Shown: piece after piece, positions 1 to 64,000 of the stretch | Layout of the letters: every line of letters starts with the position of its first letter | Position numbering within the stretch: position 1 is the stretch's first letter | Assembly: GCF_902459465.1 (NCBI RefSeq) | Contig: NC_047082.1 | Span: forward strand, 4,154,001-4,218,000 | From: Asterias rubens | Lineage: Eukaryota | Length of the DNA: 64,000 nt | Direction of reading: 5' to 3' | Made by a program: the position numbers and the translations under genes | Notes under the pieces: generated by a model | What the model was told of the DNA's origin: nothing | The model's database searches: none | What the model saw: only the letters and a program-made list of their open reading frames with translations

Positions 1-1316
1 TTGTCAACTGATACAAAGTTGTTTATGCGAGTTGTGACGCTCAAGAACACATTCCCTGCTAAGCTGTTAAATATGCTTAGCGTAAGCACAATTCCCTGAT
101 TATACGTAAGCGCTGCGATTCTTTCCTTTAAAAGCCATTGGAACAGGACCAAACTAATAGCCTTTTAAACACAAAAAGCTGCTAAACGCCGTGTCATGGC
201 ATGTGTTTAAAATAAATCCGTAATTCTCGACAACGAGAATTGATAATATTGTTTTAATGTTTTCTCGAAAAGTGAAGCATTTCATGGAATAATATTTCAA
301 GAGAAGTCTTTCACCATTACCTTCTGTAAACCCTGAAAGTTATTTGTAAATATGTGATTTTTTTCTTCTTTTTTCTGTGCCGAAAGTGTATAATGGCTTT
401 AGTTGATGCACTCAAATTAAGTCTCACCGAAGCGACATGATTTTGCTGCTAGTTTGAGTTTTCTTGTTCATTTACGTGCAACGAATTTCAACTTCTTTGC
501 ATTCAAATTAAAGATGAGTTATGGCTTCACAAGTTAACTGGGAATTATAGCTCATTTACTAGCACATACATGTAGTCCTCCTTTGTAAGAGGTGTTTCCA
601 TGTACTGTACATTATAATTTTACAATTTGCACCATTTTTTGTTCTTCATTGAAATAACTGTTCCTTTTGCATTGTTTCCCTAAAAGTTAAAGCCTGTATC
701 CAACTAAATATTTTGCTTTAGCCTTGAGATTGTGTTGTTGTCTCTGTTTCTGAATGTCCTGAACATGTCAAATTAGAAGTTTTAACTTTTAGTTTTGAAT
801 GTTTCGAATTTGTTTATAGGCAGCAACGAATGAGTATAAGCACATAACATAGAATTTGAATTTGAATGCAAACAATGCATTTGGAAAATGTTTGCCCATT
901 AATGAAATTGAATGGTTGACCAGCTCTTGCTGCTGGCTTTAACGAAATTGAATGAGTCTTGCAGCCTGATGAAGTTTAATGCTTTTATTTGACCAGTGAA
1001 TGCTTAACTTTTGAAATCGAATAACTAGTTTTGACTTTTGAATGTTGATTCAAAGTGCATTCATGATCAAAACGAAAATGAATGAGTCAATGGATTTTTG
1101 TTGAAATTGACCGAAAAAAACTATATTAGAAAGTTTGGGTCTGCACAATGTTTTTCTCCTTTATATTCCTTATTTGGCCATTAAACAATTACAAACACAA
1201 GCATACAGTATGTAAAATAAATAATATAAATACACAAGTGAATACTAAGCAGGACAAACAGTAAGGGCACAAGAAATACAACCCTAATGTGATGGCCATG
1301 ATCAAGAAAAGTGTAT

Positions 1317-1822
1317 TCATAAATACTCCATACAGTTTTGCTATTCCTATTGGTGAAGAGCGCGTCACGTGGGTGTGTATAAACCCTTGTTAATGACCAG
1401 TAAAAAGTGTTGAAACATGGGCATGACACGCGAGCTCGCACCTGTGCTTATATAGTACAGTTTCTTCATTCCTATTGGTCAAGAGCAACGGCCGGGACAG
1501 TTGTGCCACATCGACGCGCATAGCATTCCCTTATAAGGAGTTGTTTAACCGAGGGCGGCGGAGGGCTTTACCATTTCATAGCTGGAGGGGTGTCGTGTTG
1601 AAAGAAATCATCGAACAATTATAAGTGTTCATGTTTTTTTACCAAAAAGGTATTTATGAATGGGAATCAAAGTGTGTTGAATCGGTTTTCAAATAGTGGT
1701 TTAAACCCGCCGAGGCCTGGTTCTTGGTAATTTTGTCTCGGTAAAATGATTAAGTACCAGGCCTCGTTGGGTTTTTACCACTGGTTGAAAACCTCTTCAC
1801 CACACATTGATTTCCTTAATTA
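1317..1822 (+). mobile_element. Palindrome-ended repeat family D (inverted copy about 40355-40899; terminal fragment about 36413-36495)
   Basis: Direct similarity between copies, an internal inverted repeat ttcataaatac/gtatttatgaa, and a terminal hairpin. Confidence 0.85.
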
Positions 1823-1980
1823 AACACTGGAGCTCGAAAGCCTGTTAATCCAGGCACTTAGGGAGGCACACACACACTATTATATAAAATACTCTCTTAG
1901 GCAATTTTTTATTATTTTTTTTAAGTAAAAATAAATAGAAACTAGACATAATTGCATATGTGCACAAATGCATAGATGTT

Positions 1981-2780
1981 TTTTTAATAACAATTTAAAT
2001 TTTTCAACTGAATTTGTAATTTATTTGTTTATTTTTTCATAGCAGTTATGACCAATCCGGGCTAATTAAAACAATAATTAGGATTATACCATGTTCAGAT
2101 AGCAATTGATGTGTTAAAGGCGCAAAAATGGAAAAAATCTTTAAGAAAGACCATGTGATGACGTCATCATTACGTCATTTTACAGTTAACGAGAACTTGC
2201 CAATATCAAACAATGCACGAATTGTCAACATAATCGCGTCATTACTTTGAGAGTTACACGACTTCAAAAAGTGCACCTTTAATGTCGCGTCACGTGACCC
2301 CCGATGACGTCATTTAAAGTGATTACAACAAATTTCACCACAGACAACTACAAAAAGTAAATTTTGAAGAGTTTTCAACCTGCCGCTAGAGGGCGCTGTT
2401 GCAATTTGTGACGTCATCAATATTTTGTTTGAACTGTCCACCCTTGCTAGACACTTACGTCCTGGAAAGCAACTTCATAACTTTTACCACTTTTGAGTTA
2501 CAGGGCACTTACGTTTTTGGCCCGTTTCGACCGGAAGTAGATGTCATGTTAGGTCAACCACACGAAAAAAAAATGAAGACCTAATTTACCCATACCCAAT
2601 CCCGCAAACAGAAACCTACGGTCCGTTTTGGCTGATTTGATATAGATTTTCAAACATTTAACATAAAACACAATTAAGAAGACGTTATGTGACCGGTGAT
2701 GACGTCATCATGACATCATTGCCTTATGATCATTATTGCACCATAACCTTCGATCCCTGAAAGTTTCATTGCAATTGCTC
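1981..2780 (+). repeat. About 800-bp TGACGTCA-rich repeat, second copy about 4410-5187
   Basis: Direct alignment of the two copies; probably a transposon fragment, family unknown. Confidence 0.9.
2381..2400 (+). promoter_or_regulatory. CTCF-like motif TGCCGCTAGAGGGCGCTGTT (identical at 4799-4818 and 36889-36908)
   Basis: Matches the CTCF core consensus CCGCTAGAGGGCGC; binding is not shown. Confidence 0.55.
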
Positions 2781-3603
2781 TTTAGGACCTATGCAAAATT
2801 TCGGCATTGGGAAATAGGTCCCTCTTCTGGTCACTCAAAGTCCATCGAGGGAATAGACGTACACTAGTTGCCTCATTGCCAGTCAATATGTGTATATTGG
2901 TAACTCCCTGGAGTACTATTCCCCGGGAATTTGCACGGTCGTTTCATGAAAAACGTTTTAGCCCGGGGTTAACTTCCTACCCCTGAGCAGGGTTATTTTT
3001 TTCCAGGAAAACGCTATATTCCGGGCAACTCTCGGGAAGTGAAAAGATAGGCCAAAAGTTCCCGGGAATTTCCCAGGAAATACCTTTAGTGTGAAAAGGG
3101 GCTTGGTAGTGAAACAGTTTATTAGCCCGCCTTCGAACCAAATACACAAGCTGCGGCAGCCTCTGGTAAAAATCGATATTGTATCATTAGTGCTGTCATA
3201 ACAACTCAAACGACTGGAACAGTGAGTTATTTACACTGCCGGGTCTATTTTTAACAAAACATCAACAATTATTTGGGGAAATTTCATCAGTGCTACCGAA
3301 TAGACTTCTGACGATATTAAAAATGTCAGTTCAAGATCGCTTGCTGCTTCCGGTGGTTGAATGGATGACCCAGTAAAAGGGAGTGAGAACATGTTGATGT
3401 TAATAGAGTAGTGGACAAAAGGCATGACATGTTGGAAGGACAGGCGCAGCGCGAGTGGGAATAACGTCAACATTGTGCAAAGTAGTTAATTAAGAGTGAA
3501 CGGACACCAGTCGCAAGAATAATGTAGAAGGAGAGGCTCGCATCTTACCCTATTTTTTTGAAGAAAACAAAAAAATATATATTATTGTTTGTACTTGTTT
3601 TAT

Positions 3604-3642
3604 GCCTCTGAAGAAGGTCCGGATTGGATCGAAAGCTAAGGC
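3604..3642 (+). ncRNA. Minimal type I hammerhead ribozyme motif, copy 1
   Basis: GCCT-CTGAAGA-A-GGTCC(ggatt)GGATC-GAA-AGCT-A-AGGC. This gives stem I GCCT/AGGC, the conserved CUGANGA and GAAA boxes, stem II, a palindromic AGCT in place of stem III, and a CUA cleavage triplet ending at 3638. Confidence 0.8.
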
Positions 3643-3768
3643 CATCTACCCTATTCATTATCCCTTCGGGGTGATCCCCTTGATTTGCTTGTATTTTGTT
3701 TTTAATTGTCATAACCATATCCATTTTATCTTTTCCCACTTATATGTAATTGTTTGTACTTGTTTTGT

Positions 3769-3807
3769 GCCTCTGAAGAAGGTCCGGATTGGATCGAAAG
3801 CTAAGGC
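3769..3807 (+). ncRNA. Minimal type I hammerhead ribozyme motif, copy 2
   Basis: Identical 39-nt motif 165 nt downstream of copy 1; predicted cleavage after 3803. Confidence 0.8.
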
Positions 3808-3909
3808 CATCTACCCTATTCATTATATATGTAATTATATATAAATAAATTATTAAGATGTGTGCCGCTTTACAGATAATCCAGAAATGCTAAATAGCCA
3901 GAAAGTATC

Positions 3910-4278
3910 TTAAAGGCAGTGGCCACTATTGGCATTTACTTAAAATAATGTTTCGCATAAAACCTTCGGAGCTGTTGATAGCATAACACATTGTGAGAAA
4001 CGACTCCCTCTGAAATAACGTTGTTTTCGAGAAAGAAGTAATTTTCCACGAATTTGATTTTGAGACCTCAGAATATTATTTTAGGTCTCAAAATCAAGCA
4101 TCTACCGCACACAACTTCGAGTGACAATGGTGTTTTTTCGTTCATTATTATCTTATTATCTCGCAACTTCGACAACCAATTGAGTTAAAATTGTCACTCT
4201 TAGTTTATGCATATGTTAATATACACCAATTGAGATGACTGGTCTTTGACAATTACCATAAGTGTACAGTGTCTTTAA
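3910..4278. mobile_element. Kolobok-like MITE family A copy
   Basis: TTAA|AGGCAGTGG...CAGTGTCT|TTAA; about 370 bp with the family internal sequence. Confidence 0.85.
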
Positions 4279-5187
4279 GCCGCAATCGTTTGTAATCTTT
4301 TTATCAGCTTTTGGTGGTATTTGATCATGGGTAATATTGTGCTATAGGTCCATTTCCATATTACCTATATTTGATTTCTGTTTTCTGTTGTGTGCATTTG
4401 AAATAACATTTTAAATAACATTTATAATTTTTCAACTGAATTTGTAATTTATTTATATATTTTTTTTTTCACAGCAGTTATGACCAATCCGGGCTAATTA
4501 AAAAAATAATTTGGATTATACCATGTTCAGATAGCAATTGATGTGTTAAGGCGCACAAAGGGAAAAACCATGTGATGACGTCATCATTACGTCATTTTAC
4601 AATTCACAAGAACTTGCCAATATCAAACAATCCACGAAGTTTCAACATAATCGCGTCATTACTTCGAGAGTTATACGACTTCAAAAAAGTGCACCTTTAA
4701 TGTCGCGTCACGTGACCCCCGATGACGTCATTTAAAGTGATTTCAGCAAATTTCACCACAGACATCTACAAAAAGTAAATTTTGAAGAGTTTTCAACCTG
4801 CCGCTAGAGGGCGCTGTTGCAATTTATGACGTCACCAATGTTTTGTTTGAACTGCCCACCCTTGCTAGACACTTACGTCCTGGAAAGCTACTTCATAACT
4901 TTTACCACTTTTGATTTCACAGGGCACTTACGTTTTTGGCCCGTTTCGACCGGAAGTAGATGCCATGTTAGGTCAACCACACGAACAAAATATGAAGACC
5001 TAATTTTCCCCTACCCAATCCTGCAAACAGAAACCTACGGTCCCTTTTGGCTGATTTTCAAACATTTAACATAAACACCTTTAAGATGACGTCATGTGAC
5101 CGGTGATGACGTCATCATGACATCATTGCCTTAGGATCAATATTGCACCATAACCCTCGATCCCTGAAAGTTTCATTGCAATTACTC

Positions 5188-6711
5188 GGTCCATTTAGGG
5201 CCGGTTCGGCAACCATCACACGATTGTCAAACGGATTAATGTCCATTGTGTTGGGCTTATAGCTTTGACTGTTGTATAGTAGACTATGAATATGAATTTC
5301 AAAACTAAAATGTTCAAACGCTTTATTTTATGCGCTGTGTTTTTTCATTTACAAAATACTTGTCAAAAGATACCACACATACTTTTTTTATCGTGAAAAA
5401 CGATGAAGTATAACCTGACATTCTACTTTTACCTCTTTATGTCATGTATTTGCTGGTTGGCTTTGCCTAGCGCTGGAAACGTCAATGTATCTCACATGGG
5501 TACATCATGTACATGTATACATGCATTTGAGCGTTCGAGACGAACTCAGTTTGTGGTTGATTGTGACCAACTAAGAATGTTTCCCAACTAATGTGTTTGT
5601 TTTTAATAAACGTATGACCAGGTTGTTGAATTTGGGTGTGATCTGCAAATAGGACGGTTATAAGTACGTCCTCGTCTGAAGGTTTATTTGTGAATACTTT
5701 TACATTTAAACATACTGTTAGCATTGGAGAAGAAATACCTTTGCATTAATAAAAAGACTGCAATAAAAAATATCGAATGTATGTGTGTGCAATTGTTTGT
5801 TTTATGATTAAGTGGAATAAATGAACTGATCTTATTATCAGAACATTTGTTTATACCCGTCCCGTTTTAACGTTTAAGTTGACATCGAGTAAAGATAAAG
5901 CCCCTCTATGTTTAACGTTCATCAGACAATCTCGTGCTTTAATATAAATAAGTTTCATGGAAAAGTGTAAATGAATTTGGAGTCCGTCTTGTGATTTGGG
6001 GAAAATCTGAAACATAAATATTACAAATCTGTGAAATTATAAATGAATAGTTTAATAACTTTTTATTACAAAGACACATCATGTTAAATCTCTTTTTTGA
6101 TGTGTGTGGCTCTGAAAAGAAAAAAAATAAGATTATATAGTCTAGATAATGTGACCAAAAGTTCGTCAATACAAACGAAATGAGGAATTTTCATTTCCCC
6201 CAATTTTCACAGCGGATCGCGGTAGGAAATCGTTCACCGCGATCCGTTAACCATCTTATTAATTGGAACAGCCTTGTTAAATATTTGTATGATTTCCGTT
6301 CGGTCCTACCTCTCAAAATCAAGAATCCCGAATTTTGTCGACTTGAATTACATAACAAGATGTTCAATGCCGTGTTTTGCCCCCCAAAACCTATTCATTC
6401 ATGATGCTAAGAAAAGCTACTACCTGGGCGTACACGCACCCACCCATTGTTACCAGTACTCCTGGCCGTGGAGGATTAGTCGTGATTAACGAGGGATTAG
6501 CGGTGGAAGTGTCAGTGACAGCCTGGTTTTGGCGAACTCCTTCGTTAGTTGTAAACCACAGTCAAGTACCAACTCTTTTGTGTTTCACCTAAGTAAGTCT
6601 TTCTATAATCTCTGGAAACGATTGCGTGCCGAAACTCAACCGACTGACCCTCTGTAAAGTAATCGTTTGCGGCAATCGTGTGATGGTTGCCGAACCGGCC
6701 CTAAATGGACC
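5188..6711. mobile_element. About 1.5-kb non-autonomous TIR element
   Basis: 40-bp perfect inverted termini cggtccatttagggccggttcggcaaccatcacacgattg ... caatcgtgtgatggttgccgaaccggccctaaatggaccg. No TSD and no transposase ORF. Confidence 0.85.
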
Positions 6712-7549
6712 GCGCGCATAACATACCATGTCTAAGTTACTTAGCACAACTAGAGTTTGCACAATGTAAAATGGAATTTTAACTGGTGACCATTTTTTGG
6801 GTATTCTGGCATGGTTTTCTTTAAGGGCAATTCCATGGTCAGTCGCATTGCACTTTTCTGTGTAATTTCTTGATCTTAGTGCTAGTAGTTCTGTGTGAGA
6901 TATTCTTTCCACTAAGTTTATATACTGACTTGTACTTGATATCAAAGGCTTTGAATTGAGGATATAAGAAATGTTGTGGGGGTGTCCTCTGAACTTAATA
7001 ACGTTTAGTTGTAAAAAGAGGTCAGTCACATTACAAAAAAGGACATGGTAAAAATACACTGTCAAAATTCAAAAGTTTCCTCTAACTTAAAAACTTGCGA
7101 AAGTTTTACTACATGTAACACACAACTCTTATACGTGAGTATCCAACAGGATACTTATAAATGGTCAGCAACTTTAACTTTTAGGTATACATGGCAAAAC
7201 CACGCTCAGTCGCTTTACGGTCAGTCCAGTTTTCCAGTCAGTTTAGCCAAACCTCATGAAGCCCAAGCTTTTTATTCCGCAAAATTGGGTTAATTTCCTC
7301 GTCAACAACTAAAAATAAATTGGTTTCATATGTTTGTTATAAATTCTAAGTGGAAAGAAAGCTGTGACAGTTTTTGTTTGCTTTGATTTGCCCATAAGCT
7401 TTAGCAGCTCATTTAAATTGGGATCTGACCAGTTATGTTATTCACATGACGTGGTACTCCAGCAAGCATCCTGACCCTACCTTTAAGTACTATCCAGCTC
7501 CAAACATTTTATGTAAAGAGACTACTTGTTTCTGATTGACTTGTTCCAG

Positions 7550-7719
7550 GTACCTGGGTGTGTTTTGGTGAAGGTACTATTGACGTGCAGGACGAGAGAT
7601 GGAAGGATGGTCAGCCAAATAGTAACGGCAATGAGGATTGTGCTTTTGGGGAAGATTCAGGCTGGTTCGATTATAAATGTGACCGTTCCGTTAAATTAAT
7701 CTGTCAGCGCCCTGCGTAA
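7550..7719 (+). pseudogene. Orphan C-type lectin terminal exon (unit A); exon 1 absent from the window
   Basis: Intact acceptor and open frame TWVCFGEGTIDVQDERWKDGQPNSNGNEDCAFGEDSGWFDYKCDRSVKLICQRPA*. Homology to the unit B intron starts at about 6714, right after a TIR element. No matching exon 1 is seen upstream. It could be functional if exon 1 lies left of the window. Confidence 0.65.
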
Positions 7720-8046
7720 ACCAACACAATATGAAAGGTTGCTCAATAATCTGAGCTAACTACTTCTTATAAGGATTAAAGGGGTAGGTGATTAACTGCT
7801 CATTCGCTTTGTGATAATCCTTTTTTTTTTACACCAAGCCACTATTTACTTTTAATATTGGGCTCATTAGTAAGAAGACAAATTAATGTTGCATGCATGG
7901 AGTCATCCATCTTGATAGTTTAATCGAACTATATAAAACTAAATTTATCTGTCACAGCCTCTCTCTGTCTCTATCTCAACTGAGAATGGATAAACACTTG
8001 CATGTAAATCGTTTACTATAACAATTATTTCTGGTTATAATATCAC

Positions 8047-8428
8047 TTAAAGACCTGGACACTCTTGGTAATTGTCAAAGACTAGTCTTCTCACTTGGTG
8101 TATCCCAACATAAGCATAAAATAACAAACCTGTGAAAACTTGAGCTAAATTGGTCATCGAAGTTGCGAGAAAATTAAGAAAGAAAAAACACCCTTGTTGG
8201 ACAAATTTGTGTGCTTTCAGATATATAGGAATAAAATACTTCTGGCTAGAAGTCCTTTATTATTTTAGTGAATAATTACCTCTTTCTCAAAATTTATGCT
8301 GCTTCGAAGGGAGCCGTTTCTCACAATGTTTTATACATTCAACACTGCTATCCAATGCTCGTTACAAAGTCAATTTTTAAGTAAACATTTTGTTTTGAGT
8401 AATTACCAAACGTGTACCTGTCCTTTAG
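8047..8428. mobile_element. Kolobok-like MITE family A copy (empty site present in unit B)
   Basis: TTAA...TTAG flanks; the paralogous site near 13920 has a single TTAA and no insert. Confidence 0.9.
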
Positions 8429-10609
8429 TTAATATTATTGTTCACACAGTGCCCGCAACAACTAACACGCAGAAATAAAGTTCATTCTCATTATTTTGGT
8501 AATAATATAGTTTCATGATTGTGTGAAACAACTAATATAACGTCAATGTTTCGAAAATGTTTCACCAAAAATGCATTTGTGTTAGTACATGCTCAGCACT
8601 GACACCATAGTGACGTCACCGTTAATGTCAGCCCTCTTATAATCAAGTTTTCAGTATAAAACATGACCCTATTTTTATGTTCCTGTAACAGAGAAGCAAT
8701 ATATATTTGTTAAAGATATTAAAGTCGTTTTTGGAACCTTACAATTCTTTCTATGTAAAGAATTTGCAAATTGTTCTACAATCTTGTAAGGAAACTCTTT
8801 AGTGAGGCTGTCATCTTTAAAAAACTGATTATTGCAAACAAGTTTTCATAGCTTTAAAAAATGGTAAATTAGCTTCAGGATAAATAGTATTCATTTTATT
8901 GTTTGAGAGTTATTCGCAAAGTGCAATTTTAAATATTGTTTTTGGCATTGTTATTGTATCAGTATATGTAGTAGTAACCGGTTTACTGTTTAATTTAATT
9001 TAATTATTAACATTCACTAAGTTGGAAAACTGAAGCATTATTAACTTTAAAAACTTATCAGGCAAAACACTACTTCACGCTAACTATAGGGTAAGTCTTA
9101 GAGGTAAGTCTTAGAAAAATCCCCTTTTTGGTCCCAAAACAGAACTAACATAATATATTCATGTAGAATGATCAGGCAGATACCCAACATAAGAAAACAA
9201 ATCACTAAAATCAAAGATTATTTCAGTGTTGTAGAGAATAAAACGTTGGGTCAGGAACTCCTCAAATTTGTGTCGAACGATTTCGCGTTGTAACTAAACT
9301 GCTTCTTTGATTCATTATGAACTAAAAACACTTAAATTGTAAGTTTAGATACTCTAGATGTTTTTCAAATAATTATGTGAACTTCGTTGAATTATATGTG
9401 AAATTTGAATCTTAACACATGAATTTTGGTATCCGTCAAGACAATAGTATCCGTCAGATTAACACATAAGCAAACAATAATTGATGTGAACGATATAAAT
9501 AGTATTGATGATGTTTATTTTTTGAAATACTTGCCCAGCACTGAAAGCTCGAAATAAATTACTGCACAAAAAGCCATGTTTTACTCAGCCTCTCAAAATT
9601 ACAATGCGTTAAACTCTTATACCAACTCGACCTCTAGAAATTAACCTAACCAAACCCCACCCTTCAATTAACCCCTAACCAACCCCGACCTAGACTTGAC
9701 CTCTGGCTTTATCGTCTGCACATGAATCTAGGTGAAAGGTGAAGATGGACGAGGATTAACCATGAGACCTTTCTTTTGTTGATAAACAAACCGCCTTGGT
9801 TGGCATGGTCGGCCGAATGTTAGTACAACACTCAATCGTAAAAACTGATGTTTCAACAAATTTCAACATTTACTGCAAATTTTCAATTAAATAAAATACC
9901 TCTCGATATAAGTTGCTTTATTTTAAACAAAATCAACAAATTTTGTTACATTGTTACCAAAATAGCGATCTATTCTTGATTTGCACTTATGGCTTTCTAT
10001 AGTTTTGGCAAAAACTCGGGCTGTGACGTTGCAAAAGAAAGGTCTATACTCTGTATGGCGTTATTCACGAGAGGCTCGAAGTGTGACGTCAGATGTTCAG
10101 GCTAGCCCCGACCCTTCAAAATATTAACCCGAATGGAAATGAACCAAAGGAGGTGGAGTCAAAAGAGGGCGCTACCAGTTCATTTATGCACTTATTTAGG
10201 CACGTAAACACCATGCACAGGGTCCAATTTCATAGATCCACTTAAAAAAGATCTACTCTTTGATTTTGCAGCATTGGCCGCCATCTTTGATGAAACGTGC
10301 ACGCGTGCAATGCTATCATTGGCTGAGAGTTGTGCGCAGCGCGTACACGCGCCATGCATTTTTCAAAGATGGCGGGGTCAATGACGTCATGTGAAATCTT
10401 TCTATATCAACAGTTGAGGATACCGGTATGTGTACTTCAAGGTTTCCTTAAGTAAGATGACGCCATGCACTTACGTCAATCCAGCCGCCAAAGATCTTTG
10501 AAGTAAACTTTAATGAAATTATGGAATTTCCAAACAGGGCTGGCAAAATAATTTTAATTAATGAGCAATCTCCTTATGATCTCAGAGTAGATTATTCAGT
10601 GCTTATCGT

Positions 10610-10973
10610 TTAAAGGCAGTGGACACTATTGGTTATTACAGAAAATAATTATTAGCATAAAAATTACTTGGCAACAACCAATCGAGAGCTGTTGATAGCT
10701 CAAAACATTGTGAGAAACGGCTCCCTCTGAAGTGACGTAGCTATTGAGAATGATGTAATTTCTCATTCATTTTACATTAGGCCTGAACCTTTTATTGGCG
10801 TTTTGACAGTACACAAATTTGTGCAACAGGGTGTTTTTCTTTCAATTTTCTCTTGCAACTTCAATATGAACAAATGAGTCAATAACGCTCACAAATTTGA
10901 TGCATAGTTGTGATACACCAAGTGAAAATACTGTACTTGTATTTTACATTTAAAAGCTGTCCGGTGCCTTTAA
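10610..10973. mobile_element. Kolobok-like MITE family A copy
   Basis: TTAA flanks, family TIR and body. Confidence 0.85.
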
Positions 10974-11344
10974 GCGATTTACTACGTTTACTAAGCCTTG
11001 CTGTGTACTACTTTTTTTTATTTTTTTTTTATTTTTTTATTTAACGACACGTTTCCAAACTTTCCTTGGCAGAGCTTCAAGGTTGGTAATTTTTTCTTGG
11101 TCGGTTTTTCTACGTGACTTCTACCGGAAGGCAATCGATCATAAAATTGTAGAATAGTTGTTTACGTTACTTGTTGCTTTTGTTGCCAATACCAATATTC
11201 AGTGAGTGCGAGAAGGGTTTCTTTCAAAGCTAACCGACCGTGCTCCTAGACTTCAAGGTTTCTTCGATTAAAATATTGACGCTATGCAGTGACGTCAATA
11301 CAGACGCCATCTTATATCGGGCAGCAATTTCAATTTGTCAAGAG

Positions 11345-13614
11345 ATGGTCAGCAAAATGTTGGCGAGCAAACTGCTGGGTGTTGTTGGTTTATTTATGAT
11401 GGCAGACTACGCTGCTGTTAATGGGCGGTGTTGGAAGAAGGCCCGCGCCGGAGGGACACCTACTGGAGGGACAACTACCGGAGGGACACCTACCGGAGGG
11501 ACACCTACCGGAGGGACACCTACCGGAGGGACACCTACCGGAGGGACGCCTACCGGAGGGACACCTACCGGAGGGACACCTACCGGAGGGACACCTACCG
11601 GAGGGACACCTACCGGAGGGACACCTACCGGAGGGACGCCTACCGGAGGGACGCCTACCGGAGGGACGCCTACCGGAGGGACGCCTACCGGAGGGACACC
11701 TACCGGAGGGACACCTACCGGAGGGACACCTACCGGAGGGACACCTACCGGAGGGACACCTACCGGAGGGACACCTACCGGAGGGACACCTACCGGAGGG
11801 ACACCTACCGGAGGGACACCTACCGGAGGGACACCTACCGGAGGGACACCTACCGGAGGGACACCTACCGGAGGGACACCTACCGGAGGGACACCTACCG
11901 GAGGGACACCTACCGGAGGGACACCTACCGGAGGGACACCTACCGGAGGGACACCTACCGGAGGGACACCTACCGGAGGGACACCTACCGGAGAGACCTC
12001 TACCGGAGGGACACCGCCATGCCCTCCTTCTTGGAGCCAGTTGCAAGGCAAATGCTACAAGATGCATGATGCCTACGTTACATGGGAAGAGGGCAAGCAG
12101 ATTTGTGTTGAGTTGGGTGGGGTGATGGTTGTCCCTCAATCCGAAGAAGAATTACAACACCTCGACAACATCTTCAGTGGTCAATTGTTCTGGATTGGGT
12201 GCACCGACATTGTCGTTGAAGGTTTGTGCACAACTAGAAATTGCTTTTATTTTTCCCTTATCAATAGTTTTATTTTATGCCTTTTGAAGTTGGAAGTCAA
12301 CAACATTCTGAATTTTATTTTGACTTCACCCCTTTTTCGGCTCTCAAATCTGCGTATATACTGAATATCTACAACATTCATGAGGCATTCGCTTTATTTC
12401 CTATTTATACGTCGAAACGTTAACAAAATTACGTGAGTATTTGGCTGTGTTTCTAAAACAAATCATTTATTAAGTTGATATTTTATCAGCCTGGTGAACT
12501 TCTTTTACGATATACCTATTTATAGTCGGGTGCGCCCCATTGCAACATCTTGCTTCTCTTCATGAATAAAATTGTAAGTTACTTTATTCTAAAAGCCATG
12601 AAACATCGTATAACTTACCATGTCCAAGTTTACTTAGCACAACTAGAGTTTACACATGTAAAATGGTATTATAACTGGTGACCATTTTTTGGTATTCTGG
12701 CATGGTTTTCTTCAAGGGCAATTCCATGGTCAGTCGCATTGCACTTTCTGTGTAATTTCTTGATCTTAGTGCTAGTAGTTCTGTGTGAGATATTCTTTCC
12801 ACTAAGTTTATATACTGACTTGTACTTGACACCCAAGGCTTTGAATTAATGATATAAGAAATGTTGTGGGTTTGTCCTCGGGACTTTAATAATAACGTTT
12901 AGTTGTAAAAAGAGGTCAGTCACATTACAAAAAAGGACATGGTAAAAATACACTGTCAAATTTAAAAGTTTCCTCTAACTTAAAAACTTGCAAAAGTTTT
13001 ACTATACATGTAACACACAACTCTTATACGTGAGTATCCAACAGGATACTTATAAATGGGCAGCAACTTTAACTTTTAGGTATACATGGCAAAACCACGC
13101 TTAGTCGCTTTACGGTCAGTACAGTTTTCCAGTCAATTTAGCCAAGCCTCATGAAGCCCAAGCTTTTTATTCCGCAAAATTGGGTTAATTTCCTCGTCAA
13201 CAACTAAAAATAAATTGGTTTCATATGTTTGCTATAAATTCTAAGTGGAAAGAAAGCTGTGACAATTTTTGTTTGCTTTGATTTGCCCATAATCTTTAGC
13301 AGCTCATTTAAATTGGGATCTGACCAGTTATGTTATTCACATGACGTGGTACTCCAGCAAGCATCCTGACCCTACCTTTAAGTACTATCCAGCTCCAAAC
13401 ATTTTATGTAAAGAGACTACTTGTTTCTGATTGACTTGTTCCAGGTACCTGGGTGTGTTTTGGTGAAGATACTATTGACGAACAGGACGAGAGATGGGCT
13501 GCCGGTGAGCCAGATAGTAACGGCAACGAGGATTGCGCTTTGAGGGCTACTTCAGGCTGGTACGATAATGGATGTGACGTTTACACTAATTTAATCTGTC
13601 AGCGCCCTGCGTAA
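11345..13614 (+). CDS. Secreted C-type lectin with N-terminal (GGTPT)x38 Thr/Gly/Pro-rich stalk (unit B), 348 aa, 2 exons
   Basis: Exon 1 is 11345-12221: MVSKMLASKLLGVVGLFMMADYAAVNG (signal-like), 38 x 15-bp repeats at 11450-12019, then CPPSWSQLQGKCY...FWIGCTDIVVEG. GT donor at 12222; ttccag acceptor. Exon 2 is 13445-13614: TWVC...WAAGEPDSNGNEDCA...GWYDNGCD...LICQRPA*. Phases match (1/1). CTL hallmarks are present: WIG, the EPD sugar motif, WYD in place of WND, and the conserved Cys residues. Confidence 0.92.
11450..12019 (+). repeat. Coding minisatellite, 15-bp unit (GGAGGGACACCTACC) x38
   Basis: Seen directly. Internal variants are mostly ACA/ACG, which are synonymous in the GGTPT frame. 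Confidence 0.98.
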
Positions 13615-15173
13615 ATCAACACAATATGAAAGGTTGCTCAATAATCTGAGCTAACTACTTCTTATAAGGATTAAAGGGGTAGGTGATTAACTGCTCATTC
13701 GCTTTGTGATAATCTTTTTGTTTAACACCAAGCCACTATTTACTTTTAATATTGGGCTCATTGGTAAAAAGACAAATTAATGTTGCACGCATGGAGTCAT
13801 CCATCTTGATATTTTAATCGAACTAATAAATTCACAGCCTGTCTCTGTCTCCATCTCAACTGAAAATGGAGCAATACTGGCATGGAAATCGTTTACTATA
13901 TTTCTTGTTATAATATCACTTAATTAATTTTATTGTTCATAGTGCCCGTAAAAACTAACCCTTTAGAAATAAAGTTCATTTTTGTCATAGTATTATAGTT
14001 TCATGATTGTGTGAAATAAACATAACGTCAATGTTTCGAAAATGTTTCACCAAGAATGCAGTTATGCTAGTACATGTTCAGCATTACACCAATAGTGACG
14101 TTACCGTTAACGTCAGTGGAACATGACCCTGTTTTCCTTTTCCCTGAAACAGAGTAAATAGCAACATATTTCTTTTAAAAGATATTAAAGTCTTTTTTGG
14201 AACCTTACAACTCTTTCTATGTAAAGAATTTGCAAATTGTTTTACAAATCTTGTAAGGAATGTCTTTTCTGAGGCTGTCATCTTTAAAAAACTGATTATT
14301 GCAAACAAGTTTTCTTAGCTTTAAAAAATGGTAAATTAGCTTCAGGATAAATAGTATTCATTTTATTGTTTGAGAGTTATTCGCAAAGTGCAATTTTAAA
14401 TATTGTTTTTGGCATTGTTATTGTATCAGTATATGTAGTAGTAACCGGTTTACTGTTTAATTTAATTATTAACATTCACTAAGTTGGAAAACTGAAGCAT
14501 TATTAACTTCAAAAACTTATCAGGCAAAACACTACTTCACGCTAACTATAGGGTAAGTCTTAGAAAAATCCCCCTTTTGGTCCCAAAACAGAAGAACTAA
14601 TAACATATGATATTCATGTAGAATGATCAGGCAGATACCCAACATAAGAAGAAAACAAATCACTAAAATCAAAGATTATTTCAGTGTTGTAGAGAATAAA
14701 ACGTTGGGTCAGGAACTCCTCAAATTTGTGTCGAACGATTTCGCATTGTAACTAAATTGCTTCTTTGATTCATTATGAACTAAAATGAAATTGTAAGTTT
14801 AGATATTCTAGATGTTTTTCAAATAATTATGTGAACTTCGTTGAATAATATGTGAAACTTGAATCTTAACACATGAATTTTTGTTTTACCTATATGGTTA
14901 CACGATTTAAACAAAATTATGATGGCCCTGGAAAAGCCGATTGGTTTAGTCTCAACATTTCAACAACTGTACTCTCGTCGTTGTCACTGTCTCCTAAAAC
15001 GACTGCTTTAGAGCACACTACATTGAATAAACCAACCGGCTCTCACAGAGACATCACCTCAATTAGTTTTCAAGAAGAGACAACTTTATATGTGTCTCCG
15101 TCAAACTAACATTACTTTATTAAAAAGTGTATACCTTTAATTGATTTAATAATATGTGTCGATCTAACATTAA

Positions 15174-15660
15174 CCCTATCAGGAAAATTCTTTTGGCGAC
15201 TCAAGTGGGCGGGGGCGTGGCTTTAATATGATGCTCCTTTTTTTACATTATCACCTCAAACATTTACCTTGAACAAGTCGGTGATAAAAACTGTGGTATA
15301 TAGTTTGAACCTCTAAATACGGGCTGAACAAAACACAAGACAATAGCCGATTTTGATACGCCATTTTTAAATCGCAAACTGCATTTAACACTTTTACGTG
15401 AAACGGCAAAACCATTTTTACAGGAAAAATGTTTAATATAGTAAAAAAAAACGGAAAAACAACAACTACATTTTTTTCAATCGTTTGATGACCCAAGATC
15501 GAACAAACGGTTCGCATGGTAACATCTGACACCGAAATCAATACTTTTGTATACAAGTTATGATCCAAGATTAATATTTGGGAAACGAAATAGAAATTGT
15601 GCGATCGAATGAAGCGTTAAAACTTATGGGCAAAAGTATGGAACCCTGGTCCTGATAGGG
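15174..15660. mobile_element. piggyBac-like MITE, 487 bp
   Basis: TTAA|CCCTATCAGGA ... TCCTGATAGGG|TTAA; CCC/GGG termini with a TTAA TSD. Confidence 0.82.
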
Positions 15661-15766
15661 TTAATGGTGTTCTTGTTTAAAAGTTCTTTCACAGCACTGG
15701 AAAGTAATAATAAAATACATTACGCACAAAACCATGTTTTACTCAACAGTTCTCAATAGACTCATG

Positions 15767-16152
15767 TTAAAGACAGTGGACACTATTGGTAACTGTCAAA
15801 GACCAGTCTTCTCACTTGGTGTATCTCCACATATGCACAAAATAACAAACCTGAGAAAATTTGAGCTCAATTGGTCGTCGAAGTTGCGAGATAATAATGA
15901 ATGAAAAAAAAACACCATTGTCACACGAAGTTGTGTGCTTTCAGATGCTTGATTTCGAGACCTCAAATTCTAAATCTGGGGTCTCGAAATCAAATTCGTG
16001 GAAAATTACTTCTTTCTCGAAAACTACTCCACTTCAGAGGGAGCCGTGTCTCACAATGTTTTATACTTTCAACATCTCCCCATTACTCGTTACCAAGTTG
16101 GGTTTTATGCTAATAATTGTTTTGAGTAATTACCAGTGTCCACTGCCTTTAA
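15767..16152. mobile_element. Kolobok-like MITE family A copy
   Basis: TTAA flanks, TIR AG(G/A)CAGTGGACAC. Confidence 0.88.
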
Positions 16153-16744
16153 ACTCACCCCAATTCTGCATGGTCCTTCAATATTATTTCTAGCCAACCA
16201 TGACCCTTCACGACCGAATCTAACCATCCCCGACCTTCACAAATCAATCCTTTAATTAACAACCTGTCCCATTACAAGTAACCCTAACAACCCATCCCGA
16301 CCCTTTCAAAATTCGGTAATTTACTTTGAAGTAAGCGCTCAAAATAAATTTAACAAAGCACTGTGATATTAACACTGTGCTAGTGTAAATGAACAGTGTC
16401 AGTGAGAAAGTAAGCCAATTATACTCTTTGTGAACGTGACTTTCTGAACCATATCTTATTAGTTGCTCTAGTTGGACAAACAATTAAGAGATTTTGTTTA
16501 AAACCAAGCCTCCACATTGTTTAAACAGGAAGTCACGCTAGGCATAACAAAAGATTTCACGGTCCATTTGTCTTATAGCAGGGCTGTTTGGTAGCAAGGT
16601 TTCTAATACTGCGCCATTATGCATGACCCAAATTCATAATCAATTCGCGTTGCGCTGTGTCTTTTGTGTGACTCGACGAGTCGTGTTTTTACTGGCAGTT
16701 AAGGATCTCGGCGCAATTTGACAGCAATTTCAATTTGTCAAGAG

Positions 16745-17097
16745 ATGGTCTGCACTATGTTGGCGAGCAAATTGCTGGGTGTTTTTGGTATAGTTATGAT
16801 GGCAAACTACACTGCCGTTACCGGAGGGACACCTACCGGAGGGACCCCTACCGGAGGGACGCCTACCGGAGGGACCCCTACCGGAGGGACGCCTACCGGA
16901 GGGACACCTACCGGAGGGACACCTACCGGAGGGACCCCTACCGGAGGGACGCCTACCGGAGGGACCCTTACCGGAGGGACGCCTACCGGAGGGACACCTA
17001 CCGGAGGGACACCTACCGGAGGGACCCTACCGGAGGGACGCCTACCGGAGGGACCCTTACCGGAGGGACACCTACCGGAGGCCTAATATTGTGCTAA
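16745..17097 (+). CDS. Lectin-less paralog (unit C): signal peptide + 17 GGTPT-type repeats + LILC*, with one 1-nt frameshift near 17026
   Basis: 5' end aligns with unit B (cagcaatttcaatttgtcaagagATGGTC). Repeat 14 lacks one C of a CCCC run, which is either a real lesion or a homopolymer sequencing error. The tail resembles the unit B 3'UTR at about 13749-13805. Confidence 0.6.
16823..17080 (+). repeat. 15-bp minisatellite x17 with 90-bp higher-order structure
   Basis: Thr codon order is ACA,[ACC,ACG,ACC,ACG,ACA,ACA]x2,ACC,ACG,ACC,ACA. Confidence 0.95.
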
Positions 17098-18624
17098 TCA
17101 GAAAGAAACTTGTTTGCATGGAATCATCCATCACTAACCAAGTTTTAAGTTCAGTTTCCCTGAAAGTGGATAATTTTGCAAGTTCAATTATTAATATGTT
17201 TACATCTTTCTAAATAGTTCACTGGGCAGTGAGCTAACAAATTGTGATAAAGTTGGATTTGGTTATAATACTAGTTTCAAACGTGAGTGTTCAAAAATTC
17301 ATATTGCCATTGTCAGAAAATGACGTCATTGATAAAAATAAATTTCAACAAGAATGCAGTCGTAAGCTTTTTACGATGAAGTTTTCACGTTTCAAATATG
17401 ACTCCTTGGCCCAAGACGACAGTGATTGGATAGCGGATAGTCTAATACGCTCAGTTTTATCACTAAAGCGCGCACTCTGACGTCACGATTTAACCAACTT
17501 GACTGGCTCGCTCGGCATCATGCCGTAAGAGGGCGCGCTATAGCGAGTAACAACAAGTCTGAAACCAAAAATGTTAATTTTAAAACTTTATGAAAGTCGC
17601 TTATTGTGTAAAATCTTGCAAGGGAAACTCTTCTTTACTTTCTGGCATCTTTAAAAATTCACGACTCTATTAAAATTTATAAAAGTTTCTCTCTGAAGTA
17701 GCAACATGCATTCCAGTGGATTGAACTTTCTGAATGCCCCAATAGGCTACGAAATGTGCGAATTTTCTTGGAGGGAAGTTTTTTCTTACGGTTTCGCAGT
17801 ACAGCTATTGCTTTTCTGCAATAAACCTGAGTTAATTCAAATTTAAGTTGAGAAAATCTATATTTATTATATTGTATGTGATGGGGTTGATAATGTAAAA
17901 GTTGAACACATGTTTAGTTCAACCCGTGAAACACGATTTGAACAAAACGATTGGCCGCGAAAAGCCGGTTGGTTTAGTTTCAGCATTTCAACTCACCGTC
18001 TCCTATAACGACTACTTTAGAGCACACTACATTGAATAAACCAACCGGCTCTCACAGAGCCACCACCTCAGAGTTTTCAAGAAGATAAAATTACATGGCG
18101 TATCCGTCAGACTATTAAATGGTGTAATAATATGAGTATATAATTTACGATATGTTGTTCATGTTTTAAAATAATTGCTCAGCACGGCAAGCTCATTGTT
18201 AAATACGTTCTGCACAAAATGACATGTTTTTAATAAACTTCTTTAAGGACAAGTCCGAAATTTTCCCTAAGCAACCCCGACCCTTCCAAATGAATCTAAC
18301 TTGCCCTAATTAACTAAAATCCCTTAAGCAACGAAACCCATATACCAATCCCGACCTTCATACACAGTTTACCCTAACCAACCAAATAGATGACACAAAA
18401 TTGATTTGGAGAGTAGACTCATTCCAGCCCTCTCAATTCAACCAAGTGAAGATTCATTCTAATCATCACAAGAAACACACAAATTCAATCAAGCTGTGAA
18501 AAGAACAAGCGTGTTCAATCAACCAAAACCATTGAGCAAGTTACAGACCCGATGGCCCCTGTTGCAAAGTCGATACACCAGAGTGCTTGCTTCTAAGTAA
18601 CGACGCCCTCTAACTCCTAATCAA

Positions 18625-19250
18625 TCACCACTAACCCTCCCTCCCCAACCACCCACTAACCCAACCTCCCTCTGCAACCACCCATCATCCAACCCTACTT
18701 ACCAAACCACCCTCCTCCCTAACTCATAAACCTACCCCCCCCCTCCCCAACCACCTACCAACCAACACTCCATCCCCAAACAGCCCAACAAAACCAACCG
18801 TCCTTGCCCATCCTCACTCCCCAACCACACCAACCTCTCTCTGCAACCACCTATCAACCAACCCTCCCCAACCAACCTCCTCCCTAAATACTCATATACA
18901 CCCAACCTCCCTCCCCAACCTACCACTAACCCAACCTCCCTCTGCAACAACCTATCAACAAACCATCCATCAACCAACCTCCTCCCTAAATACTCATATA
19001 CACCTAACCTCCCTCCCCAACCTACCACTAGTTGTGACAACGCAACCCCCCTCTGCAACCACCTATCAACCAACCATCCATCAACCAACCTCCCCCTAAA
19101 TACTCATATACACCTACCCTCCCTCCCCAACCTACCACTAACCCAACCTCCCTCTGCCCCCACCTATCAACCAACCATCCACCAACCAACCCTCCTCACC
19201 AAATAATGTACTCATAAACCTACACTCCTCCCCAACCAACAACCCTCCCA
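18625..19250. repeat. C/A-rich degenerate minisatellite (period about 85-105 bp)
   Basis: Recurring cctccctccccaacctaccactaacccaacctccctctgcaacc...taaatactcatatacacc; almost no G on the + strand. Confidence 0.9.
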
Positions 19251-21026
19251 TTACAAAGTAGACCCACCCTTTTACGCCTGTCTGCGTTGTCACAAAATTT
19301 CGCCTTTTAGATTACTATTGCACTACGAAGCACCAAGAATAAGGTACGTGTTGAAAAGTTGTACAGTGTTAAGTTCGATTTACAATCCCTGTTTTCAAAG
19401 ACATTTTGAAGACAAGAAAAAAACACTTTTACCAGAGAGTATTTTTTTTATATTTTTTTTTTTTAGATCATTGAACAAAAACGACGGGAAATAAATAAAC
19501 AGATTTGTATGCTGCTTGAACGCAAGCGCCCTCAATCTAAATTTGCTGCTGATAGACATTTGTTATTTTGCACACTGTCGACACTTCAAGTTTGTTGCCG
19601 CTACCTTTCTATGGTAGCATTTTGTTCGTGTATACAATTGTCATGCTTTGTGTGTTGTATACCATTCGGGAGGTCGCGAACGCCTTGTATGAAGACTACA
19701 TTGCCGCTAGCTGAACATCTGACACCTCGAGGCTCGTTTTAGGTTTGAGCCAACGTCAAAATATTGACGATCGTGGTAAGGATGTACCTTTAATCTCACT
19801 TTTTATTTTGCAGCCAAATTCTAAGTAGGGACTACACGACGTTTACATAAAACATCATTCATGGATGTACATTACTTTACTGTGAAGGACTTCGCTCGTT
19901 TGTGGTGGAATATGCATGTAACATAGGCATAGTGATCCAAACCATGGGTACCTGTATGCGGTAAGTTGTTCTTAGATTTAGGGAGGTTTTAAACCTTTAA
20001 TATTCTACTGAGGTAGTTTTATTTTCAGTATGAGTGTGTTACATTGTGCTTTATTGAAATTGCTTCAAAACCCACAGTAAAGTCTCTGTGGTAAAATCAT
20101 TTGCTTAACTTTCAGCTCAAACAAACTGGATCATAAAATTTAAAATAACCTTGAGCCTCGCGATTTGTTTACACTATGCGGATAATCCTATATTATGCAA
20201 TAGGACTATGTCAACAGGTAGCGCTATAGCGTTCTACTCATGCAGTATGCCTGTATGTGTTGGTAAATTGCCACATCGACATTGCTTTTCTTATGCTTAC
20301 ACTGATAACTCCATGTGCCGGATATCTGGCCTTGTGTAGGATGTAAAATCCCCGGCCTCTAGGAAAACATATAAGCGCTGACTAGCCTCGTTCCAGCCGC
20401 TCGTCACACAGCTAATGTTGGATTTACTTGTCGTTTTAACATTCTCTCTTAATTTGTCTATGTGTGTTTTAAAATTAACTTTAGGGCCTTGTCACACAGA
20501 AGCAACTTTTGCAGACAACTTGTAAGCAACCAACCACAGTGCATGCTACAGGACCACTTTGGTAGCAAATGAGTAAAGTTAAAAGCAATGTCTTACCACG
20601 AGGGTCTTAATACGATCCCAAAGAATAATTTGTGAACATTGCCTCGAGTGGCATGGCCCAAGGTCAAAATAACAAGAGAGTACAACTTATGATAATAGCA
20701 ATTTTTTGACAATTTTAAAGGGAATGTACACATGGGTATTCTTAAAATCGATTGCACTAAAATCATATGTTAGAAGCGAACAGCAGCGTTCGACAACGTA
20801 AAGCATTATGAGGAACATTTAACTTTGATGTAATGTGGTTACAAATATCAATTTTATGCCCAAATTTGAATCTGAGAAGCGTACTTCAGTAACGTTTCTC
20901 ATATTGCATATTGCTATATAGGGAGCATTTCTCATGCATGGACATATAACACAACTTTCTGAAATATTTTCAGTTGCCGTTCAACCAAAGAATTGGTCTG
21001 CTCGTCGTGACGATTACAGCGATGCG

Positions 21027-24000
21027 ATGGGCCCTCTTGTGGGGGAATGTGGCCATTGGGGTCTGGCTGTCGTAACCGCCTCGTTCACTGTCCATCTTCT
21101 GGTTAAGGTGGTAACACGCTGTGCTGGAGTATTGTTTCTAAGCTTTCAAAATGAGTTCCAGAGTTCAACTGCACAGACAGGCGCCATCTTTAGTATCATG
21201 TCATCCTCATCATACATAGGAAGTAAGAATTACTTATCTTTAGCCACTAAAAACAACAAAGTGACAACGGAAATATGACCCGAAGTGCTAACAGTTTTCC
21301 TTGTTAAAAGAAACATCTCGAACTCGGCAGATGATCCAACAGAACCAGAAGAAAATATCATCTCAGTATTTACAGAATTACAATTAATAACAGGCTACTG
21401 TTTTTATTTTACTTCGACTACAAATCATTTCAATATCTAGGTCCGATTTCGAGCCGAATTGACCCCAAGATTCAGATTGAATACCTCTTTCAAAGACTCG
21501 AAAACATTACTGTAAAAATCCATTACAATTCCATCCAACCAATCAGCAGGGCTCTTATTTATATAATTCACTTACTTCTGGTACACAAGATCATTGATGT
21601 ATCGTCAGGACCTCCTCTCAATCGGTGGGCAAAAGTCACTGATATTTATTTATGGTTTATTTTTTATTTATTCAGATACGATAGGTGGTGTGTTAGGGAA
21701 TCATCTGAACTGTCGCTCTACTGCTATACTTGGTAGTATATTTTACACTGCTGGGACAATAAGCTGCAGCTTTACAACAAATATTTATCAGATGTACTGT
21801 ACAAGTGCTCTGGCAGGTAAGATACAGGCATAGGCATCTAATACATGTACTTCATATCAATCGCGGGGAATCTATAGACACACCAGGGGTGGATTTCACA
21901 AAGAGTTAGGACTAGTCTTATCTCGAGTTAGGACCAGTTACTCGTCCTAACTTTAGGACTATCCATGCAATGTGTATGTCTCCTAGGACTAGTCCTAACT
22001 TTGTGAAATCGACCCCAGGCCTGAAAGCCACTTCAAGGCTACAACCCATTTTTTCTTTGGCCCGTTGCCACCTACTCCAGGGCTGAAACAGGGTTACCCC
22101 CTTTACAGTCCATACGGATGTAGGCTTGGGTACAATTATCCACCCAAGCCTGGCTGGTAGAGCCGAAAGCAAGCACTAACTCCCCAACTTCACGAAGCAA
22201 TCATGATCAAGTGTCGCGCTAGAATGAGAATGAGAGGTCACGTTCCTGACCAACTGGCCGGGTATATATTATCATCTAAAAGGCTGGTGTAAAAGTTAAA
22301 CAGCAAACGTGAGTGTATACATGTTGTTTTAATACGTATTTCAGGTATTCGGGTGCATTCAGGTCTTCCCAGTGCAGTTTCTCCCCTGTCTTTCGTTACA
22401 AGATAGACCATATTTAATAAATTAGAATAATCACAAATTTTCTATTCTGGTTGCTGTGTTCGAAGATGGGAGTCACCTTCTGTTATTTTCAGTCGATACT
22501 TTACTAACTGGTATACGCTGAATACATGGAAGTCACAAATGATGTAAGTTTCCCTTCTTTCCTTACTGTAGGACTAGGTGGTGGAATTACTGTAATACCG
22601 GCAGTTGTAATGGTCGCTAAGTACTTCAAGAGATATTACCCCTTAGCGTGTGGAATTTCAACATCTGGACTTGACATTGGAATGTTGGTGTTTGCTCCAT
22701 TGATGCAGCTATTACTGGATACTTATGGATGGAGGGGAGCAATGCTCGTAACTGGAGCATTTGTGGGTAATGTTTTTGCAGCTGGGGCACTTTTTCGCCC
22801 AGTACGGTCGTCTTCACAGACAGGAGACAAGAAGAGCACAGAAGAACATGTTGAACAAGGGGAAGACAAAGAAATGCTGAAGGATAATAATGAGAATCAC
22901 AGATCAACGCAGAGTGAAGATCATGGAATCAACGAAGTGAAGACCCAGAACCAATTACAAAGTACCGATGCAACGAACATCACTTTGAAGTCGCAACGCC
23001 AGAGGAATCTATTCTCCGCAGCCGCCAATTCACTTCGGCTACATCTTCTCAGTGAATCTTATCGCCTCTCTTTGATTATCTTCGCTCAAGTCGTAGCTTA
23101 CCTCGTTGCTTATACTTGTTTCATTATGTTCTTAGTCCCATTTGCCACATCATCTGGTATTTCAGAGCAGGATGCATCTTTTCTTATAAGTGTCTGTGGA
23201 ATTGGCGGGATTGTTGGACGTCTTATTTGTGGAGTCCTAACTAAGAAAGCCTCATCTTACGTCATCTACCAGGTGTCCATGTTTGTGAGTGGATGTGCCG
23301 TCTTGCTGGTGCAACTTGGTACGACCTGGATTTACATTTCTGCATCCATGGTTGGAATAACATACGGAATACAGTACACAATCTGGCGGGTGATGATGCT
23401 GGAGTTAGTTGGAGTGGATAACATGGGGTCTGCCATTGGAATCTACTCAAGCATTGGGATTCCCTTTACAGTCACAGTGCCCATCTTATCAGGTACCGTT
23501 CCCTTGTATCAATTGATAATAAATTTCAAACATGAATGCAAGGTGATTCTCAATATTTGGACTATCCAAGTTCCTTACAAGCTAACACAATAGCTAATAC
23601 AAATTTAACATAAACTTTCTTTTAAAGACAAGCAAATCATCTGCCATGACTGATCGGATGTGTGCTTCGGCCACGGCTTGAATTTAAGTTCCAAAATAGG
23701 CCGTGTGAGCTATAAAATGTCTTCCATCGACGTGGCTTCGAATTAGAAGGACAAATCCCAAGAGCCAATCCAAGGTTCAAAGTCGACGGGGAAAAGCTTA
23801 AAGAAACAAATGACACTCCAAACTGTTTCACAAAGTTGTTATTCGTTCTTTTAGAGTTTTAGCAGAAGACCTGGCCGGAGAGTTTAGCTCAAATTGTTCG
23901 GTTTATAGCAAAAGGATTTCTGGCATGTATATATTCATTGATATATATTATTTATTTTTACACAGGAGCCCTCTACGATACAACCGAGAGCTACTCTATT

Positions 24001-24117
24001 CTGTTCTACATATTTGCAGCGTTCTATTTCCTTGGATTTGGGGCGTTGTTTTTGGCACCAATTTTGAAAAGGATTGAACCGGGCATTGTCAAGAAAGAGG
24101 ACATCAATAAAGTATAA
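21027..24117 (+). CDS. SLC16 / monocarboxylate-transporter family MFS protein, 469 aa
   Basis: Exons 21027-21222, 21676-21816, 22572-23492, 23966-24117; all GT-AG, all phase 1. Carries SLC16-type motifs (YFKRYYPLACG, WRGAMLV, GALFRP, GALYDTTESY) and multiple hydrophobic helices. The paralog cannot be assigned by eye. Confidence 0.9.
21887..22015. mobile_element. PIF/Harbinger-like MITE
   Basis: TIR GGGTGGATTTCACAAAG/CTTTGTGAAATCGACCC; 3-bp TSD CAG. Confidence 0.85.
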
Positions 24118-26342
24118 ATAATATTGGAATGGTTTGAAAGCAGTTATACTCATTGCTGACAACAGCTGTTGGAGATTTTTCATAACACAAAATCTCACCA
24201 AGCCTTACGTTTTATATAACACGGGTGTTAATTGTATTATCATTATTATTCAATCAATGCTGTTTTACCGTTTACGACAACATGTTTTTTTTGTGAATTA
24301 TTTACCCCAACACTATGAAAAAAAAGGGAAATAAACATAGCACTGTTTGACCAGTGCTTTCCAGATGGGAATTTTTGTCCACGTATTACTCGGGTGGGAT
24401 TTGGGCTAATGTCGAGTACGTCTGCAGGACATTATAAGAGGCGAGCCAATACTGTTTATTTGGCTATGCGATTAAACATTTACTAACCTCCTTCGCCAGA
24501 AGAAAAACAATATTCAAAAGCAGAGGTCTACATGAATTTGATGGAGTTCTAATGTAAATTATGTCCAAGTTACAACATTTGCTCCCGCACACCGTATGGA
24601 CTATCACTCTGACAATTTGGTTATTCGATATATACAAAATAACCGTTGATACAAATTATACACAAGCAATACTTTACTTTGAATAAGGGATGTGTTTGCT
24701 ACCATATTTATATTGATGGAATACAGCTTGGATATGCATGATATAATGAATAATTCGTAAATAGGTCTAGTCGTATTTTTTACTGGCAAAACTGTGTCAA
24801 ATTTATTTTTAGCAGATTTAAACCTCATCACGTATATATATATACAAAAATATTGCAGTTTTTAGTAGGTATGATTTTGCGGTTTTGGGTGATTTCACAC
24901 AACAAATGCGATTATAAATGTCATTTTATATTTTAGTGAACAAATTGTCGCAAACTAATATGCACATGTCATCTGTTTTGTGACTTCATATTATTTCCAA
25001 TTATTTGCCATTATGAGCTCAATTATCGGTATTTTTTTATGCGAACACAACAAAAGAATTATATTTACATTCATAACCGTGATGTACTTTTTTGTTTGCA
25101 AACCAGTTGCTCAAAAGTTGCACTTGGAGTTATTGGTTGTAAGCCTATCGTATATTGTAACAAAATTTGCCGCAAATTTTTTAAATATTTTTTCGATTCA
25201 TTCATCATCCCCGCAAATCAAGTGCGTTTTTGTGATACTGTAACGGGATTACAAAGCAATACACAATGATGGAGGCAGTTGGCCTAGGCCCGCTGGATGG
25301 GCACCAACTACAACCGCAAGGCACTGACTTGTTGATCTCCAACATGAACTACACCGACTGTAAACACGGGACTTGGACATGTGACCGACACGTGACAAAC
25401 CTTGACCGTGGGGTGCCGACATAATATGCTTGTGATTTAGTAACCAAATAAATAATCGTCGAGTGCGTTATACCCTGCCTCAGTCCTCAATGTTGTTATT
25501 CCATTCTTCACCATCGAACAAATGTAACACTAGAGAAAGCGTTACCATGGTTACAATGAGCCTACTCAACAATGGTAATTTCGTTACAAGGATGCAAGAC
25601 CATGGCAAGACACACCTCCACACACGTGACACGAGTAGTCGATTTAGCCAGCTTCGACACCCGTCTCGCTAATTAATTTACCAAGGAAACGTTGTATAAG
25701 TTTATAAGAGAACGACTTACCCCAACCAACTTTTCTACAACATCGACCGAATCCTGTGAAGCATTTGTGTTGTTGTTTCCGAAGTTCTTGCGGTGTTTAG
25801 GGTCGTTTTATCGTGTGCTTGTGTCCGTCCGCGTGTAAATATGACGGGGTCCATTTTGTAAATTGGCCCGCCGCAAAATACTGCTCATGCGCATTGCATG
25901 GTTTCAACTGACCGTATTTTGTGACCGCTTGAGGGCGTTCAACAGCCTTTCTTGCTTGCATCACATTAAATCAAAGTTTCACAATATCACAATATCCGAC
26001 TGCCTGAATAAATAGTTTAGGTAGGCTTGGTCAATCTTAGTTAATTTAATTAACATAAAAAACTTATTTGGTGAGAAGAACTGCAGCTGTTGATGGGCCC
26101 CAAAACAAAGGTTTTTTTTGTATAGAAAGGATTCCCCTTAAAAATATGGCTTGGATATTTTGTTCACAGAAACAATTTGAATCTGGTGTTCATTCGCGGA
26201 TGGAGTGACCAGAGATGCGGTTGGCACTCTCTGTCAGCTACACAAATAATTTGTACATTTTTGTGGGCTCAGTTGTTTCCTCTTTTCTCAGATGCTGATT
26301 TTTTCTAAGATGCTTATTTTATGCATAGGTTGAGATACAGCT

Positions 26343-26664
26343 TTAAAGACACTGGACACTATTGTCAAAGGCCAGTCTTCTCACTTGGTGTATCTCAACA
26401 TATGCATAACATAACAAATCTGTGAAAATTTAAGCTCAATTGGTCGTCGAAGTTGCGAGATTAATAATGAAAGAAAAAACACCCTTGTCACACGAAGTTG
26501 TGTGCTTTCAAAATCTAATTCCAAAGTGAAAACTACGTTACTTCAGAGGGAGCCGTTTCTCACAATGTTTTATACTATCAACCTCTCCCCATTACTCGTT
26601 ACCAAGGAAGGTTTTATGCTAATAATTATTTTGATTAATTACCTATAGTGTCCACTGCCTTTAA
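26343..26664. mobile_element. Kolobok-like MITE family A copy (internally deleted)
   Basis: TTAA flanks and family TIRs. Confidence 0.88.
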
Positions 26665-27015
26665 AAGGGTTTTAAAACCTTTTGTAAGCTTGTAGATCAA
26701 GTTTTTGGCCATGACATGAATCCCAAGACCGCTGGGCCCAATTGCATAGAGCTGCATAAGCACATAAGTTTCAATTACGCCAAATTCAAAGAACTTTGGC
26801 AAACACATTGGTACAAAACCAGTTTTTTGAAACCCTTCCTTCGTTAAAAGCGGCATTGAACCTAAGTATTCCTAGAATTGGACACACGTGAGATTCCGTC
26901 CACACTGCAGGTAAGTATATGCCATTGGGACAGCTAGAGTGAATGGAGTCGCATTTAACTGCAGGATCAACGAAAGCAATCAAATGAAAATTTTAACAAG
27001 TTATTTTGTAAAACC

Positions 27016-27021
27016 TTTATT
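27016..27021 (-). terminator. Candidate RMC1 poly(A) signal AATAAA
   Basis: First minus-strand AATAAA I found downstream of the RMC1 stop at 28499. Confidence 0.45.
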
Positions 27022-28153
27022 GAAATCTACAATAAGACGACACTTGGCTCAGAAGTCTCTAAAATCATGAAATCAAGTTTGGAGAACCAACAGATAAGAG
27101 AATTTGAAGAAACAAATGTTGCCTTTGATTGTGGGCTTGGCTATAAAAAGATTTTAAGAAGGAAATAAGATTGGAAGGTGTTAAAAAAATAAGAGTGAAA
27201 CAATGGCTCACACAATCATTTCTTGAAATTGTATGATTTTCCTTTTACATTCTTGAACTATGGTCAGCTGTTTTGTGGGGTAAATGAAATTAGTCAAACA
27301 AAGAAATTAAATTCGGAACGTGTTGATGTTGAGACAAATGTACCCATACTTAAAGCAACATATTATAGATGGATTGCACATGTCATTGCCTACCATCTTT
27401 GATGAAACTTGCATGCCTGAACGGCCAACATTGGCTTGTGCACAGCGGGTGCTCTTTTCCATTGTTTATCCCCCCCCCCACCCACCATGTTTTTCTTCAA
27501 CTGAATATCATAATGTTGTGTTTCTGTTTTTTTAATTTTGTTATCCACCTGCATGCCACTTGAGTGTTTACCTTGATGACATCACATGCCATCTTAGGCC
27601 TTAACGATGCAATAGTATAAAAAAAAATGTACACAGGATCTATGTACACAGGATGGGCCAATCAGAAACATTCATTTGAACTCCAGCTGATAAGAGCACC
27701 CTTCTCAAATAACTTCAAGTGCAAAAGCTCCATGACCAAAATAAAAAGAAAAGGGTTCTGTTAAATACCCCAATATATAGATTCAATACACAAATAAAAC
27801 CAAATAACAGACGGTCAATATTCTAACAAATTTGTCTACCAATTCAAACTAGTATGATTATATAATAAATAATATACACCTATGTCTGATAATTCACAGA
27901 AGGCAACAAAGGCATTTGCCTTCATCCCCCTGGTCATTGCCCTAGTGCACTCAAATTGCTAACCGTAGAAATTTACAATAGTGTTACACGATTGTGTTTT
28001 TTTCTGTCAGATAGAGCCGGCATCATTTACAAGTTGCCTAGGTTGCAGTCATACTTAGCTGAGATAAGATGTCATGATCTTCCATAAAGATATCACAAGA
28101 CTTCCATATACAAAAATGTTATAGTAAGAGCCTAAAGTGATTGGAAAAATCTG

Positions 28154-28394
28154 GGCCCAATTTCATAGAGCTGCTAAGCACACAAATTTGCTTAGCATGA
28201 AATTTCTTCCTTGATAAAAACAAGATTACCAACCAAATTTCCATATGTTACATATTGCTTGTTACTGGTATTCAGCTGTTGTTTGCTTATCCTGAAAAAT
28301 CAGGTGGAAATTTTGTTGGAAATCCTGTTTTTATCAAGGAAGAAATTTCACATTAAGCAAATTTGTGTGCTTAGCAGCTCTATGAAATTGGGCC
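28154..28394. mobile_element. PIF/Harbinger-like MITE with long inverted arms
   Basis: GGCCCAATTTCATAGAGCTGCTAAGCACAC... and its reverse complement; TSD CTG. Confidence 0.9.
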
Positions 28395-28498
28395 CTGTTA
28401 TCCTTCTTGTTCAAGCTGCAGATACACAACCCCTGCACAGATGAGTCTGGCGACGGACGCAAACACTTCCAGCTACACTAGTATCTGTATATGGATTG

Positions 28499-31400
28499 TC
28501 AGGGGATGGGTGCTAGGGATTCAGACCCAAATGTGGCTTCAAAGTGTTTAACGTACTGCTCGCAATGTTCACCTTTAGTAGAGACAGATGAAAGAAAACA
28601 CAAATTGTAAATGTTAGATGAGGGAGGAATGTTTTTGTAACATTTGAAAATGTTTCTAAATTACACTTTCTGACTACAGGCATAAAATTAATGTGTGGAA
28701 TTTTATCCACACATCTAATAGGATCATTTACCCCCCATAATGCTCCCATAATGTTGACAACAAAGGTTTTCATAATATGCAAAAGGAATTGCTGTTCGCT
28801 TTTGAACACGGTTTGTGCATTACTGCATGCCTGTGCACACTACATTGGATGTCCCATTGAATATATACATGTCAGTCAGACTGACTGCAAAAAATAGCGG
28901 GGTACTCTGAAGTTGTTCAAGGCATAACAAAAACTGTCTGCCTTAAATACACTGGACACTATTGGTAATTGTCAAAGACCAGTCTTCTCACTTGGTGTAT
29001 CTCAACATAATATGCATAAAATAACAAACCTGTGAAAATTTGAGCTCAATTGGTCGTCGAAGTTGTGAGATAAAAATGAAAGAAAAAACATCCTTGTCAC
29101 ACAAAGTTGTGTGCTTTCAGATGCTTGATTTCAAGACCTCAAAGTCTAATTCTGAGGTCTCAAAATCAAATTCATGGAAAATTACTTCTTTCTCGAAAAC
29201 TACGTTACTTCAGCGCGAAACGTTTCTCACAATGTTTTATACTATCAACCTCTCCCCATTACTAGTTACCAAGTAAGGTTTTATGCTATTAAATATTTTG
29301 AGTAATTACCAATAGTGTCCACTGCCTTTAAGCCAGTTTTGAAAACTTGGACAGAAAAAGACGTCATTTTAAGTGAAGTGGTTAACAAGCAAACAGCTGC
29401 CTTTTCAATATCTCACCTTGCACAAACTGTGGATTACTCCTGAGCCTAATGTTCCTCTGCTCAAAGAATTTGAAGACTGTGTAGAAGAGCATGTTGTCCC
29501 CTGTGCTCATTGCCGCATCCAGAAACTTCCTGGCCGAGGCATTATCTGCTCCTCCTACACTACGCAGGAATCTCAGAGCTGCTAAGAGTTGATTCTTGGA
29601 GAGCAACACCTCAATGATCTCTTCATTGGCTGTAGATACTCTCTGATAAAGAGTCAAAAGACCAAAAGATTCAAACACATTCTACAAGCTAAAGTTTTGT
29701 GGTAACAAAATGATGTGTAAGTGGAGATCACTTTGGTTTTGCACCCTTAATTCATGCCTCATAATTTTCTGCTCTAGATTTTACTTCTGATTATACTTTG
29801 GTATGAGTGTAGACAACGGCTATTAAGCGCAGAACTTCCAATACAGACTAGGGCTTGATATAGCCTTCAGCTGTGTACTTTAGTAGGTTTCTGCCGCTAT
29901 TTTATGAGCAACAGGACCAGTGTTGTGGAAATGATTAAAACTTTAACACAAATACACAATAAGCTTGGGCGATATCACGATATTATCGAATATCGCGATA
30001 TTAATTTGGAAACGATTTCGATATCGGATGAATTTGGTTTTAATCGAAATATCGCGATATATCGCGATAATCGCGATAAATATCGCTATGTATTTGCTAG
30101 CTGAGACATCTTGCACCCCATAGGTTTGGAGTAAAACCAGAAGAATAGGTCATTAGAACACCTCTCTTATGCTATGACTGTCTGTTCTACAACTTTCACT
30201 TGGAGTTTGAAGACTGATGATGTCAAATTAATTAATCGCGATTATATCGAATATCGCGATATATTGTCGGCGATATATCGTGAATAAAATAAATCGATAT
30301 CGCCCAAGCTTAATACACAATATAACCCAATGGCATTTCACCTGATAAAGCTTGCAAGGGCAAAAGAGTGTGACACCGAGCACAACTCTGAGCCAATGAT
30401 AAGTCTTCATTGACCTTAATGAGGGTAATGCTAGGGTCTAAAGCCTCTCTTGGGCAAACCATTTAAAGGATATAATAATAAAAATAGAAAAATACATTGG
30501 ATATTCAACCCTCCCCAGCATAGGGTTTCAAAACATTGAACCAAACATAAGCAAGAGATGCCATGTGCATGTCTTACGGATACCTTAATTTAAATTTAAA
30601 CACGCTACTAAGGGGTGCATGGACTGGCCCATTATTGGAACGCCGCAGCATTGGAATGGTCAGATGCCAACGTGAAGATTCTCGCATGTACAAAATGTTC
30701 TTGTAGTGATCAAGGCACAATGTCACAAGGATTGAGCGCCAGGAAAATTTTTTTCACCTCTCGAACATACTGACTTGTCTATCATTTCCACATCTTGCCT
30801 TCTAGATCAGTACAATTTTTGATACCATATTTCTACTTTCTGGCAGATACTATGTTTCTATTTTCTTTACCTTAAGCATGTCTAGAGCCAGTTGATGGGC
30901 CGGTGGGTAGCAGCTCTCGAGGGAAAGGAGCAGGCAAGCAATAGGCTTAGAATCACTCAAGACATGGTACTGAAGGAATTGATGCAGCTGGTAGAAGCAG
31001 TTATGGTGAACTAATGTGTTGATTACCAACTCATACAAGAAATGCTGGATGGGGAATACAAAATAATAGACTAGTACGTTAGAGGAACATTCCAATCCAG
31101 GCAAAGGTCAACCCATTTAAAAAAAATTTTTTTTTAAAAAGGCCAACTACTCCTAGGGCTGGAACAGGTTAACGCCTTTTACAGTTCATACAGCTACCGT
31201 TTATAGGATTGGTTTCTTAAGGTACAGGTACCTGTATACACAGAAGACGGTCAGAGCACACTGGTCAAAATTTAGAGCAGTATAAAGGTTTGCGGTGACA
31301 CCATGTCAAATCTCTTTGTAAGTAGTGGGGGCTCTGAGAAGAGCCAGTTTGTACTGCTCATCGTTTTGGTCGTGTTCTCCGATTGTCTTCTGGAGAAGCT

Positions 31401-32734
31401 GGACTCTGCTGTGTGAGACTGCATGTATGTAGGGTTGGTGGGTTTTAGTGTTTTTAAATGGGTTAGCAGAAGCGTGGAGTTTTTTGTATGGTTTTGGCAG
31501 TATAGTGTTCACAAAAAAACAAACAAAAACTTTTGTAGAACATTAAACTTCAAAGAGAACTGAGCAAAAATTCAGAATATAGTGCAATACATTGCACTAA
31601 AACACAACACTCTGTTTGAGCGTACTGTAGCGGTAACCGAGGGTTGCGATGTACACAGCTTTGAATGACACAAGGATGCACATAACTGGCTTCTCTGTCC
31701 GTTTCTTTGGAGGTTTATTTACACACACCCCTAAATGAAGCAGAACCCTAAACCAGAGAGCGCCCTCTCTGGCGAGCAGATTTACTGATTGGCCCACAGG
31801 GGCCGCCAGCAGTGCTCCGACGGGGAGTCGTGCTGGCACCCCCTACCCATCGATTGGCACTGCCGCTACAGGACTATTCTCTCATTACCTGAACTGGAAT
31901 CTGAAAATGATTGAGTGACCGGATGTATTCCACCAGCACAGCGACCACAAACTTGTACTTAATATCTTTCCTCTCTGCTACTGGCGTCAGGACATGGGTG
32001 TACATGTCAGATTGATCGATCACAATCTTCCTGGTGAAGGGCTGTCTAGCGGAACCAGCAACTGCTTTGGGTACAGCTCCACCCTCGAAATTCTGTAACA
32101 CAACAAAATGAGAACCAAATTTCAACTCATGTGTCACAAGGATAACACAATCGCAAATGAAAGAGGGCCCAAATTATTATCATAATAAGTAGAAAATGCT
32201 CATAAGCCTCTTAAAGGCAGTGGACACTATTGGTTATTACTAAAAATAATTATCAGCATAAAACCTCACTTGGCAACGAGTAACAGGGAGAGGTTGATAT
32301 GGTAGTAATATAAAATTGTGAGAAACGACACCCTGCTTTGTTATACATCCACGCTGCAACAAAGCGGCTTTATCTACTTATGACGTTTTTAGAGTGATTA
32401 CGTAACGGGGCTTTTCGCAAATCTGGCAGAAAAGCTCTGGACAAGGGCATACAAAAGGATTGTTTTTTTACACAATTGTAACCTATTTATAATCATATGA
32501 CTCGATTTCCTTATTCATCGAAAACATTTTAAGTGGAATTCAGCAAAGTTCACGACTTGACATTTTCGTTCAAGCAGGTCTTTAACAATTTGAGGTGGTA
32601 ACTTAACCACTTTAAGTCCAATGTAACACAGCTATAGCTGTAGCCCTTGCCACCAGTCAGATAAAGCCTATACCAACCTGAGTTGACGACTGCTCTTCCT
32701 CTAGGAATGTCCTGTAAACCTGGTTGAGCTTATC

Positions 32735-32791
<57 letters not shown>

Positions 32792-35700
32792 CGTATAATC
32801 AACGATGGTGCTGAATGACGTCATATAAAATCCATCTATTGACCCATTTCACCTGACGTCATTATCAGAAAAAATCTTGAATGCGCCATACTGGTGGGCA
32901 GGTTCACTGAGCGTTTTCATATATAACTCTATGCATAGAGTATGCTGTGCGTTATGCAGTGAAGTGTGCATTTTAGGCGACGCGGCGTTAATACATGTAA
33001 ACCTAACTGCCCACCAATATGGTGAGCGTGGCATCGGTCGCCGCGTGTGACGCGCGTGCAAGCGGTCAATACCAACCTGAGTTGACGACTGCTCCTCCTC
33101 CAGGAATGTCCTGTATACCTGGTTGAGCTTATCAAACATCCTGGCTATGATAGACAAACTGCACTGCTGACCTGGTAATAACACTGCAGAACAAAAATCA
33201 CCCAATTCTAATACGTGTCAAACATTCTTGCCTTTCTGCACTTTATGTACGAGAGTCTCACGGCGCAACAAAGAACAATAAAATGTACGAAACAAGTCAG
33301 CCATTCAGCGATTTCGACGACCAATTGAGCTCAAATTTGTACAGGTTTGTTATTTTATGCATATGTTGAGATACACTCAAGTGAGAAGACTGGTCTTTTA
33401 CCAATAGTGTCCAGTGTCTTTAGCTACAAATAATACTTTGAAGGAAAAGGGAGGGTCGCTAGCTAAAGACAGAAGGGGTTGGGTTTAATTCTAAAAGAAA
33501 AGCATATTACCCACCTTGCTTGCAGACAGATAATATGACCTTCTTACTCTCTCTCCTTAACAACAAAAAGTCAATCAGACGACACTGCAAACATCAACAA
33601 AATATCAACATTTATAAAGCACTTATCCATTGTTCCTAAGCATTCATTATTTTGAACTAGAGGTATGCAGAACTATATTCCAGTTACTAAAGGACAAAAT
33701 ATACTTACGTACAAGGTGCTGTAAAGCAGTCTGTAGCCAACTGTACCAGAAACACAAGGGACAAAACTCTTCTCTAATTTGACAAGTGTACTGGTTTTGT
33801 TAAAGCCATTGGACCCTTTCGGTTCAGAAAAAAAAAAAAAAGTTCACAGATTTACAAATAACTTACAGGGTTTACAGAAGGCAATGGTGAAAGACTTCTC
33901 TTGAAATACTATTCCATGAAATGCTTTACTTTTTGAGAAAACAGCAAAACAATATAAATTCTCGTTAACGAGAATTACGGATTTATTTGAAACACATGTC
34001 ATGACATGGCGAAACGCGCGGAAACAAGGGTGGGTTTTTCCGTTGTTTTCTCCCGACTCCGATGACCGATTGAGCCTAAATTTTCACAGGTTTGTTATTT
34101 GATATAGAAGTTGTGGTACACACAGTGTGGGCCTTGGACAACACTGTTTACCGAAAGGGTCCAATGGCTTTAACATGCATTACACAAGAAACTTGATCTA
34201 TGGCTTTACATCCCTCCCGACAAAGCAATTATGTTTCCTCGTTGAACTGAACTGAGAAATTGAACCCGCACTCATCTGGACAGAAGCGCCAGAGCTCGAG
34301 TCCAGTGGACTTGACCGCTAAGGTGAAGCCATGACGTGCCACTAGATTTGTAGTACATGTACCATATATGGTATGCATACCATATATGGTACATGTAAAT
34401 TTCAAAAACAAAATTATTATTTTAGTGATACAAATATTTCTTATAATTTGGGGTTGAACAAAGAAAATTTAACTGGAACGGGACTTGAACCTACATCCTT
34501 CAGATTAGCAGACATGATTGAGCTATCTATTCTTAGTGTTGGGGGTCTCCCTATCTATCCCAATAATAACCAATCCTACATAATACTTATACGGTAACAC
34601 CATGAGTGTATCTAGAGTTTGTTCTTAGAGAGCTGTCTTTCTTTATTCTATTAACGCGGAGTAGATTTTCAGGGGTTCAGGAGACTTCTCAGTTCTGAAA
34701 AGAACTGTCCTGCTTTTTAATTACTACCCGGGCGGATGGTAAAGAAATAGGCTGGGACTACTACATTAGCTTATGGGATCGTTATTAACTGCACTACCGC
34801 GGAGTCAGTTCTTAAAATGGTCTCAACATTTCGACTAGCTTGCTTTAGTCATTGTCAATCCTACATCTTTAATAACTTCCTCACCTTGTCTGGGATCATT
34901 GTCACCAGAGGTTCAAGCCTCAGATGGACATGCCACAAGCAACCCAACCGGGCGTCAATCACTGTATTGGGCTGGAATACTACCCAGTTGGGCGAATCTG
35001 GGTACAAGTGCTATTAAGGAAAAGCCTAATAGTCTTTTTGAAGGTGAGGTTTTGGTCAAAGTCAAAGAATTAAGGGTTACCATCAGGAGATATGTATCTT
35101 ATGTAATGTTGGCTTTTGCTGTATTGAAGGTATATTTTAATCATCTTTCGTACATAAAGACATCAATGAATTACATGTAAGTTGTTATTTCAACATAAAT
35201 TAACTGTGTAATCAACACACTAAAATTATGTTTGTGAAAAAAATGTTCATCTGCTTTGTCCGCTATTTTAAAACCACTCACCAACACCAAGTCAAATGTA
35301 TATGGTTGCTAACATTCGCCAACAGTGGCGGGCGCACGCAAAATTGTTGGCAAACAAATGCAAACGTTGCCAGCGTTTGCGCAAGTGGAACACACTCAAG
35401 GGCGGATAAAAACAGGGATCAAGTCTAGAGACGGGGTTCCCAGACGGGTTTTAAAGGATACAGAGTTCAATGCCGACTTCTCTCATCTCTAGTCCAGTCT
35501 GTGTAGGAATTCCAGCCACCCTTAGCTTGATGGGCCTGATGGGCAATGGAGCTAATACTGGATAGTGGTAATTCACATAACCGTCTGTCTCGGGCGCCGG
35601 TAACCGGATGTCAAAAATCATTGAAGTCTGCAAAGATAGACAATCAACTCACTCATTAAAGGCACTGGACACTATTGGTAATTACTCAAAATAATTGTTA

Positions 35701-38700
35701 GCATAACAATTTACTTGGTAACGAGAAATGGAGAGCTGTTGATAGTATAAAACATGCGAAACGACGTCCTCTGAAGTAACGTACATGTAGTTTTTAAGAA
35801 AGAAATAATTTTCCACAAATTTGATTTTGAGGTACCGAAATCAAGCGTCTGAAAGCACACAACTTCGTGTGACAAGGGTGTTTCTTCTTCCATTATTATC
35901 TTGCAACTTTTACGACTTTGTTCAAATGTTCACGAATTTGTTATTTTGTGCATATATGTTGAGTCACAAATTTGTTATTGTATGCAAATATTGGGATACA
36001 CCAAGTGAGAACACTGGTCTTCGACAATTATGAGTAGTGTCCAGTGCCTTTAAAGGCAGGTAAACTATTGGTAATTGTCAAAGACCAGTGTCCTCACTTG
36101 GTGTATCCCAATATTTGCATACAATAACAAATTTGTGAAAATTTTGGCTCAACTGCATAGAATTGTGTGCCTGTGAGCCCAAAGTCCTTAGAAATTTAGC
36201 ATTTATGTTTCATTAGAAAATGGTGAAGTGGTACTTTTCCTGTAATCTTTAGAATTTATTTGTCTTACCTTTGAGGCTTGGTGGTGAACAACGACCAAAT
36301 TATCCTGAAATCGAGAAGAAGAAAAAATTACAAGAAAAAATTCTTACTGATTGAAATTATAAAGAAGGGCTATAAAACAACAGTGCAATTATCAAGCATT
36401 CAAAATTACTTCGTCTCGGTAAAATTATCAAGAACCAGGCCTCGTTGGGTTTAAACCACTACTTGAAAACCTCTTCACAACACATTGATTCCCTTATTTA
36501 TGACTTCCCAAAATCAGCTACTTCTTGGAAATAGTGCAGTTGAATTAGACATCTAAGAATATTTTCATGTAGAAACTTTTCTCAGATTGAAATGTTTTTT
36601 GAATCCCACTCTCTCAAACCACATTACTTTCAAGTGTTTGTCAAAATGCTATACATAATCAACAGCTGTAGATTTAAATCTATTTACTTTGTTTGGTCAA
36701 AGGCTTAAAGGCAGTGGACACTATTGGTAATAACTCTAAATAATTATTAGCACAAAACCTTACTAGGTAACGAGTAATGGGGAGAGGTTGATAGTATTAA
36801 ACATTAGTGCTGGGCGAATACTGAAATTTTGATATTCGGATACCACTGGCCAACTATCCGAAATTAACCGGATTTTTTATTTATTTTTTGCCGCTAGAGG
36901 GCGCTGTTCGTTTGTGAATGAGATCGAATGGGCGAATTGATATTAGTTTTAGACAGTGTCACTCGGTTCATTCATAAAAATAACCGGATCTAATTTAAAA
37001 ATGGCGATTTGCTTTTTCTTTTGATCTTGATTGACTCTACGTGAAGAAAAACTTTCGTAATCTTTGAACAAATTACGTCAGAATCGCACTGTTTTAACTC
37101 TTCACGGAGGTGAGCATAGTTAAATACTTAATTTATGCTGTTTTATGCTGTCCTAATAGAAGTTTCATAAGGATTCAGACAAAACATTCCTATCAGTTGT
37201 CGCCCGACGTCCGCGGATATTCGGATATTAAAAGAATATCCGGTTACTTGGTTGTAATTACAGAACTATCCGGTTTATAAATAGGTATTCGCGCCCTATG
37301 CGGATATCCGGTTAAGAAAAAAAAGGCATTCGCGGTTATGGATAGGAAAACCTATTCGCCATTAACCAGATATTCGAATAATTCGCCCAGGCTTATTAAA
37401 CATTGTGAGAAACGGCTCCCTCTGAAGTGGAGTAGTGTTCGAGAAAGAAGTATTTTTCCATGAATTTGATTTCGAGACCTCAGATTTAAGAATTGAGGTC
37501 TCGAAATCAAGCATCTGAAAGCACACAACTTCGTGTGACAAGGGTGTTTTTACTTTCATTATTATCTTGCAACTTTGATGACCGACTGAGTAGAAATTTT
37601 CACAGGTTTACTATTTTATGCATATGTTAAGATACAGCAAGTGAGAAGACTGGTCTTTGACAATTACCATTAGTGTCTTTAAGCAGTGAGTGTAAGGGCC
37701 CATACCTGAGTGGGAGATTCGGCAACCATTGTAAGTTGTATCATAACAAAATAGAAAGCTTGTGCCTGATCGTGCTTTTCTTGTTTTCATGTTTGTCAAA
37801 ATGATCCCATGAAGGGTGGGAAAAATCCCAAACCATAACATTTAGATCAAGGCAACACAGTCCAAAGACAAAACACTTAGCACCTGTTTGAAATACTCAT
37901 TTTTGTCCAAATACAAATTCCGACTTACAACAACGTTGACAGCAAAGCGGCCAGTCATGTTCAGTCGTAGAACATCCGTCCTTTTGGCTGGAGATTCCCT
38001 GGAAATAAAATAAAGGGTCCAGACATTTACTGGGAGTTCATTAATCCCACAAGTAACCCCTTCAATCCATCAAACTCAACAAAATGTTATTCCTGTAATT
38101 TATCAGACTCATGGACAAGTCGTTAAATGTCTGTCACGGTGATAGCGTTCCAACTCTACCCGCGATTCCCGCGGTATTATTGCTAGACTGCTGGCCCTGC
38201 AAGACTACTGCTCTCACGACTACGGTCCCATTTAACGGGGAGTAGAAGTCGGGCAAATAGCAGTTCGCGCGAGAGCAGTGATCTCGCGAGAGCACCGCCA
38301 CAACTCGACTATCTCACCGCAAGGGGACCCATTAACGACTTGTCTACAAGTCTAGTAATATATACATCCATTATTATGCATGTAAACTCATTTGCAGTCA
38401 CATCTCCAGATCAACACAATTCAAGTGACGTCGACCTCTTTGGGCTCAGACCTTGCTTGGGCACACAGAGGACAAGCATTCCGCCCTGCAAACTTGACTC
38501 TTCTTGTGCAAATTGAAGAATTTGTTCCTTGTTTCTTAATGGAAGGAATCATTTATATATCAAAAGAGAGTGATACATACTTTTGTAGTTGGTAGAGGAC
38601 AATCTCAGCTCCTTTACTGCTTGGTCCTCTGACTTGATGACGAAGGACAACGATGTACAAATGGCTATACCTACAATTAACAAGATTAACAACACCATGA

Positions 38701-41700
38701 TTGGCATTAATAGGTTTAAACACCAAATAACAAACCACAAGGGAAGTGACTGGGTAAATTGTTTAGGACTGTCTACCAACCTGAAAGAATTTGACTATAA
38801 AGACTATATAGAAAACCGTGAAACATGTTTTGATGTATCCGGAGTATTTTAAAAACGATAACTTACAGATTTGCTATTGTGACATCTCGTTCCAGCAGAC
38901 ACAGCTTGGGCGGCTTAGGGACTTGTGGCAAGTCTATTTCAAATTTGGCCATCTTTAAGACATTACCAGCCTAAAAAAATAAAAATTAAACAAAAATCGC
39001 ATAAGAAACTCAAATGTTACACTGTATGGTTACAAACCAATTGATCAATAAAAAACTGAAATATTTGATAAATATAAATAAACAAAGACAAGTTATCAAC
39101 AGTATAAACCACAAGGGAAACTGAATGGGTAGTTTAGTACATAACTAGTTATGTACATAACTTCTAAAGCTAATTTAAGGTCACTGGACACCTTTGGTAA
39201 TTGTCAAAGACCAGTATTCTCACTTGGTGTATCCCAACATATGAATAAAATAACAAATCTGTGAAAGTTTTGACTTAATTTGTCATCGAAGTTGCAAGAG
39301 AATAATGAAAGAAAAAAACACCCTTGTTGCACAAATTTGTGTGCTTTCAGATGTCTAATAAAAGGCTTCAGGCATGAACTCATATTTAAGTGAGAAATTA
39401 CCTCTTTCTCAAAACTATGTTACTTCAGAGGGAGCCGTTTCTCACAATGTTTTATACTAGCACATGCTCAACATTGCTTGTTAATGTTACCTAAAAATTA
39501 TTTTGAATAATTACCAATAGTGTCCAGTGTCTTTAATGTTAACATACAAAAAATACTCTCACCTTGAAATGGAATGGATTAAGAACATTTCCCAGAGGTG
39601 AAGATGACAAAAGAAGTAACGAGTTATCAGCCTAAACAGAAATAAAAACATGCCACACAGAAAGTGAGTTTTAAACACTTCATGAAGTATTTGTTAGTAT
39701 AGCTTTGGACCCCTCTTTCTGGGGATCCCCCTCTGTGCTTGAAGGAACACGTTGCCTTGGATCGGTCGAGTTGGTCTTTAAAAAGCGTTTGTAACCGTTT
39801 GTTATAAAATGCATACGGTTAGAAAGATGTTTTAAAAGTAGAATACAATGATGCAAACAAACTTGCCTCAAAATTGCGTGGTTTTCCTTTTACTTTACGA
39901 AATAACACGGTCGTCCATTTATAGGAGTCAAAAATTTGACTCCCATAAATGGCCGACCGTGTTAGTCGACGACGTAAAAGGAAAACCACGCAATTTCGAG
40001 TGATACTTGTGTGGATCATTGTATTCTACTTTTAAAACATCTTTCTAACCATATGCATTTAATAGCAAACGGTTTCAAACGCTTTTCAAAGACCAACTCG
40101 ACCGATCCAAGGCAACGTGTTCCTTTAAGCAAGACACTGAACCATGATGCTTCGTCCTTCGCATTGGACGTAAAGCCGCTGGTCCCATGAGTTGTGTCAT
40201 AAACGTAAAAGAACCCAGTGCACTAATCAAACAGAGAAGGGGTTTGCCCCGGTGTTCCTGGTTTATTGGCTGCAAACCATTACATAGTGCTATGTAAAAG
40301 GAGTACATGTAAGTCTCATCATTCAAACGTAGTCCCACACATCTTGCAGGAAAAATACTAACAATGTGTGGTGAAGAGGTTTTCAACTAGTGGTTTAATC
40401 CCGCCGAGGCCTGGTTCTTGATAATTTTACCGAGACAAAGTCGAAGGTAAATTATCAAGAACCAGGCCTCGGCGGGTTTAAACCACTAGTTGAAAACCGA
40501 TTCAACACACTTTGATTCCCATTCATAAATACCTTTTCGGTCAAAAACACATCAACACTTTTTGTCAAAAAGTAAAACAAATGCAAAAGTTTTAATTGTT
40601 TAATGATTTCTTTCAACACAACACCCCTCCAGCTATGAAATGGTAGACCCTCGGGTAAACAACTCCTTATAAGGAGATTGATGGGCGCGTCGCGCCTATC
40701 GCGTGATGTGGCACAACTGTCCCGGCCGTTGCTCTCGACCAATAGGAAAGAAGAAACTGTCTTATAAGCACAGGTGCAAGCTCGCGTCTCACACCCACAT
40801 TTCAACACTTTTTACTGGTCATTATCAAAGGTTTAAACACCCCCACGTGCGCGCTCTCCACCATAAGGGAAAGCGAAACTGTCTTGGGTATTTATGAATG
40901 AATGTTAAAGGCAGAGGACACTATTGGTAATTACTCAAAATAATTACTAGAATAAAACCTTTCTTGGTGATGAGTAATGGGGAGAGGTTGATGGTATAAA
41001 ACATTGTGAGAAACGGCTCCCTCTGAAGTACCATACTTTTCGAGAAAGAAGTAATTTTCCACGAATCTGATTTCGAGACCTCAGATTTAGAACTTGAGGT
41101 CTCAAAATCAACCATCTAAACACACAAAACTTCGTGTGACAAGGGTGTTTTTTTCTTTCAATATTATCTCGCAAGTTCGATGACTGATTGAGCTCAAGTT
41201 TTCACAGGTTTGTTATTTTATGCATAATGTTGAGATACAACGACTGTGAAGGCTAGTCTTTGACAATTACCAATAGTGTCCACTGCCTTTAATGCGCCTA
41301 CGTATATGCGCACCATATAAGAAGATTATTATGTATGCTATGTTGACTTACAAGGAAGACAAACCAGTTGACGGAGATGTTGATATTCTTGAGTGACTTG
41401 AGAGACTTCTTCTCAGGGATGACTTGGTAGAGTTCCAATCCATGGTCTGTGATAAACACTACCTCGTTGATATTGGTCCAATTGAAGCCAATTATCTTAG
41501 TATTCTTGCCCTAAAAGATCAAGATTAAAATAAAAGAGTCAAAAACTCAGAGCACTCCTGCTGCTGCAGCTTCCACACACAGATAACTCCGGCTTTCCTA
41601 AGTACATTATCTGAAGGCTAATGGCTTATTTTTAAGGGGTGCCAAATTGTTATTTTTTTGTCTCTGGTTTATGCGAATGCACCTTATTTTTGACCGCGCG

Positions 41701-44700
41701 AGGGCTCTATAAATATTATTGTTCTCACTTCCGGGGGTATACATGTACGTGATTCGCCCTGCACTTTTGTTGCGCCGTAGTTTCAATTTTGCTTTAGAGG
41801 TGGATTCAGGCCTGATACTTCACGGAGGCAACGAAGGCAATTACCTCCGTGTCCCCTGGTCATTGCCTTGGTGCCCTTGAAATGCTCCAGTACAAATTTG
41901 CAATTTTAGATCATGGGGTGCCCTTTACCAAGGAGAAAATGCCTTGGTGCCCTTGCCCAAGCAAAAATGAAGCATACAGCCCTGTGGATTATAACGGCTC
42001 CTTTCAAAGTCTTATTGTCCGTGATGGATTAGATGTCTGTGGTGGTAATGTGTTCCAATCTTTAATAACTGTTTTGTGTAAGAATGAATATACCCCCGGA
42101 AGTAATTGAGAGCGCCCTCACGCGGTCAAAAATATGGCCCATTGGCTGAGCACTGCAACCCGAGCACATGTAAATCAAAGATCCTGACTTTTTCACCATA
42201 TTTTGTTTTCCAGGCAGACTGAAGAATTCAGATTAAAGTGTGAAATATTCGTCCAATGTTGAGCACAATCTTTTAGGCAGAGCCATATTCAGTTAAAAAG
42301 AACTAGTCATATGTGAATGTTGTCAATAAATGATCATTTACCTTACAGCTTTGAGAATATTCAGACGTGTCTCCCCCACTGTGAAAGTTGATAAACTCCT
42401 GTAATCAGAGAAAGTAAAAGGAGATCGTACACTACACTTTAAAGAGCCCAAAAAGAGCTTTAAATTATCATAAAAATTATGATTTACTCGCTGCATAAAA
42501 AATATGATTCAAACTGCCTCTAGCTACCGGGCAATCTCGGTGGACTAGTTGGTATGACACTACTCTAGAATTGCAAAGGTTGTGGGTTCGAATCCCACTC
42601 GAGTAATATGCCTGTGATTTTTTTCTTGGGTAAGTACCGAGTATACAGTGCTAACACACATCCGTGTATATGGGTAAAAACCCAAAATGAATAATTAATA
42701 TTTCATGATGAAGTATCAATGTATTCAATTGGTGGCAACATCTACTTAGTGGTGTAGATTTGTTCTTTGAGAACGATATCCCCCAGGTTGTATCTTAAAC
42801 TTGTGTGTGATCCCTGGCTATAGGGCAGTTATACAATCAAAGGAAAACATACCACAGTTTTTTGTGACCTCTGGACAGCAAGAATTTTCAGATCGTAGGA
42901 AAACTTGATGGAGATAACCGGGCCTTTGTCTTCCATTCTGAAAAGAGATCCAATGGTGGTCACAAACTAATGCTATCACAAACACTGAGTATTTCATGTA
43001 TTTATATGAAACTACAACATGTGAAAAATTTGTCTGGATTTAACTGAACTTACGCAGAATTTCTAGCTGAAAGCTCAGCGGGGTGTTGATGTGGATTGAA
43101 TCTGTTATTGCAGTAACAGGTTACAGTATCTGTATTATCTGTCGAATACTGCAACAAACTTCTCACAGGATATATAAGTTGCAGGTGTGGTGTGGCGAGT
43201 GCACAAACATTAGTGATACGTAAGCCACAGCCAGGAACACCGGGGCGAATCCCTTCTCTTTTCGATAAGTGCACTGGGTTCTTTTATGTGCGTTACACAA
43301 AGGAACCAAAGACTTTACGTCCCCTCCACTAACGAAGCAATGGTTTAGTGTCTTGCTTAAGGACACAAGTGTCACGGCTGGGGATTCAAACCCACTCTAG
43401 TAACCAGAAACACCAGAGTTTGAATTTGGTGCTCTTAACCGCTTGGCCACGACAATTCCACATTACCAGAGATAGACAGAATCTATCAGTCATGACACTG
43501 GTTTCCTCACTGAGGTGTTGGTGGGAGACATGGACCAGTAGAGAGCCACTGATTGATTTTTCTAAACACTACCTGTAACCTAGCCCACTTTGTTGAGCTG
43601 TTATGGCTCTCTTTCATCATCGGTCTTATAACAGTCACCATTACGACTGTGATGAGACCGCTGTTAAAACCGAGCCATAACAGCTTAACAAGGTGTAAGC
43701 TTGGGCGATATCACGATATTATCGAATATCGCGATATTAATTTGGACACGATTTCGATATGCGGATGGATTTGGTTTTAATCGAAATATCGATAATCGCG
43801 GTATATCGATATATCGATTAAATATCGCGATGTTTTTGCTAGCTGAGACATCTTGCACCCCATAGGTTTGGAGTAAAACCAGAAGAATAGGTCATTAGAA
43901 CACCTCTCTTATGCTAGGACTGTCTCTTCTACAACTTTCACTTGGAGTTTTAAGACTGATGATGTCAAATTTCAATAATCGCGATTATATCGAATATCGC
44001 GATATATTGTCGGCGATATATCGTGAATAAAATAAATCAATATCGCCCAAGGTGGGCTACCTGTAACCCTACCCACCTGAAGGATGTGCTTGTTCTATCA
44101 TCTGGACCTCGGACCACCACACCGAGAGCTCCTCCTGAGCGGACTGCAAATACCTGATAGCAAATATATAACAAATAATAATATCGAGTGTGTAGAGTTT
44201 GTACAGTGCCATCAAAAGTTGCCTATTTCCTAGGCGCTATCCCCTAGGCAAAAAAAAAAAAAAAAAAAGAGTTTCGAGCTCAATCTTCTTCTTTCTTTAT
44301 TTTCACTTTTTTTCCTGAAATATTGTCCAACTTCCTAATAAACTAGTGCCCCAAGGCATGCAGGCTTTCAAGGGAGTCTAGTTAGAATGTAGCACTACTG
44401 CCACTGTACTCTACCTGTCCTGACTTTACTGAGTACTACTTCAATGTAGCTCCTAAGCTTTGAAACCAACTGCCTTGTGACGTCAGAGAAGCAGTGTCTA
44501 CTTTGGTCTTCAAGCAGTCTCTCAAAACGTTTTTGTTTCCCACTGAGTGCAACTAGTAGTTTTCTTTTGTTATATTTTTTGTTTGGAAAAGTTTCCGTAT
44601 GGTGCCACCACCTTTTCATTCGATATGAATTATATTTAATAGATGTTAAATTTTGCATCGGGATAAAGAATATTAATTTTTTTGGTTTTACCCATAAAAA

Positions 44701-45438
44701 AAAAATTAATATTCTTTATCCCGATGCAAAATTTAACATCTATTAAATCGTTTGCAGTACCCACTGCTAAACATAGGATTTGAACTGCCTCTAGCTACCG
44801 GGCAATCTCGGTGGTCTAGTTAGTTGGTATGACATTGCTCTAGAATTGCAAGGGTCGTGGGTTCGAATCCCACCCGAGTAAAATGCCTGTGATTTTTTTC
44901 ACAGGACTCGGGGAAAGTACTGAGTATACAGTGCTACACACATCAGTGTATATGGGTAAAACCAAAAATTATGAATTATATTATTATTAAAATACTGAGT
45001 ATCTATTCTAATTTACCTCAATGCCCTTTTTGAACCAAGAAGAACTGGCCTCTATCTAAGCTAAGGGATCCAACAATTTGAATTTGATAAGTGATCATTA
45101 TGACGATTCTTTGCCTTTAAATTGAAGAAACGTTGACATAAATTTATAATCCATGGTCACTGGTGGTTGGGAACGATGATGCATCTTCTGGGCGCTGTGC
45201 GTAATACTAAGTTAAGTAATAGCGCAACTGGTTAAGGGAATTTAATACACTCATAATAAATGGGAGTTTCTCGTTTGAGATTGAAATGGCCTGCAGCGGC
45301 TCTAACAGTGATTGATGTTTTTAGTTCACTAACCTGACGTTTGACTTCATCGTAAAAGACATTGGTAGCTTTGCTGATCGGTTCAAATCGCACTGGATTT
45401 GTAGAAAGCTCGATGTAAAAATTGTGATCCTCCGCCAT
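28499..45438 (-). CDS. RMC1: Regulator of MON1-CCZ1 complex (RMC1/C18orf8/MIC1), 661 aa, 18 coding exons
   Basis: Exons in transcript order: 45438-45334, 44153-44077, 42937-42853, 42398-42342, 41510-41352, 39631-39563, 38970-38867, 38670-38581, 37998-37929, 36304-36269, 35627-35462, 34997-34885, 33584-33515, 33183-33077, 32092-31889, 31044-30871, 29642-29417, 28572-28499. They sum to 1986 nt in frame. Recognisable RMC1 segments include VFAVRSGG, DNLVVVHHQ, HQFLQYHVLSDSKP, SARKFLDAA and GEHCE. Confidence 0.96.
28943..29331. mobile_element. Kolobok-like MITE family A copy
   Basis: TTAA flanks and family TIRs; in the last RMC1 intron. Confidence 0.88.
29960..30312. mobile_element. hAT-like MITE, 353 bp
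   Basis: TIR TAAGCTTGGGCGATATC; 8-bp TSD ATACACAA. Confidence 0.92.
32736..32792. repeat. (AAC)n microsatellite
   Basis: Seen directly. Confidence 0.97.
33804..34169. mobile_element. Kolobok-like MITE family B (second, shorter copy at about 128-402)
   Basis: TTAA|AGCCATTGGACCCTTTCGGT ... ACCGAAAGGGTCCAATGGCT|TTAA. Confidence 0.88.
34998..35461 (-). other. U12-type (minor spliceosome) GT-AG intron in RMC1
   Basis: 5'ss GTATCCTTTAA; branch point TTCCTTAAT about 15 nt before the acceptor CCCAG. Splicing here yields ELYSPNWVVFQP, colinear with the vertebrate KLYSSSWIVFQP as I recall it. Confidence 0.88.
35656..36150. mobile_element. MITE family A copy (35656-36053) plus an abutting partial copy sharing the TTAA
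   Basis: Junction reads ...gtccagtgcct TTAA aggcaggtaaactattgg... Confidence 0.85.
36705..37682. mobile_element. MITE family A copy interrupted by a nested hAT-like element
   Basis: The family A body resumes after the insert at 36805-37395. Confidence 0.88.
36805..37395. mobile_element. Non-autonomous hAT-like element, 591 bp
   Basis: 8-bp TSD TTAAACAT at 36797-36804 and 37396-37403; imperfect TIR TAGTGCTGGGCGAAT/ATTCGCCCAGGCTTA. Confidence 0.88.
39175..39536. mobile_element. Kolobok-like MITE family A copy
   Basis: TTAA flanks and family body. Confidence 0.85.
39743..40124. mobile_element. Fully palindromic TTAA-type MITE family C, copy 1
   Basis: AGGAACACGTTGCCTTGGATCGG ... CCGATCCAAGGCAACGTGTTCCT; the whole element folds back on itself. 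Confidence 0.9.
40905..41292. mobile_element. Kolobok-like MITE family A copy
   Basis: TTAA flanks and near-perfect TIRs. Confidence 0.9.
42507..42690 (+). mobile_element. tRNA-like-containing repeat family E (second copy about 44783-44970)
   Basis: ctcggtggactagttggtatgac...gggttcgaatcccactcgag carries Pol III A/B boxes; the flanks are shared between copies. Confidence 0.75.
43190..43453 (-). mobile_element. tRNA-derived SINE (other copies: about 40130-40355 +, about 59345-59657 +, about 34200-34340 -)
   Basis: A box TGGCCAAGCGG, B box GGTTTGAATCC, core gtgtccttaagcaagacact; the 59.6-kb copy ends in a (TAT)n tail. Confidence 0.82.
43696..44051. mobile_element. hAT-like MITE, second copy of the 29960 family
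   Basis: Same body; the right end appears clipped by a deletion between CAAG microhomologies (probable TSD ACAAGGTG). Confidence 0.88.
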
Positions 45439-46048
45439 AATTATTGCGTGACATTCCCATCTCCATGCATAATCCAACTCATACGGAAAGACGCCTGGGT
45501 TACTACATCATGTAGTCGGAGCTTTTAGAACCCGACTATGCTCCCCGACGTCCGGGTAACTTTTGCAGTAGAGGCCTTTGTAACGCCAGGCGCGATCTTT
45601 ATTACGCCCGATTTTCGGACTTCAACTCTAGGTTTATAGGCTGTAAAAACTTGTTGCTATCATCAGGGATCAGCTTTTACCATGGCAACCGCTTGTTTTG
45701 AAACGAGTTTATTATTTGTTTGTGATTTGCTGTATTTTCCACAAAATGTCCACTTGTTTTTTAAATTTTCCAAATAGGCCTATGCCCAGTATAGACATAT
45801 AGGTAGCGCCACGTGGGCGTTATGTACTGTTGGCGGCCATGTTGGATTGTGCGTTCTCAGCACGTTCGCTTATTGTTTTTAAACTAAATAGGCCTACAAT
45901 TTTAGACTGCTTTTTTTCTATATCTTTCGGCCAACAATATCATGCTGTATGGAAGTTCAGCCCCACGGGGTGCATTGGTCCTAATTGGCGTTATATATAA
46001 CATCCGATACATTTTAAGTTGAAACAAAATACGATTTTGTTCATTTAT

Positions 46049-47757
46049 TTAACGGCAGTGGACACTATTGGTAACTACTGAAAATAATTATTAGCATAAA
46101 ACCTCACTTGGTAACGAGTAATGGGGAGAGGTTGATAGTATAACACATTGTGTGTAACGGCTCCCTCTGAAGTGAAGTAGTTTTCGAGAAAGAAGTAATT
46201 TTCCATGAATTTGATTTCGAGATCTCAGATTTGAAATTTGAGGTCTGGAAATCAAGTATCTGAAAGTACACAACTTCGTGTGACAAGGGTGTTTTTTCTT
46301 TCATAGTTATCTCGCAACTCCGACAACCAATCAAGCTCAAATTTTCACAGGTTTGTTATTTTGTGCATATGTTGAGATGCACCACCAAGTGAGAAGACTG
46401 GTCTTTGTCAATTACCAAAAGTGTCCAGAGTTTTCTTCCTCAAAACGGGATAAACGGTGACCCCGCTACTACTACCCCGGTAATAATATACACCGTCCTA
46501 TATTAAATTTCCATAAACGACGGTTCGAAACGGTGGTTCGTAAACTGTCCACATCGTTAACATAAAGGATGTCATGTGACACTCTCTCCACCAGTCAAGT
46601 ACAATATCTATACTTGAGAATATAATAACAAATTTAGAATAATAGCAGTTAATAATTGATAAAAAGGTGACACAAATTATTTCAAAATTCATTACGACTC
46701 ATTTATTTTATTTTAACGACACGTGGTTCACTTTAAAAGTACAGCACAACGTCAAGAACAACTTTACGAGATTTCTGCTTGGAAGTAGACCTACATTGTT
46801 ATTGGTCTTAAAAAAGACAGTTGCTTCAACATGCGCAGACGCCATCACAGCTGACTATAAAGAATGAGAAACGAAGGCCTTGGAGAAAGGCTAGACCTAA
46901 AAGCACATTGATGTACTTATTTGTTGGCATACAACTTTCTTGGGCATCTGAAAGCACACAAATTAGAATAGAAAGGCACGTTTTCTTTTTCTTGATAATA
47001 AGTTTCTTGCAAACTTATCACCAATTGCATCAACATTTCCAGAGATTTGTTATTTTATGCACACTGTTGGGAAACACCAAGTGAGAATACTGGTCTTTGA
47101 TAATTACCAAAGGTTTCCAGTGCCTTAAAAGCCGAAAAGAAAAGAGACAAGGTGACAATTTAAATTTTGATTGATTAAGCATTTGTTGCAAATTCTCATT
47201 ATGGATGACTGTATACAACTTAAAAACAATGTGATGAAAGTTTGATTTCAACTTATAATGTAACACATTATGCATTTTCGTGTATGAACAAAAACAAGTG
47301 GATCTGGAATGTTCGCCCTTCAGCTCTCTCGTACTAACTCTTTCAACATTGGAGTTATCTTAAAACACCAATTTCAATTTTTCTTAAAGGCAGTGGACAC
47401 TAGTGGTAATAACTCAAAATAATTATTAGCATAAAAACATACTTGGTAATGAGCAATTATGGAGAGCTGTTGATAGTATAAAACATTGTGAGAAACGGCT
47501 CCCTCTGAAGTGATAGTTTGCGAGGAAGTAATTTCCCACAAATTTGATTTCGAGACTTCAGAAATAGATTTTGAGGTCTCGAAATCAACCATCTTAAAAC
47601 ACACAACTTCGTGTGACAAGGTTGTTTTTTTTCTTCCATAGTTATCTCGCAACTTCGACTACCAATTGAGCTCAAATTTTCACAGGTTTGTTATTTTATA
47701 TGTTGAGATACCACAAGTGAGAAGACTGGTCTTTGACAATTACCAATAGTGTCCAGT
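46049..47757. mobile_element. Cluster of three family A MITE copies (46049-about 46433, about 46870-47128 degraded, 47384-about 47757)
   Basis: Family TIR and body matches. Confidence 0.8.
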
Positions 47758-48237
47758 TTGTACGCTTCGAACATGCCTTTTTGGCTGGCTTGAATGGCCT
47801 TTTCGAAACCCAGCTTTGGTTATTCGGCTCTGCAGTGTGAGCACCTTGCAGTGAAGCGGCGTACTGAAAGCATCAGTCAACTTCAAAACACTAATGGAGA
47901 CTCAGACTGTGTCCAAATTGGCGGCTTCAGCTACCGGCTATGGTTTCATTTCCGTGTACGTTGAAGTATATAGTACGTCCTTGGCAACCAGTCATAGCCA
48001 TTGCCGTAGCAGTTTAATTCGGATAGCAATTTTTTTCTACACTACGAAATTCCACTGTCGTAGTGCTTTTCAATGGGGGAATTGTTTTCTTCTAAATTGT
48101 TTTAAAAAAGGAATCCTTAAAAACAAATAAAGATTTTTTCTTTTGAGGACGGCAATTCTAATGTGCAGAAGAAAGAAAAATTGCATTCGGATACGGCCTA
48201 AGCCGAGGTCGTTGTTTTGGTAAAGCCCCAGTTGTTT

Positions 48238-50213
48238 TTACATGGGTTCGCAGATGGGCATCCCGTCGCAGGCATTTTCATAATACGGTGTAAATAGCTG
48301 GGCTATGGTGACGATGGGGAACATGACGAAGGCCCCAATCATGGATCCAACCTGAGTGATACCGCCGTACCAGATCAAGAGGGAGCGGTTGTTGGGCTGA
48401 CTGCGAAGGATCCATGCAATGGTGGCCTTGGTGTATACCAGTAGGCCACTGACTAACACCCATGATAGGATCTGTAACAGTCAAGAAAACAAGATGGTGG
48501 TCAGAATGGATAACCAAACAAATTATACTGCATGGGAATCCATGTTTTCTGACGGGAAAACCATCCTTCCAATCAACAAACACAAACACCCCACTAAACA
48601 TTAACGGCCTTCCAACAAGCAAACAAACAAACAAACAAATAACAAACAAACAAACAAATAAACATACAAACAAACAAACAAACAAATAAACAAACAAGCA
48701 AATAAACAGTATGATGGCATGGGAAATGCTTCACTATAAAGAGAGCAAACGTTCATTTAAAATTGCCGAAAGTTGGCAACTGTTTTCTGATTCCAATAGA
48801 CACCAACAATTTCATCCCTTGCATAATGTGTCTACGCGACTATTTCATGGTCATCGGCTTATTCTTTTGTGCTTTTCTGCAATGTGACATGACTTATCCT
48901 GAAGTGTATTGTGCTGTGACTTATACCAATAGTATGTTTATATACATGGTAAGTTTTTTACTTACAATAAGTACGGCACCTCCAATTTCGTGTTGCAGCG
49001 GTGGGGTTGGGCTGAGTGCCGCCGTCAGAAAGCAGAAACTCCCCGCGAGCGTGCCTGCAGCTGCCGTCACCCCAACCAATACAAGATTCCTGCTTGGTAG
49101 CAGCATCACCAACGTGGCAGCAACGGGGTTGGCAATATTAGCCATTGTGGATGCCAGGAGATAGGTGTTGAATCCGTATGGAGCGCACGAGTAGGTCTGG
49201 ATGGATGGTAGAGCACCGTTACTGAGTGCAGTTACGAAGGCTAAGACACCAAACAGGTAGATGTAGTTGAACCGGGTTAGGGTGTGATTTGTGGTCTGGA
49301 CATCTTTGGATGAGTCTGTGGGTGGTGTCTCCGTTACGTCGGGACCGGAGATATCCTGGGATGAAGAAGTCTCGTCGCTTGTTCCATAGACCAGCACAGC
49401 ACGGCTCTCAGCACAACTCATTGTCACAGATGTTTTTGGCAAAGTACTTGATTTTGGTTTTCGAATCAGGTGCTCACGTTTTGCCAGGGGTAGATAGTTA
49501 AGCAAGGTGAACGCGATCAGGCATGTCATCATCATTGCAAAGAGGAAGCCAAAGAACTCCTGAGGTTGGAATCTAGCTGGGGAATCCACCTGCTTCCAGT
49601 TCGTGCATATCTGCTCCGTGGTGACATTGTCAATCACGGTGTAGTTGATATAGGTGTTGTTGGCGACACACTCGACATTCCCGACCCCCTGGATAAGCGC
49701 CACAATGCTGGGGAGCAGAGAGCTCAGACCTTCCCCGACGAAATACCAGGTGAGGTACGAGTTCTTGAGGATCGACATGAAAGGTGTGAAGGCAACAGAC
49801 GAGGTGCAGTCCACGATGGATAAGAAGAACGCCAAGCACAGCAACGCCGTGCTATGAAGACTGCCATCTAGGTCCCATACCGTATAGGCATCCCAGAAAA
49901 ATACAAGCAACAAGGTTGAGACGCAACCTATGGACACGATTATGAAGACTGTTGGTATTTCCACATGCTTCCCTTTAGGTGAAAAGTAGTTGACCAGAGA
50001 GAAAATCAAGGGTCCAACATTAGCGATTTGGATGATCACGGTCAGGTAGGTGGCCAAGTTGTAACCTTCTGGGATGTTCAGGGACACCAAGAGTGGGAGT
50101 TGCACCCATAACCCATTGATGGCGACCCAGGAGCCCGTTCCGAAGAGCAGGACGAGAATTATGACCGGGATTCGCACCGCAGGGGGACTCTTCTCTTCGG
50201 CGTCGTCAGCCAT
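48238..50213 (-). CDS. SLC52A3: SLC52 riboflavin transporter (SLC52A3-like), 493 aa
   Basis: Exons 50213-48966 and 48471-48238, phase 0. Motifs FGTGSWVAINGLWVQLPLLV, IQIANVGP, VDCTSSVAFTPFM, GEGLSSLLPS, NGALPSIQTYSCAPYG and GGITQVGSMIGA are typical of SLC52. The exact vertebrate paralog is not resolvable. Confidence 0.93.
48618..48706. repeat. (AAAC)n microsatellite in the SLC52 intron
   Basis: Seen directly. Confidence 0.95.
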
Positions 50214-50474
50214 TATACAAAGGAGTTGGTGGTAAAAAATACCAAGTAAGTGTCGTTCAGTCAGCAAGCTGTATAAATGAAAGATTTATTGTGTTATTTT
50301 TTTTCTCATGACTGCATTCCGTGACTCCAGCCAACAAATATCTCGAGAGCAGTATTAATCGCATGAGATCCGTTACCGCAACCAACATTTAGCGACTTGT
50401 TCCTAAGTCTATAACAAACAGCCCAGTAACTGTTACTTACAGGGCCTTGGCTTGGCTGACGGAAAACAAGCTGT

Positions 50475-50851
50475 TTAAAAGACACTGGACACCATTGGTT
50501 ATTATCAAAGACTAGCTTTCACAGTAGGTGTATCTCAACATATGCATAAAATAATTAACCTGTGAAAATTTGAGCTCAATCGGTTGTCGAAGTTGCGAGG
50601 TTAGTATGAAAGAAAATAATACCCTTGTCACGAATCTGTGTGCTTTCAGATGCTTGATTTCGAGACCTCAAAATTTAATTCTGAGGTCTCGAAATCAAAT
50701 TCGTGGCAAATTTCCTCTTTCTCGAAAACACGTCACTTCAGAGGAGCCGTTTCTCACAATGTTTTACATCAACCTCTCCCAATTACTCATAACCAAGTAA
50801 GGTTTTATGCTAATAATTGTTTTGAGTAATTACCAATAGTGTCCACTGCCT
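50475..50851. mobile_element. Kolobok-like MITE family A copy
   Basis: Family TIRs and body, upstream of SLC52. Confidence 0.85.
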
Positions 50852-52372
50852 GATTATAAGTAATTGTGACTTAGTAATAAAGTCATAATAATTATTCACC
50901 TAGTTACATGTCTCATATATGATTTAGTACAAGGCAAACTGACACTCAGGACTTAGTATATGAGTAGGCCCCAAGGTCTATATCCAATTCATAATTTTGA
51001 CTTAATACACTGCTAAATCATTTGAAACACAAGTCATAAAAGTAGGCCTACTTTACTCAGTTATTCATAATTTTGAGATATCGGAGTTGTGTGCTACTGT
51101 TTTCTGTTATTCTTCTGATGGTCCCTTTACAGTGCCGTAGAGAACAGTACACTGAACATGGAGAGTCGAGACCTATATAAAAGCACGTCCATGAGTCAAA
51201 AGTTGTGGCCTGTGACCTGATTACCAACCTTACAAATTGAGAACTACTGGTACCTTTAAAATGAGCCACTTCAGGAGTAAAACGTTGTAACATACAGTGA
51301 TCCAGCTGATGTTGATGCCACGGTTGGAGTCATTTATAGCTCAGTCGAAGCATTGCTCTGAAGACAGCAACTGATTTCAGATTCTGGATTTCTACCAGTT
51401 CTACGCGGACGGAAGTCTTATTACAATAATACGTAACACATAACAAAGCGAACGTCAATCATTGATTCCTCAGCGTTATGTAAGATGCACTGACAGAAGT
51501 TACATAAAATTTGTCTTATGACTTGCCCAATAGCTGGATAACCATAAAGGTATGTTATGTACAGTACAGTCATAATGACAGTTGATGTTATAAGCCACGT
51601 TTACTTTTCCGTCCATATCTGATTACAATGCACCTTATCCGCACCATCAGTATAGAATGTTGATATTATTATAAAACAAACAATATCTACACCTGACGTT
51701 TTCAGTTCTATCCTAGATAGTTATGGTGATAACTCATTAGGAGTCTACAACTGTATAATATTGCAGTTGCTACAAATAATGTTGCTAAAAAATGAATTAT
51801 TACTTTTTGTTACCTGCGGCTGCGTATCGGGAAATCAAGTTTAGTTCAGACGTTGCTGATGGCTGTGAAACACCAGACCATTGAATGGATGGTTCAGTGG
51901 GGGTGTAGTGGGGAATCAGTGTGCATTTTTCCTGTATTTTGTCATTCACGTCAAATTATTGACCTTTGCTTCAAGCAATGTCTACTAAAGGACAATGATT
52001 GTGCTGGTTAAGTGTCAGGACTTCAGCATGAAAGAGGGCATTTCGTGGAATTTGTGTGAGAAGCACTGAACCCCTATTGTTAAAAACCACTGAATTAATT
52101 AAGGTGTAGACCCCGGGTCAAAAAGGTAGCACATAAGGCGTGTAGTCCGCACGGTTAAGTTTTATGTGATTTGAACAGGTGCATGGTGCCACTTTGTGAA
52201 GTAAAGATTTGACAAAACGAAATAATGTTGGGTTCTTTATCGAGCTATGTAGGTTGCCCCTCAAATATATAATGCATGTTTGTCCGATATGCCTATAAAA
52301 AGGCATAAGTATTAATGTATATATAAACAATGAGTTTTAACTTTTATGTTCATTTTGTACATCAATCACATT

Positions 52373-52788
52373 ATATGTGACCCGCTCTGTGAAAATGAGT
52401 CATATGTAGGCAATTTCAAGAATTGAGTTATCAGGCTGGAAAGAACACATCAGCAGCAGTAATTTGGTATGTGTCTAAGCTTTGGGGTGTATCGCGTTGC
52501 TGAGTTACTCCCGCTTGAAAAAAGGCACTACACTATTTTTTGTGAAAAACGAATTACAAGTAAAATGATATTTTAAACTACCATTGTGTGCAAAAGGATA
52601 CAAATTAGACATAAGTATGATCACAAAATTGTTGTATTCATAGCTATATTGCCTAAAAGTAAGTGTTCTAAAGGTTAACCATGCAACTAAAGATCTCAAA
52701 AAGGGGGAAAAAAAGAAAAAAAACCTGTCCATAACTTAACATTGCATTGGGTGACATGCGACTCATTTTCACAGAGTGGGTCACATAT
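52373..52788. mobile_element. MITE with about 28-bp TIRs and TA/AT ends
   Basis: atatgtgacccgctctgtgaaaatgagtc ... gactcattttcacagagtgggtcacatat. Confidence 0.85.
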
Positions 52789-53389
52789 TCTCTTTGTAAC
52801 TTATTGATGGATGAATTCAACAAACAACAAAAATAAAAAATACTAACGTTTTTAAAATTCAGTGGTGGAAACTTTCACATAAACTAAATGCAGGTAATGA
52901 CTTGGTGAGCATAACTTATGCCCTAATAAATGGATACAAAAATTACTAAAATTTTGATCAACACAACCGCAAATTTCTTTTACAGCAGACAGGATAATGG
53001 GCTGGAAGATCTTTATTTTTTATTGAACGTAAAATACGGGTAATTTTATGACTAGCAACAAACAAAACCTAAACAACAACGGTCCTTTTTAGTTACTGCT
53101 GGAATCCTAATGGTAACAACAAATAAAACAACGCCCTCTATAGCGCACAAATCGTGTACTGCATGAATACTTCGTATCGTACCCAACTGTTCTGCCCCAA
53201 CAACATACCACTCGACCCCAAGCTACATAAGAACGTTATCAAATGCAAAGTGACGTCATACGTATGGGGACGTGTACATCCAGGTAATTTCCATTCGCCG
53301 GTCGTTGAGCATTACGTACTGTATAAAAAGTTGACCTTCACAAATCGTACGTGCACGGATCACACACGAGATCACATAAACCGGCAAAA

Positions 53390-56045
53390 ATGGCTTCTCT
53401 AAGAATAGGAAAATCGGCAATTACGGTTGTAAGAAGAAGTTTGTTCCGGCCAAATGTGAGAACGATGGCGGCAGGAGGTGGTAGGTGTTCAGTTTATTTC
53501 AAAAGTCTTGGCTTTATACTTCTCCAGTGTTATTTAGCTGCCTAAAAATGATTTCCATTCATTCATAAATTTGTATTGCACGACTTGACATGTATGTTTG
53601 ACTTTGACTTGAGCTCGAGGGATGCAGATTGCAACTTAACTAAATTCGGGAAAATTCATGAAACAGTTTTGTTTAAATGTTCGTATCCGGCCGCCGCTTT
53701 TTAAGGGATTTATTTGATTTTTTGGTGTGGATATTATATGGACTTTATTAATATAATTCAAAAACAAATATCTTCTATCTTGCTTGAACTTGACAAAGTT
53801 GAATTTGATTGAGACTGACGTCATGACTGTATGAGACGAGAAAATTGAATTGGCAAGGAGGGGGTGTGACTGGGAATGGGATCATGTTAATGGATGGGGA
53901 TCGGATAGCTAAAACTGAAAAGTTAAAACTTAAATGCTAAGCCAACATTTTCACCTTTTTGATCGACTGAGCCCTGAGGCTTTTCTTATTTTTAATTAAG
54001 GGAATTAATTAAGGCCAATTTGTCAGCGCCCGCATTTGATTTTGGCCCTGTACCAATCATTTCATGATAGTGTTTACAAAAATTTCATTATTTTGCACTG
54101 AACCGGTGAAAATCCAGCAAAAATTACTCTCAAGCGAAATTTTCAGACATTTATCTTGACGATTTAGTCCTTTTGGTTTGGTACTTAGCCCATCATGTAC
54201 CGTACCCTAACTTATCAGAATCAAATGTAAAGAATAATTGGTTACGGTCCCTGAGGATGATGTACATGGATTGTATTTGTGTAGGTAGGAGCAATGTACT
54301 CCTAAAAACTACAACTCAACTTCGGTAACTTAAGCGTCCCCTGTGATCATTTCTAGTTTCTAGAAGTAGGAGCAATGTATTAATTCTCAGCGAAGTTTTT
54401 TAGACATGGTACAGCTTTAATGGCGACTAAGACTACTACACTCAGCCCAACATTAACGTGGACTTGCAATTGCACCATCCATACTGTCCGACGTCTGTTG
54501 GTGTTTGAGACGTGGCTTTAAAATAAAACTAATAATTTTTGTTCCCCCAAACACATGCCAAAGAACTAATATTCTTTTTTTATTAAATTGATAATGCAGT
54601 TTTTGTTTTACTTCGCTTTTTACGTCACATATTTTTATCTCATCTTTTCTATTCCAGGAATTCCCGACCACAAAGATCATGTAACTGGTCTCGAGAAGAA
54701 AGAATATGAATTAATGAAAGCTGGTAACCCTGTAAGTACATTGTAGTCAAGCCCAAAGTTATCTTGTCCGTTTTGTGCTTCAATCAAGCCTTGAAATAAT
54801 TAAACAGTTTTGTTTCATTTTTAAACATACATGTTACATGTAACTTGATTGTTACAGCGAGTCCAGGCCCGATACTTCACGGAGGCAACGGAGGCGATTG
54901 CCTCCGTTGCCCCTTGCCATTGCCTTGGTGCCCTTGAAATGCTCCAGTATAAACTTACAATTTCCTCATAGGGTGCCCTTTGCCAAAGCGAAAATGCCTT
55001 GGTGCCCTTGCCTTTTCAAAAACGAAGCATACAGGCCTGAGCGACCATTAACTATTACTTCTTATCTCTCACAGGATCCATTTGAGTTGCAAGTTAAAAG
55101 AGTGCCAGCTGGAACTGCCGACAAGCCTGTAGCTGTTAAGTCCGTCTTTGAAAAGCGAATCGTAGGATGTATTTGTAAGTCAACTTTTTTGAAATTACAA
55201 GTGTGTGTAGGGGGGGGGGGGGTTGGGTAGGGGAGTTTGAGTTTAGGGGAGACATGGTGAAAACATGTCTATTCTTTATTTATGTTTCATTAAGAAGACT
55301 TCAACATCTTGGACGATTTTTGGAACCAAGGATACATCATACTAGTGAACCGTAGCTCATTGCTGTTCCACTTTATAATTCCCCTGGACTCGTCTCATGG
55401 ACAACCTGTCTATTGTACACTAGACTCGAGTTCTGGTTGCTAAGCCATTAGGTTGTGGGTTATAATTGGGTGTGTTCAATGAGCGACCCTGGTCTGCCCC
55501 CGGTACGTTCAAATAGCTTTTACGTCATTTCCAGGGCTCACCCGGGTCAGCCCCCAGTGCTCCGCTTGTGGAGTGGGTCACTTGGACCGTGCCCGACGTG
55601 CATGATCTCAGCATGAGAGGGCGAGTGTGATCGTTTGTATAGCTCTTGTCAGGAACTCACCCGAGTGAGCACTGCGGGGGCGACCCAGGGAAGCTAACTG
55701 AACGCACCCACTGTTTACTGAAGGCCTGAGACTCCATGGAGGCAACAGAGGCGACTGCCCCCATGCCCCCTTGTCATTGCCTTGGTGCCCCTGAAATGCT
55801 ACAGTCCCATGGCATCCCCTTTACCGAAAAAAATGCCTTGGTGCACTTGCCCTTTCAAAAAAGAAGCTTAAAGGTACGTTTCTGTGACTCTGTATTAATA
55901 AAACTGCTTGGTTTCCCAACCATGTACACTGTATGCAGGTGAAGAAGAACAAACCTTCATCAACTGGATGTGGTTACACGCCGGAGACGCTCAGAGGTGC
56001 GATTGTGGCCACTGGTTTCAACTACAAAAGACAGAGGGTATTTAG
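53390..56045 (+). CDS. COX5B: Cytochrome c oxidase subunit 5B, mitochondrial, 123 aa
   Basis: Exons 53390-53480, 54658-54731, 55075-55174, 55939-56045. Arg-rich transit-like N-terminus, then HVTGLEKKE, DPF, KRIVGCICEE and the Zn-binding RCDCGHWFQL. Confidence 0.95.
54864..55039. mobile_element. About 177-bp MITE with CAGG...CCTG ends (other copies 41807-41984, about 55723-55875, about 27900-27990)
   Basis: Shared body ggaggcaacg...gccttggtgcccttg...gaagcatacag; TSD ambiguous. Confidence 0.8.
55468..55709. mobile_element. Harbinger-like MITE in COX5B intron 3
   Basis: Termini GGGTGTGTTC ... GAACGCACCC. Confidence 0.7.
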
Positions 56046-58999
56046 AAGTAGCTACAATTAATTATCACACTCCTGTTCTGGGTAGTTTATTTCAAGTGTA
56101 AAAATCAAATGAAGGAATACTGTGTGCATGAATATTGGATGAGGGTTGTATCTGATACAATGGGAGAGGTTTAAGATGCTAGATGCTGGCAGGACTTGCC
56201 AAGTATATTATATTGCTGTTGGAATGGTATGCATTCCCAGCATTAGAGGCCTATTCAGAATAATCAATGCTTTAAAATGATGATCGTTTTTTTTTAAACT
56301 GGGGGTTGGCTAGACGAAAGAAATAACTGAAAATTGAAAGTTGGTTTTCATTCAAAACAATAGAAGAAACAACGACTTCAAAGAGAAACAATAACAGAGA
56401 GGCATCTTTCTCAGATCATCTGTCATGTATGTGCAGCTGCATGGCTTTGTGATTAGTCAATCTTGTTTCGATACTGGAATTCTGCATCCAATGGGGAGAT
56501 GGCACAGATTTGTTCATTTCTGTTTCAGCTACAAACTTGTCTGCTGGAAGCTTCGGAGCTGTGAGCATTGATCTGAAACATCTGCCTTATTTGAGGTCTT
56601 CGGTGTATCGGTCATATTAAATTAATAGTCTTTCACTATTTATAAATCAAAATTTGGGTTGGCATGCGAGTCGAAACAATTTTGAAACAAAGATTGGAAC
56701 TTATGAACATTGACTATTCTAAATGGCCACAACTAAGTTTGCCTAGTGTTTTAAAATATCCCAATAATGTCAAGAAGGACTGTGCTCTGTGCTATTACAC
56801 ATACTGGTCAGGTACTTGGAGCTGTTTGCAGTTGAGTTAACGACAACTTTGGGTGAAGGAAGTTAATTTACCCTGAATGAAACAAGGAATTCCGAAACTG
56901 AAATTGTTATGAACCGTTTGTTGTGATGTTTTGCTGCCAAATTTTTCTGGAAGAAACGTCCAGTATTCCCTGTCATGTCGTTTTGTTATTATCACATAAT
57001 TTTTCTGGTTTTCTTTGTGTGATTCTGATGTTACAGAGACCAAGTCCTTTATACCTCAGGGGTGATTACATTTTCTCTTTTTTTGAAGTGTGCCAAAACG
57101 GCGAGTTTTAAAAATTTGAGAATGCTTTGATTAAGTTCATACAGTCATATTTTTAGTGGTTACTACTCGGATTTTGTTGGCGAAGAATAACCCTGAAACA
57201 GTGGATTTGCAATGGGTAGTTAAATGCATTTACACATATGTACCTCAATGTTGCAACAGGTACCGATTAACGATGCTCGGTTTTGACTAGACGGAACCAG
57301 GAATGTAATTTGCAAAAATGGATTCTTTCAGCATAGCAGTAACATTGGTGACTTGTATCTGGTAAACTTAGTTTGATTGGACTTCTGGAAAGCAAGGAAT
57401 TGTGGTAGATTTTGAAAAGATTTCTCTTGTACAATTTCATTCATGATTTGAATACACAATATTTCTGGAACTAAAATAAGGAGTATTTCCTGTTTGTTGT
57501 CGGATGTGTTAGTTTATATTGAAGCAATCAGACTGAAAATAGTTCATCAGTTGGGAGACAATATGCATAAAATAATAAAATATACACTATTTACTTGTCA
57601 AACTAGCAGTCATTCGTACCTTGATCATCTTGATGATGATGTATTTGATGTGAATGTACATTACAGTCGTTCTACATCTACTGTACATGTATACTGTACA
57701 TGGGCTATGTGAATAATACAGGGATGAGATTGTTCAGACTTTTGGCTGAATTGAGACTTTTTATGTCGGCCTGGTGAAGAAAATCAGACAATATTTTTGT
57801 CCACAAAATAAAGGAAATCCTGCCCACTGGTATACTTCTCTAGTGCTTTGGATACTGTTCCACAAAACTCCTTGGAATCTATAACCCCAGGGGTTATCAA
57901 AAGGTAGAAATGGCATCGTTTCAACATACCTTTGAATTTGTATCCAAGTTTCAGACTTTTTCGTTAGTAATGACTCTCACCCCTGATAATAGTTGGGAAA
58001 CAAAAGCAATGTAAAGGGATTTTACAACTTATCTTAAAAAAGGTTTGGTCTGACAGCAAGTTTGACAGAACTCAAGAGCCGTCCATATAGACAGCAGATG
58101 ATACATGGTTTAATGTATAACATAATTATAGCTGATAAAAACGCCTTAATGCCAAGTCAGTCCATACTGTGTTAGGTTCTCACGAGTTGTTCACACTGTG
58201 TTAGGTTCTCACAAGCTGTTCACAATACTAAAAATTTGTTCCCAAGAAGGAAAGTTTGTACATGCTGTATCTGCACATGTTGTTAATCTACTTACTTTCA
58301 CTATAATAATCAAACTAGACATGTTTATACCAGGAATTCCATACTCAGAAGTTTTCCTTTAATCGATTATCTCAAAACTACAGTGGATGATTTTTAATGA
58401 AGTACAGTAGGAGGGTTTAAAATGCAAGTAACTTGGTATAAGTACGTGGTTCCGTAAACTGGGACACAATAGTATACATGTATATCCAACAGTTGGTGTA
58501 TTACTCAGAAACTTGAACTAATTTTATTGAGCAGCCAGATACATTTAGCCTGTGTATTAAAATCATTTTTAATAAATGTTCTAGTTATTATTTTCCATTG
58601 ATGCATGCCTTTCATCAGTATTAACTCTTATACATCTTTGTGTTTACGAAATGCAACATATTTCAATCTTCTGTAAAAAAAAAACACACACAAAAAAAAC
58701 AAGATCTTTCAGAAGTATATGGAATTTATGACAAGTACAATCAATATTGAGATTTGTAAAGGGTTAATTTTTACATTTGATTTTTACCACATATAGCAGT
58801 GTGAATGTGTGTTTATCATATCGTTTTCTTTTGTGAGTTTAAATATGTTGAGTGCTCTATTACAATAAAATATGAGTTAATTCCAATATGATTTTTGAGG
58901 AGTGTGTTTCTGTTCGTTGTAAACAAAAAGTAGTGTAGGTTCAGTAGTCCTTCACCATGCAAAAGCTGTTTGAGTCCTGGTCTGGACACTGGTGTCCTT

Positions 59000-59350
59000 T
59001 TAAAGCAGTGGACACTATTGGTAATTACTCAAAATAATTATTAGCACAAAACCTTACTTGGTAACGAGTAATGGGGAGAGGTTGATAGTATAAAACATTG
59101 TGAGAAACAGCTCCCTCTGAAGTAACGTGGTTTTCGAGAAAGAAGTAATTTTCCACGAATTTGATTTCAAGACCTTCAGATTTAGAATTTGAGGTCCCGA
59201 AATCAAGCATCTGAAAGTGCACCACGTCGTGTGACAAGGGTGTATTTTCTTTCATTATTATCTCGCAACTTCGACGACCAATTGAGCTCAAATTTTCACA
59301 GGTTTGTTATTTTATGCATAATATATTGAGAGAGACAAGTGAGAAGACAC
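59000..59350. mobile_element. MITE family A copy truncated by a SINE; partial copies also at 32211-about 32335 and about 33310-33423
   Basis: Left TIR intact; the right end is replaced by SINE sequence. Confidence 0.82.
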
Positions 59351-59710
59351 TTTACCATGATCCTTAATCCTTAGGATGGGACATAAGGCTGATGGTCCCC
59401 TGTGTTGTGTAACACACGCAAAAAGACACAGTGCACTTCTCGAAAAGAGAAGGGGTTCCCCTTCGCCTGGTGTTCCTGGTTTGATTGGCTGCATATTGCA
59501 CATTGTAAACCATTACATGGTGCTATTTAAAATGAGTAGGTCTCCTAATTCAAACGTAGACCCACATGCCTTGCAGAAAAATACTGTATGTTAGAGCGTC
59601 TTGAGCATCACTGAGTGACGGATATGAGCGCTGTATAAGAAGCCCCTATTATTATTAATATCTTGTACCATTTTTGTTGCCATGACATCGCACCACCAGC
59701 ATTCTGTTCA

Positions 59711-62700
59711 TCAACTCTTCACAAAGTCCTCGGCTAATTCTTTGCGTCCGACGTGCTTGATGTGTTTTCCCTGAGCAATGATGTCACCGCTGGAGTTCAT
59801 GAGATTGGCCGTTGTGAATGCAAGGCTCTCGCCGGCTTTAACGACCTCAGCATCCATGGTCAGCTTGTCCCCAATCTTGGCAGCCTTAAGAAAGCTGTGA
59901 AAATTAGAATATTGTACAAATGAAAACACTCTCATCGGTTACTTGTTCATCATTATTCCCCTACTCGGACTTTACGATCATCTCAACAGTCATTGCTTTC
60001 TGCTACTAGAGCTTCTTCCATTTTTTATGGCCACAGATCTTTTTCTTACGCCGCACCGTTTCTTTGGAATAGTCTTCCTGTGCATATTCGCCAAGCTAAT
60101 ACCTTACAATGTTTTAAGTCCTTGTTGAAAACTCATTTGTTTAAAGCTTCCTTTTTGTAATTTGCCTATTTGTATCTTGTATCTTTCTCTAATTGTTTAT
60201 TTTATTGTTTCTTTAATGCGCTTAGAGGCTTTTGCATTAGGCGCTTTACAAATGTCTTATTATTATTATTATTATTATAACTAGCAGGGAGATTAGGGGC
60301 ATGGGAACCCCATCTCAGATCCCTTATCCCCTCTTGCCCCAACCCCAAAGTGAGATTGAAAAATTAAATTAATCTAAAAGCCACCCCATCCTAAATTTTG
60401 TCTTTGTCCCTGTCATGAGCTTTTACATAAAGTAAAACAAATCTTCACTCAACGTTCTGTACCAGAAGTACGTGTACAACGTAAGTTATTGTAAAAGAGG
60501 GATAAATATGTGATAAAGGTCAAAAGTCTAGCAACCACTTGACCTGGTAAAGTTAAGAACTGCCAATCATACTCTCAGGGTCAACAGACAACAGGCAAAA
60601 CAAACTAATTGCAGTGCTAATATTATAACTGATTGTTTATATGGCTGCTAAGAAACTAAACCACTTTAGGTATTAAAGGAACACATTGCCTTGGATCGGT
60701 CGAGTTGGTCTTTGAAAAGCGTTTGTAACCGTTTTTTATAAAATGCATATGGGTAGAAAGATGTTGTAAAAGTAGAATACAATGATCCACACAAACATGC
60801 CTCGAAATTGCACGGTTTTCCTTTTACCTCGTCGACTAACACGGTCGGCCATTTATGGGAGTCAAATTTTTTACTCCCATAAATGGCCGACCGTGTTAGT
60901 TCGCACAGTAAAAGGAAAACCACGTAATGATTTCGAGGCAAACTTGTGTGGATCATTGAATTCTACTTTTAAAACATCTTTCCAACCATATGCATTTTAT
61001 AAAAAAACCGGTTACAAACGCTTTTTGTAGATCAACTCGTCCGATCCAAGGCAACGTGTTCCTTTAAGTCAATAATTTCTGCTAAGCTCCTCTGCAGAGG
61101 ACCTGGCTCTCCAATGCATTGTGTGATGCAATCCCGCGCATCATTTATAACTGTGAACTAGCAAGTTGTCAAGCGTGATGGTGCTGTTTTACTCCGGTGG
61201 TCATCCCCTAAAAAATACTTCGCACTCACTTTTTGCAATGATATGTTAGCCTTGGCATTATGGCCATATTGCTTGGACTCGGATTTCACCCAGAATCCTA
61301 CTCATGCGCAGCACAGGGACAAGTAGTAATGTATCGTAAAAAACACATTTTTTTTCTACTTTGTGAGCTACTCACCTAACACAGAGCTCTATACTAACGC
61401 CTGGTACACCCGCTGTTGACGATATAACAGCTACTGTGGTTAGAGTGTCTACTAATGTGGATATAAACCCTCCATGTAGCGTTCCTCGTCTGTTTGCTTG
61501 CTCTTCCTGCACCGTCAGCTCACACTGACATCGCCCAGGGCTTGCAGATGTGATATCAACCTGAACCAATATGACAATTTACATTACATTATAGAAGTTT
61601 AAACCTACTATATGATTTGAGGCATTGCATGGTGAGGTATCAATACCTTAGGTTTACGGTAACACCGCGTGTGAATCTACTTGCCAGGTAGAGTTTGTAT
61701 CCTCTTATCTCTTCAGTCCCCCAGATGATGACTAGAGCAAGCTAGTCGAAACGTTGAGACCTTAAGAACTCCGCCGTAGTGCAGTTAACTTAAGCTAAAG
61801 TAGTCGTCTCAGCCAATTTTCTATAACTTCCGCCCAGGTAATAGTTAAAAAGCAGGACAGTTCATTTCAGAACTGAGATTGAGAAGTCTCCCGAATAATT
61901 TTATTAATCTACTCCGTGGTAGTAGAATAAAGAAAGACAGTTCTCTAAGTCTATGAAAGAACAAACTCTACCATGGTGTTTACCGCAAACCAAATTAAGT
62001 TTGCCTGTTTGTAAAGCTGTACTGTACATGCGGTAGGCCCGAGTTGCATGTGCCGAGTTTGCAAGGTGCTGAAGTGACCGATACCCACCTATAATTAACA
62101 AATAGGACTAGGACTCTAGTACTACCGCTAGTACTAGGATAGTAGTAGTAGTCAGTCACATGGTCCTCTTCCTACACCTCTATGACCTACCACCACTACT
62201 ACGTATTATAACATACCTCTTGCTTGTTCTGTAATCTGGTTGGCTGAAACACGGTCACGTGGGATGAACTAATACAGTCTAGTGATCGCGCGCGCGTGTT
62301 TTGCGGGAACTAGTACCCGAGTGGGCACTAGTCTTTGAAAATAGTACCCGGTTACAGCGCCCTCTCTTGATATGAAACGTGAACAGCAACTACAAAACTT
62401 CATTTCTTTTCCAGATTTCTGTTCTTATTTGACCTTTAAGACCGAGCTGTCTTATAAAACACATATTAACTGGCATAATTCGGTAACTAGTGTACGTCTA
62501 TTCCCCCTCGGGCCTGTGAGTGACCAGAAGATGGGCCTATTTCCCTCGGCCTCAGGAAATAGGGCCCTATTCTGGTCACTCAAAAGTCCCTCGGGGGAAT
62601 AGACGTACACTAGTTACCTCACTCTTTGCCAGTCAACATGTGTATACTAGTACTACTGTAACTGTATACACTGAAAAGGTATGGGCTAGTAGACCCAGTA

Positions 62701-63196
62701 TCTGAGGTGCTGTATTCCTTTTTCGAAATTTTGACATTTTCTGTCATTGACAGAAAAAGTCAATCGAATTTTGACATTTTCTGTCATTGACAGAAAATGT
62801 CAAAATTTTGAAAAAGAAATACAGCGCTGACAGAAAATGTCAAAATTTCGAAAAAAGAATACAGCGCCTACTCATAGAACTTTTTCGGTTTCCGAAATAG
62901 TTCTAGCTAGGGTAGGAGTAACAGCGCCCCAGTTACTGGGTCTAAAAAATACCCAAGGCCAAGGCTAGCACAAAAATGGTTCGTCTGACTGATCTTGTAA
63001 ACTGGTTTTCACATGAAGTTGGCTCACTCTCTGAAACACCCAATGATAATCTCAAGATACTTATGATTAATAAAAATAATCAGCCTGCAGTTAACAGGGG
63101 TCTTACTTTACTTAGTACGCTCTCAAAACGATGCCCTGTCATAAGCAATCGCCAAACTTGTTTTGCTGCTTGTGTTGATGCACCGGAGGCTGCCAT
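59711..63196 (-). CDS. ACOT13: Acyl-CoA thioesterase 13 (THEM2, hotdog fold), 152 aa
   Basis: Exons 63196-63107, 61560-61376, 59894-59711. Contains the NRRGTLHGGFISTLVD hotdog motif, PGVSIEL and AQGKHIKHVG. Confidence 0.93.
59942..60277 (+). mobile_element. L2/CR1-clade LINE 3' fragment
   Basis: Translates YSPTRTLRSS...GHRSFSYAAPFLWNSLPVHIR...FKSLLKTHLF*, the typical ORF2 C-terminus (stop 60158-60160), followed by a (TAT)n tail. Confidence 0.92.
60677..61063. mobile_element. Fully palindromic TTAA-type MITE family C, copy 2
   Basis: TTAA on both sides; same sequence family as 39743-40124. Confidence 0.9.
61640..61985 (+). mobile_element. Penelope-like fragment with a degenerate hammerhead motif (inverted copy about 34585-34860)
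   Basis: CAGATGA-T-GACTAG(agcaag)CTAGTC-GAA-ACGT-T at 61722-61755; the two copies align. Confidence 0.55.
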
Positions 63197-64000
63197 CTTG
63201 AATACATCAATGTCAACAGAGGGCGATATTTCATAAAATAGCGGCAATTCGAATCAGGAAGGATGTTGAAAGTCGAGTCACAAGACTATCACAAGAAAGT
63301 TTCAAATAGAAGCAAACGAAAAGAAAGTGTAGCAGCAATGCAACGCTTTTGTGATTGTACACAAATAATAAATGTATTTGTTTTTATTACACTGCTCAAA
63401 CATAATATTATGACAAAAGAATAAACCAATTTTTGTATACACTGTAGGCTAGAAATGTAGACCCTTATATTATTGCCGACAATTATTTTCTTTGGTTAAA
63501 ATCACAACAAAATGCACAACACAATCAACCAGTGAAAAACACCTTAGGTTTAAAACGTTTAAAAAAAAGTGGTTCAGATAAGAACAATTTGTAAGTTTAA
63601 CCAAATAAAACACTGCCTGTTGCACACAGTCAGCTGATCACATCAATTTTGTGGTTTTTATGAAAATGTTATAAAAGCTGCCAATCATTAAACTAGAAGT
63701 CTAGCAAGTTTTGCTAGACTTCAAAACTTTCCTTGAAATACTAGAGGTATTACCAGAAACAATAATTGGGAAAAGATGACAAATAAGGTTGCACATAGGC
63801 CTATTAATTAGCACAAACTTGTCATTATTTAAGAAACAAAATAATACACTATAGAAATGTTAAGTTACCTGAAAGGAGATATATTGAAATCTCTTTATCA
63901 ACAATAAAATGCATCATACTAAACTATTATTTTTATTATTAAATTTTATAAATATATCCATACAACTTTCACTATAGTTTTAACAAAAGTATAATACAAT

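Follow-up and report, generated by a model that had tools for sequence, protein, structure and literature searches.

A tandem C-type lectin cluster in the sea star Asterias rubens with one intact gene and two probable pseudogene relics

Organization of the cluster and its three units

The window analyzed here, a 64-kb stretch of Asterias rubens DNA, contains three tandem units, which we call A, B, and C. Self-BLAST aligns A 6715-8050 to B 12607-13923 (92.3% identity), A 8425-9430 to B 13920-14884 (87%), and C 16722-17081 to B 11322-11709 (86-88%), and the sequence downstream of C runs colinear with the B 3' flank at ≈70% identity. These matches and the colinearity of the C flank confirm that the three-unit cluster described in a first-pass annotation is real. 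Its features are listed below.

6715 to ≈9720, + strand: unit A, a 5'-truncated copy of B
6715 to 7549, + strand: relic A intron remnant, the last 835 nt, 96.9% identical to B 12607-13444
7550 to 7719, + strand: relic A exon 2, the C-terminal 56 CTLD codons with QPN and WFD; stop codon at 7717-7719
7720 to 9720, + strand: relic A 3'UTR and 3' flank, with the spacer motif at 9536-9582
8047 to 8427, no strand assigned: A-specific MITE-like element of ≈385 bp within the A 3'UTR; terminal inverted repeat TTAAAGGCAGTGGACAC, TTAA on both sides
11345 to 13614, + strand: gene B, two exons, 348 aa
11345 to 12221, + strand: gene B exon 1, encoding the signal peptide, NGRCWKKARA linker, stalk, and N-terminal CTLD half; ends in phase 1 at GAAG/GTTTGT
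11448 to 12015, + strand: gene B repeat array, 37.9 copies of a 15-nt unit with 97% matches, encoding (GGTPT)38
12222 to 13444, + strand: gene B intron, GT..AG
13445 to 13614, + strand: gene B exon 2, the C-terminal CTLD half with EPD and WYD; stop codon at 13612-13614
13615 to 16302, + strand: gene B 3'UTR and 3' flank, with a candidate AATAAA at 13968 and the spacer motif at 15692-15740
15170 to 15664, no strand assigned: B-specific MITE with 11-nt terminal inverted repeats CCCTATCAGGA and TTAA flanks; the site is empty in A and C
15767 to 16153, no strand assigned: further copy of the abundant MITE-like element, splitting the B 3' flank; contig depth 1e5-1e6
16646 to 18356, + strand: unit C, an older copy of the B unit, with flank ≈70% identical
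16646 to 16744, + strand: relic C upstream block; the family-conserved 5' block is kept, without ≈45 nt that include a TATA-like box (alignment A2)
16745 to 17086, + strand: relic C ORF, 113 aa, comprising a signal peptide, 13 in-frame GGTPT/GGTLT units, and a frameshifted tail
16819 to 17081, + strand: relic C repeat array, 17.6 copies with 92% matches and its own 6-unit higher-order pattern
17084 to 18356, + strand: relic C former 3'UTR and 3' flank, with the spacer motif at 18180-18230

Gene B is complete, as the first-pass annotation had it, with a splice joint that we modeled on an annotated A. rubens paralogue; the exon 1 donor is the donor of that annotated gene. The protein opens with a signal peptide and an odd cysteine, continues into 38 GGTPT repeats, and ends in a C-type lectin-like domain (CTLD) that the intron divides; exon 1 is 68-79% identical to other Asterias lectins. 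Against the Pfam Lectin_C profile (PF00059; 107 positions, cut-off 22.6 bits), exon 1 matches positions 3-48 at 25 bits and exon 2 matches positions 68-107 at 20.5 bits. The CTLD residues are all present (CPPSW, KCY, QIC, WIGC, EDC, GCD, and LIC), and B carries the full domain with its cysteine framework (C0-C0', C1-C4, and C2-C3) and WIG motif. The stalk that follows the signal peptide is a long in-frame Thr/Pro array of the mucin-like tandem-repeat type, comprising 190 residues (75 G, 76 T, 37 P, 1 E, and 1 S). Searching with the homologue P0009, we found that the best solved-structure match of the family CTLD is the carbohydrate-recognition domain of DC-SIGNR/CLEC4M (E = 6e-20). The B site reads EPD with WYD, in contrast to the canonical site-2 EPN or QPD plus WND. 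Mature B has an odd number of cysteines (nine), so the one in the NGRCWK leader probably has no partner within the chain and could form an interchain disulfide.

The proximal promoter of B deviates from the family consensus; a candidate CRE and TATA-like box lie at 11290-11320, and the polyA site would fall near 13990. An exact contig covers B 13463-13615 in run X11, and contig depth in X11 and X9 ends near 14020 in the B 3'UTR, whereas DNA run X3 continues beyond it; the shape of this coverage suggests that B itself is expressed. Because B is absent among the proteins returned by our searches, it seems to be unannotated. The NGRCWK cysteine would form an interchain disulfide, giving a putative dimer, and the (GGTPT)38 stalk is predicted to be a heavily O-glycosylated, extended mucin-like rod. 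At the C terminus would sit a DC-SIGN-like carbohydrate-recognition domain with a noncanonical EPD/WYD site that may bind sugar. From these sequence features, we infer that B may act in solution, probably as a dimer, as a long-armed agglutinin or pattern-recognition lectin. The locus adds to Asterias an apparently unannotated lectin whose mucin-like (GGTPT)38 stalk is exceptionally long.

Homology between A and B begins abruptly at 6715 (B 12607), within a moderately repeated element, and contig depth is raised over B 12420-13250 in all runs. Unit A had been described as retaining the lectin exon only. It does hold a single exon but not a lectin module, as the lectin domain spans two exons and A has only the second, less than half of the domain. 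This exon covers 56 of about 125 CTLD residues with its acceptor and reading frame intact, is 83.5% identical to B exon 2 (77% in the core, whose A-specific letters span 7574-7695), and matches Lectin_C positions 69-107 of 107 at 18.3 bits, under the cut-off. Without C0, C0', C1, and WIG, A does not amount to a full CTLD. It also has no promoter, no signal peptide, and no N-terminal CTLD half, which includes the Cys partner of the C1-C4 disulfide, and a stop codon lies three codons upstream of its splice acceptor; the polyA-signal region is kept. No other CTLD or signal-exon piece for A occurs in the window, including the 6.7 kb upstream, so A is without an exon 1, and a separate exon 1 or CTLD piece serving it is ruled out. 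An exact-product look-up of the ORF spanning the A junction returned nothing on record, and junction patterns had 0 matches in JGI metagenomes. The A exon peptide found best single-domain matches of only 62-65% identity in a representative library, and A-type letters were not reported in short Logan contigs, which come from runs of uncertain kind. A is a partial duplicate that starts inside the intron and carries the last exon alone.

Unit C has, as previously noted, a signal peptide and repeats only, with its frame broken by a 1-nt deletion in the array near 17028. It contains neither the NGRCWKKARA linker nor any CTLD sequence, and its stop codon comes from the former 3'UTR. Four lesions mark C: an internal deletion reaching the 3'UTR, the frameshift, absence of the Cys linker, and absence of the TATA-like box that four Asterias paralogues possess. 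C 17084-17132 aligns to B 13747-13805 (score 21 versus a shuffle maximum of 17), and the rest of the C flank is colinear with B 14019-16302 at ≈70%. The C array shows block duplications of its own. C is an older duplicate of the full unit that lost everything from mid-stalk through 132 nt past the stop codon; this deletion fused the repeat array to the old 3'UTR (junction at 17082-17086), with the frameshift and promoter damage coming later. An exact 267-nt contig in an independent metagenome DNA run covers C 16567-16833, the upstream and signal region, and a 723-nt contig from a run of unknown kind is ≈93% identical to C 17085-17760. The protein search returned no homologous short protein or CTLD-less relative of C (a weak negative), and an exact-product look-up of the C ORF found no such gene on record.

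We counted exactly three copies of the motif CAGCAC..CAMAA..CATGTTTT in the window (9536, 15692, and 18180), where 0 are expected, and one downstream of an A. amurensis paralogue. The earlier observation of a related spacer after each unit therefore stands, but the spacer is part of the 3' flank shared by the duplicated units. Being colinear with that flank and found also in A. amurensis, it is neither an independent signal nor a mobile element; it is inherited flank. The abundant MITE-like element has at least 15 copies in the window by self-BLAST and is absent at B 13920-13925. Mobile-element insertions within the cluster are specific to individual copies and younger than the duplications.

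Patchwork divergence between units A and B

Identity between A and B is unevenly distributed. Successive blocks diverge by 3.0%, 23.0%, 2.8%, 13.3%, and 2.5%, with an index of dispersion of 3.4-3.7 and identical runs of 194 and 175 nt, the longest of which has P ≈ 1e-4. This patchiness suggests that A and B exchanged sequence by gene conversion, which would leave near-identical tracts around an exon core that was either unconverted or repatched. In exon 2, dN/dS is 1.12 and dS is 0.175. When the 28 differences are polarized by an outgroup, 15 sites fall to A versus 12 to B, and A. amurensis P0002 matches either A or B at 27 of the 28. Among the six exon 2 sequences compared, A and B are mutually closest. 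In another A. rubens tandem pair, the exons have diverged ≈5 times more than the noncoding DNA, and this extends to synonymous sites.

The binding-site substitution between A and B that had been put forward is thus present, yet it lies within a patchwork that includes a noncoding block diverged in a similarly patch-like way (13%). Because dS is raised and this noncoding block is diverged as well, we rejected positive selection as the sole cause of the exon difference. Likewise, we rejected the idea that a known paralogue donated the exon core, as A and B are still the closest exon 2 pair among the six. Separately, we observe that A exon 2 has changed more than would be expected of a dead copy with 3%-diverged flanks, unless conversion explains it.

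Turnover of a lectin family and alternative readings

B is the only working gene of the three units, and A and C are likely pseudogene relics that are not expressed. We assign a probability of roughly three in four to the reading that the locus is an ordinary birth-and-death lectin cluster, consisting of intact gene B and the relics A and C. Repeated local duplication followed by decay would yield such a cluster. The locus has the hallmarks of a birth-and-death tandem family: paralogues of differing age, one truncated copy and one internally deleted copy, and copy-specific insertions. Noncoding divergence is 3-13% between A and B and ≈30% between C and B, giving their relative ages. A model in which a single duplication of an offset unit (exon 2, spacer, and exon 1) produced A, B, and C together fails, as C has its own 3'UTR and flank, ≈30% diverged versus the 3-13% of A and B. 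An intact tandem pair of the same lectin family lies at A. rubens locus L002.

The first-pass annotation's proposal of a birth-and-death family is accordingly supported, with stalk length and sugar-motif triplet varying across annotated Asterias members. Of the three routes to variety it named, stalk-length and sugar-motif change hold across the family, but domain loss does not, since A and C are broken. Nor are the lectin and repeat modules separately retained: A is half a CTLD with neither promoter nor signal peptide, and C has its four lesions. The suggestion that this was the window's best candidate for an undescribed system fails, as the locus holds no undescribed system; there is no new mechanism here but the normal turnover of a fast-evolving lectin family.

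One alternative holds that A and the C array serve as a sequence reservoir, trading patches of sequence with B by unequal exchange or by gene conversion in the germline and so diversifying the binding loops and stalk length of B. If true, the locus would be a minimal system in which a pseudogene reservoir diversifies an invertebrate lectin. The mosaic identity of A and B, with identical runs exceeding chance length, is consistent with such a role, as are the states shared with P0002 and the exon-biased divergence of the other tandem pair, but conversion between adjacent duplicates is expected without any selected role, the observed tracts homogenize flanks and carry no diversity into B, and plain multigene-family evolution fits the pattern equally well. 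We consider this reservoir unlikely. It is similarly improbable that the relics persist as suppliers of loops or stalk lengths to B or, alternatively, that C is expressed as a lectin-less secreted GGTPT glycopeptide.

Equally doubtful is the view that both A and C are retained, expressed members of the family, with C a lectin-less, mucin-like GGTPT peptide, A a half-module used via another exon, and domain loss a third route to variety. C does retain its ATG, along with a good signal peptide and an ORF of 113 aa, and an independent DNA sample contains the unit, as does, in part, a run from another organism. Its frameshift, lost TATA-like box, and lost Cys linker argue against a working gene, as does, weakly, the protein search that returned no CTLD-less relative. 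A retains an acceptor, frame, and polyA-signal region, and its exon has diverged as fast as that of B; against this, the 6.7 kb upstream contains neither an exon 1 nor a promoter for it, its half CTLD cannot fold alone without disulfide partners, and exon 2 dN/dS is ≈1.1.

That A, C, or their junctions are assembly artefacts, such as misjoined haplotigs in a repeat-rich stretch, is highly improbable: the A junction at 6715 does lie within a repeated element, and depth in DNA run X3 is lower over C (1-3) than over B (4-10), but block-wise divergence of A from B is 3-23% and A has a mobile-element insertion that B lacks, a difference too large for alleles, the C flank is ≈30% diverged, and an independent sample has the exact 267-nt contig over C (the coverage check spanned 12020-18009 and used short Logan contigs from runs of uncertain kind).

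The cluster is therefore best read as turnover, and it shows how this proceeds in a sea star lectin family, through stalk copy number, sugar motif, partial duplication, internal deletion, and patchy conversion. Its value lies mainly in a clean annotation and in background for work on echinoderm innate immunity.

Comparison with relatives and known systems

The cluster is a small tandem array whose members belong to a family of secreted C-type lectins that is specific to sea stars and evolves fast. Between eight and ten homologues from Asterias are 68-79% identical with the same signal peptide and NGRCWK leader, P0009 among them. Annotated examples of the family are P0001 (A. rubens) and P0002 and P0004 (A. 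amurensis), named "C-type lectin domain family 4 member M-like," P0009, the 222-aa A. amurensis "CD209 antigen-like protein C" with 14 GGTPT units and QPN, and P0010, "snaclec 27-like," which has a GGTTPST stalk. Like B, these are small secreted lectins with a signal peptide (MVCKMLASKLLGVVG..) and NGRCWK leader, a CTLD across two exons joined at the same phase-1 position, and a conserved 3' flank block; the 15-nt GGTPT repeat DNA is common to B and L003 (90.5% over B 11312-11625). Annotated Asterias stalks have 0, 1, 2-3, or 14 GGTPT units, or GGTTPST units. Sugar-motif triplets comprise EPN, QPN, QPD, EPS, and EPD (the last also in B), and the second motif in relatives is WND, WFD, WDD, WKD, or LHD, with A combining QPN and WFD. 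B differs from the annotated lectins in its 38 units, the longest stalk among those compared, its EPD/WYD site, and its proximal promoter, and the window cluster differs in having two extra broken copies. We found no description of GGTPT lectins in the literature.

Human CD209 and CLEC4M (DC-SIGN and DC-SIGNR), the best solved-structure matches to the family CTLD, are likewise encoded by tandem duplicates, and their neck consists of tandem repeats of variable copy number that set domain reach and oligomer state. The human receptors are type II membrane proteins whose neck repeats, helical and 23 residues long, form tetramers, whereas B is secreted with a cleavable signal and carries a stalk of 5-residue Gly/Thr/Pro mucin-like repeats ahead of the domain; no homology links the two kinds of stalk.

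The sea urchin SpTransformer (Sp185/333) genes are described as small two-exon genes in tight clusters with internal and flanking repeats, segmental duplications, and gene deletion (PMC5103432). They resemble the window cluster as an echinoderm immune-type family of clustered two-exon genes, but they encode an unrelated protein family without a CTLD, with far greater diversity and mosaic "element patterns" documented experimentally, to which the sea star data offer no counterpart.

Conversion from pseudo-V genes in the chicken immunoglobulin locus is somatic, enzyme-driven, and draws on many donors. As in that system, truncated, promoter-less copies here adjoin one functional gene and have patches in common with it. 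Unlike it, the sea star locus offers one relic exon and patchiness on a germline scale only, and it shows no sign of directed or selected transfer into B. With B complete in the germline and just one relic exon and one relic array beside it, the locus falls outside the dedicated diversity-generating systems of the VLR or chicken immunoglobulin type.

A long-stalk lectin gene at unit B

Unit B, the middle of three tandem lectin units (A, B and C) at positions 6715-18356, is an intact gene whose two exons join in a 348-aa open frame:

11345-12221, + strand, B exon 1
12222-13444, + strand, B intron (GT..AG)
13445-13614, + strand, B exon 2

The splice donor (GAAG/GTTTGT), phase-1 split and acceptor of B are those of the annotated A. 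rubens paralogue P0001, whose protein was reproduced exactly when positions 10001-10304 and 10831-11024 of the paralogue locus L002 were joined. Pfam Lectin_C matches each half of the B C-type lectin domain (CTLD), in which the predicted Ca2+/sugar site is non-canonical (EPD with WYD). A 15-nt unit, repeated 37.9 times at 97% identity, encodes the 190-residue stalk (75 G, 76 T, 37 P, 1 E and 1 S). Mature B contains nine cysteines, of which the one in the N-terminal NGRCWK is likely the odd one out and may join two B chains into a dimer. B is a notable long-stalk lectin that has apparently gone without annotation.

The proximal upstream region of B (11250-11309) departs from the conserved promoter block of the Asterias paralogues and duplicates a nearby segment, 10434-10490, ≈800 nt further upstream (score 33 versus a shuffle maximum of 23). 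Within the intron, 12420-13250 is a moderately repeated element with a contig depth, in the DNA run, 20-40x that of adjacent single-copy DNA, and homology between A and B starts inside it.

Contigs of four public runs (Logan contig sets, library kind uncertain) were compared with positions 12020-18009. X3, a metagenome DNA run, holds exact contigs at B 12185-12401 and C 16567-16833, so the 5′ part of C is real outside the assembly. In X11, one contig matches B exon 2 exactly and specifically (13463-13615). X11 and X9 have depth over exon 2 and the 3′UTR to ≈14019 and zero at 14020-14819, where X3 is continuous; such a profile would fit transcripts that terminate beyond the AATAAA at 13968, but the run kind is uncertain and DNA at low coverage would be patchy too. 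X9 also has a 723-nt contig ≈93% identical to C 17085-17760 (library type uncertain), 22% of C-specific words are present in X1, which carries a different organism label, and X10 (labeled "RNA?") covers intergenic pieces and not exons.

Anatomy of units A and C

C 16722-17081 aligns with the 5′ end, signal peptide and repeat of B, with ≈90% identity in the unique part, and is missing the 30-nt coding segment for NGRCWKKARA. The array of C (17.6 units, 92% identity) has its own 6-unit higher-order pattern and is shifted in frame by a 1-nt deletion near 17028; the ORF closes at 17086 with 113 codons. Immediately 3′ of the array, 17084-17132 aligns to the B 3′UTR at 13747-13805 (score 21; shuffle mean 10, maximum 17), and four further blocks are colinear with the B flank at ≈70% identity:

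C 17317-17360, matching B flank 14019-14062
C 17776-18140, matching B flank 14723-15133
C 18152-18230, matching B flank 15664-15740
C 18267-18356, matching B flank 16220-16302

The array joined to old 3′UTR, together with the colinear flank, argues that C is an older copy of the full unit from which an internal stretch, mid-stalk to 132 nt beyond the stop, has been deleted, which agrees with the earlier proposal that the C stop codon comes from old UTR. Upstream of C, the block conserved across the family is still present, but ≈45 nt are missing that in four Asterias paralogues include a TATA-like box (TATAAAA, TATAATA or TTAAAT). C bears four independent lesions. Across 16220-17819 in X3, depth over unique C parts is ≈1-3 versus ≈4-10 over the B flank; C may be a polymorphic copy or one with diverged alleles.

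Homology of A to B starts abruptly at 6715 (B 12607), within the intron, and extends through exon 2 (7550-7719) and the 3′UTR into the flank. Signal and exon 1 sequence are absent, and A therefore retains 56 of ≈125 CTLD residues, with the Lectin_C profile match limited to positions 69-107 and without the cysteine partners of those retained. A CTLD N-terminal half for A was found nowhere else in the 64-kb window, no convincing coding sequence was found upstream, and a stop lies three codons 5′ of the splice acceptor. The A 3′UTR is interrupted by a ≈385-bp MITE-like element (8047-8427) with TTAA at both ends, an insertion that B does not have. Judged from this anatomy, A cannot make a protein by itself.

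The first-pass annotation had assigned A a lectin exon, B a complete gene, and C a signal peptide plus repeat; the three units hold, and A amounts to less than half a lectin domain. Its proposal of a third route to diversity, in which lectin and stalk modules would persist apart from each other, finds no support in this anatomy, since A makes no protein alone and C has four independent lesions.

Mosaic divergence between A and B

Divergence between A and B alternates along the alignment:

Intron, 12607-13468: 3.0%
Exon 2 core, 13469-13590: 23.0%
Exon end and proximal UTR: 2.8%
Noncoding block, 13807-14250: 13.3%
Flank, 14251-14830: 2.5%

The mismatches cluster strongly (index of dispersion 3.4-3.7), and two stretches of perfect identity, 194 and 175 nt in length, are longer than expected at random (P ≈ 1e-4 for the longest; no simulation reached a second stretch of that length). 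In exon 2, dN is 0.197 and dS 0.175 (ratio 1.12), so synonymous sites have diverged as much as the old noncoding block. Polarized by A. amurensis P0002, 15 of 28 exon 2 differences fall to the A lineage and 12 to B, and among six sequences compared, those of A and B are mutually closest. The simplest reading of the mosaic is an older duplication (≈13-20% divergence) that would have been partially homogenized by gene conversion, with the exon 2 core left unconverted or re-patched. Some extra acceleration of the exon core is possible, since its divergence somewhat exceeds that of the other old block.

An intact tandem lectin pair of the same family in A. rubens (L002) shows a related pattern, with identities of 96-97% in flanks and intron, 80.9% in exon 1 and 91.8% in exon 2, and an exon dS of 0.18, ≈5x noncoding divergence. 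Exon-biased divergence thus counts as a family trait and gives no specific sign of A function. L002 1-20378 (LR699112.1) contains a ≈9.6-kb tandem duplication at ≈95% identity with two intact lectin genes, the upstream copy of which (393-1409) is absent from the called genes.

Flanks, neighborhood and relatives

The spacer motif CAGCAC..CAMAA..CATGTTTT, earlier noted after each unit, has exactly three matches in the window, one behind each (chance expectation, none), and one more lies ≈2.4 kb 3′ of A. amurensis P0009. By alignment, it belongs to the inherited 3′ flank and is followed by CCCGACC/CTAACC tracts. Two copy-specific insertions split the B flank, the second a copy of an abundant ≈385-bp MITE-like element whose terminal inverted repeats are TTAAAGGCAGTGGACAC, with TTAA on either side (the 64 kb contain at least 15 copies; summed contig depth 1e5-1e6 in all runs compared):

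15170-15664, ≈490-bp MITE of piggyBac type, perfect terminal inverted repeats (CCCTATCAGGA), TTAA duplication, B flank only
15767-16153, abundant MITE-like element, with further copies at 8047-8427, 10610-10974 and 3910-4279, and at least 12 more

Against 0.66 expected, the window contains 20 copies of the full CRE palindrome TGACGTCA, spanning 2159-17485 (for example 8611, 10084, 10382, 11290, 17321 and 17478), with 15 of the 20 in or just upstream of the cluster. One lies 55 nt 5′ of the B ATG, adjoining a TTATAT box, and ACGTCA half-sites are conserved ≈400 nt beyond the stop in A, B and C. This clustering and conservation hint at bZIP (CREB/ATF-type) regulation. Upstream of the cluster lies an 800-bp direct repeat rich in these palindromes (1981-2780 and 4409-5187, 2.4 kb apart at 90.6% identity), and a C-rich minisatellite just beyond the C flank (18630-19245; period ≈101-111 nt, 2.6-3.6 copies) has strong negative GC skew. 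No Rfam match to a hammerhead ribozyme was obtained at 3400-4000, at gathering threshold or E up to 1, although minimal forms may escape the models. The neighboring genes are unrelated transporters:

22526-23593, + strand, Major Facilitator Superfamily (MFS) ORF
48921-50267, − strand, SLC52 riboflavin-transporter ORF

The window is eukaryotic, with ≈38% G+C. A protein search with the lectin part of B matched exclusively Asterias proteins (68-79% identity), named "C-type lectin domain family 4 member M-like," "CD209 antigen-like" or "snaclec-like." This list of homologues, like the exact-match contigs in public runs, fits an Asterias species. These relatives share a signal peptide (MVCKMLASKLLGVVG...), the NGRCWK leader and the CTLD. 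Between leader and CTLD they have nothing, 1-3 GGTPT units, 14 GGTPT units (P0009) or ≈10 GGTTPST units (P0010), and their sugar-motif triplets are EPN, QPN, QPD, EPS and EPD. The variation in stalk length and motif that had been proposed is thus a real family trait, already visible in annotated Asterias proteins, and birth-and-death evolution of the cluster is likewise supported. Rather than the undescribed system once suggested, the locus is an ordinary tandem lectin cluster of two relics and one notable long-stalk member, in a family whose CTLD has DC-SIGNR/CLEC4M as its nearest carbohydrate-recognition domain (E = 6e-20).

Follow-up and report, generated by a model that had tools for sequence, protein, structure and literature searches.

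A C-type lectin exon core more diverged than its flanks between neighbouring units of a tandem array in the starfish Asterias rubens

The window analysed here, a stretch of 64,000 nucleotides of Asterias rubens LR699112.1, is best read as containing part of an array of tandemly arranged C-type lectin genes whose products are secreted and mucin-stalked (Table 1). Gene B is a complete secreted C-type lectin gene whose first exon ends in a GT splice donor of phase 1 and whose last exon, exon B, is included in the NCBI model P0178 (12062-13614). Exon A, with an open frame and an intact splice acceptor, is an orphan, the last exon of a neighbouring gene that is broken; no exon-1 partner was found for it in the 7.5 kb upstream (1-7549), and the NCBI annotation has no gene model at this position. 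A search of RNA runs found none containing exon A or exon B, and exon A is probably out of use, on an argument drawn purely from structure and annotation. The original prediction held exon A to be functional now or until recently; the completeness of its Asterias amurensis counterpart speaks weakly in favour of this, and the lack of an exon 1 and of a gene model speaks against it. The homology of the unit A intron to gene B begins abruptly at 6715, as seen by self-BLAST and pairwise alignment, and within this intron 6825-7370 is a high-copy repeat with a read depth of 100-400x the unique level. The position of unit C is conserved in A. amurensis.

Table 1. Features of the lectin units in the window
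Feature	Position	Strand	Description
Unit A partial intron	6715..7549	+	Copy of gene B intron 12607-13444
Exon A	7550..7719	+	Last exon, C-terminal half of C-type lectin domain (QPN, WFD), stop TAA
Hypervariable core of exon A	7574..7695	+	Holds all 28 A/B differences, 23% over 122 nt
Near 3' flank of A	7720..7931	+	B-like, 2-4% divergence
Noncoding high-divergence tract, units A/B	7932..8802	+	13.8%
Distal low-divergence A/B tract	8803..9427	+	2%
Gene B exon 1	11345..12221	+	Signal peptide, ~38 GGTPT repeats, N-terminal half of lectin domain
Gene B intron	12222..13444	+	12607-13444 common to unit A
Gene B exon 2 (exon B)	13445..13614	+	C-terminal half of lectin domain (EPD, WYD) and stop codon
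Gene B 3' flank	13615..14881	+	Homologous to 7720-9427
Unit C	16745..17130	+	Signal peptide and GGTPT repeat fragment, frameshifted, without lectin domain

Exons A and B both encode a module that makes up 40% of a C-type lectin domain, at its C-terminal end (positions 68-107 of Pfam PF00059, Lectin_C). Against Lectin_C (curated cut-off 22.6 bits), the N-terminal half encoded by gene B scores 29.9 bits, and two complete relatives reach 48.7 (P0002) and 59.9 bits (P0156). On their own the exon-2 halves stay short of the cut-off at 20.5 (B) and 17.8 bits (A), which is to be expected of a module spanning 40% of the domain. The framework is conserved: FWIGC is present in exon 1, and neither A, B nor any relative departs from the cysteines of EDC, GCD/KCD and LICQ. 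The best matches among solved structures are the carbohydrate recognition domains (CRDs) of DC-SIGN and DC-SIGNR (CD209, CLEC4M; E=1e-18, full-domain alignment), and NCBI names family members CLEC4M-like or CD209-like. In the alignment of DC-SIGNR with the starfish lectin the EPN and WND positions correspond, as does the conserved Glu in NEDC; unlike DC-SIGN and DC-SIGNR, which are type II membrane receptors, the starfish lectins are secreted on a GGTPT repeat stalk. The ligands of Ca2+ site 2 are Glu/Gln and Asn/Asp of the tripeptide, a further Glu, and the Asn-Asp of WND, this Asn being in canonical domains a ligand of both Ca2+ and sugar. Aligned to DC-SIGNR, the tripeptides of A (QPN) and B (EPD) are hybrids, and both A (WFD) and B (WYD) have lost the Asn of WND and retained the Glu and Asp. 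Judged from sequence, neither A nor B would have the five site-2 ligands of a canonical Ca2+-dependent sugar-binding CRD. The differences between A and B had been said to cluster in the ligand-binding part, and indeed they align with EPN, with the loop past the conserved Glu and with WND of DC-SIGNR.

Exons A and B align without gaps, both frames being open, and differ at the 28 of 170 positions first counted by hand. Nineteen codons differ, 17 of them changing the amino acid and two purely synonymous, as had been stated; the latter count is correct but understates silent change, for in four multi-hit codons the third base changed as well. The outer 24 nt on each side of the exon, every Cys and every Trp are identical, in keeping with the invariance originally described, and the adjoining sequence is as similar as was claimed, with three differences (7337, 7370, 7398) in 289 nt of intron (7261-7549) and a single one (7721) in the first 99 aligned nt of the 3' flank. 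The exon is significantly more diverged than its homologous intron (28/170 against 20/752 differences, intron 6795-7549; Fisher p=2e-10) and than all 1934 aligned flank nucleotides taken together (Fisher p=2e-7). The assertion that the flanks differ by about 1% holds directly beside the exon and fails overall, since the homologous unit (6715-9427 against 12607-14881) averages 5% flank divergence. Low A/B flank divergence is thus local only: a two-state segmentation yielded low, high, low, high and low tracts of, in order, ~3%, 23% (the 122-nt core), 3%, 13.8% (noncoding) and 2%, and a noncoding stretch of 170 columns from ~8456 equals the exon with 28 differences of its own. A SINE-like insertion (8050-8425) is present in unit A only. 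Many paralogs have the exon ends in common and depart from the reference at 7602/7621.

Could A and B be two haplotypes, or a chimera, misplaced in tandem by the assembly? Short contigs end at the first A/B difference, so that no public contig joins the intron, exon and UTR of A. Against such an artefact, the window is free of N runs, and the sequence separating A from B is unique, containing the promoter and exon 1 of gene B. Furthermore, a contig specific to A spans 7573-7725 and carries every A state in phase; contigs specific to A and to B are of similar depth, shared contigs have about the sum of the two, and the A. amurensis locus likewise comprises two units, arranged in this order. We consider this explanation extremely unlikely.

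The orthologous A. amurensis locus (L005) is colinear with the window, in the order U1, U2, unit C and an MFS gene, U1 and U2 being two complete lectin genes. Exon A occupies the position of U1, and U2 is the ortholog of gene B, the first ~190 nt of whose intron are orthologous to that of U2. Since U1 and U2 are 15-45% diverged throughout, except for a distal tract corresponding to 9101-9427 (1.4%), the homogenisation near the exon is specific to A. rubens. The intron shared by A and B is missing from L005 save for its last 43-65 nt, and in the near 3' flank of A the divergence from B (0.019-0.041) is lower than that from U2 (0.052-0.056), so that this flank is younger than the species split. 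On these alignments A has its exon ends, its near UTR and its portion of intron from a copy of B made after speciation. Further out, A is U1-like at 8426-8600 (3.3% from U1, 13% from B).

The core tells a different story, as A, B and U2 are roughly equidistant there. When private changes per branch were taken from outgroup site counts, A, B and U2 had 13, 11 and 6 in the core against 3, 3 and 27 in the near flanks (Fisher p=9e-7), and these proportions agree best with that one of the two original suggestions in which exon and flanks owe their different histories to gene conversion or recombination. U1 states are found at 6 of the 13 A-private core sites (p ~0.001). The maximum-likelihood exon tree places A outside a group of B, a B-like contig and U2 with 71% bootstrap; forcing A to be sister to B costs only 2.8 lnL and is not rejected (AU p=0.27). 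A separate proposal, that QPN and EP types are trans-species lineages, was dropped in its simple form after a comparison with the paralogs L001 and L002, as 13 quartet sites group A with B and three group A with L001 and B with L002. A simpler history would have A and B as old duplicates, with A decaying neutrally as a pseudogene and B conserved. The orphan and unannotated state of A is what such decay would leave behind, but B has changed at least as much as A by the private counts above, A keeps an open frame and family-consensus states, and the near flanks date from after the species split. Relative-rate tests of A against B give an answer that depends on the outgroup, and with QP-class outgroups it is B that is faster (14 against 4). 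Neutral decay of A is therefore, in our estimation, highly unlikely.

Variation in B is likewise restricted to the core. Between B and a B-like contig from a metagenome (L006) there are seven differences in the 122 core positions and two in the 386 flank positions (p=9e-4), the core changes comprising six nonsynonymous and one synonymous. At five of these seven sites the contig has the base of A; at four of the five U2 has the same base, and retained ancestry explains these four. The contig may come from a sister taxon instead of representing an allele of B.

The other original suggestion was strong diversifying selection, and here the tests fell short, dN/dS being 1.1-1.3 and never significantly above 1. 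For exons A and B it is 1.12, with a dS of 0.13-0.18 against an intron divergence of 0.01-0.03; the cores of three independent close pairs pooled give 1.25 (confidence interval 0.66-2.68), and B against U2 gives 0.78 (NG86) or 1.2 (ML, confidence interval 0.35-1.9). That selection on ligand specificity maintains or drives the core differences is, given these values, our inference. In its pure form, selection would have acted by adaptive point mutation of the loops in recent duplicates (~2-3% old) with no exchange between them. The placing of changes at ligand-binding positions agrees with this, as does the B-like contig, which mostly keeps the U2 (ancestral) state at the seven core sites and so points to a recent burst in reference B. 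No donor for the private patches of B was found among six sequenced paralog exons, so the changes in B may be new mutations and not imports, and exon divergence exceeds intron divergence in a further pair from A. rubens (L004a/b; 11% in exon 2, 5.5% in the intron, p=0.03), where the pattern is the same but weaker. Yet an exon dS 5-10 times the intron divergence and the silent third-base changes in multi-hit codons are at odds with pure selection, as is the non-significant dN/dS. Moreover, the 13 private core changes in an orphan exon, where ~2 are expected from the flanks, would go unexplained unless A were expressed, and six of them are U1 states. Taken together, these points make selection without exchange unlikely.

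Raised silent and replacement change could also come from a local mutational process, such as clustered multi-nucleotide mutation (for example from error-prone repair), which would raise dN and dS alike and require neither selection nor conversion. Indeed, 19 of the 28 A/B differences adjoin another difference, more than expected over the whole exon (p=5e-4) and within the core (p=9e-3), the noncoding high-divergence tract has no such excess (p=0.11), and a tandem change of GA to AC separates the B-like contig from B at a within-species level of divergence. This process does not predict, however, that the same codons vary in all paralogs and match the binding loops, that A-private states match U1 far above chance, or that conserved codons lying between variable ones are identical even at third positions, and we hold it to be very unlikely.

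Our preferred explanation, to which we assign a probability of roughly 0.6, combines recombination or gene conversion within the tandem array with rapid turnover of the binding loops, giving young flanks around an old, mosaic, fast-turnover core. Evidence for such mixed genealogies comes from the silent sites, from A being an orphan and from the sister-species locus. In this scenario a partial copy of gene B, comprising the exon with ~835 nt of upstream intron and ~210 nt of the 3' flank, would have been laid over the broken neighbour at the U1 position after the species split, by non-allelic recombination or gene conversion, and the A/B intron, exon ends and near UTR would differ by 1-3% because of this copying. 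The 122-nt core, which codes for the ligand-binding loops, would have escaped homogenisation; as about half of the private sites of A carry U1 and family-consensus states, the core of A would be a patchwork of older lineages. The core of B would have gone on changing fast, the B-like contig differing from it almost solely there and mostly by amino-acid changes. We infer the order and direction of these exchanges. Patchy conversion that leaves single core nucleotides untouched is mechanistically awkward. A more elaborate version, in which fragment units (orphan exon A, the exon-1-only unit C and an orphan exon 1 at L004) serve as a cassette reservoir shuffled into the working lectin genes by short tracts of germline conversion, seems to us quite improbable; if true, it would amount to pseudo-V-like diversification of a secreted recognition protein in an echinoderm. 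Templating of the chicken Ig pseudo-V kind would leave tracts of the promoter-less cassette in alleles of the working gene; what bears on this is the five A bases of the B-like contig, four of them attributable to retained ancestry.

The contrast between exon and flanks is already known from other tandem gene families. In the primate L/M opsin tandem genes the introns are homogenised by gene conversion while the central exons have diverged, which a gibbon study attributes to noncoding gene conversion combined with selection against homogenising function-defining codons (PMC3213168). The opsins resemble A and B in being tandem paralogs with exon divergence significantly greater than intron divergence, and in flanks that look species-specific and, perhaps, exons that point to an older split. 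The starfish case differs in that one partner is an orphan exon and not a working gene, so that selection can protect at most one side; in that the diverged part is a 122-nt core inside one exon; and in that the homogenised flank includes sequence missing in the sister species, which indicates copy-and-paste and not only a homology-driven tract. Support from the exon tree is also weaker than for the opsins. Accelerated evolution is described for snake-venom C-type lectin-like proteins and PLA2 genes in PMC6062510 and in papers cited there; the lectin-like proteins share with the starfish genes the fold, secretion, tandem duplication, coding change faster than expected and a KA/KS near or above 1. 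Unlike the venom families, the starfish lectins come with no evidence of venom use, have an omega (1.1-1.3) that is not significant and show raised silent sites as well; a review cautions that both conversion and multi-nucleotide mutation can pass for selection (PMC12737323). In tandem repeats, short-tract conversion produces abrupt shifts of genealogy at or near coding boundaries (KRTAP1, bioRxiv 10.1101/282418; review PMC3924837); in KRTAP1 the coding sequence is homogenised and the flanks radiate, a polarity reversed in A and B. Our literature search found nothing specific on the starfish lectin family, and the present locus offers a clean, checkable echinoderm example of how a tandem array of recognition genes evolves, with recombination keeping flanks and framework alike and ligand-contacting codons staying different or turning over quickly. 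It also carries a caution for genome scans, namely that greater divergence in an exon than in its intron does not in itself demonstrate positive selection.

The wider family is visible only by profile search, as a search with the 55-aa exon alone returned one relative. The same codons are variable across ~40 family members, and the specificities of the ~40 Asterias lectins would be worth testing in starfish immunity, including wasting disease. The tripeptide, which sets sugar preference, takes at least six forms in the family, and differs both between A and B, which lie 6 kb apart, and between reference B and the B-like contig. Across paralogs the C-terminal half of the domain weakly rejects the tree of the N-terminal half (AU p=0.034), with no rejection in the opposite direction, an incongruence that may be regarded as suggestive only. 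Finally, P0003 and P0156 are identical but for an A-like patch, VQDERWK, a difference that would represent patch exchange elsewhere in the family, in line with the preferred explanation.

Exon A, an orphan last exon, and exon B, the last exon of lectin gene B, aligned without gaps and differed at 28 of 170 nt, all of the differences lying at offsets 24–145. Both are open in the same frame and end in a stop codon (A, TWVCFGEGTIDVQDERWKDGQPN...; B, TWVCFGEDTIDEQDERWAAGEPD...), and 19 codons differ, 17 with an amino-acid change and two purely synonymously. The upstream intron differed at three of 289 nt and the 3′ side at one of the first 99 aligned nt past the stop; on all of these counts the original prediction was correct. 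Exon divergence exceeded, far beyond chance, that of the homologous intron (752 nt; Fisher P=2e-10) and of the total aligned flank (1934 positions; P=2e-7). The claim that the flanks are about 1 % diverged held beside the exon but not uniformly, as two-state segmentation yielded five tracts in which the flanks form a mosaic of 2–3 % and 13.8 % divergence. A noncoding stretch of 170 columns likewise carried 28 differences, equal to the exon, and the 122 nt exon core was somewhat more diverged than the noncoding high-divergence tract (P=0.017). Nineteen of the 28 exon differences adjoin another (P=5e-4 for the whole exon, 9e-3 for the core only), with no such clustering in the noncoding high-divergence tract by the same test, and in four multi-hit codons (GTG to GAA, AAG to GCT, GAT to GCC and GAA to GCT) the third base is altered beyond what the amino-acid change needs. 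Misassembly is an improbable source of this contrast: N runs are absent from the window, every A state is present in phase on an A-specific contig, A-specific contigs have about the depth of B-specific ones with shared contigs at about their sum, and two units are also present in the sister species A. amurensis. The pattern is real and of a known kind, namely concerted evolution of tandemly arrayed recognition genes whose binding core is hypervariable.

Positions of the lectin units, A/B divergence tracts and neighbouring features
Feature	Position	Description
Locus L007	2062–23614	identical to this part of the window, which is A. rubens LR699112.1
Exon A	7550–7719	orphan last exon
Gene B exon 1	11345–12221	signal peptide, ~38 GGTPT repeats, N-terminal half of C-type lectin domain; GT donor, phase 1
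Gene B exon 2	13445–13614	rest of C-type lectin domain; whole product 348 aa
Unit C	16745–17130	signal peptide and frameshifted repeats only
Homologous unit, A	6715–9427	begins abruptly within intron
Homologous unit, B	12607–14881	begins abruptly within intron
Tract 1	6715–7573	3 %
Tract 2	7574–7695	exon core; 23 %
Tract 3	7696–7931	3 %
Tract 4	7932–8802	13.8 % (436 aligned noncoding nt)
Tract 5	8803–9427	2 %
Repeat (lectin ‘intron’)	6825–7370	copy at 12717–13265
ORF, minus strand	6589–7065	no Pfam match
SINE-like copy	8050–8425	in A, not in B
SINE-like copy	15767–16152
SINE-like copy	28943–29331
SINE-like copy	40905–41292
SINE-like copy	46048–46434
SINE-like copy	47384–47757
SINE-like copy	50478–50851
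SINE-like copy	58999–59348
MFS transporter exon	22526–23593 (+)	gene syntenic with A. amurensis
SLC52 riboflavin transporter	48921–50267 (−)	single ORF; Pfam E=5e-125

The exon's divergence had been attributed to strong diversifying selection or to exon-restricted gene conversion. The former is not established, as dN/dS was significantly greater than 1 in no test, whether of A against B, of B against its A. amurensis ortholog U2 over the whole domain, or of the pooled core of three pairs. Between exons A and B, dN was 0.20 and dS 0.175 (NG86) or 0.127 (ML), with a ratio of 1.12; the divergence at exon silent sites is thus 5–10 times that of the adjoining intron. The ratio for B and U2 was 0.78 (NG86) or 1.2 (ML), with a bootstrap interval of 0.35–1.9, and that for the core of three independent close pairs was 1.25 (interval 0.66–2.68), against 0.83 for the N-halves and 0.46 for the exon frameworks. 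Such tests can be confounded by gene conversion and by multi-nucleotide mutation (recent review, PMC12737323).

The best evidence for selection or a local mutational process on the working gene B came from a B-like marine metagenome contig of 508 nt, which aligned to B without gaps and differed at two of 386 nt of intron, exon ends and UTR as against seven of 122 nt in the core (P=9e-4). Six of these seven are nonsynonymous (D23N, N25K, R33G, T35D by two adjacent bases, and N41Y). The contig has the base of A at five of the seven, with U2 agreeing at four of the five, and the reference B has therefore undergone a run of replacements recently, the EPN-to-EPD change among them. The pattern of a diverged exon 2 is repeated in the A. 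amurensis and A. rubens orthologs L001/L003 (N-half 2.5 %, dN 0.018; exon 2 15.7 %, dN 0.18, dS 0.16) and in the A. rubens neighbours L004a/b (exon 2 11 % versus intron 5.5 %; P=0.03). Exon 2 of L001/L003 also shows a two-codon deletion in the binding loop.

In public contigs, some 25–30 copies have the initial ~50 nt of the exon in common. The contigs depart from the reference at 7602 or 7621, returning to it at 7692 or 7732, and A-T-N-E-P-N is read from one loose end; having a hypervariable core flanked by conserved exon ends is therefore characteristic of the family. A profile search found ~30 ‘CLEC4M-like’ or ‘CD209-like’ proteins in A. amurensis, most on one 15-Mb chromosome, at least eight family proteins in A. 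rubens on LR699112.1, and many exon-sized fragments from marine metagenomes. Family members carry QPN, EPD, EPN, QPD, EPS and others at the EPN position and WND, WFD, WYD, WKD, WHD, WDD or WLD at the WND position, and in eight paralog exons the same codons are hypervariable and the framework codons identical, third positions included. Alignment to DC-SIGNR (E=1e-18) locates the A/B differences at five places: immediately ahead of the tripeptide, in the tripeptide itself, in the loop past the conserved Glu, at the Asn of WND with the next two residues, and in the strand that follows. In MBP-A and DC-SIGN the tripeptide, the conserved Glu and the Asn-Asp of WND are ligands of Ca2+ site 2 and sugar. 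Canonical sugar binding by A or B is not assured, because both lack the Asn of WND. Two family proteins, P0003 and P0156, differ by a single patch only (LKDKRWM versus the A-like VQDERWK), which looks like an exchange between paralogs. A contig matching exon A from a close relative (run X1) reads TAC AAT at codons 46–47 (7688–7691), a third variant at these hypervariable codons.

The orthologous A. amurensis locus is colinear with the window, comprising two complete lectin genes, U1 (P0184) and U2 (P0182), a C-like unit and the same MFS transporter gene; U2 matches B exon 1 and the first ~190 nt of the B intron. Because 8426–8600 in A is only 3.3 % diverged from the U1 3′ flank as against 13 % from B, A is placed at the position of U1. 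The exon and near flanks of A are nevertheless of B/U2 rather than U1 type (exon identity: A–U2 85 %, A–B 83 %, A–U1 73 %). The 770 nt of intron shared by A and B is absent throughout the A. amurensis locus, where U1 and U2 are 15–45 % diverged in each segment around exon 2; the A/B homogenization is therefore specific to A. rubens and later than the species split. Private changes in the core number 13 in A, 11 in B and six in U2 (plus four triple sites), compared with three, three and 27 in the near flanks and exon ends (Fisher P=9e-7 for the branch proportions). Near-UTR divergence is 0.019 between A and B and 0.056 between either and U2; in the core the corresponding values are 0.23, and 0.19 and 0.17. 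From its flanks, orphan exon A would be expected to have ~2 core changes as against the 13 observed, and six of these 13 states equal U1 (chance expectation ~1.3; P about 0.001). The ML exon tree places A outside B, the B-like contig and U2 (71 % bootstrap), but the flank topology is not rejected on the exon data (AU P=0.27). The conclusion that the core and flanks of A have different histories thus draws on more than topology: its support comes from the contrast in branch proportions, the U1 states and the copied intron. Of the two explanations first proposed, gene conversion or recombination is the better supported. In the noncoding stretch 9101–9427 the A, B, U1 and U2 units are mutually 1.4–6 % apart, adjacent stretches being at least 15 % apart, which points either to a conserved element or to a hot spot of conversion in both species.

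The most likely account is that two old paralogs were present in the array, that the upstream A. rubens paralog would then have lost its 5′ part and had its 3′ part overlaid by a copy of B, that the ligand-loop core may have escaped homogenization or been re-patched from other family members, and that turnover of the B core would be ongoing. Among described cases the nearest is the L/M opsin pair of primates (PMC3213168), whose exons are more diverged and have older trees than the introns, the introns being where the conversion tracts lie; unlike the opsins, one A/B partner is an orphan exon and the copied flank contains non-homologous sequence. For accelerated change in the same fold, the nearest parallel is the C-type lectin-like genes of venoms (PMC6062510). 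Part of the lectin ‘intron’ (6825–7370) is a repeat at 100–400 times unique depth in public contigs from three organisms, and the ~380 nt SINE-like element has many copies in the window at 85–90 % identity.

Both halves of the gene B domain match Pfam Lectin_C, exon 2 covering profile positions 68–107. The NCBI model of gene B (P0178, 12062–13614) looks truncated: it starts at the internal Met at 12062, encodes 109 aa and omits the signal peptide and GGTPT stalk, though both are in the same open exon. Exon A had been proposed to be functional now or recently. Its frame is indeed open, but tblastn with the B signal peptide, the B N-terminal lectin half and two relatives found no exon-1 partner in 1–7549, and the 10 kb preceding the B model contain no NCBI gene call on A. 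A relic is the best reading of exon A, which may still serve as a conversion donor. An A. rubens lectin cluster ~210 kb away (L004) has four exon-1 copies and three exon-2 copies; one exon 1 (15126–15490) is therefore an orphan, mirroring exon A. In run X2, the likely source sample, the sole exon A contig reads T rather than G at 7654 (codon 35), possibly a heterozygous site in the core of the orphan exon.

What the first reader, a model, noticed from the sequence alone, without database searches (positions are those of the whole stretch)
11345..13614. Secreted lectin on a 190-residue (GGTPT)38 stalk
Seen: signal-like N-terminus, a short basic RCWKKAR segment with one unpaired Cys, 38 near-perfect pentapeptides and a C-terminal CTL domain. 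I do not recognise this repeat from any named protein. Known: echinoderm spicule-matrix proteins combine CTL domains with Pro/Gly-rich repeats, and Thr-Pro-rich tracts are usually O-glycosylated. Inference: a flexible glycosylated tether, possibly dimerised through the lone Cys, acting in mucus, adhesion, biomineral matrix or defence. An ice-binding role via the TxT spacing is only speculation.
Basis: partly seen in the sequence, partly recalled or inferred. Interest (0 to 1): 0.7.

Follow-up and report, generated by a model that had tools for sequence, protein, structure and literature searches.

The report
Sea-star lectin on a threonine-rich repeat stalk
This is a real two-exon sea-star gene for a secreted C-type-lectin-domain protein held on a 190-residue Gly-Thr-Pro repeat stalk; it belongs to a fast-evolving Asterias lectin family whose stalks range from 5 to 92 repeats, and the public annotation keeps only its lectin domain.

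Summary
Exon 1 (11345-12221) and exon 2 (13445-13614) are joined across a phase-1 GT..AG intron and encode 348 aa. [quoted passage not shown] The repeat is a 15-bp array of 37.9 copies at 97% identity. Lectin_C scores 59 bits and the closest solved relative is the DC-SIGNR CRD.

The genome is almost certainly Asterias rubens chromosome 22. The public A. rubens protein P0031 (109 aa) equals residues 240-348 exactly. It therefore uses the same splice junction, but it starts at an internal Met and misses the signal peptide and stalk.

The gene is not unique. A. rubens has seven intact stalked paralogs with 5 to 92 units, dozens of stalkless ~160-aa paralogs, and two fragments beside this gene. 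A. amurensis has stalked relatives that carry automatic names only.

Best reading: a secreted mucin-stalked CTLD protein for glycan recognition or cross-linking, possibly dimerised through the family-conserved Cys29. Sugar binding is unproven, because the site reads EPD/E/WYD rather than EPN/E/WND. Transcript evidence is thin. The biomineral and ice-binding ideas have no support.

The scan had already noted this cluster on this same stretch of DNA (s1-150134, s1-150373, s1-150828).

Verdict: a new variant of a known kind, of moderate interest.

The parts
11311..11344 (+). Conserved upstream block with a TATA-like TTATATC (11312-11318) and a short leader ending in AAGAG just before the ATG
   Evidence: An alignment of 160 bp upstream of the ATG shows this block in W_B, p1020, p4238, p4063 and pC1. 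The fragment at 16745 lacks the TATA-like part. Promoter function is inferred.
11345..12221 (+). Exon 1 (877 nt): signal peptide, RCWKKARA, the repeat stalk and the N-terminal half of the CTLD
   Evidence: The donor is GAAG|GTTTGT. The same phase-1 donor position is used in all modelled paralogs.
11345..11425 (+). Signal-peptide-like residues 1-27, with inferred cleavage after AVNG
   Evidence: Read directly from the sequence and conserved across the family. No predictor was run.
11426..11449 (+). RCWKKARA (residues 28-35), containing Cys29, the ninth and odd cysteine
   Evidence: Cysteine census. RCWK is conserved in stalkless paralogs immediately before the CTLD.
11448..12015 (+). 15-bp minisatellite of 37.9 copies encoding (GGTPT)38, the stalk (residues 36-225)
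   Evidence: TRF score 1066 at 97% matches, unit census, composition.
12020..12221 (+). CTLD N-terminal half (residues 226-293), from CPPSW to WIGCTDIVVE
   Evidence: Lectin_C E 1e-6 on this piece alone. It is 71-79% identical to Asterias C-type lectins.
12222..13444 (+). Phase-1 intron (1223 nt, GT..AG) containing high-copy repeat segments
   Evidence: Very high contig depth at 12709-12897 and 13024-13275 in the DNA runs.
13445..13614 (+). Exon 2 (170 nt including the stop): CTLD C-terminal half with EPD (314-316), E321 and WYD (331-333)
   Evidence: Lectin_C E 8e-4 alone. The public protein P0031 spans the junction and matches 100%. The exon sequence is unique in the genome, the next copy being 84% identical.
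13825..13830 (+). First AATAAA after the stop codon (an ATTAAA lies at 13670); a candidate polyadenylation signal
   Evidence: Pattern scan. Its use was not tested.
6715..8050 (+). Partial duplicate 'unit A': the 3' part of the intron, an orphan copy of exon 2 (7550-7719) and the 3' flank
   Evidence: 92% identity to 12607-13923. No exon 1 lies within 12 kb upstream. The exon is 16.5% diverged against 3.1% for the intron.
16722..17081 (+). Partial duplicate 'unit C': signal peptide joined directly to 17.6 repeat units, with a 14-bp unit that shifts the frame and no CTLD

Best explanation
The locus is an intact two-exon gene of Asterias (almost certainly A. rubens chromosome 22). It encodes a secreted 348-aa protein.

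After signal-peptide removal, the mature chain would start at RCWKKARA. It continues as about 190 residues of (GGTPT)38 and ends in a long-form C-type lectin-like domain of the DC-SIGN/collectin type.

Proposed mechanism:
- The Thr-Pro-Thr cores of the repeat are O-glycosylated. This turns the stalk into an extended mucin-like rod, on the order of 50 nm long if stretched.
- Cys29, at the far N-terminal end, forms an interchain disulfide. Two lectin domains then sit at the ends of two long flexible arms.
- The CTLD binds a glycan or other surface ligand, so the molecule cross-links or tethers targets in body fluid or surface mucus, as a humoral recognition or agglutinin molecule.
- Stalk length is set by slippage of a 15-bp minisatellite that grew out of a single GGTP linker between the conserved Cys and the CTLD. 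Paralogs carry 5 to 92 units.

Shown here: the gene structure, the domain identity, the family context, and the repeat's origin and variability.

Inferred: secretion, O-glycosylation, dimerisation, ligand binding and tissue.
For: Gene model. The ORF, splice sites and frame are consistent. The public A. rubens protein P0031 is 100% identical to residues 240-348 and crosses the predicted junction.

Domain. Lectin_C scores 59.2 bits. The DC-SIGNR/DC-SIGN CRDs are the best solved relatives at E 4e-17, with the GNEDCA and SGW.DN.CD blocks aligned.

Species. The genome is 417.6 Mb, contig C22 is 12,346,083 bp, and that is also the contig length recorded for A. rubens proteins.

Family.
- Seven stalked paralogs have complete models of 179-619 aa. 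All keep the phase-1 donor and the conserved acceptor.
- Stalkless paralogs read RCWK-PCPP.
- Single-unit intermediates read RCWKKAPSTAGTPQCP (L027/P0020) and RCWKKAPITGGTPQCPP (P0002).
- A. amurensis P0012 has 13 units where its A. rubens counterpart p4063 has 7. P0021 has a different TPS-rich 7-mer stalk on the counterpart of p1025. The stalk therefore changes in sequence and length but stays Thr/Pro/Gly/Ser-rich.

Constraint. Among distinct unit types in the intact genes, the Thr-Pro-Thr codons show 8 synonymous against 2 replacement changes, while the two Gly codons show 6 against 9. The only frame-shifting unit is in the CTLD-less fragment at 16745.

Transcription hints.
- Run X5 (kind unknown) holds an intron-less join of a paralog exactly at the homologous exon boundary. 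The two DNA runs of the source organism do not.
- X5 also holds a 153/153-nt exact contig of this gene's exon 2, and has no cover on unique intron stretches.
- That exon sequence is unique in the genome.

Stalk. There is no predicted structure and pLDDT is below 50.

Precedents. The DC-SIGN neck is built of tandem repeats that set oligomerisation, and LSECtin dimerises through neck cysteines (PMC7276794). EPD-motif lectins such as scallop CfLec-1 are active (PMC3039652).
Against: - No RNA run could be listed for the gene. The exon-2 contig in X5 has a depth of only 2.9, stops at the stop codon, and comes from a run of unrecorded type.
- The public annotation gives only a 109-aa product without signal peptide or stalk. 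Nothing yet shows a transcript that carries the whole array.
- The Asn of WND, a Ca2+ and sugar ligand in canonical C-type lectins, is Tyr here. Classical Ca2+-dependent sugar binding may therefore be altered or lost.
- The two neighbouring units are decayed fragments, so this is a region of gene birth and death.
- All + frames of the array are open, so the array itself carries little coding signal. The codon counts are small and the units are not independent.
- O-glycosylation, signal-peptide cleavage and disulfide dimerisation were not testable with these tools.
- The CTLD structure model was too poor to check the disulfide geometry (pLDDT 52).
Confidence: 0.55

Rival explanations
1. The gene is a young duplicate that is silent or on its way to decay. 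On this reading the long array is a neutral minisatellite expansion inside a former linker, and any product is the stalk-less CTLD of the public model or nothing at all.
For: - No RNA holder was listed.
- The public model starts at the internal Met240.
- The flanking units A and C are fragments, and another array-bearing copy (p4236a) has a truncated CTLD.
- 30 of 38 units are identical, which points to a very recent expansion.
- The array is open in all three + frames regardless of selection.
- The WND Asn is lost.
Against: - The 348-aa ORF is intact, with every core CTLD residue, all 8 structural Cys, canonical splice sites and the family's conserved upstream block.
- A CTLD without a signal peptide but with six structural Cys is an implausible product. 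All paralogs have the signal peptide in the same exon.
- Six other stalked paralogs are also intact. Stalks persist, with different sequence, between A. rubens and A. amurensis.
- Thr-Pro-Thr codons change mostly synonymously.
- An exact exon-2 contig sits in a run that also holds spliced family transcripts.
Confidence: 0.22
2. It is a structural or adhesive matrix protein: a skeletal (ossicle) matrix component like the sea-urchin SM50/SM30 CTLD proteins, or a component of tube-foot adhesive or cuticle. On this reading the repeat is the working part and the CTLD serves as an anchoring module.
For: - Echinoderm spicule-matrix proteins combine a CTLD with Pro/Gly-rich repeats (textbook knowledge, not tested here).
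- Glycoproteins and lectin-type domains are reported in echinoderm adhesive secretions (titles and abstracts listed).
Against: - The closest relatives are small soluble EPN/QPD-type CRDs of the DC-SIGN/collectin kind.
- The repeat is N-terminal and 40% Thr, with no Asn, Gln or acidic residues.
- The family is a large tandem, fast-diverging cluster with variable ligand-site residues, which is the usual pattern for recognition molecules.
- No proteomic paper was found that names this family.
Confidence: 0.1
3. It is an ice-binding or antifreeze glycoprotein that acts through regularly spaced glycosylated Thr residues.
For: Only the regular Thr spacing. One bacterial hit to the repeat carries an ice-binding family name, but the match lies in its Thr/Pro/Gly linker.
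Against: - The unit is GGTPT, not the Ala-Ala-Thr unit of the antifreeze glycoproteins.
- A C-terminal CTLD and an N-terminal Cys have no role in that mechanism.
- Sea stars are osmoconformers, isosmotic with sea water, and are not expected to need antifreeze (general knowledge).
- Stalk sequence is not conserved between species.
Confidence: 0.01

Closest known systems
DC-SIGN / DC-SIGNR (CD209 / CLEC4M) and other group II C-type lectin receptors
   Same: - They are the closest solved CRDs by sequence (E 4e-17).
- The order along the chain is the same: N-terminal anchor, then a tandem-repeat neck, then a C-terminal CRD.
- The neck is built of repeats whose number controls how the CRDs are presented (PMC7276794).
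   Different: - Those are type II membrane proteins with 23-residue helical repeats that form a coiled-coil tetramer. Here there is a cleavable-looking signal peptide and a 5-residue Gly/Thr/Pro unit that cannot form a coiled coil.
- The Ca2+ site reads EPD/WYD instead of EPN/WND.
Collectins (MBL, SP-A, SP-D)
   Same: Both are soluble, with a short N-terminal Cys-containing segment, a long Gly/Pro-rich repetitive stalk and a C-terminal CRD. In the collectins the multivalent reach comes from the stalk plus N-terminal disulfides. Collectin CRDs are found at E 1e-8.
   Different: There is no Gly-X-Y triplet periodicity (the period here is 5), so a collagen triple helix is not possible. There is no helical neck, since the stalk runs straight into CPPSW. 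There is only one Cys.
Stalked Asterias paralogs and relatives (A. amurensis 'CD209 antigen-like protein C' P0012 and P0003, 'snaclec 27-like' P0021; A. rubens loci at C22:4.88, 4.65, 1.02, 1.025 and 4.06 Mb and on C1)
   Same: They share the signal peptide, the RCWK segment, a Thr/Pro/Gly stalk, the CTLD and the phase-1 intron. They are true family members.
   Different: Unit number differs (5-92) and in part unit sequence (GGTTPST; GAAAPSTEGTPT). Ligand-site residues differ (QPD/WND, QPD/WHN, EPD/WHD and others). None is characterised, their names are automatic, and no counterpart above 70% CTLD identity was found in A. amurensis.
Mucin-domain glycoproteins, and CTLD proteins with O-glycosylated stalks (group 14 CTLD proteins; Dectin-1)
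   Same: All have Pro/Thr-rich tandem repeats as an extended spacer. Group 14 proteins carry a mucin-like region (PMC6852297). The Dectin-1 stalk is O-glycosylated and is itself a ligand of another C-type lectin (PMC9788829). Both points come from the titles and abstracts listed.
   Different: Those are membrane proteins of vertebrates with irregular Ser/Thr-rich regions. Here the protein is secreted, with a near-perfect pentapeptide array and 40% Gly. Glycosylation is not shown.
Sea-urchin spicule matrix proteins (SM50, SM30 family)
   Same: They are echinoderm secreted proteins that combine a CTLD with Pro/Gly-rich repeats (general knowledge).
   Different: Their repeats are C-terminal and Thr-poor, and their CTLDs are divergent. 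No sequence link to that family appeared in any search here, and homology to it was not tested directly.

Membership tests
C-type lectin-like domain superfamily (Pfam PF00059) | Profile match above the curated threshold over the whole domain | tested here: met
   P0031 (residues 240-348) scores 59.2 bits against a cutoff of 22.6, covering profile positions 4-107 of 107. Both exon halves also match on their own.
C-type lectin-like domain superfamily (Pfam PF00059) | Four core cysteines, the WIG motif and the long-form N-terminal cysteine pair | tested here: met
   Cys254, 323, 336 and 344 align with the core cysteines of DC-SIGNR. WIGC replaces WMGL. Cys226 and Cys237 lie in C-P-P-x-W...C-Y. 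An extra family-invariant pair is present at Cys286/Cys297. The pairing itself was not verified, because the model was too poor.
Ca2+-dependent carbohydrate-binding C-type lectins (functional CRDs) | Ca2+ site 2 ligands: EPN or QPD, a downstream Glu, and WND | tested here: not met
   The gene has EPD (314-316), E321 and WYD (331-333), so the WND Asn is Tyr. EPD alone is compatible with activity (PMC3039652). Paralogs vary at this position (WND, WHD, WDD, WFD, WKD). It should be filed as a CTLD; lectin activity remains open.
Collectins | Collagen-like Gly-X-Y stalk and a helical coiled-coil neck | tested here: not met
   The unit is 5 residues long (GGTPT) with no triplet periodicity. No Collagen Pfam hit was found on exon 1. 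No helix is predicted between the stalk and the CTLD.
Group II type II membrane C-type lectin receptors (DC-SIGN type) | N-terminal cytoplasmic tail and a transmembrane signal anchor of about 20 residues | tested here: not met
   Only 9 residues precede an 11-residue hydrophobic core, which is followed by small residues (AVNG). This reads as a cleavable signal peptide. No predictor was run.
Mucin-type (PTS) tandem-repeat domains | Pro/Thr/Ser-rich tandem repeats | tested here: met
   The 190 residues contain T76 and P37 with no hydrophobic or aromatic residue. The 37.9 copies are 97% identical.
Mucin-type (PTS) tandem-repeat domains | Dense O-glycosylation of the repeats | not testable with these tools
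   No glycosylation predictor or data were available. The claim is inferred from Pro next to each Thr.
Asterias RCWK small secreted CTL family (defined here) | Shared signal peptide, RCWK Cys, CPPxWSQW start, WIGC...EGTWVC pair, a phase-1 intron after E-G and an LICQRP end | tested here: met
   Alignment A1 and the paralog models. The gene is 60-70% identical over the CTLD to 25 family proteins.
Sea-urchin spicule matrix CTLD proteins | Homology to the SM50/SM30 CTLD, C-terminal Pro/Gly/Asn/Gln repeats and expression in skeletogenic cells | not tested
   No reference sequence was brought in. None of the searches returned such proteins.

The most novel reading that the evidence does not exclude
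The stalked subfamily could be a self-organising lectin-mucin system with built-in diversity. Stalked members mostly carry the galactose-type Asp at the third position of the ligand-site motif (QPD, EPD or APD). If their stalks carry GalNAc-type O-glycans, each molecule would be both a lectin and a ligand. Disulfide-linked dimers could then gel into, or dock onto, mucus networks. Minisatellite slippage (5-92 units, probably length-polymorphic) would tune reach, and an unusually divergent ligand-loop exon would tune specificity. This would make it a germline diversity-generating recognition family specific to asteriid sea stars.
Probability: 0.12. Interest if true: 0.65.

Novelty: new variant of a known kind. 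Interest (0 to 1): 0.4.

Why it matters
- It corrects a public gene model. The A. rubens protein on record for this locus is a 109-aa CTLD with no signal peptide, and the paralog at 4.88 Mb is truncated in the same way. The full proteins are 348 aa and 559 aa, with long repeat stalks. Anyone mining sea-star proteomes or transcriptomes with the current annotation would miss them.
- It shows a stepwise route from a one-unit linker (GGTP) to stalks of up to 92 units, inside a tandemly expanding immune-type lectin family.
- The design resembles the collectins and the DC-SIGN neck: an N-terminal Cys, a repetitive stalk and a C-terminal CRD. Here it is built from a mucin-like pentapeptide.
- If the stalks are length-polymorphic and glycosylated, the family would be a workable model for how reach and valency of soluble lectins evolve in an animal without adaptive immunity.
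- It does not open a new category of system.

Tried and rejected
- **RNA evidence.** Two run searches listed no RNA run. The single read-laying run was restricted to 12016-13900 to avoid the long repeat, so repeat-length variation could not be examined.
- **Structure.** The single-sequence AlphaFold2 model of exon 1 had mean pLDDT 39. The CTLD model built on a 25-row family alignment had mean pLDDT 52. Both were too poor for fold searches or disulfide checks, so no fold search was run.
- **Frame-openness test of the arrays.** It was uninformative, because the other + frames are open too.
- **Tree of the CTLD N-half (24 paralogs, 204 nt).** Only 2 of 21 inner branches were well supported. Stalked genes were scattered, so one versus several origins of the stalk cannot be decided.
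- **Gene conversion as the cause of the divergent exon 2.** No closer donor exists in this assembly. Units A and B are each other's best match at 84%, and the next is at 76-77%.
- **P0041, the best hit to the repeat.** It is an unrelated minisatellite with different codons in a 49% GC contig, and no CTLD lies nearby. The other repeat hits are Thr/Pro/Gly linkers of bacterial secreted enzymes, a compositional match only.
- **The look-up of encoding contigs for P0031.** It returned nothing.
- **Literature.** Searches for the repeat, for the family name with Asterias, and for sea-star lectin expansions found no description of this protein.
blastn found no similarity between the sequence after 17081 and 10500-14600.
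- **Typed full-length protein.** The spliced full-length protein was never typed into a tool because it has no reference. P0031 and the exon references were used instead.
Full report
**What is there.** The + strand between 11345 and 13614 holds a two-exon gene. Exon 1 (11345-12221) starts with an ATG and ends at GAAG|GTTTGT. Exon 2 (13445-13614) follows TTCCAG| and ends with TAA. The two exons add up to 1047 nt, or 348 codons, and the intron is phase 1.

Tandem Repeats Finder reports a 15-bp array at 11448-12015 with 37.9 copies, 97% matches, no indels and score 1066. Thirty units are identical and five differ only by a silent ACA to ACG change. In the gene's frame the array reads GGTPT. Residues 36-225 are T76, G75, P37, E1 and S1.

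**Domain identity.** The two halves of the C-terminal domain match Pfam Lectin_C separately, at E 1e-6 and 8e-4. A public protein, P0031 (109 aa, Asterias rubens, named automatically 'C-type lectin domain family 4 member M-like'), is 100% identical to residues 240-348 of my spliced model. It scores 59.2 bits, E 7.5e-16, over the whole profile. Its best solved relatives are the CRDs of DC-SIGNR and DC-SIGN (E 4e-17 to 1e-13), followed by langerin, SP-D, SP-A, tetranectin and MBP-A.

The nine cysteines are at 29, 226, 237, 254, 286, 297, 323, 336 and 344.
- Residues 226 and 237 are the long-form N-terminal pair.
- Residues 254/344 and 323/336 are the core pairs by alignment.
- Residues 286 and 297 (WIGC and TWVC) are invariant in the family.
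- Cys29 is the odd one.

The ligand site reads EPD (314-316), E321 and WYD (331-333), where DC-SIGNR has EPN, E and WND. EPD occurs in active scallop lectins (PMC3039652). Loss of the WND Asn means that classical Ca2+-dependent sugar binding cannot be assumed.

**Whose genome, and what the annotation says.** The assembly has 417.6 Mb in 150 contigs, and the window is C22:4154001-4218000. C22 is 12,346,083 bp long, which is exactly the contig length recorded for the A. rubens proteins P0001, P0020, P0031 and P0040. The gene is therefore almost certainly on A. rubens chromosome 22.

The public model for this locus (P0031) begins at the internal Met240, so it lacks the signal peptide, Cys29, the stalk and the first cysteine pair. 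P0040 is the same kind of truncation of the paralog at 4.88 Mb. No protein of 90-511 aa with the full architecture of this gene is in the database. The public model does confirm the splice junction. The N-terminal 239 residues are new relative to it.

**The family.** A DNA search of the genome with exon 1 gave 73 matches.

Most are stalkless genes in which the signal peptide and RCWK run straight into PCPP. They lie mainly in clusters on C22 (3.93-4.89 Mb), C1 and C7.

Seven genes carry a stalk and have complete two-exon models with the same donor phase and acceptor:

| Gene | Stalk | Protein length |
|---|---|---|
| pC1 | 5 units | 179 aa |
| p4063 | 7 units | 190 aa |
| p1025 | 98-aa diverged stalk | 260 aa |
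| This gene | 38 units | 348 aa |
| p1020 | 239-aa stalk mixing GGTPT with a 12-mer | 393 aa |
| p4884 | 80 units | 559 aa |
| p4654 | 92 units | 619 aa |

Intermediates with a single unit exist: RCWKKAPSTAGTPQCP in L027/P0020, and RCWKKAPITGGTPQCPP in A. amurensis P0002. The array therefore looks like an expansion of a short linker between the conserved Cys and the CTLD.

A. amurensis has stalked relatives with automatic names. P0012 has 13 units and is the counterpart of p4063. P0021 has a GGTTPST stalk and is the counterpart of p1025. P0003 and P0019 are also stalked. Stalks thus change in length and even in unit sequence between sister species, but remain Thr/Pro/Gly/Ser-rich.

A tree of the CTLD N-half is too poorly resolved to say whether the stalk arose once.

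**Local context.** Within the window the gene is flanked by two partial copies.
- Unit A (6715-8050) keeps the 3' part of the intron, an exon-2 copy (7550-7719) and the 3' flank. It has no exon 1 within 12 kb, because the next upstream gene has its own exon 2.
- Unit C (16722-17081) keeps the signal peptide fused directly to 17.6 units. One unit is 14 bp long and shifts the frame, and there is no CTLD.
- Further downstream lie an MFS-transporter exon and an SLC52 riboflavin-transporter gene.

**Is it used?** This is the weak point.
- No RNA run could be listed.
- When contigs of four runs were laid on 12016-13900, run X5, of unrecorded type, differed from the DNA runs. It has no cover on the unique intron stretches.
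- X5 holds a contig that joins 12211 to 13443 with eight intervening letters. These give the exon-exon sequence of a paralog (…IQTEG|TW…). The two DNA runs of the source organism lack that join.
- X5 also holds a 153/153 exact contig of this gene's exon 2, at depth 2.9. That exon sequence is unique in the genome, the next copy being 84% identical.

This is a hint of low-level transcription, not proof, and nothing shows a transcript that carries the array.

Indirect support:
- The upstream block 11311-11344, with a TATA-like element, is shared with other intact paralogs but is incomplete in fragment C.
- Among distinct unit types in the intact genes, the Thr-Pro-Thr codons show 8 silent against 2 replacement changes, while the Gly codons show 6 against 9. 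The counts are small and the units are not independent.
- The only frame-shifting unit seen is in the fragment.

**How it most likely works.** The hydrophobic core of the N-terminus is 11 residues long. That fits a cleavable signal peptide and is too short for a membrane anchor, so the protein should be secreted and start near RCWK (inferred).

The stalk has no hydrophobic residue, and every Thr has a neighbouring Pro. It is predicted to be unstructured and is the kind of sequence that animals O-glycosylate densely (general knowledge, not tested). That would give an extended rod on the order of 50 nm.

Cys29 is conserved in the whole family. In stalkless members it lies three residues before the CTLD, and in stalked members it has been carried to the far end of the stalk. 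If it makes an interchain disulfide, as neck cysteines do in LSECtin (PMC7276794), the product is a dimer with two CTLDs on long flexible arms. That is a cross-linker or tether for glycan-bearing targets in coelomic fluid or surface mucus.

The layout parallels two known designs. Collectins have an N-terminal Cys, a repetitive stalk and a C-terminal CRD. DC-SIGN has a tandem-repeat neck that presents the CRD. The layout is reached here with a mucin-like pentapeptide, so the protein works like those lectins without being a member of either family. There is no Gly-X-Y periodicity, no coiled coil and no membrane anchor.

**Rivals.**
- A silent or decaying young duplicate is the main alternative (about 0.2).
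- Ice binding is negligible.

**Side observations on specificity.** Between units A and B, exon 2 differs at 28 of 170 positions (16.5%). The adjoining intron differs at 26 of 831 (3.1%), and the last 250 bp of the intron and the first 150 bp of the 3' flank are almost identical. Both silent and replacement sites are raised (pS 0.156, pN 0.173), and no closer donor exists in the assembly. Either an unsampled conversion donor or intense diversification of the ligand loops is at work.

Stalked family members carry Asp at the third position of the site motif (QPD, EPD or APD) in 9 of 11 cases, against 5 of 19 stalkless ones (Fisher p 0.007). This test is not corrected for relatedness and includes counterpart pairs from the two species.

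**Novelty.** The CTLD, mucin-like spacers and repeat necks are all known. Stalked relatives already sit in A. amurensis annotation under automatic names. No paper describes the repeat or the family. The finding is a new variant of a known kind. Its practical value is the annotation correction, and its evolutionary interest is a linker-to-stalk expansion series.

Noticed in passing
window 7550-7719 versus 13445-13614: The orphan exon-2 copy of unit A differs from this gene's exon 2 at 16.5% of positions, while the adjoining intron differs at 3.1% and the nearest 250 bp of intron are almost identical. Differences cluster in the ligand-loop codons (13498-13590). Silent and replacement sites are both raised (pS 0.156, pN 0.173), and no closer donor exists in the assembly.
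   Followed up: partly
window 16722-17081: A fragment has the family signal peptide fused directly to 17.6 GGTPT units (RCWKKARA is deleted). One unit is 14 bp and shifts the frame, a stop follows soon after, and there is no CTLD. The sequence after 17081 shows no similarity to this gene's 3' region.
   Followed up: partly
G000:C22:4883903-4888470 (L013) and C22:4650900-4654233 (L014): Two paralogs carry far longer stalks: 80 units (559 aa) and 92 units with a higher-order pattern of E/R/S/V variants (619 aa). Both models are intact, with QPD sites. The public protein for the first (P0040, 110 aa) is truncated at an internal Met, like P0031.
   Followed up: partly
family-wide (alignment A1): Stalked members mostly have Asp at the third position of the Ca2+-site motif (9 of 11), and stalkless ones mostly Asn (14 of 19 are not Asp). 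Fisher p is 0.007, not corrected for relatedness.
   Followed up: partly
window 12709-12897 and 13024-13275 (intron): Contig depth in the DNA runs is hundreds of times higher here than in the flanks, with many loose ends. These are high-copy interspersed repeats inside the intron.
   Followed up: no
window 22526-23593 (+) and 48921-50267 (-): There is a long open exon matching the Major Facilitator Superfamily (E 8e-30) and a single-exon SLC52 riboflavin-transporter gene (E 5e-125). The lectin cluster ends before them.
   Followed up: no
window 18830-19245: A tandem array with a 101-111-bp unit, rich in C and A, of about 3.6 copies at 86% identity. It lies just downstream of the lectin-less fragment.
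   Followed up: no
P0035 (ENA contig, 156 aa): An environmental short-read contig joins the signal peptide of one paralog (p4063 type) to four repeat units and the CTLD of another (p4884 type). This is probably an assembly collapse across the shared minisatellite, and it is a warning for any short-read reconstruction of these genes.
   Followed up: no
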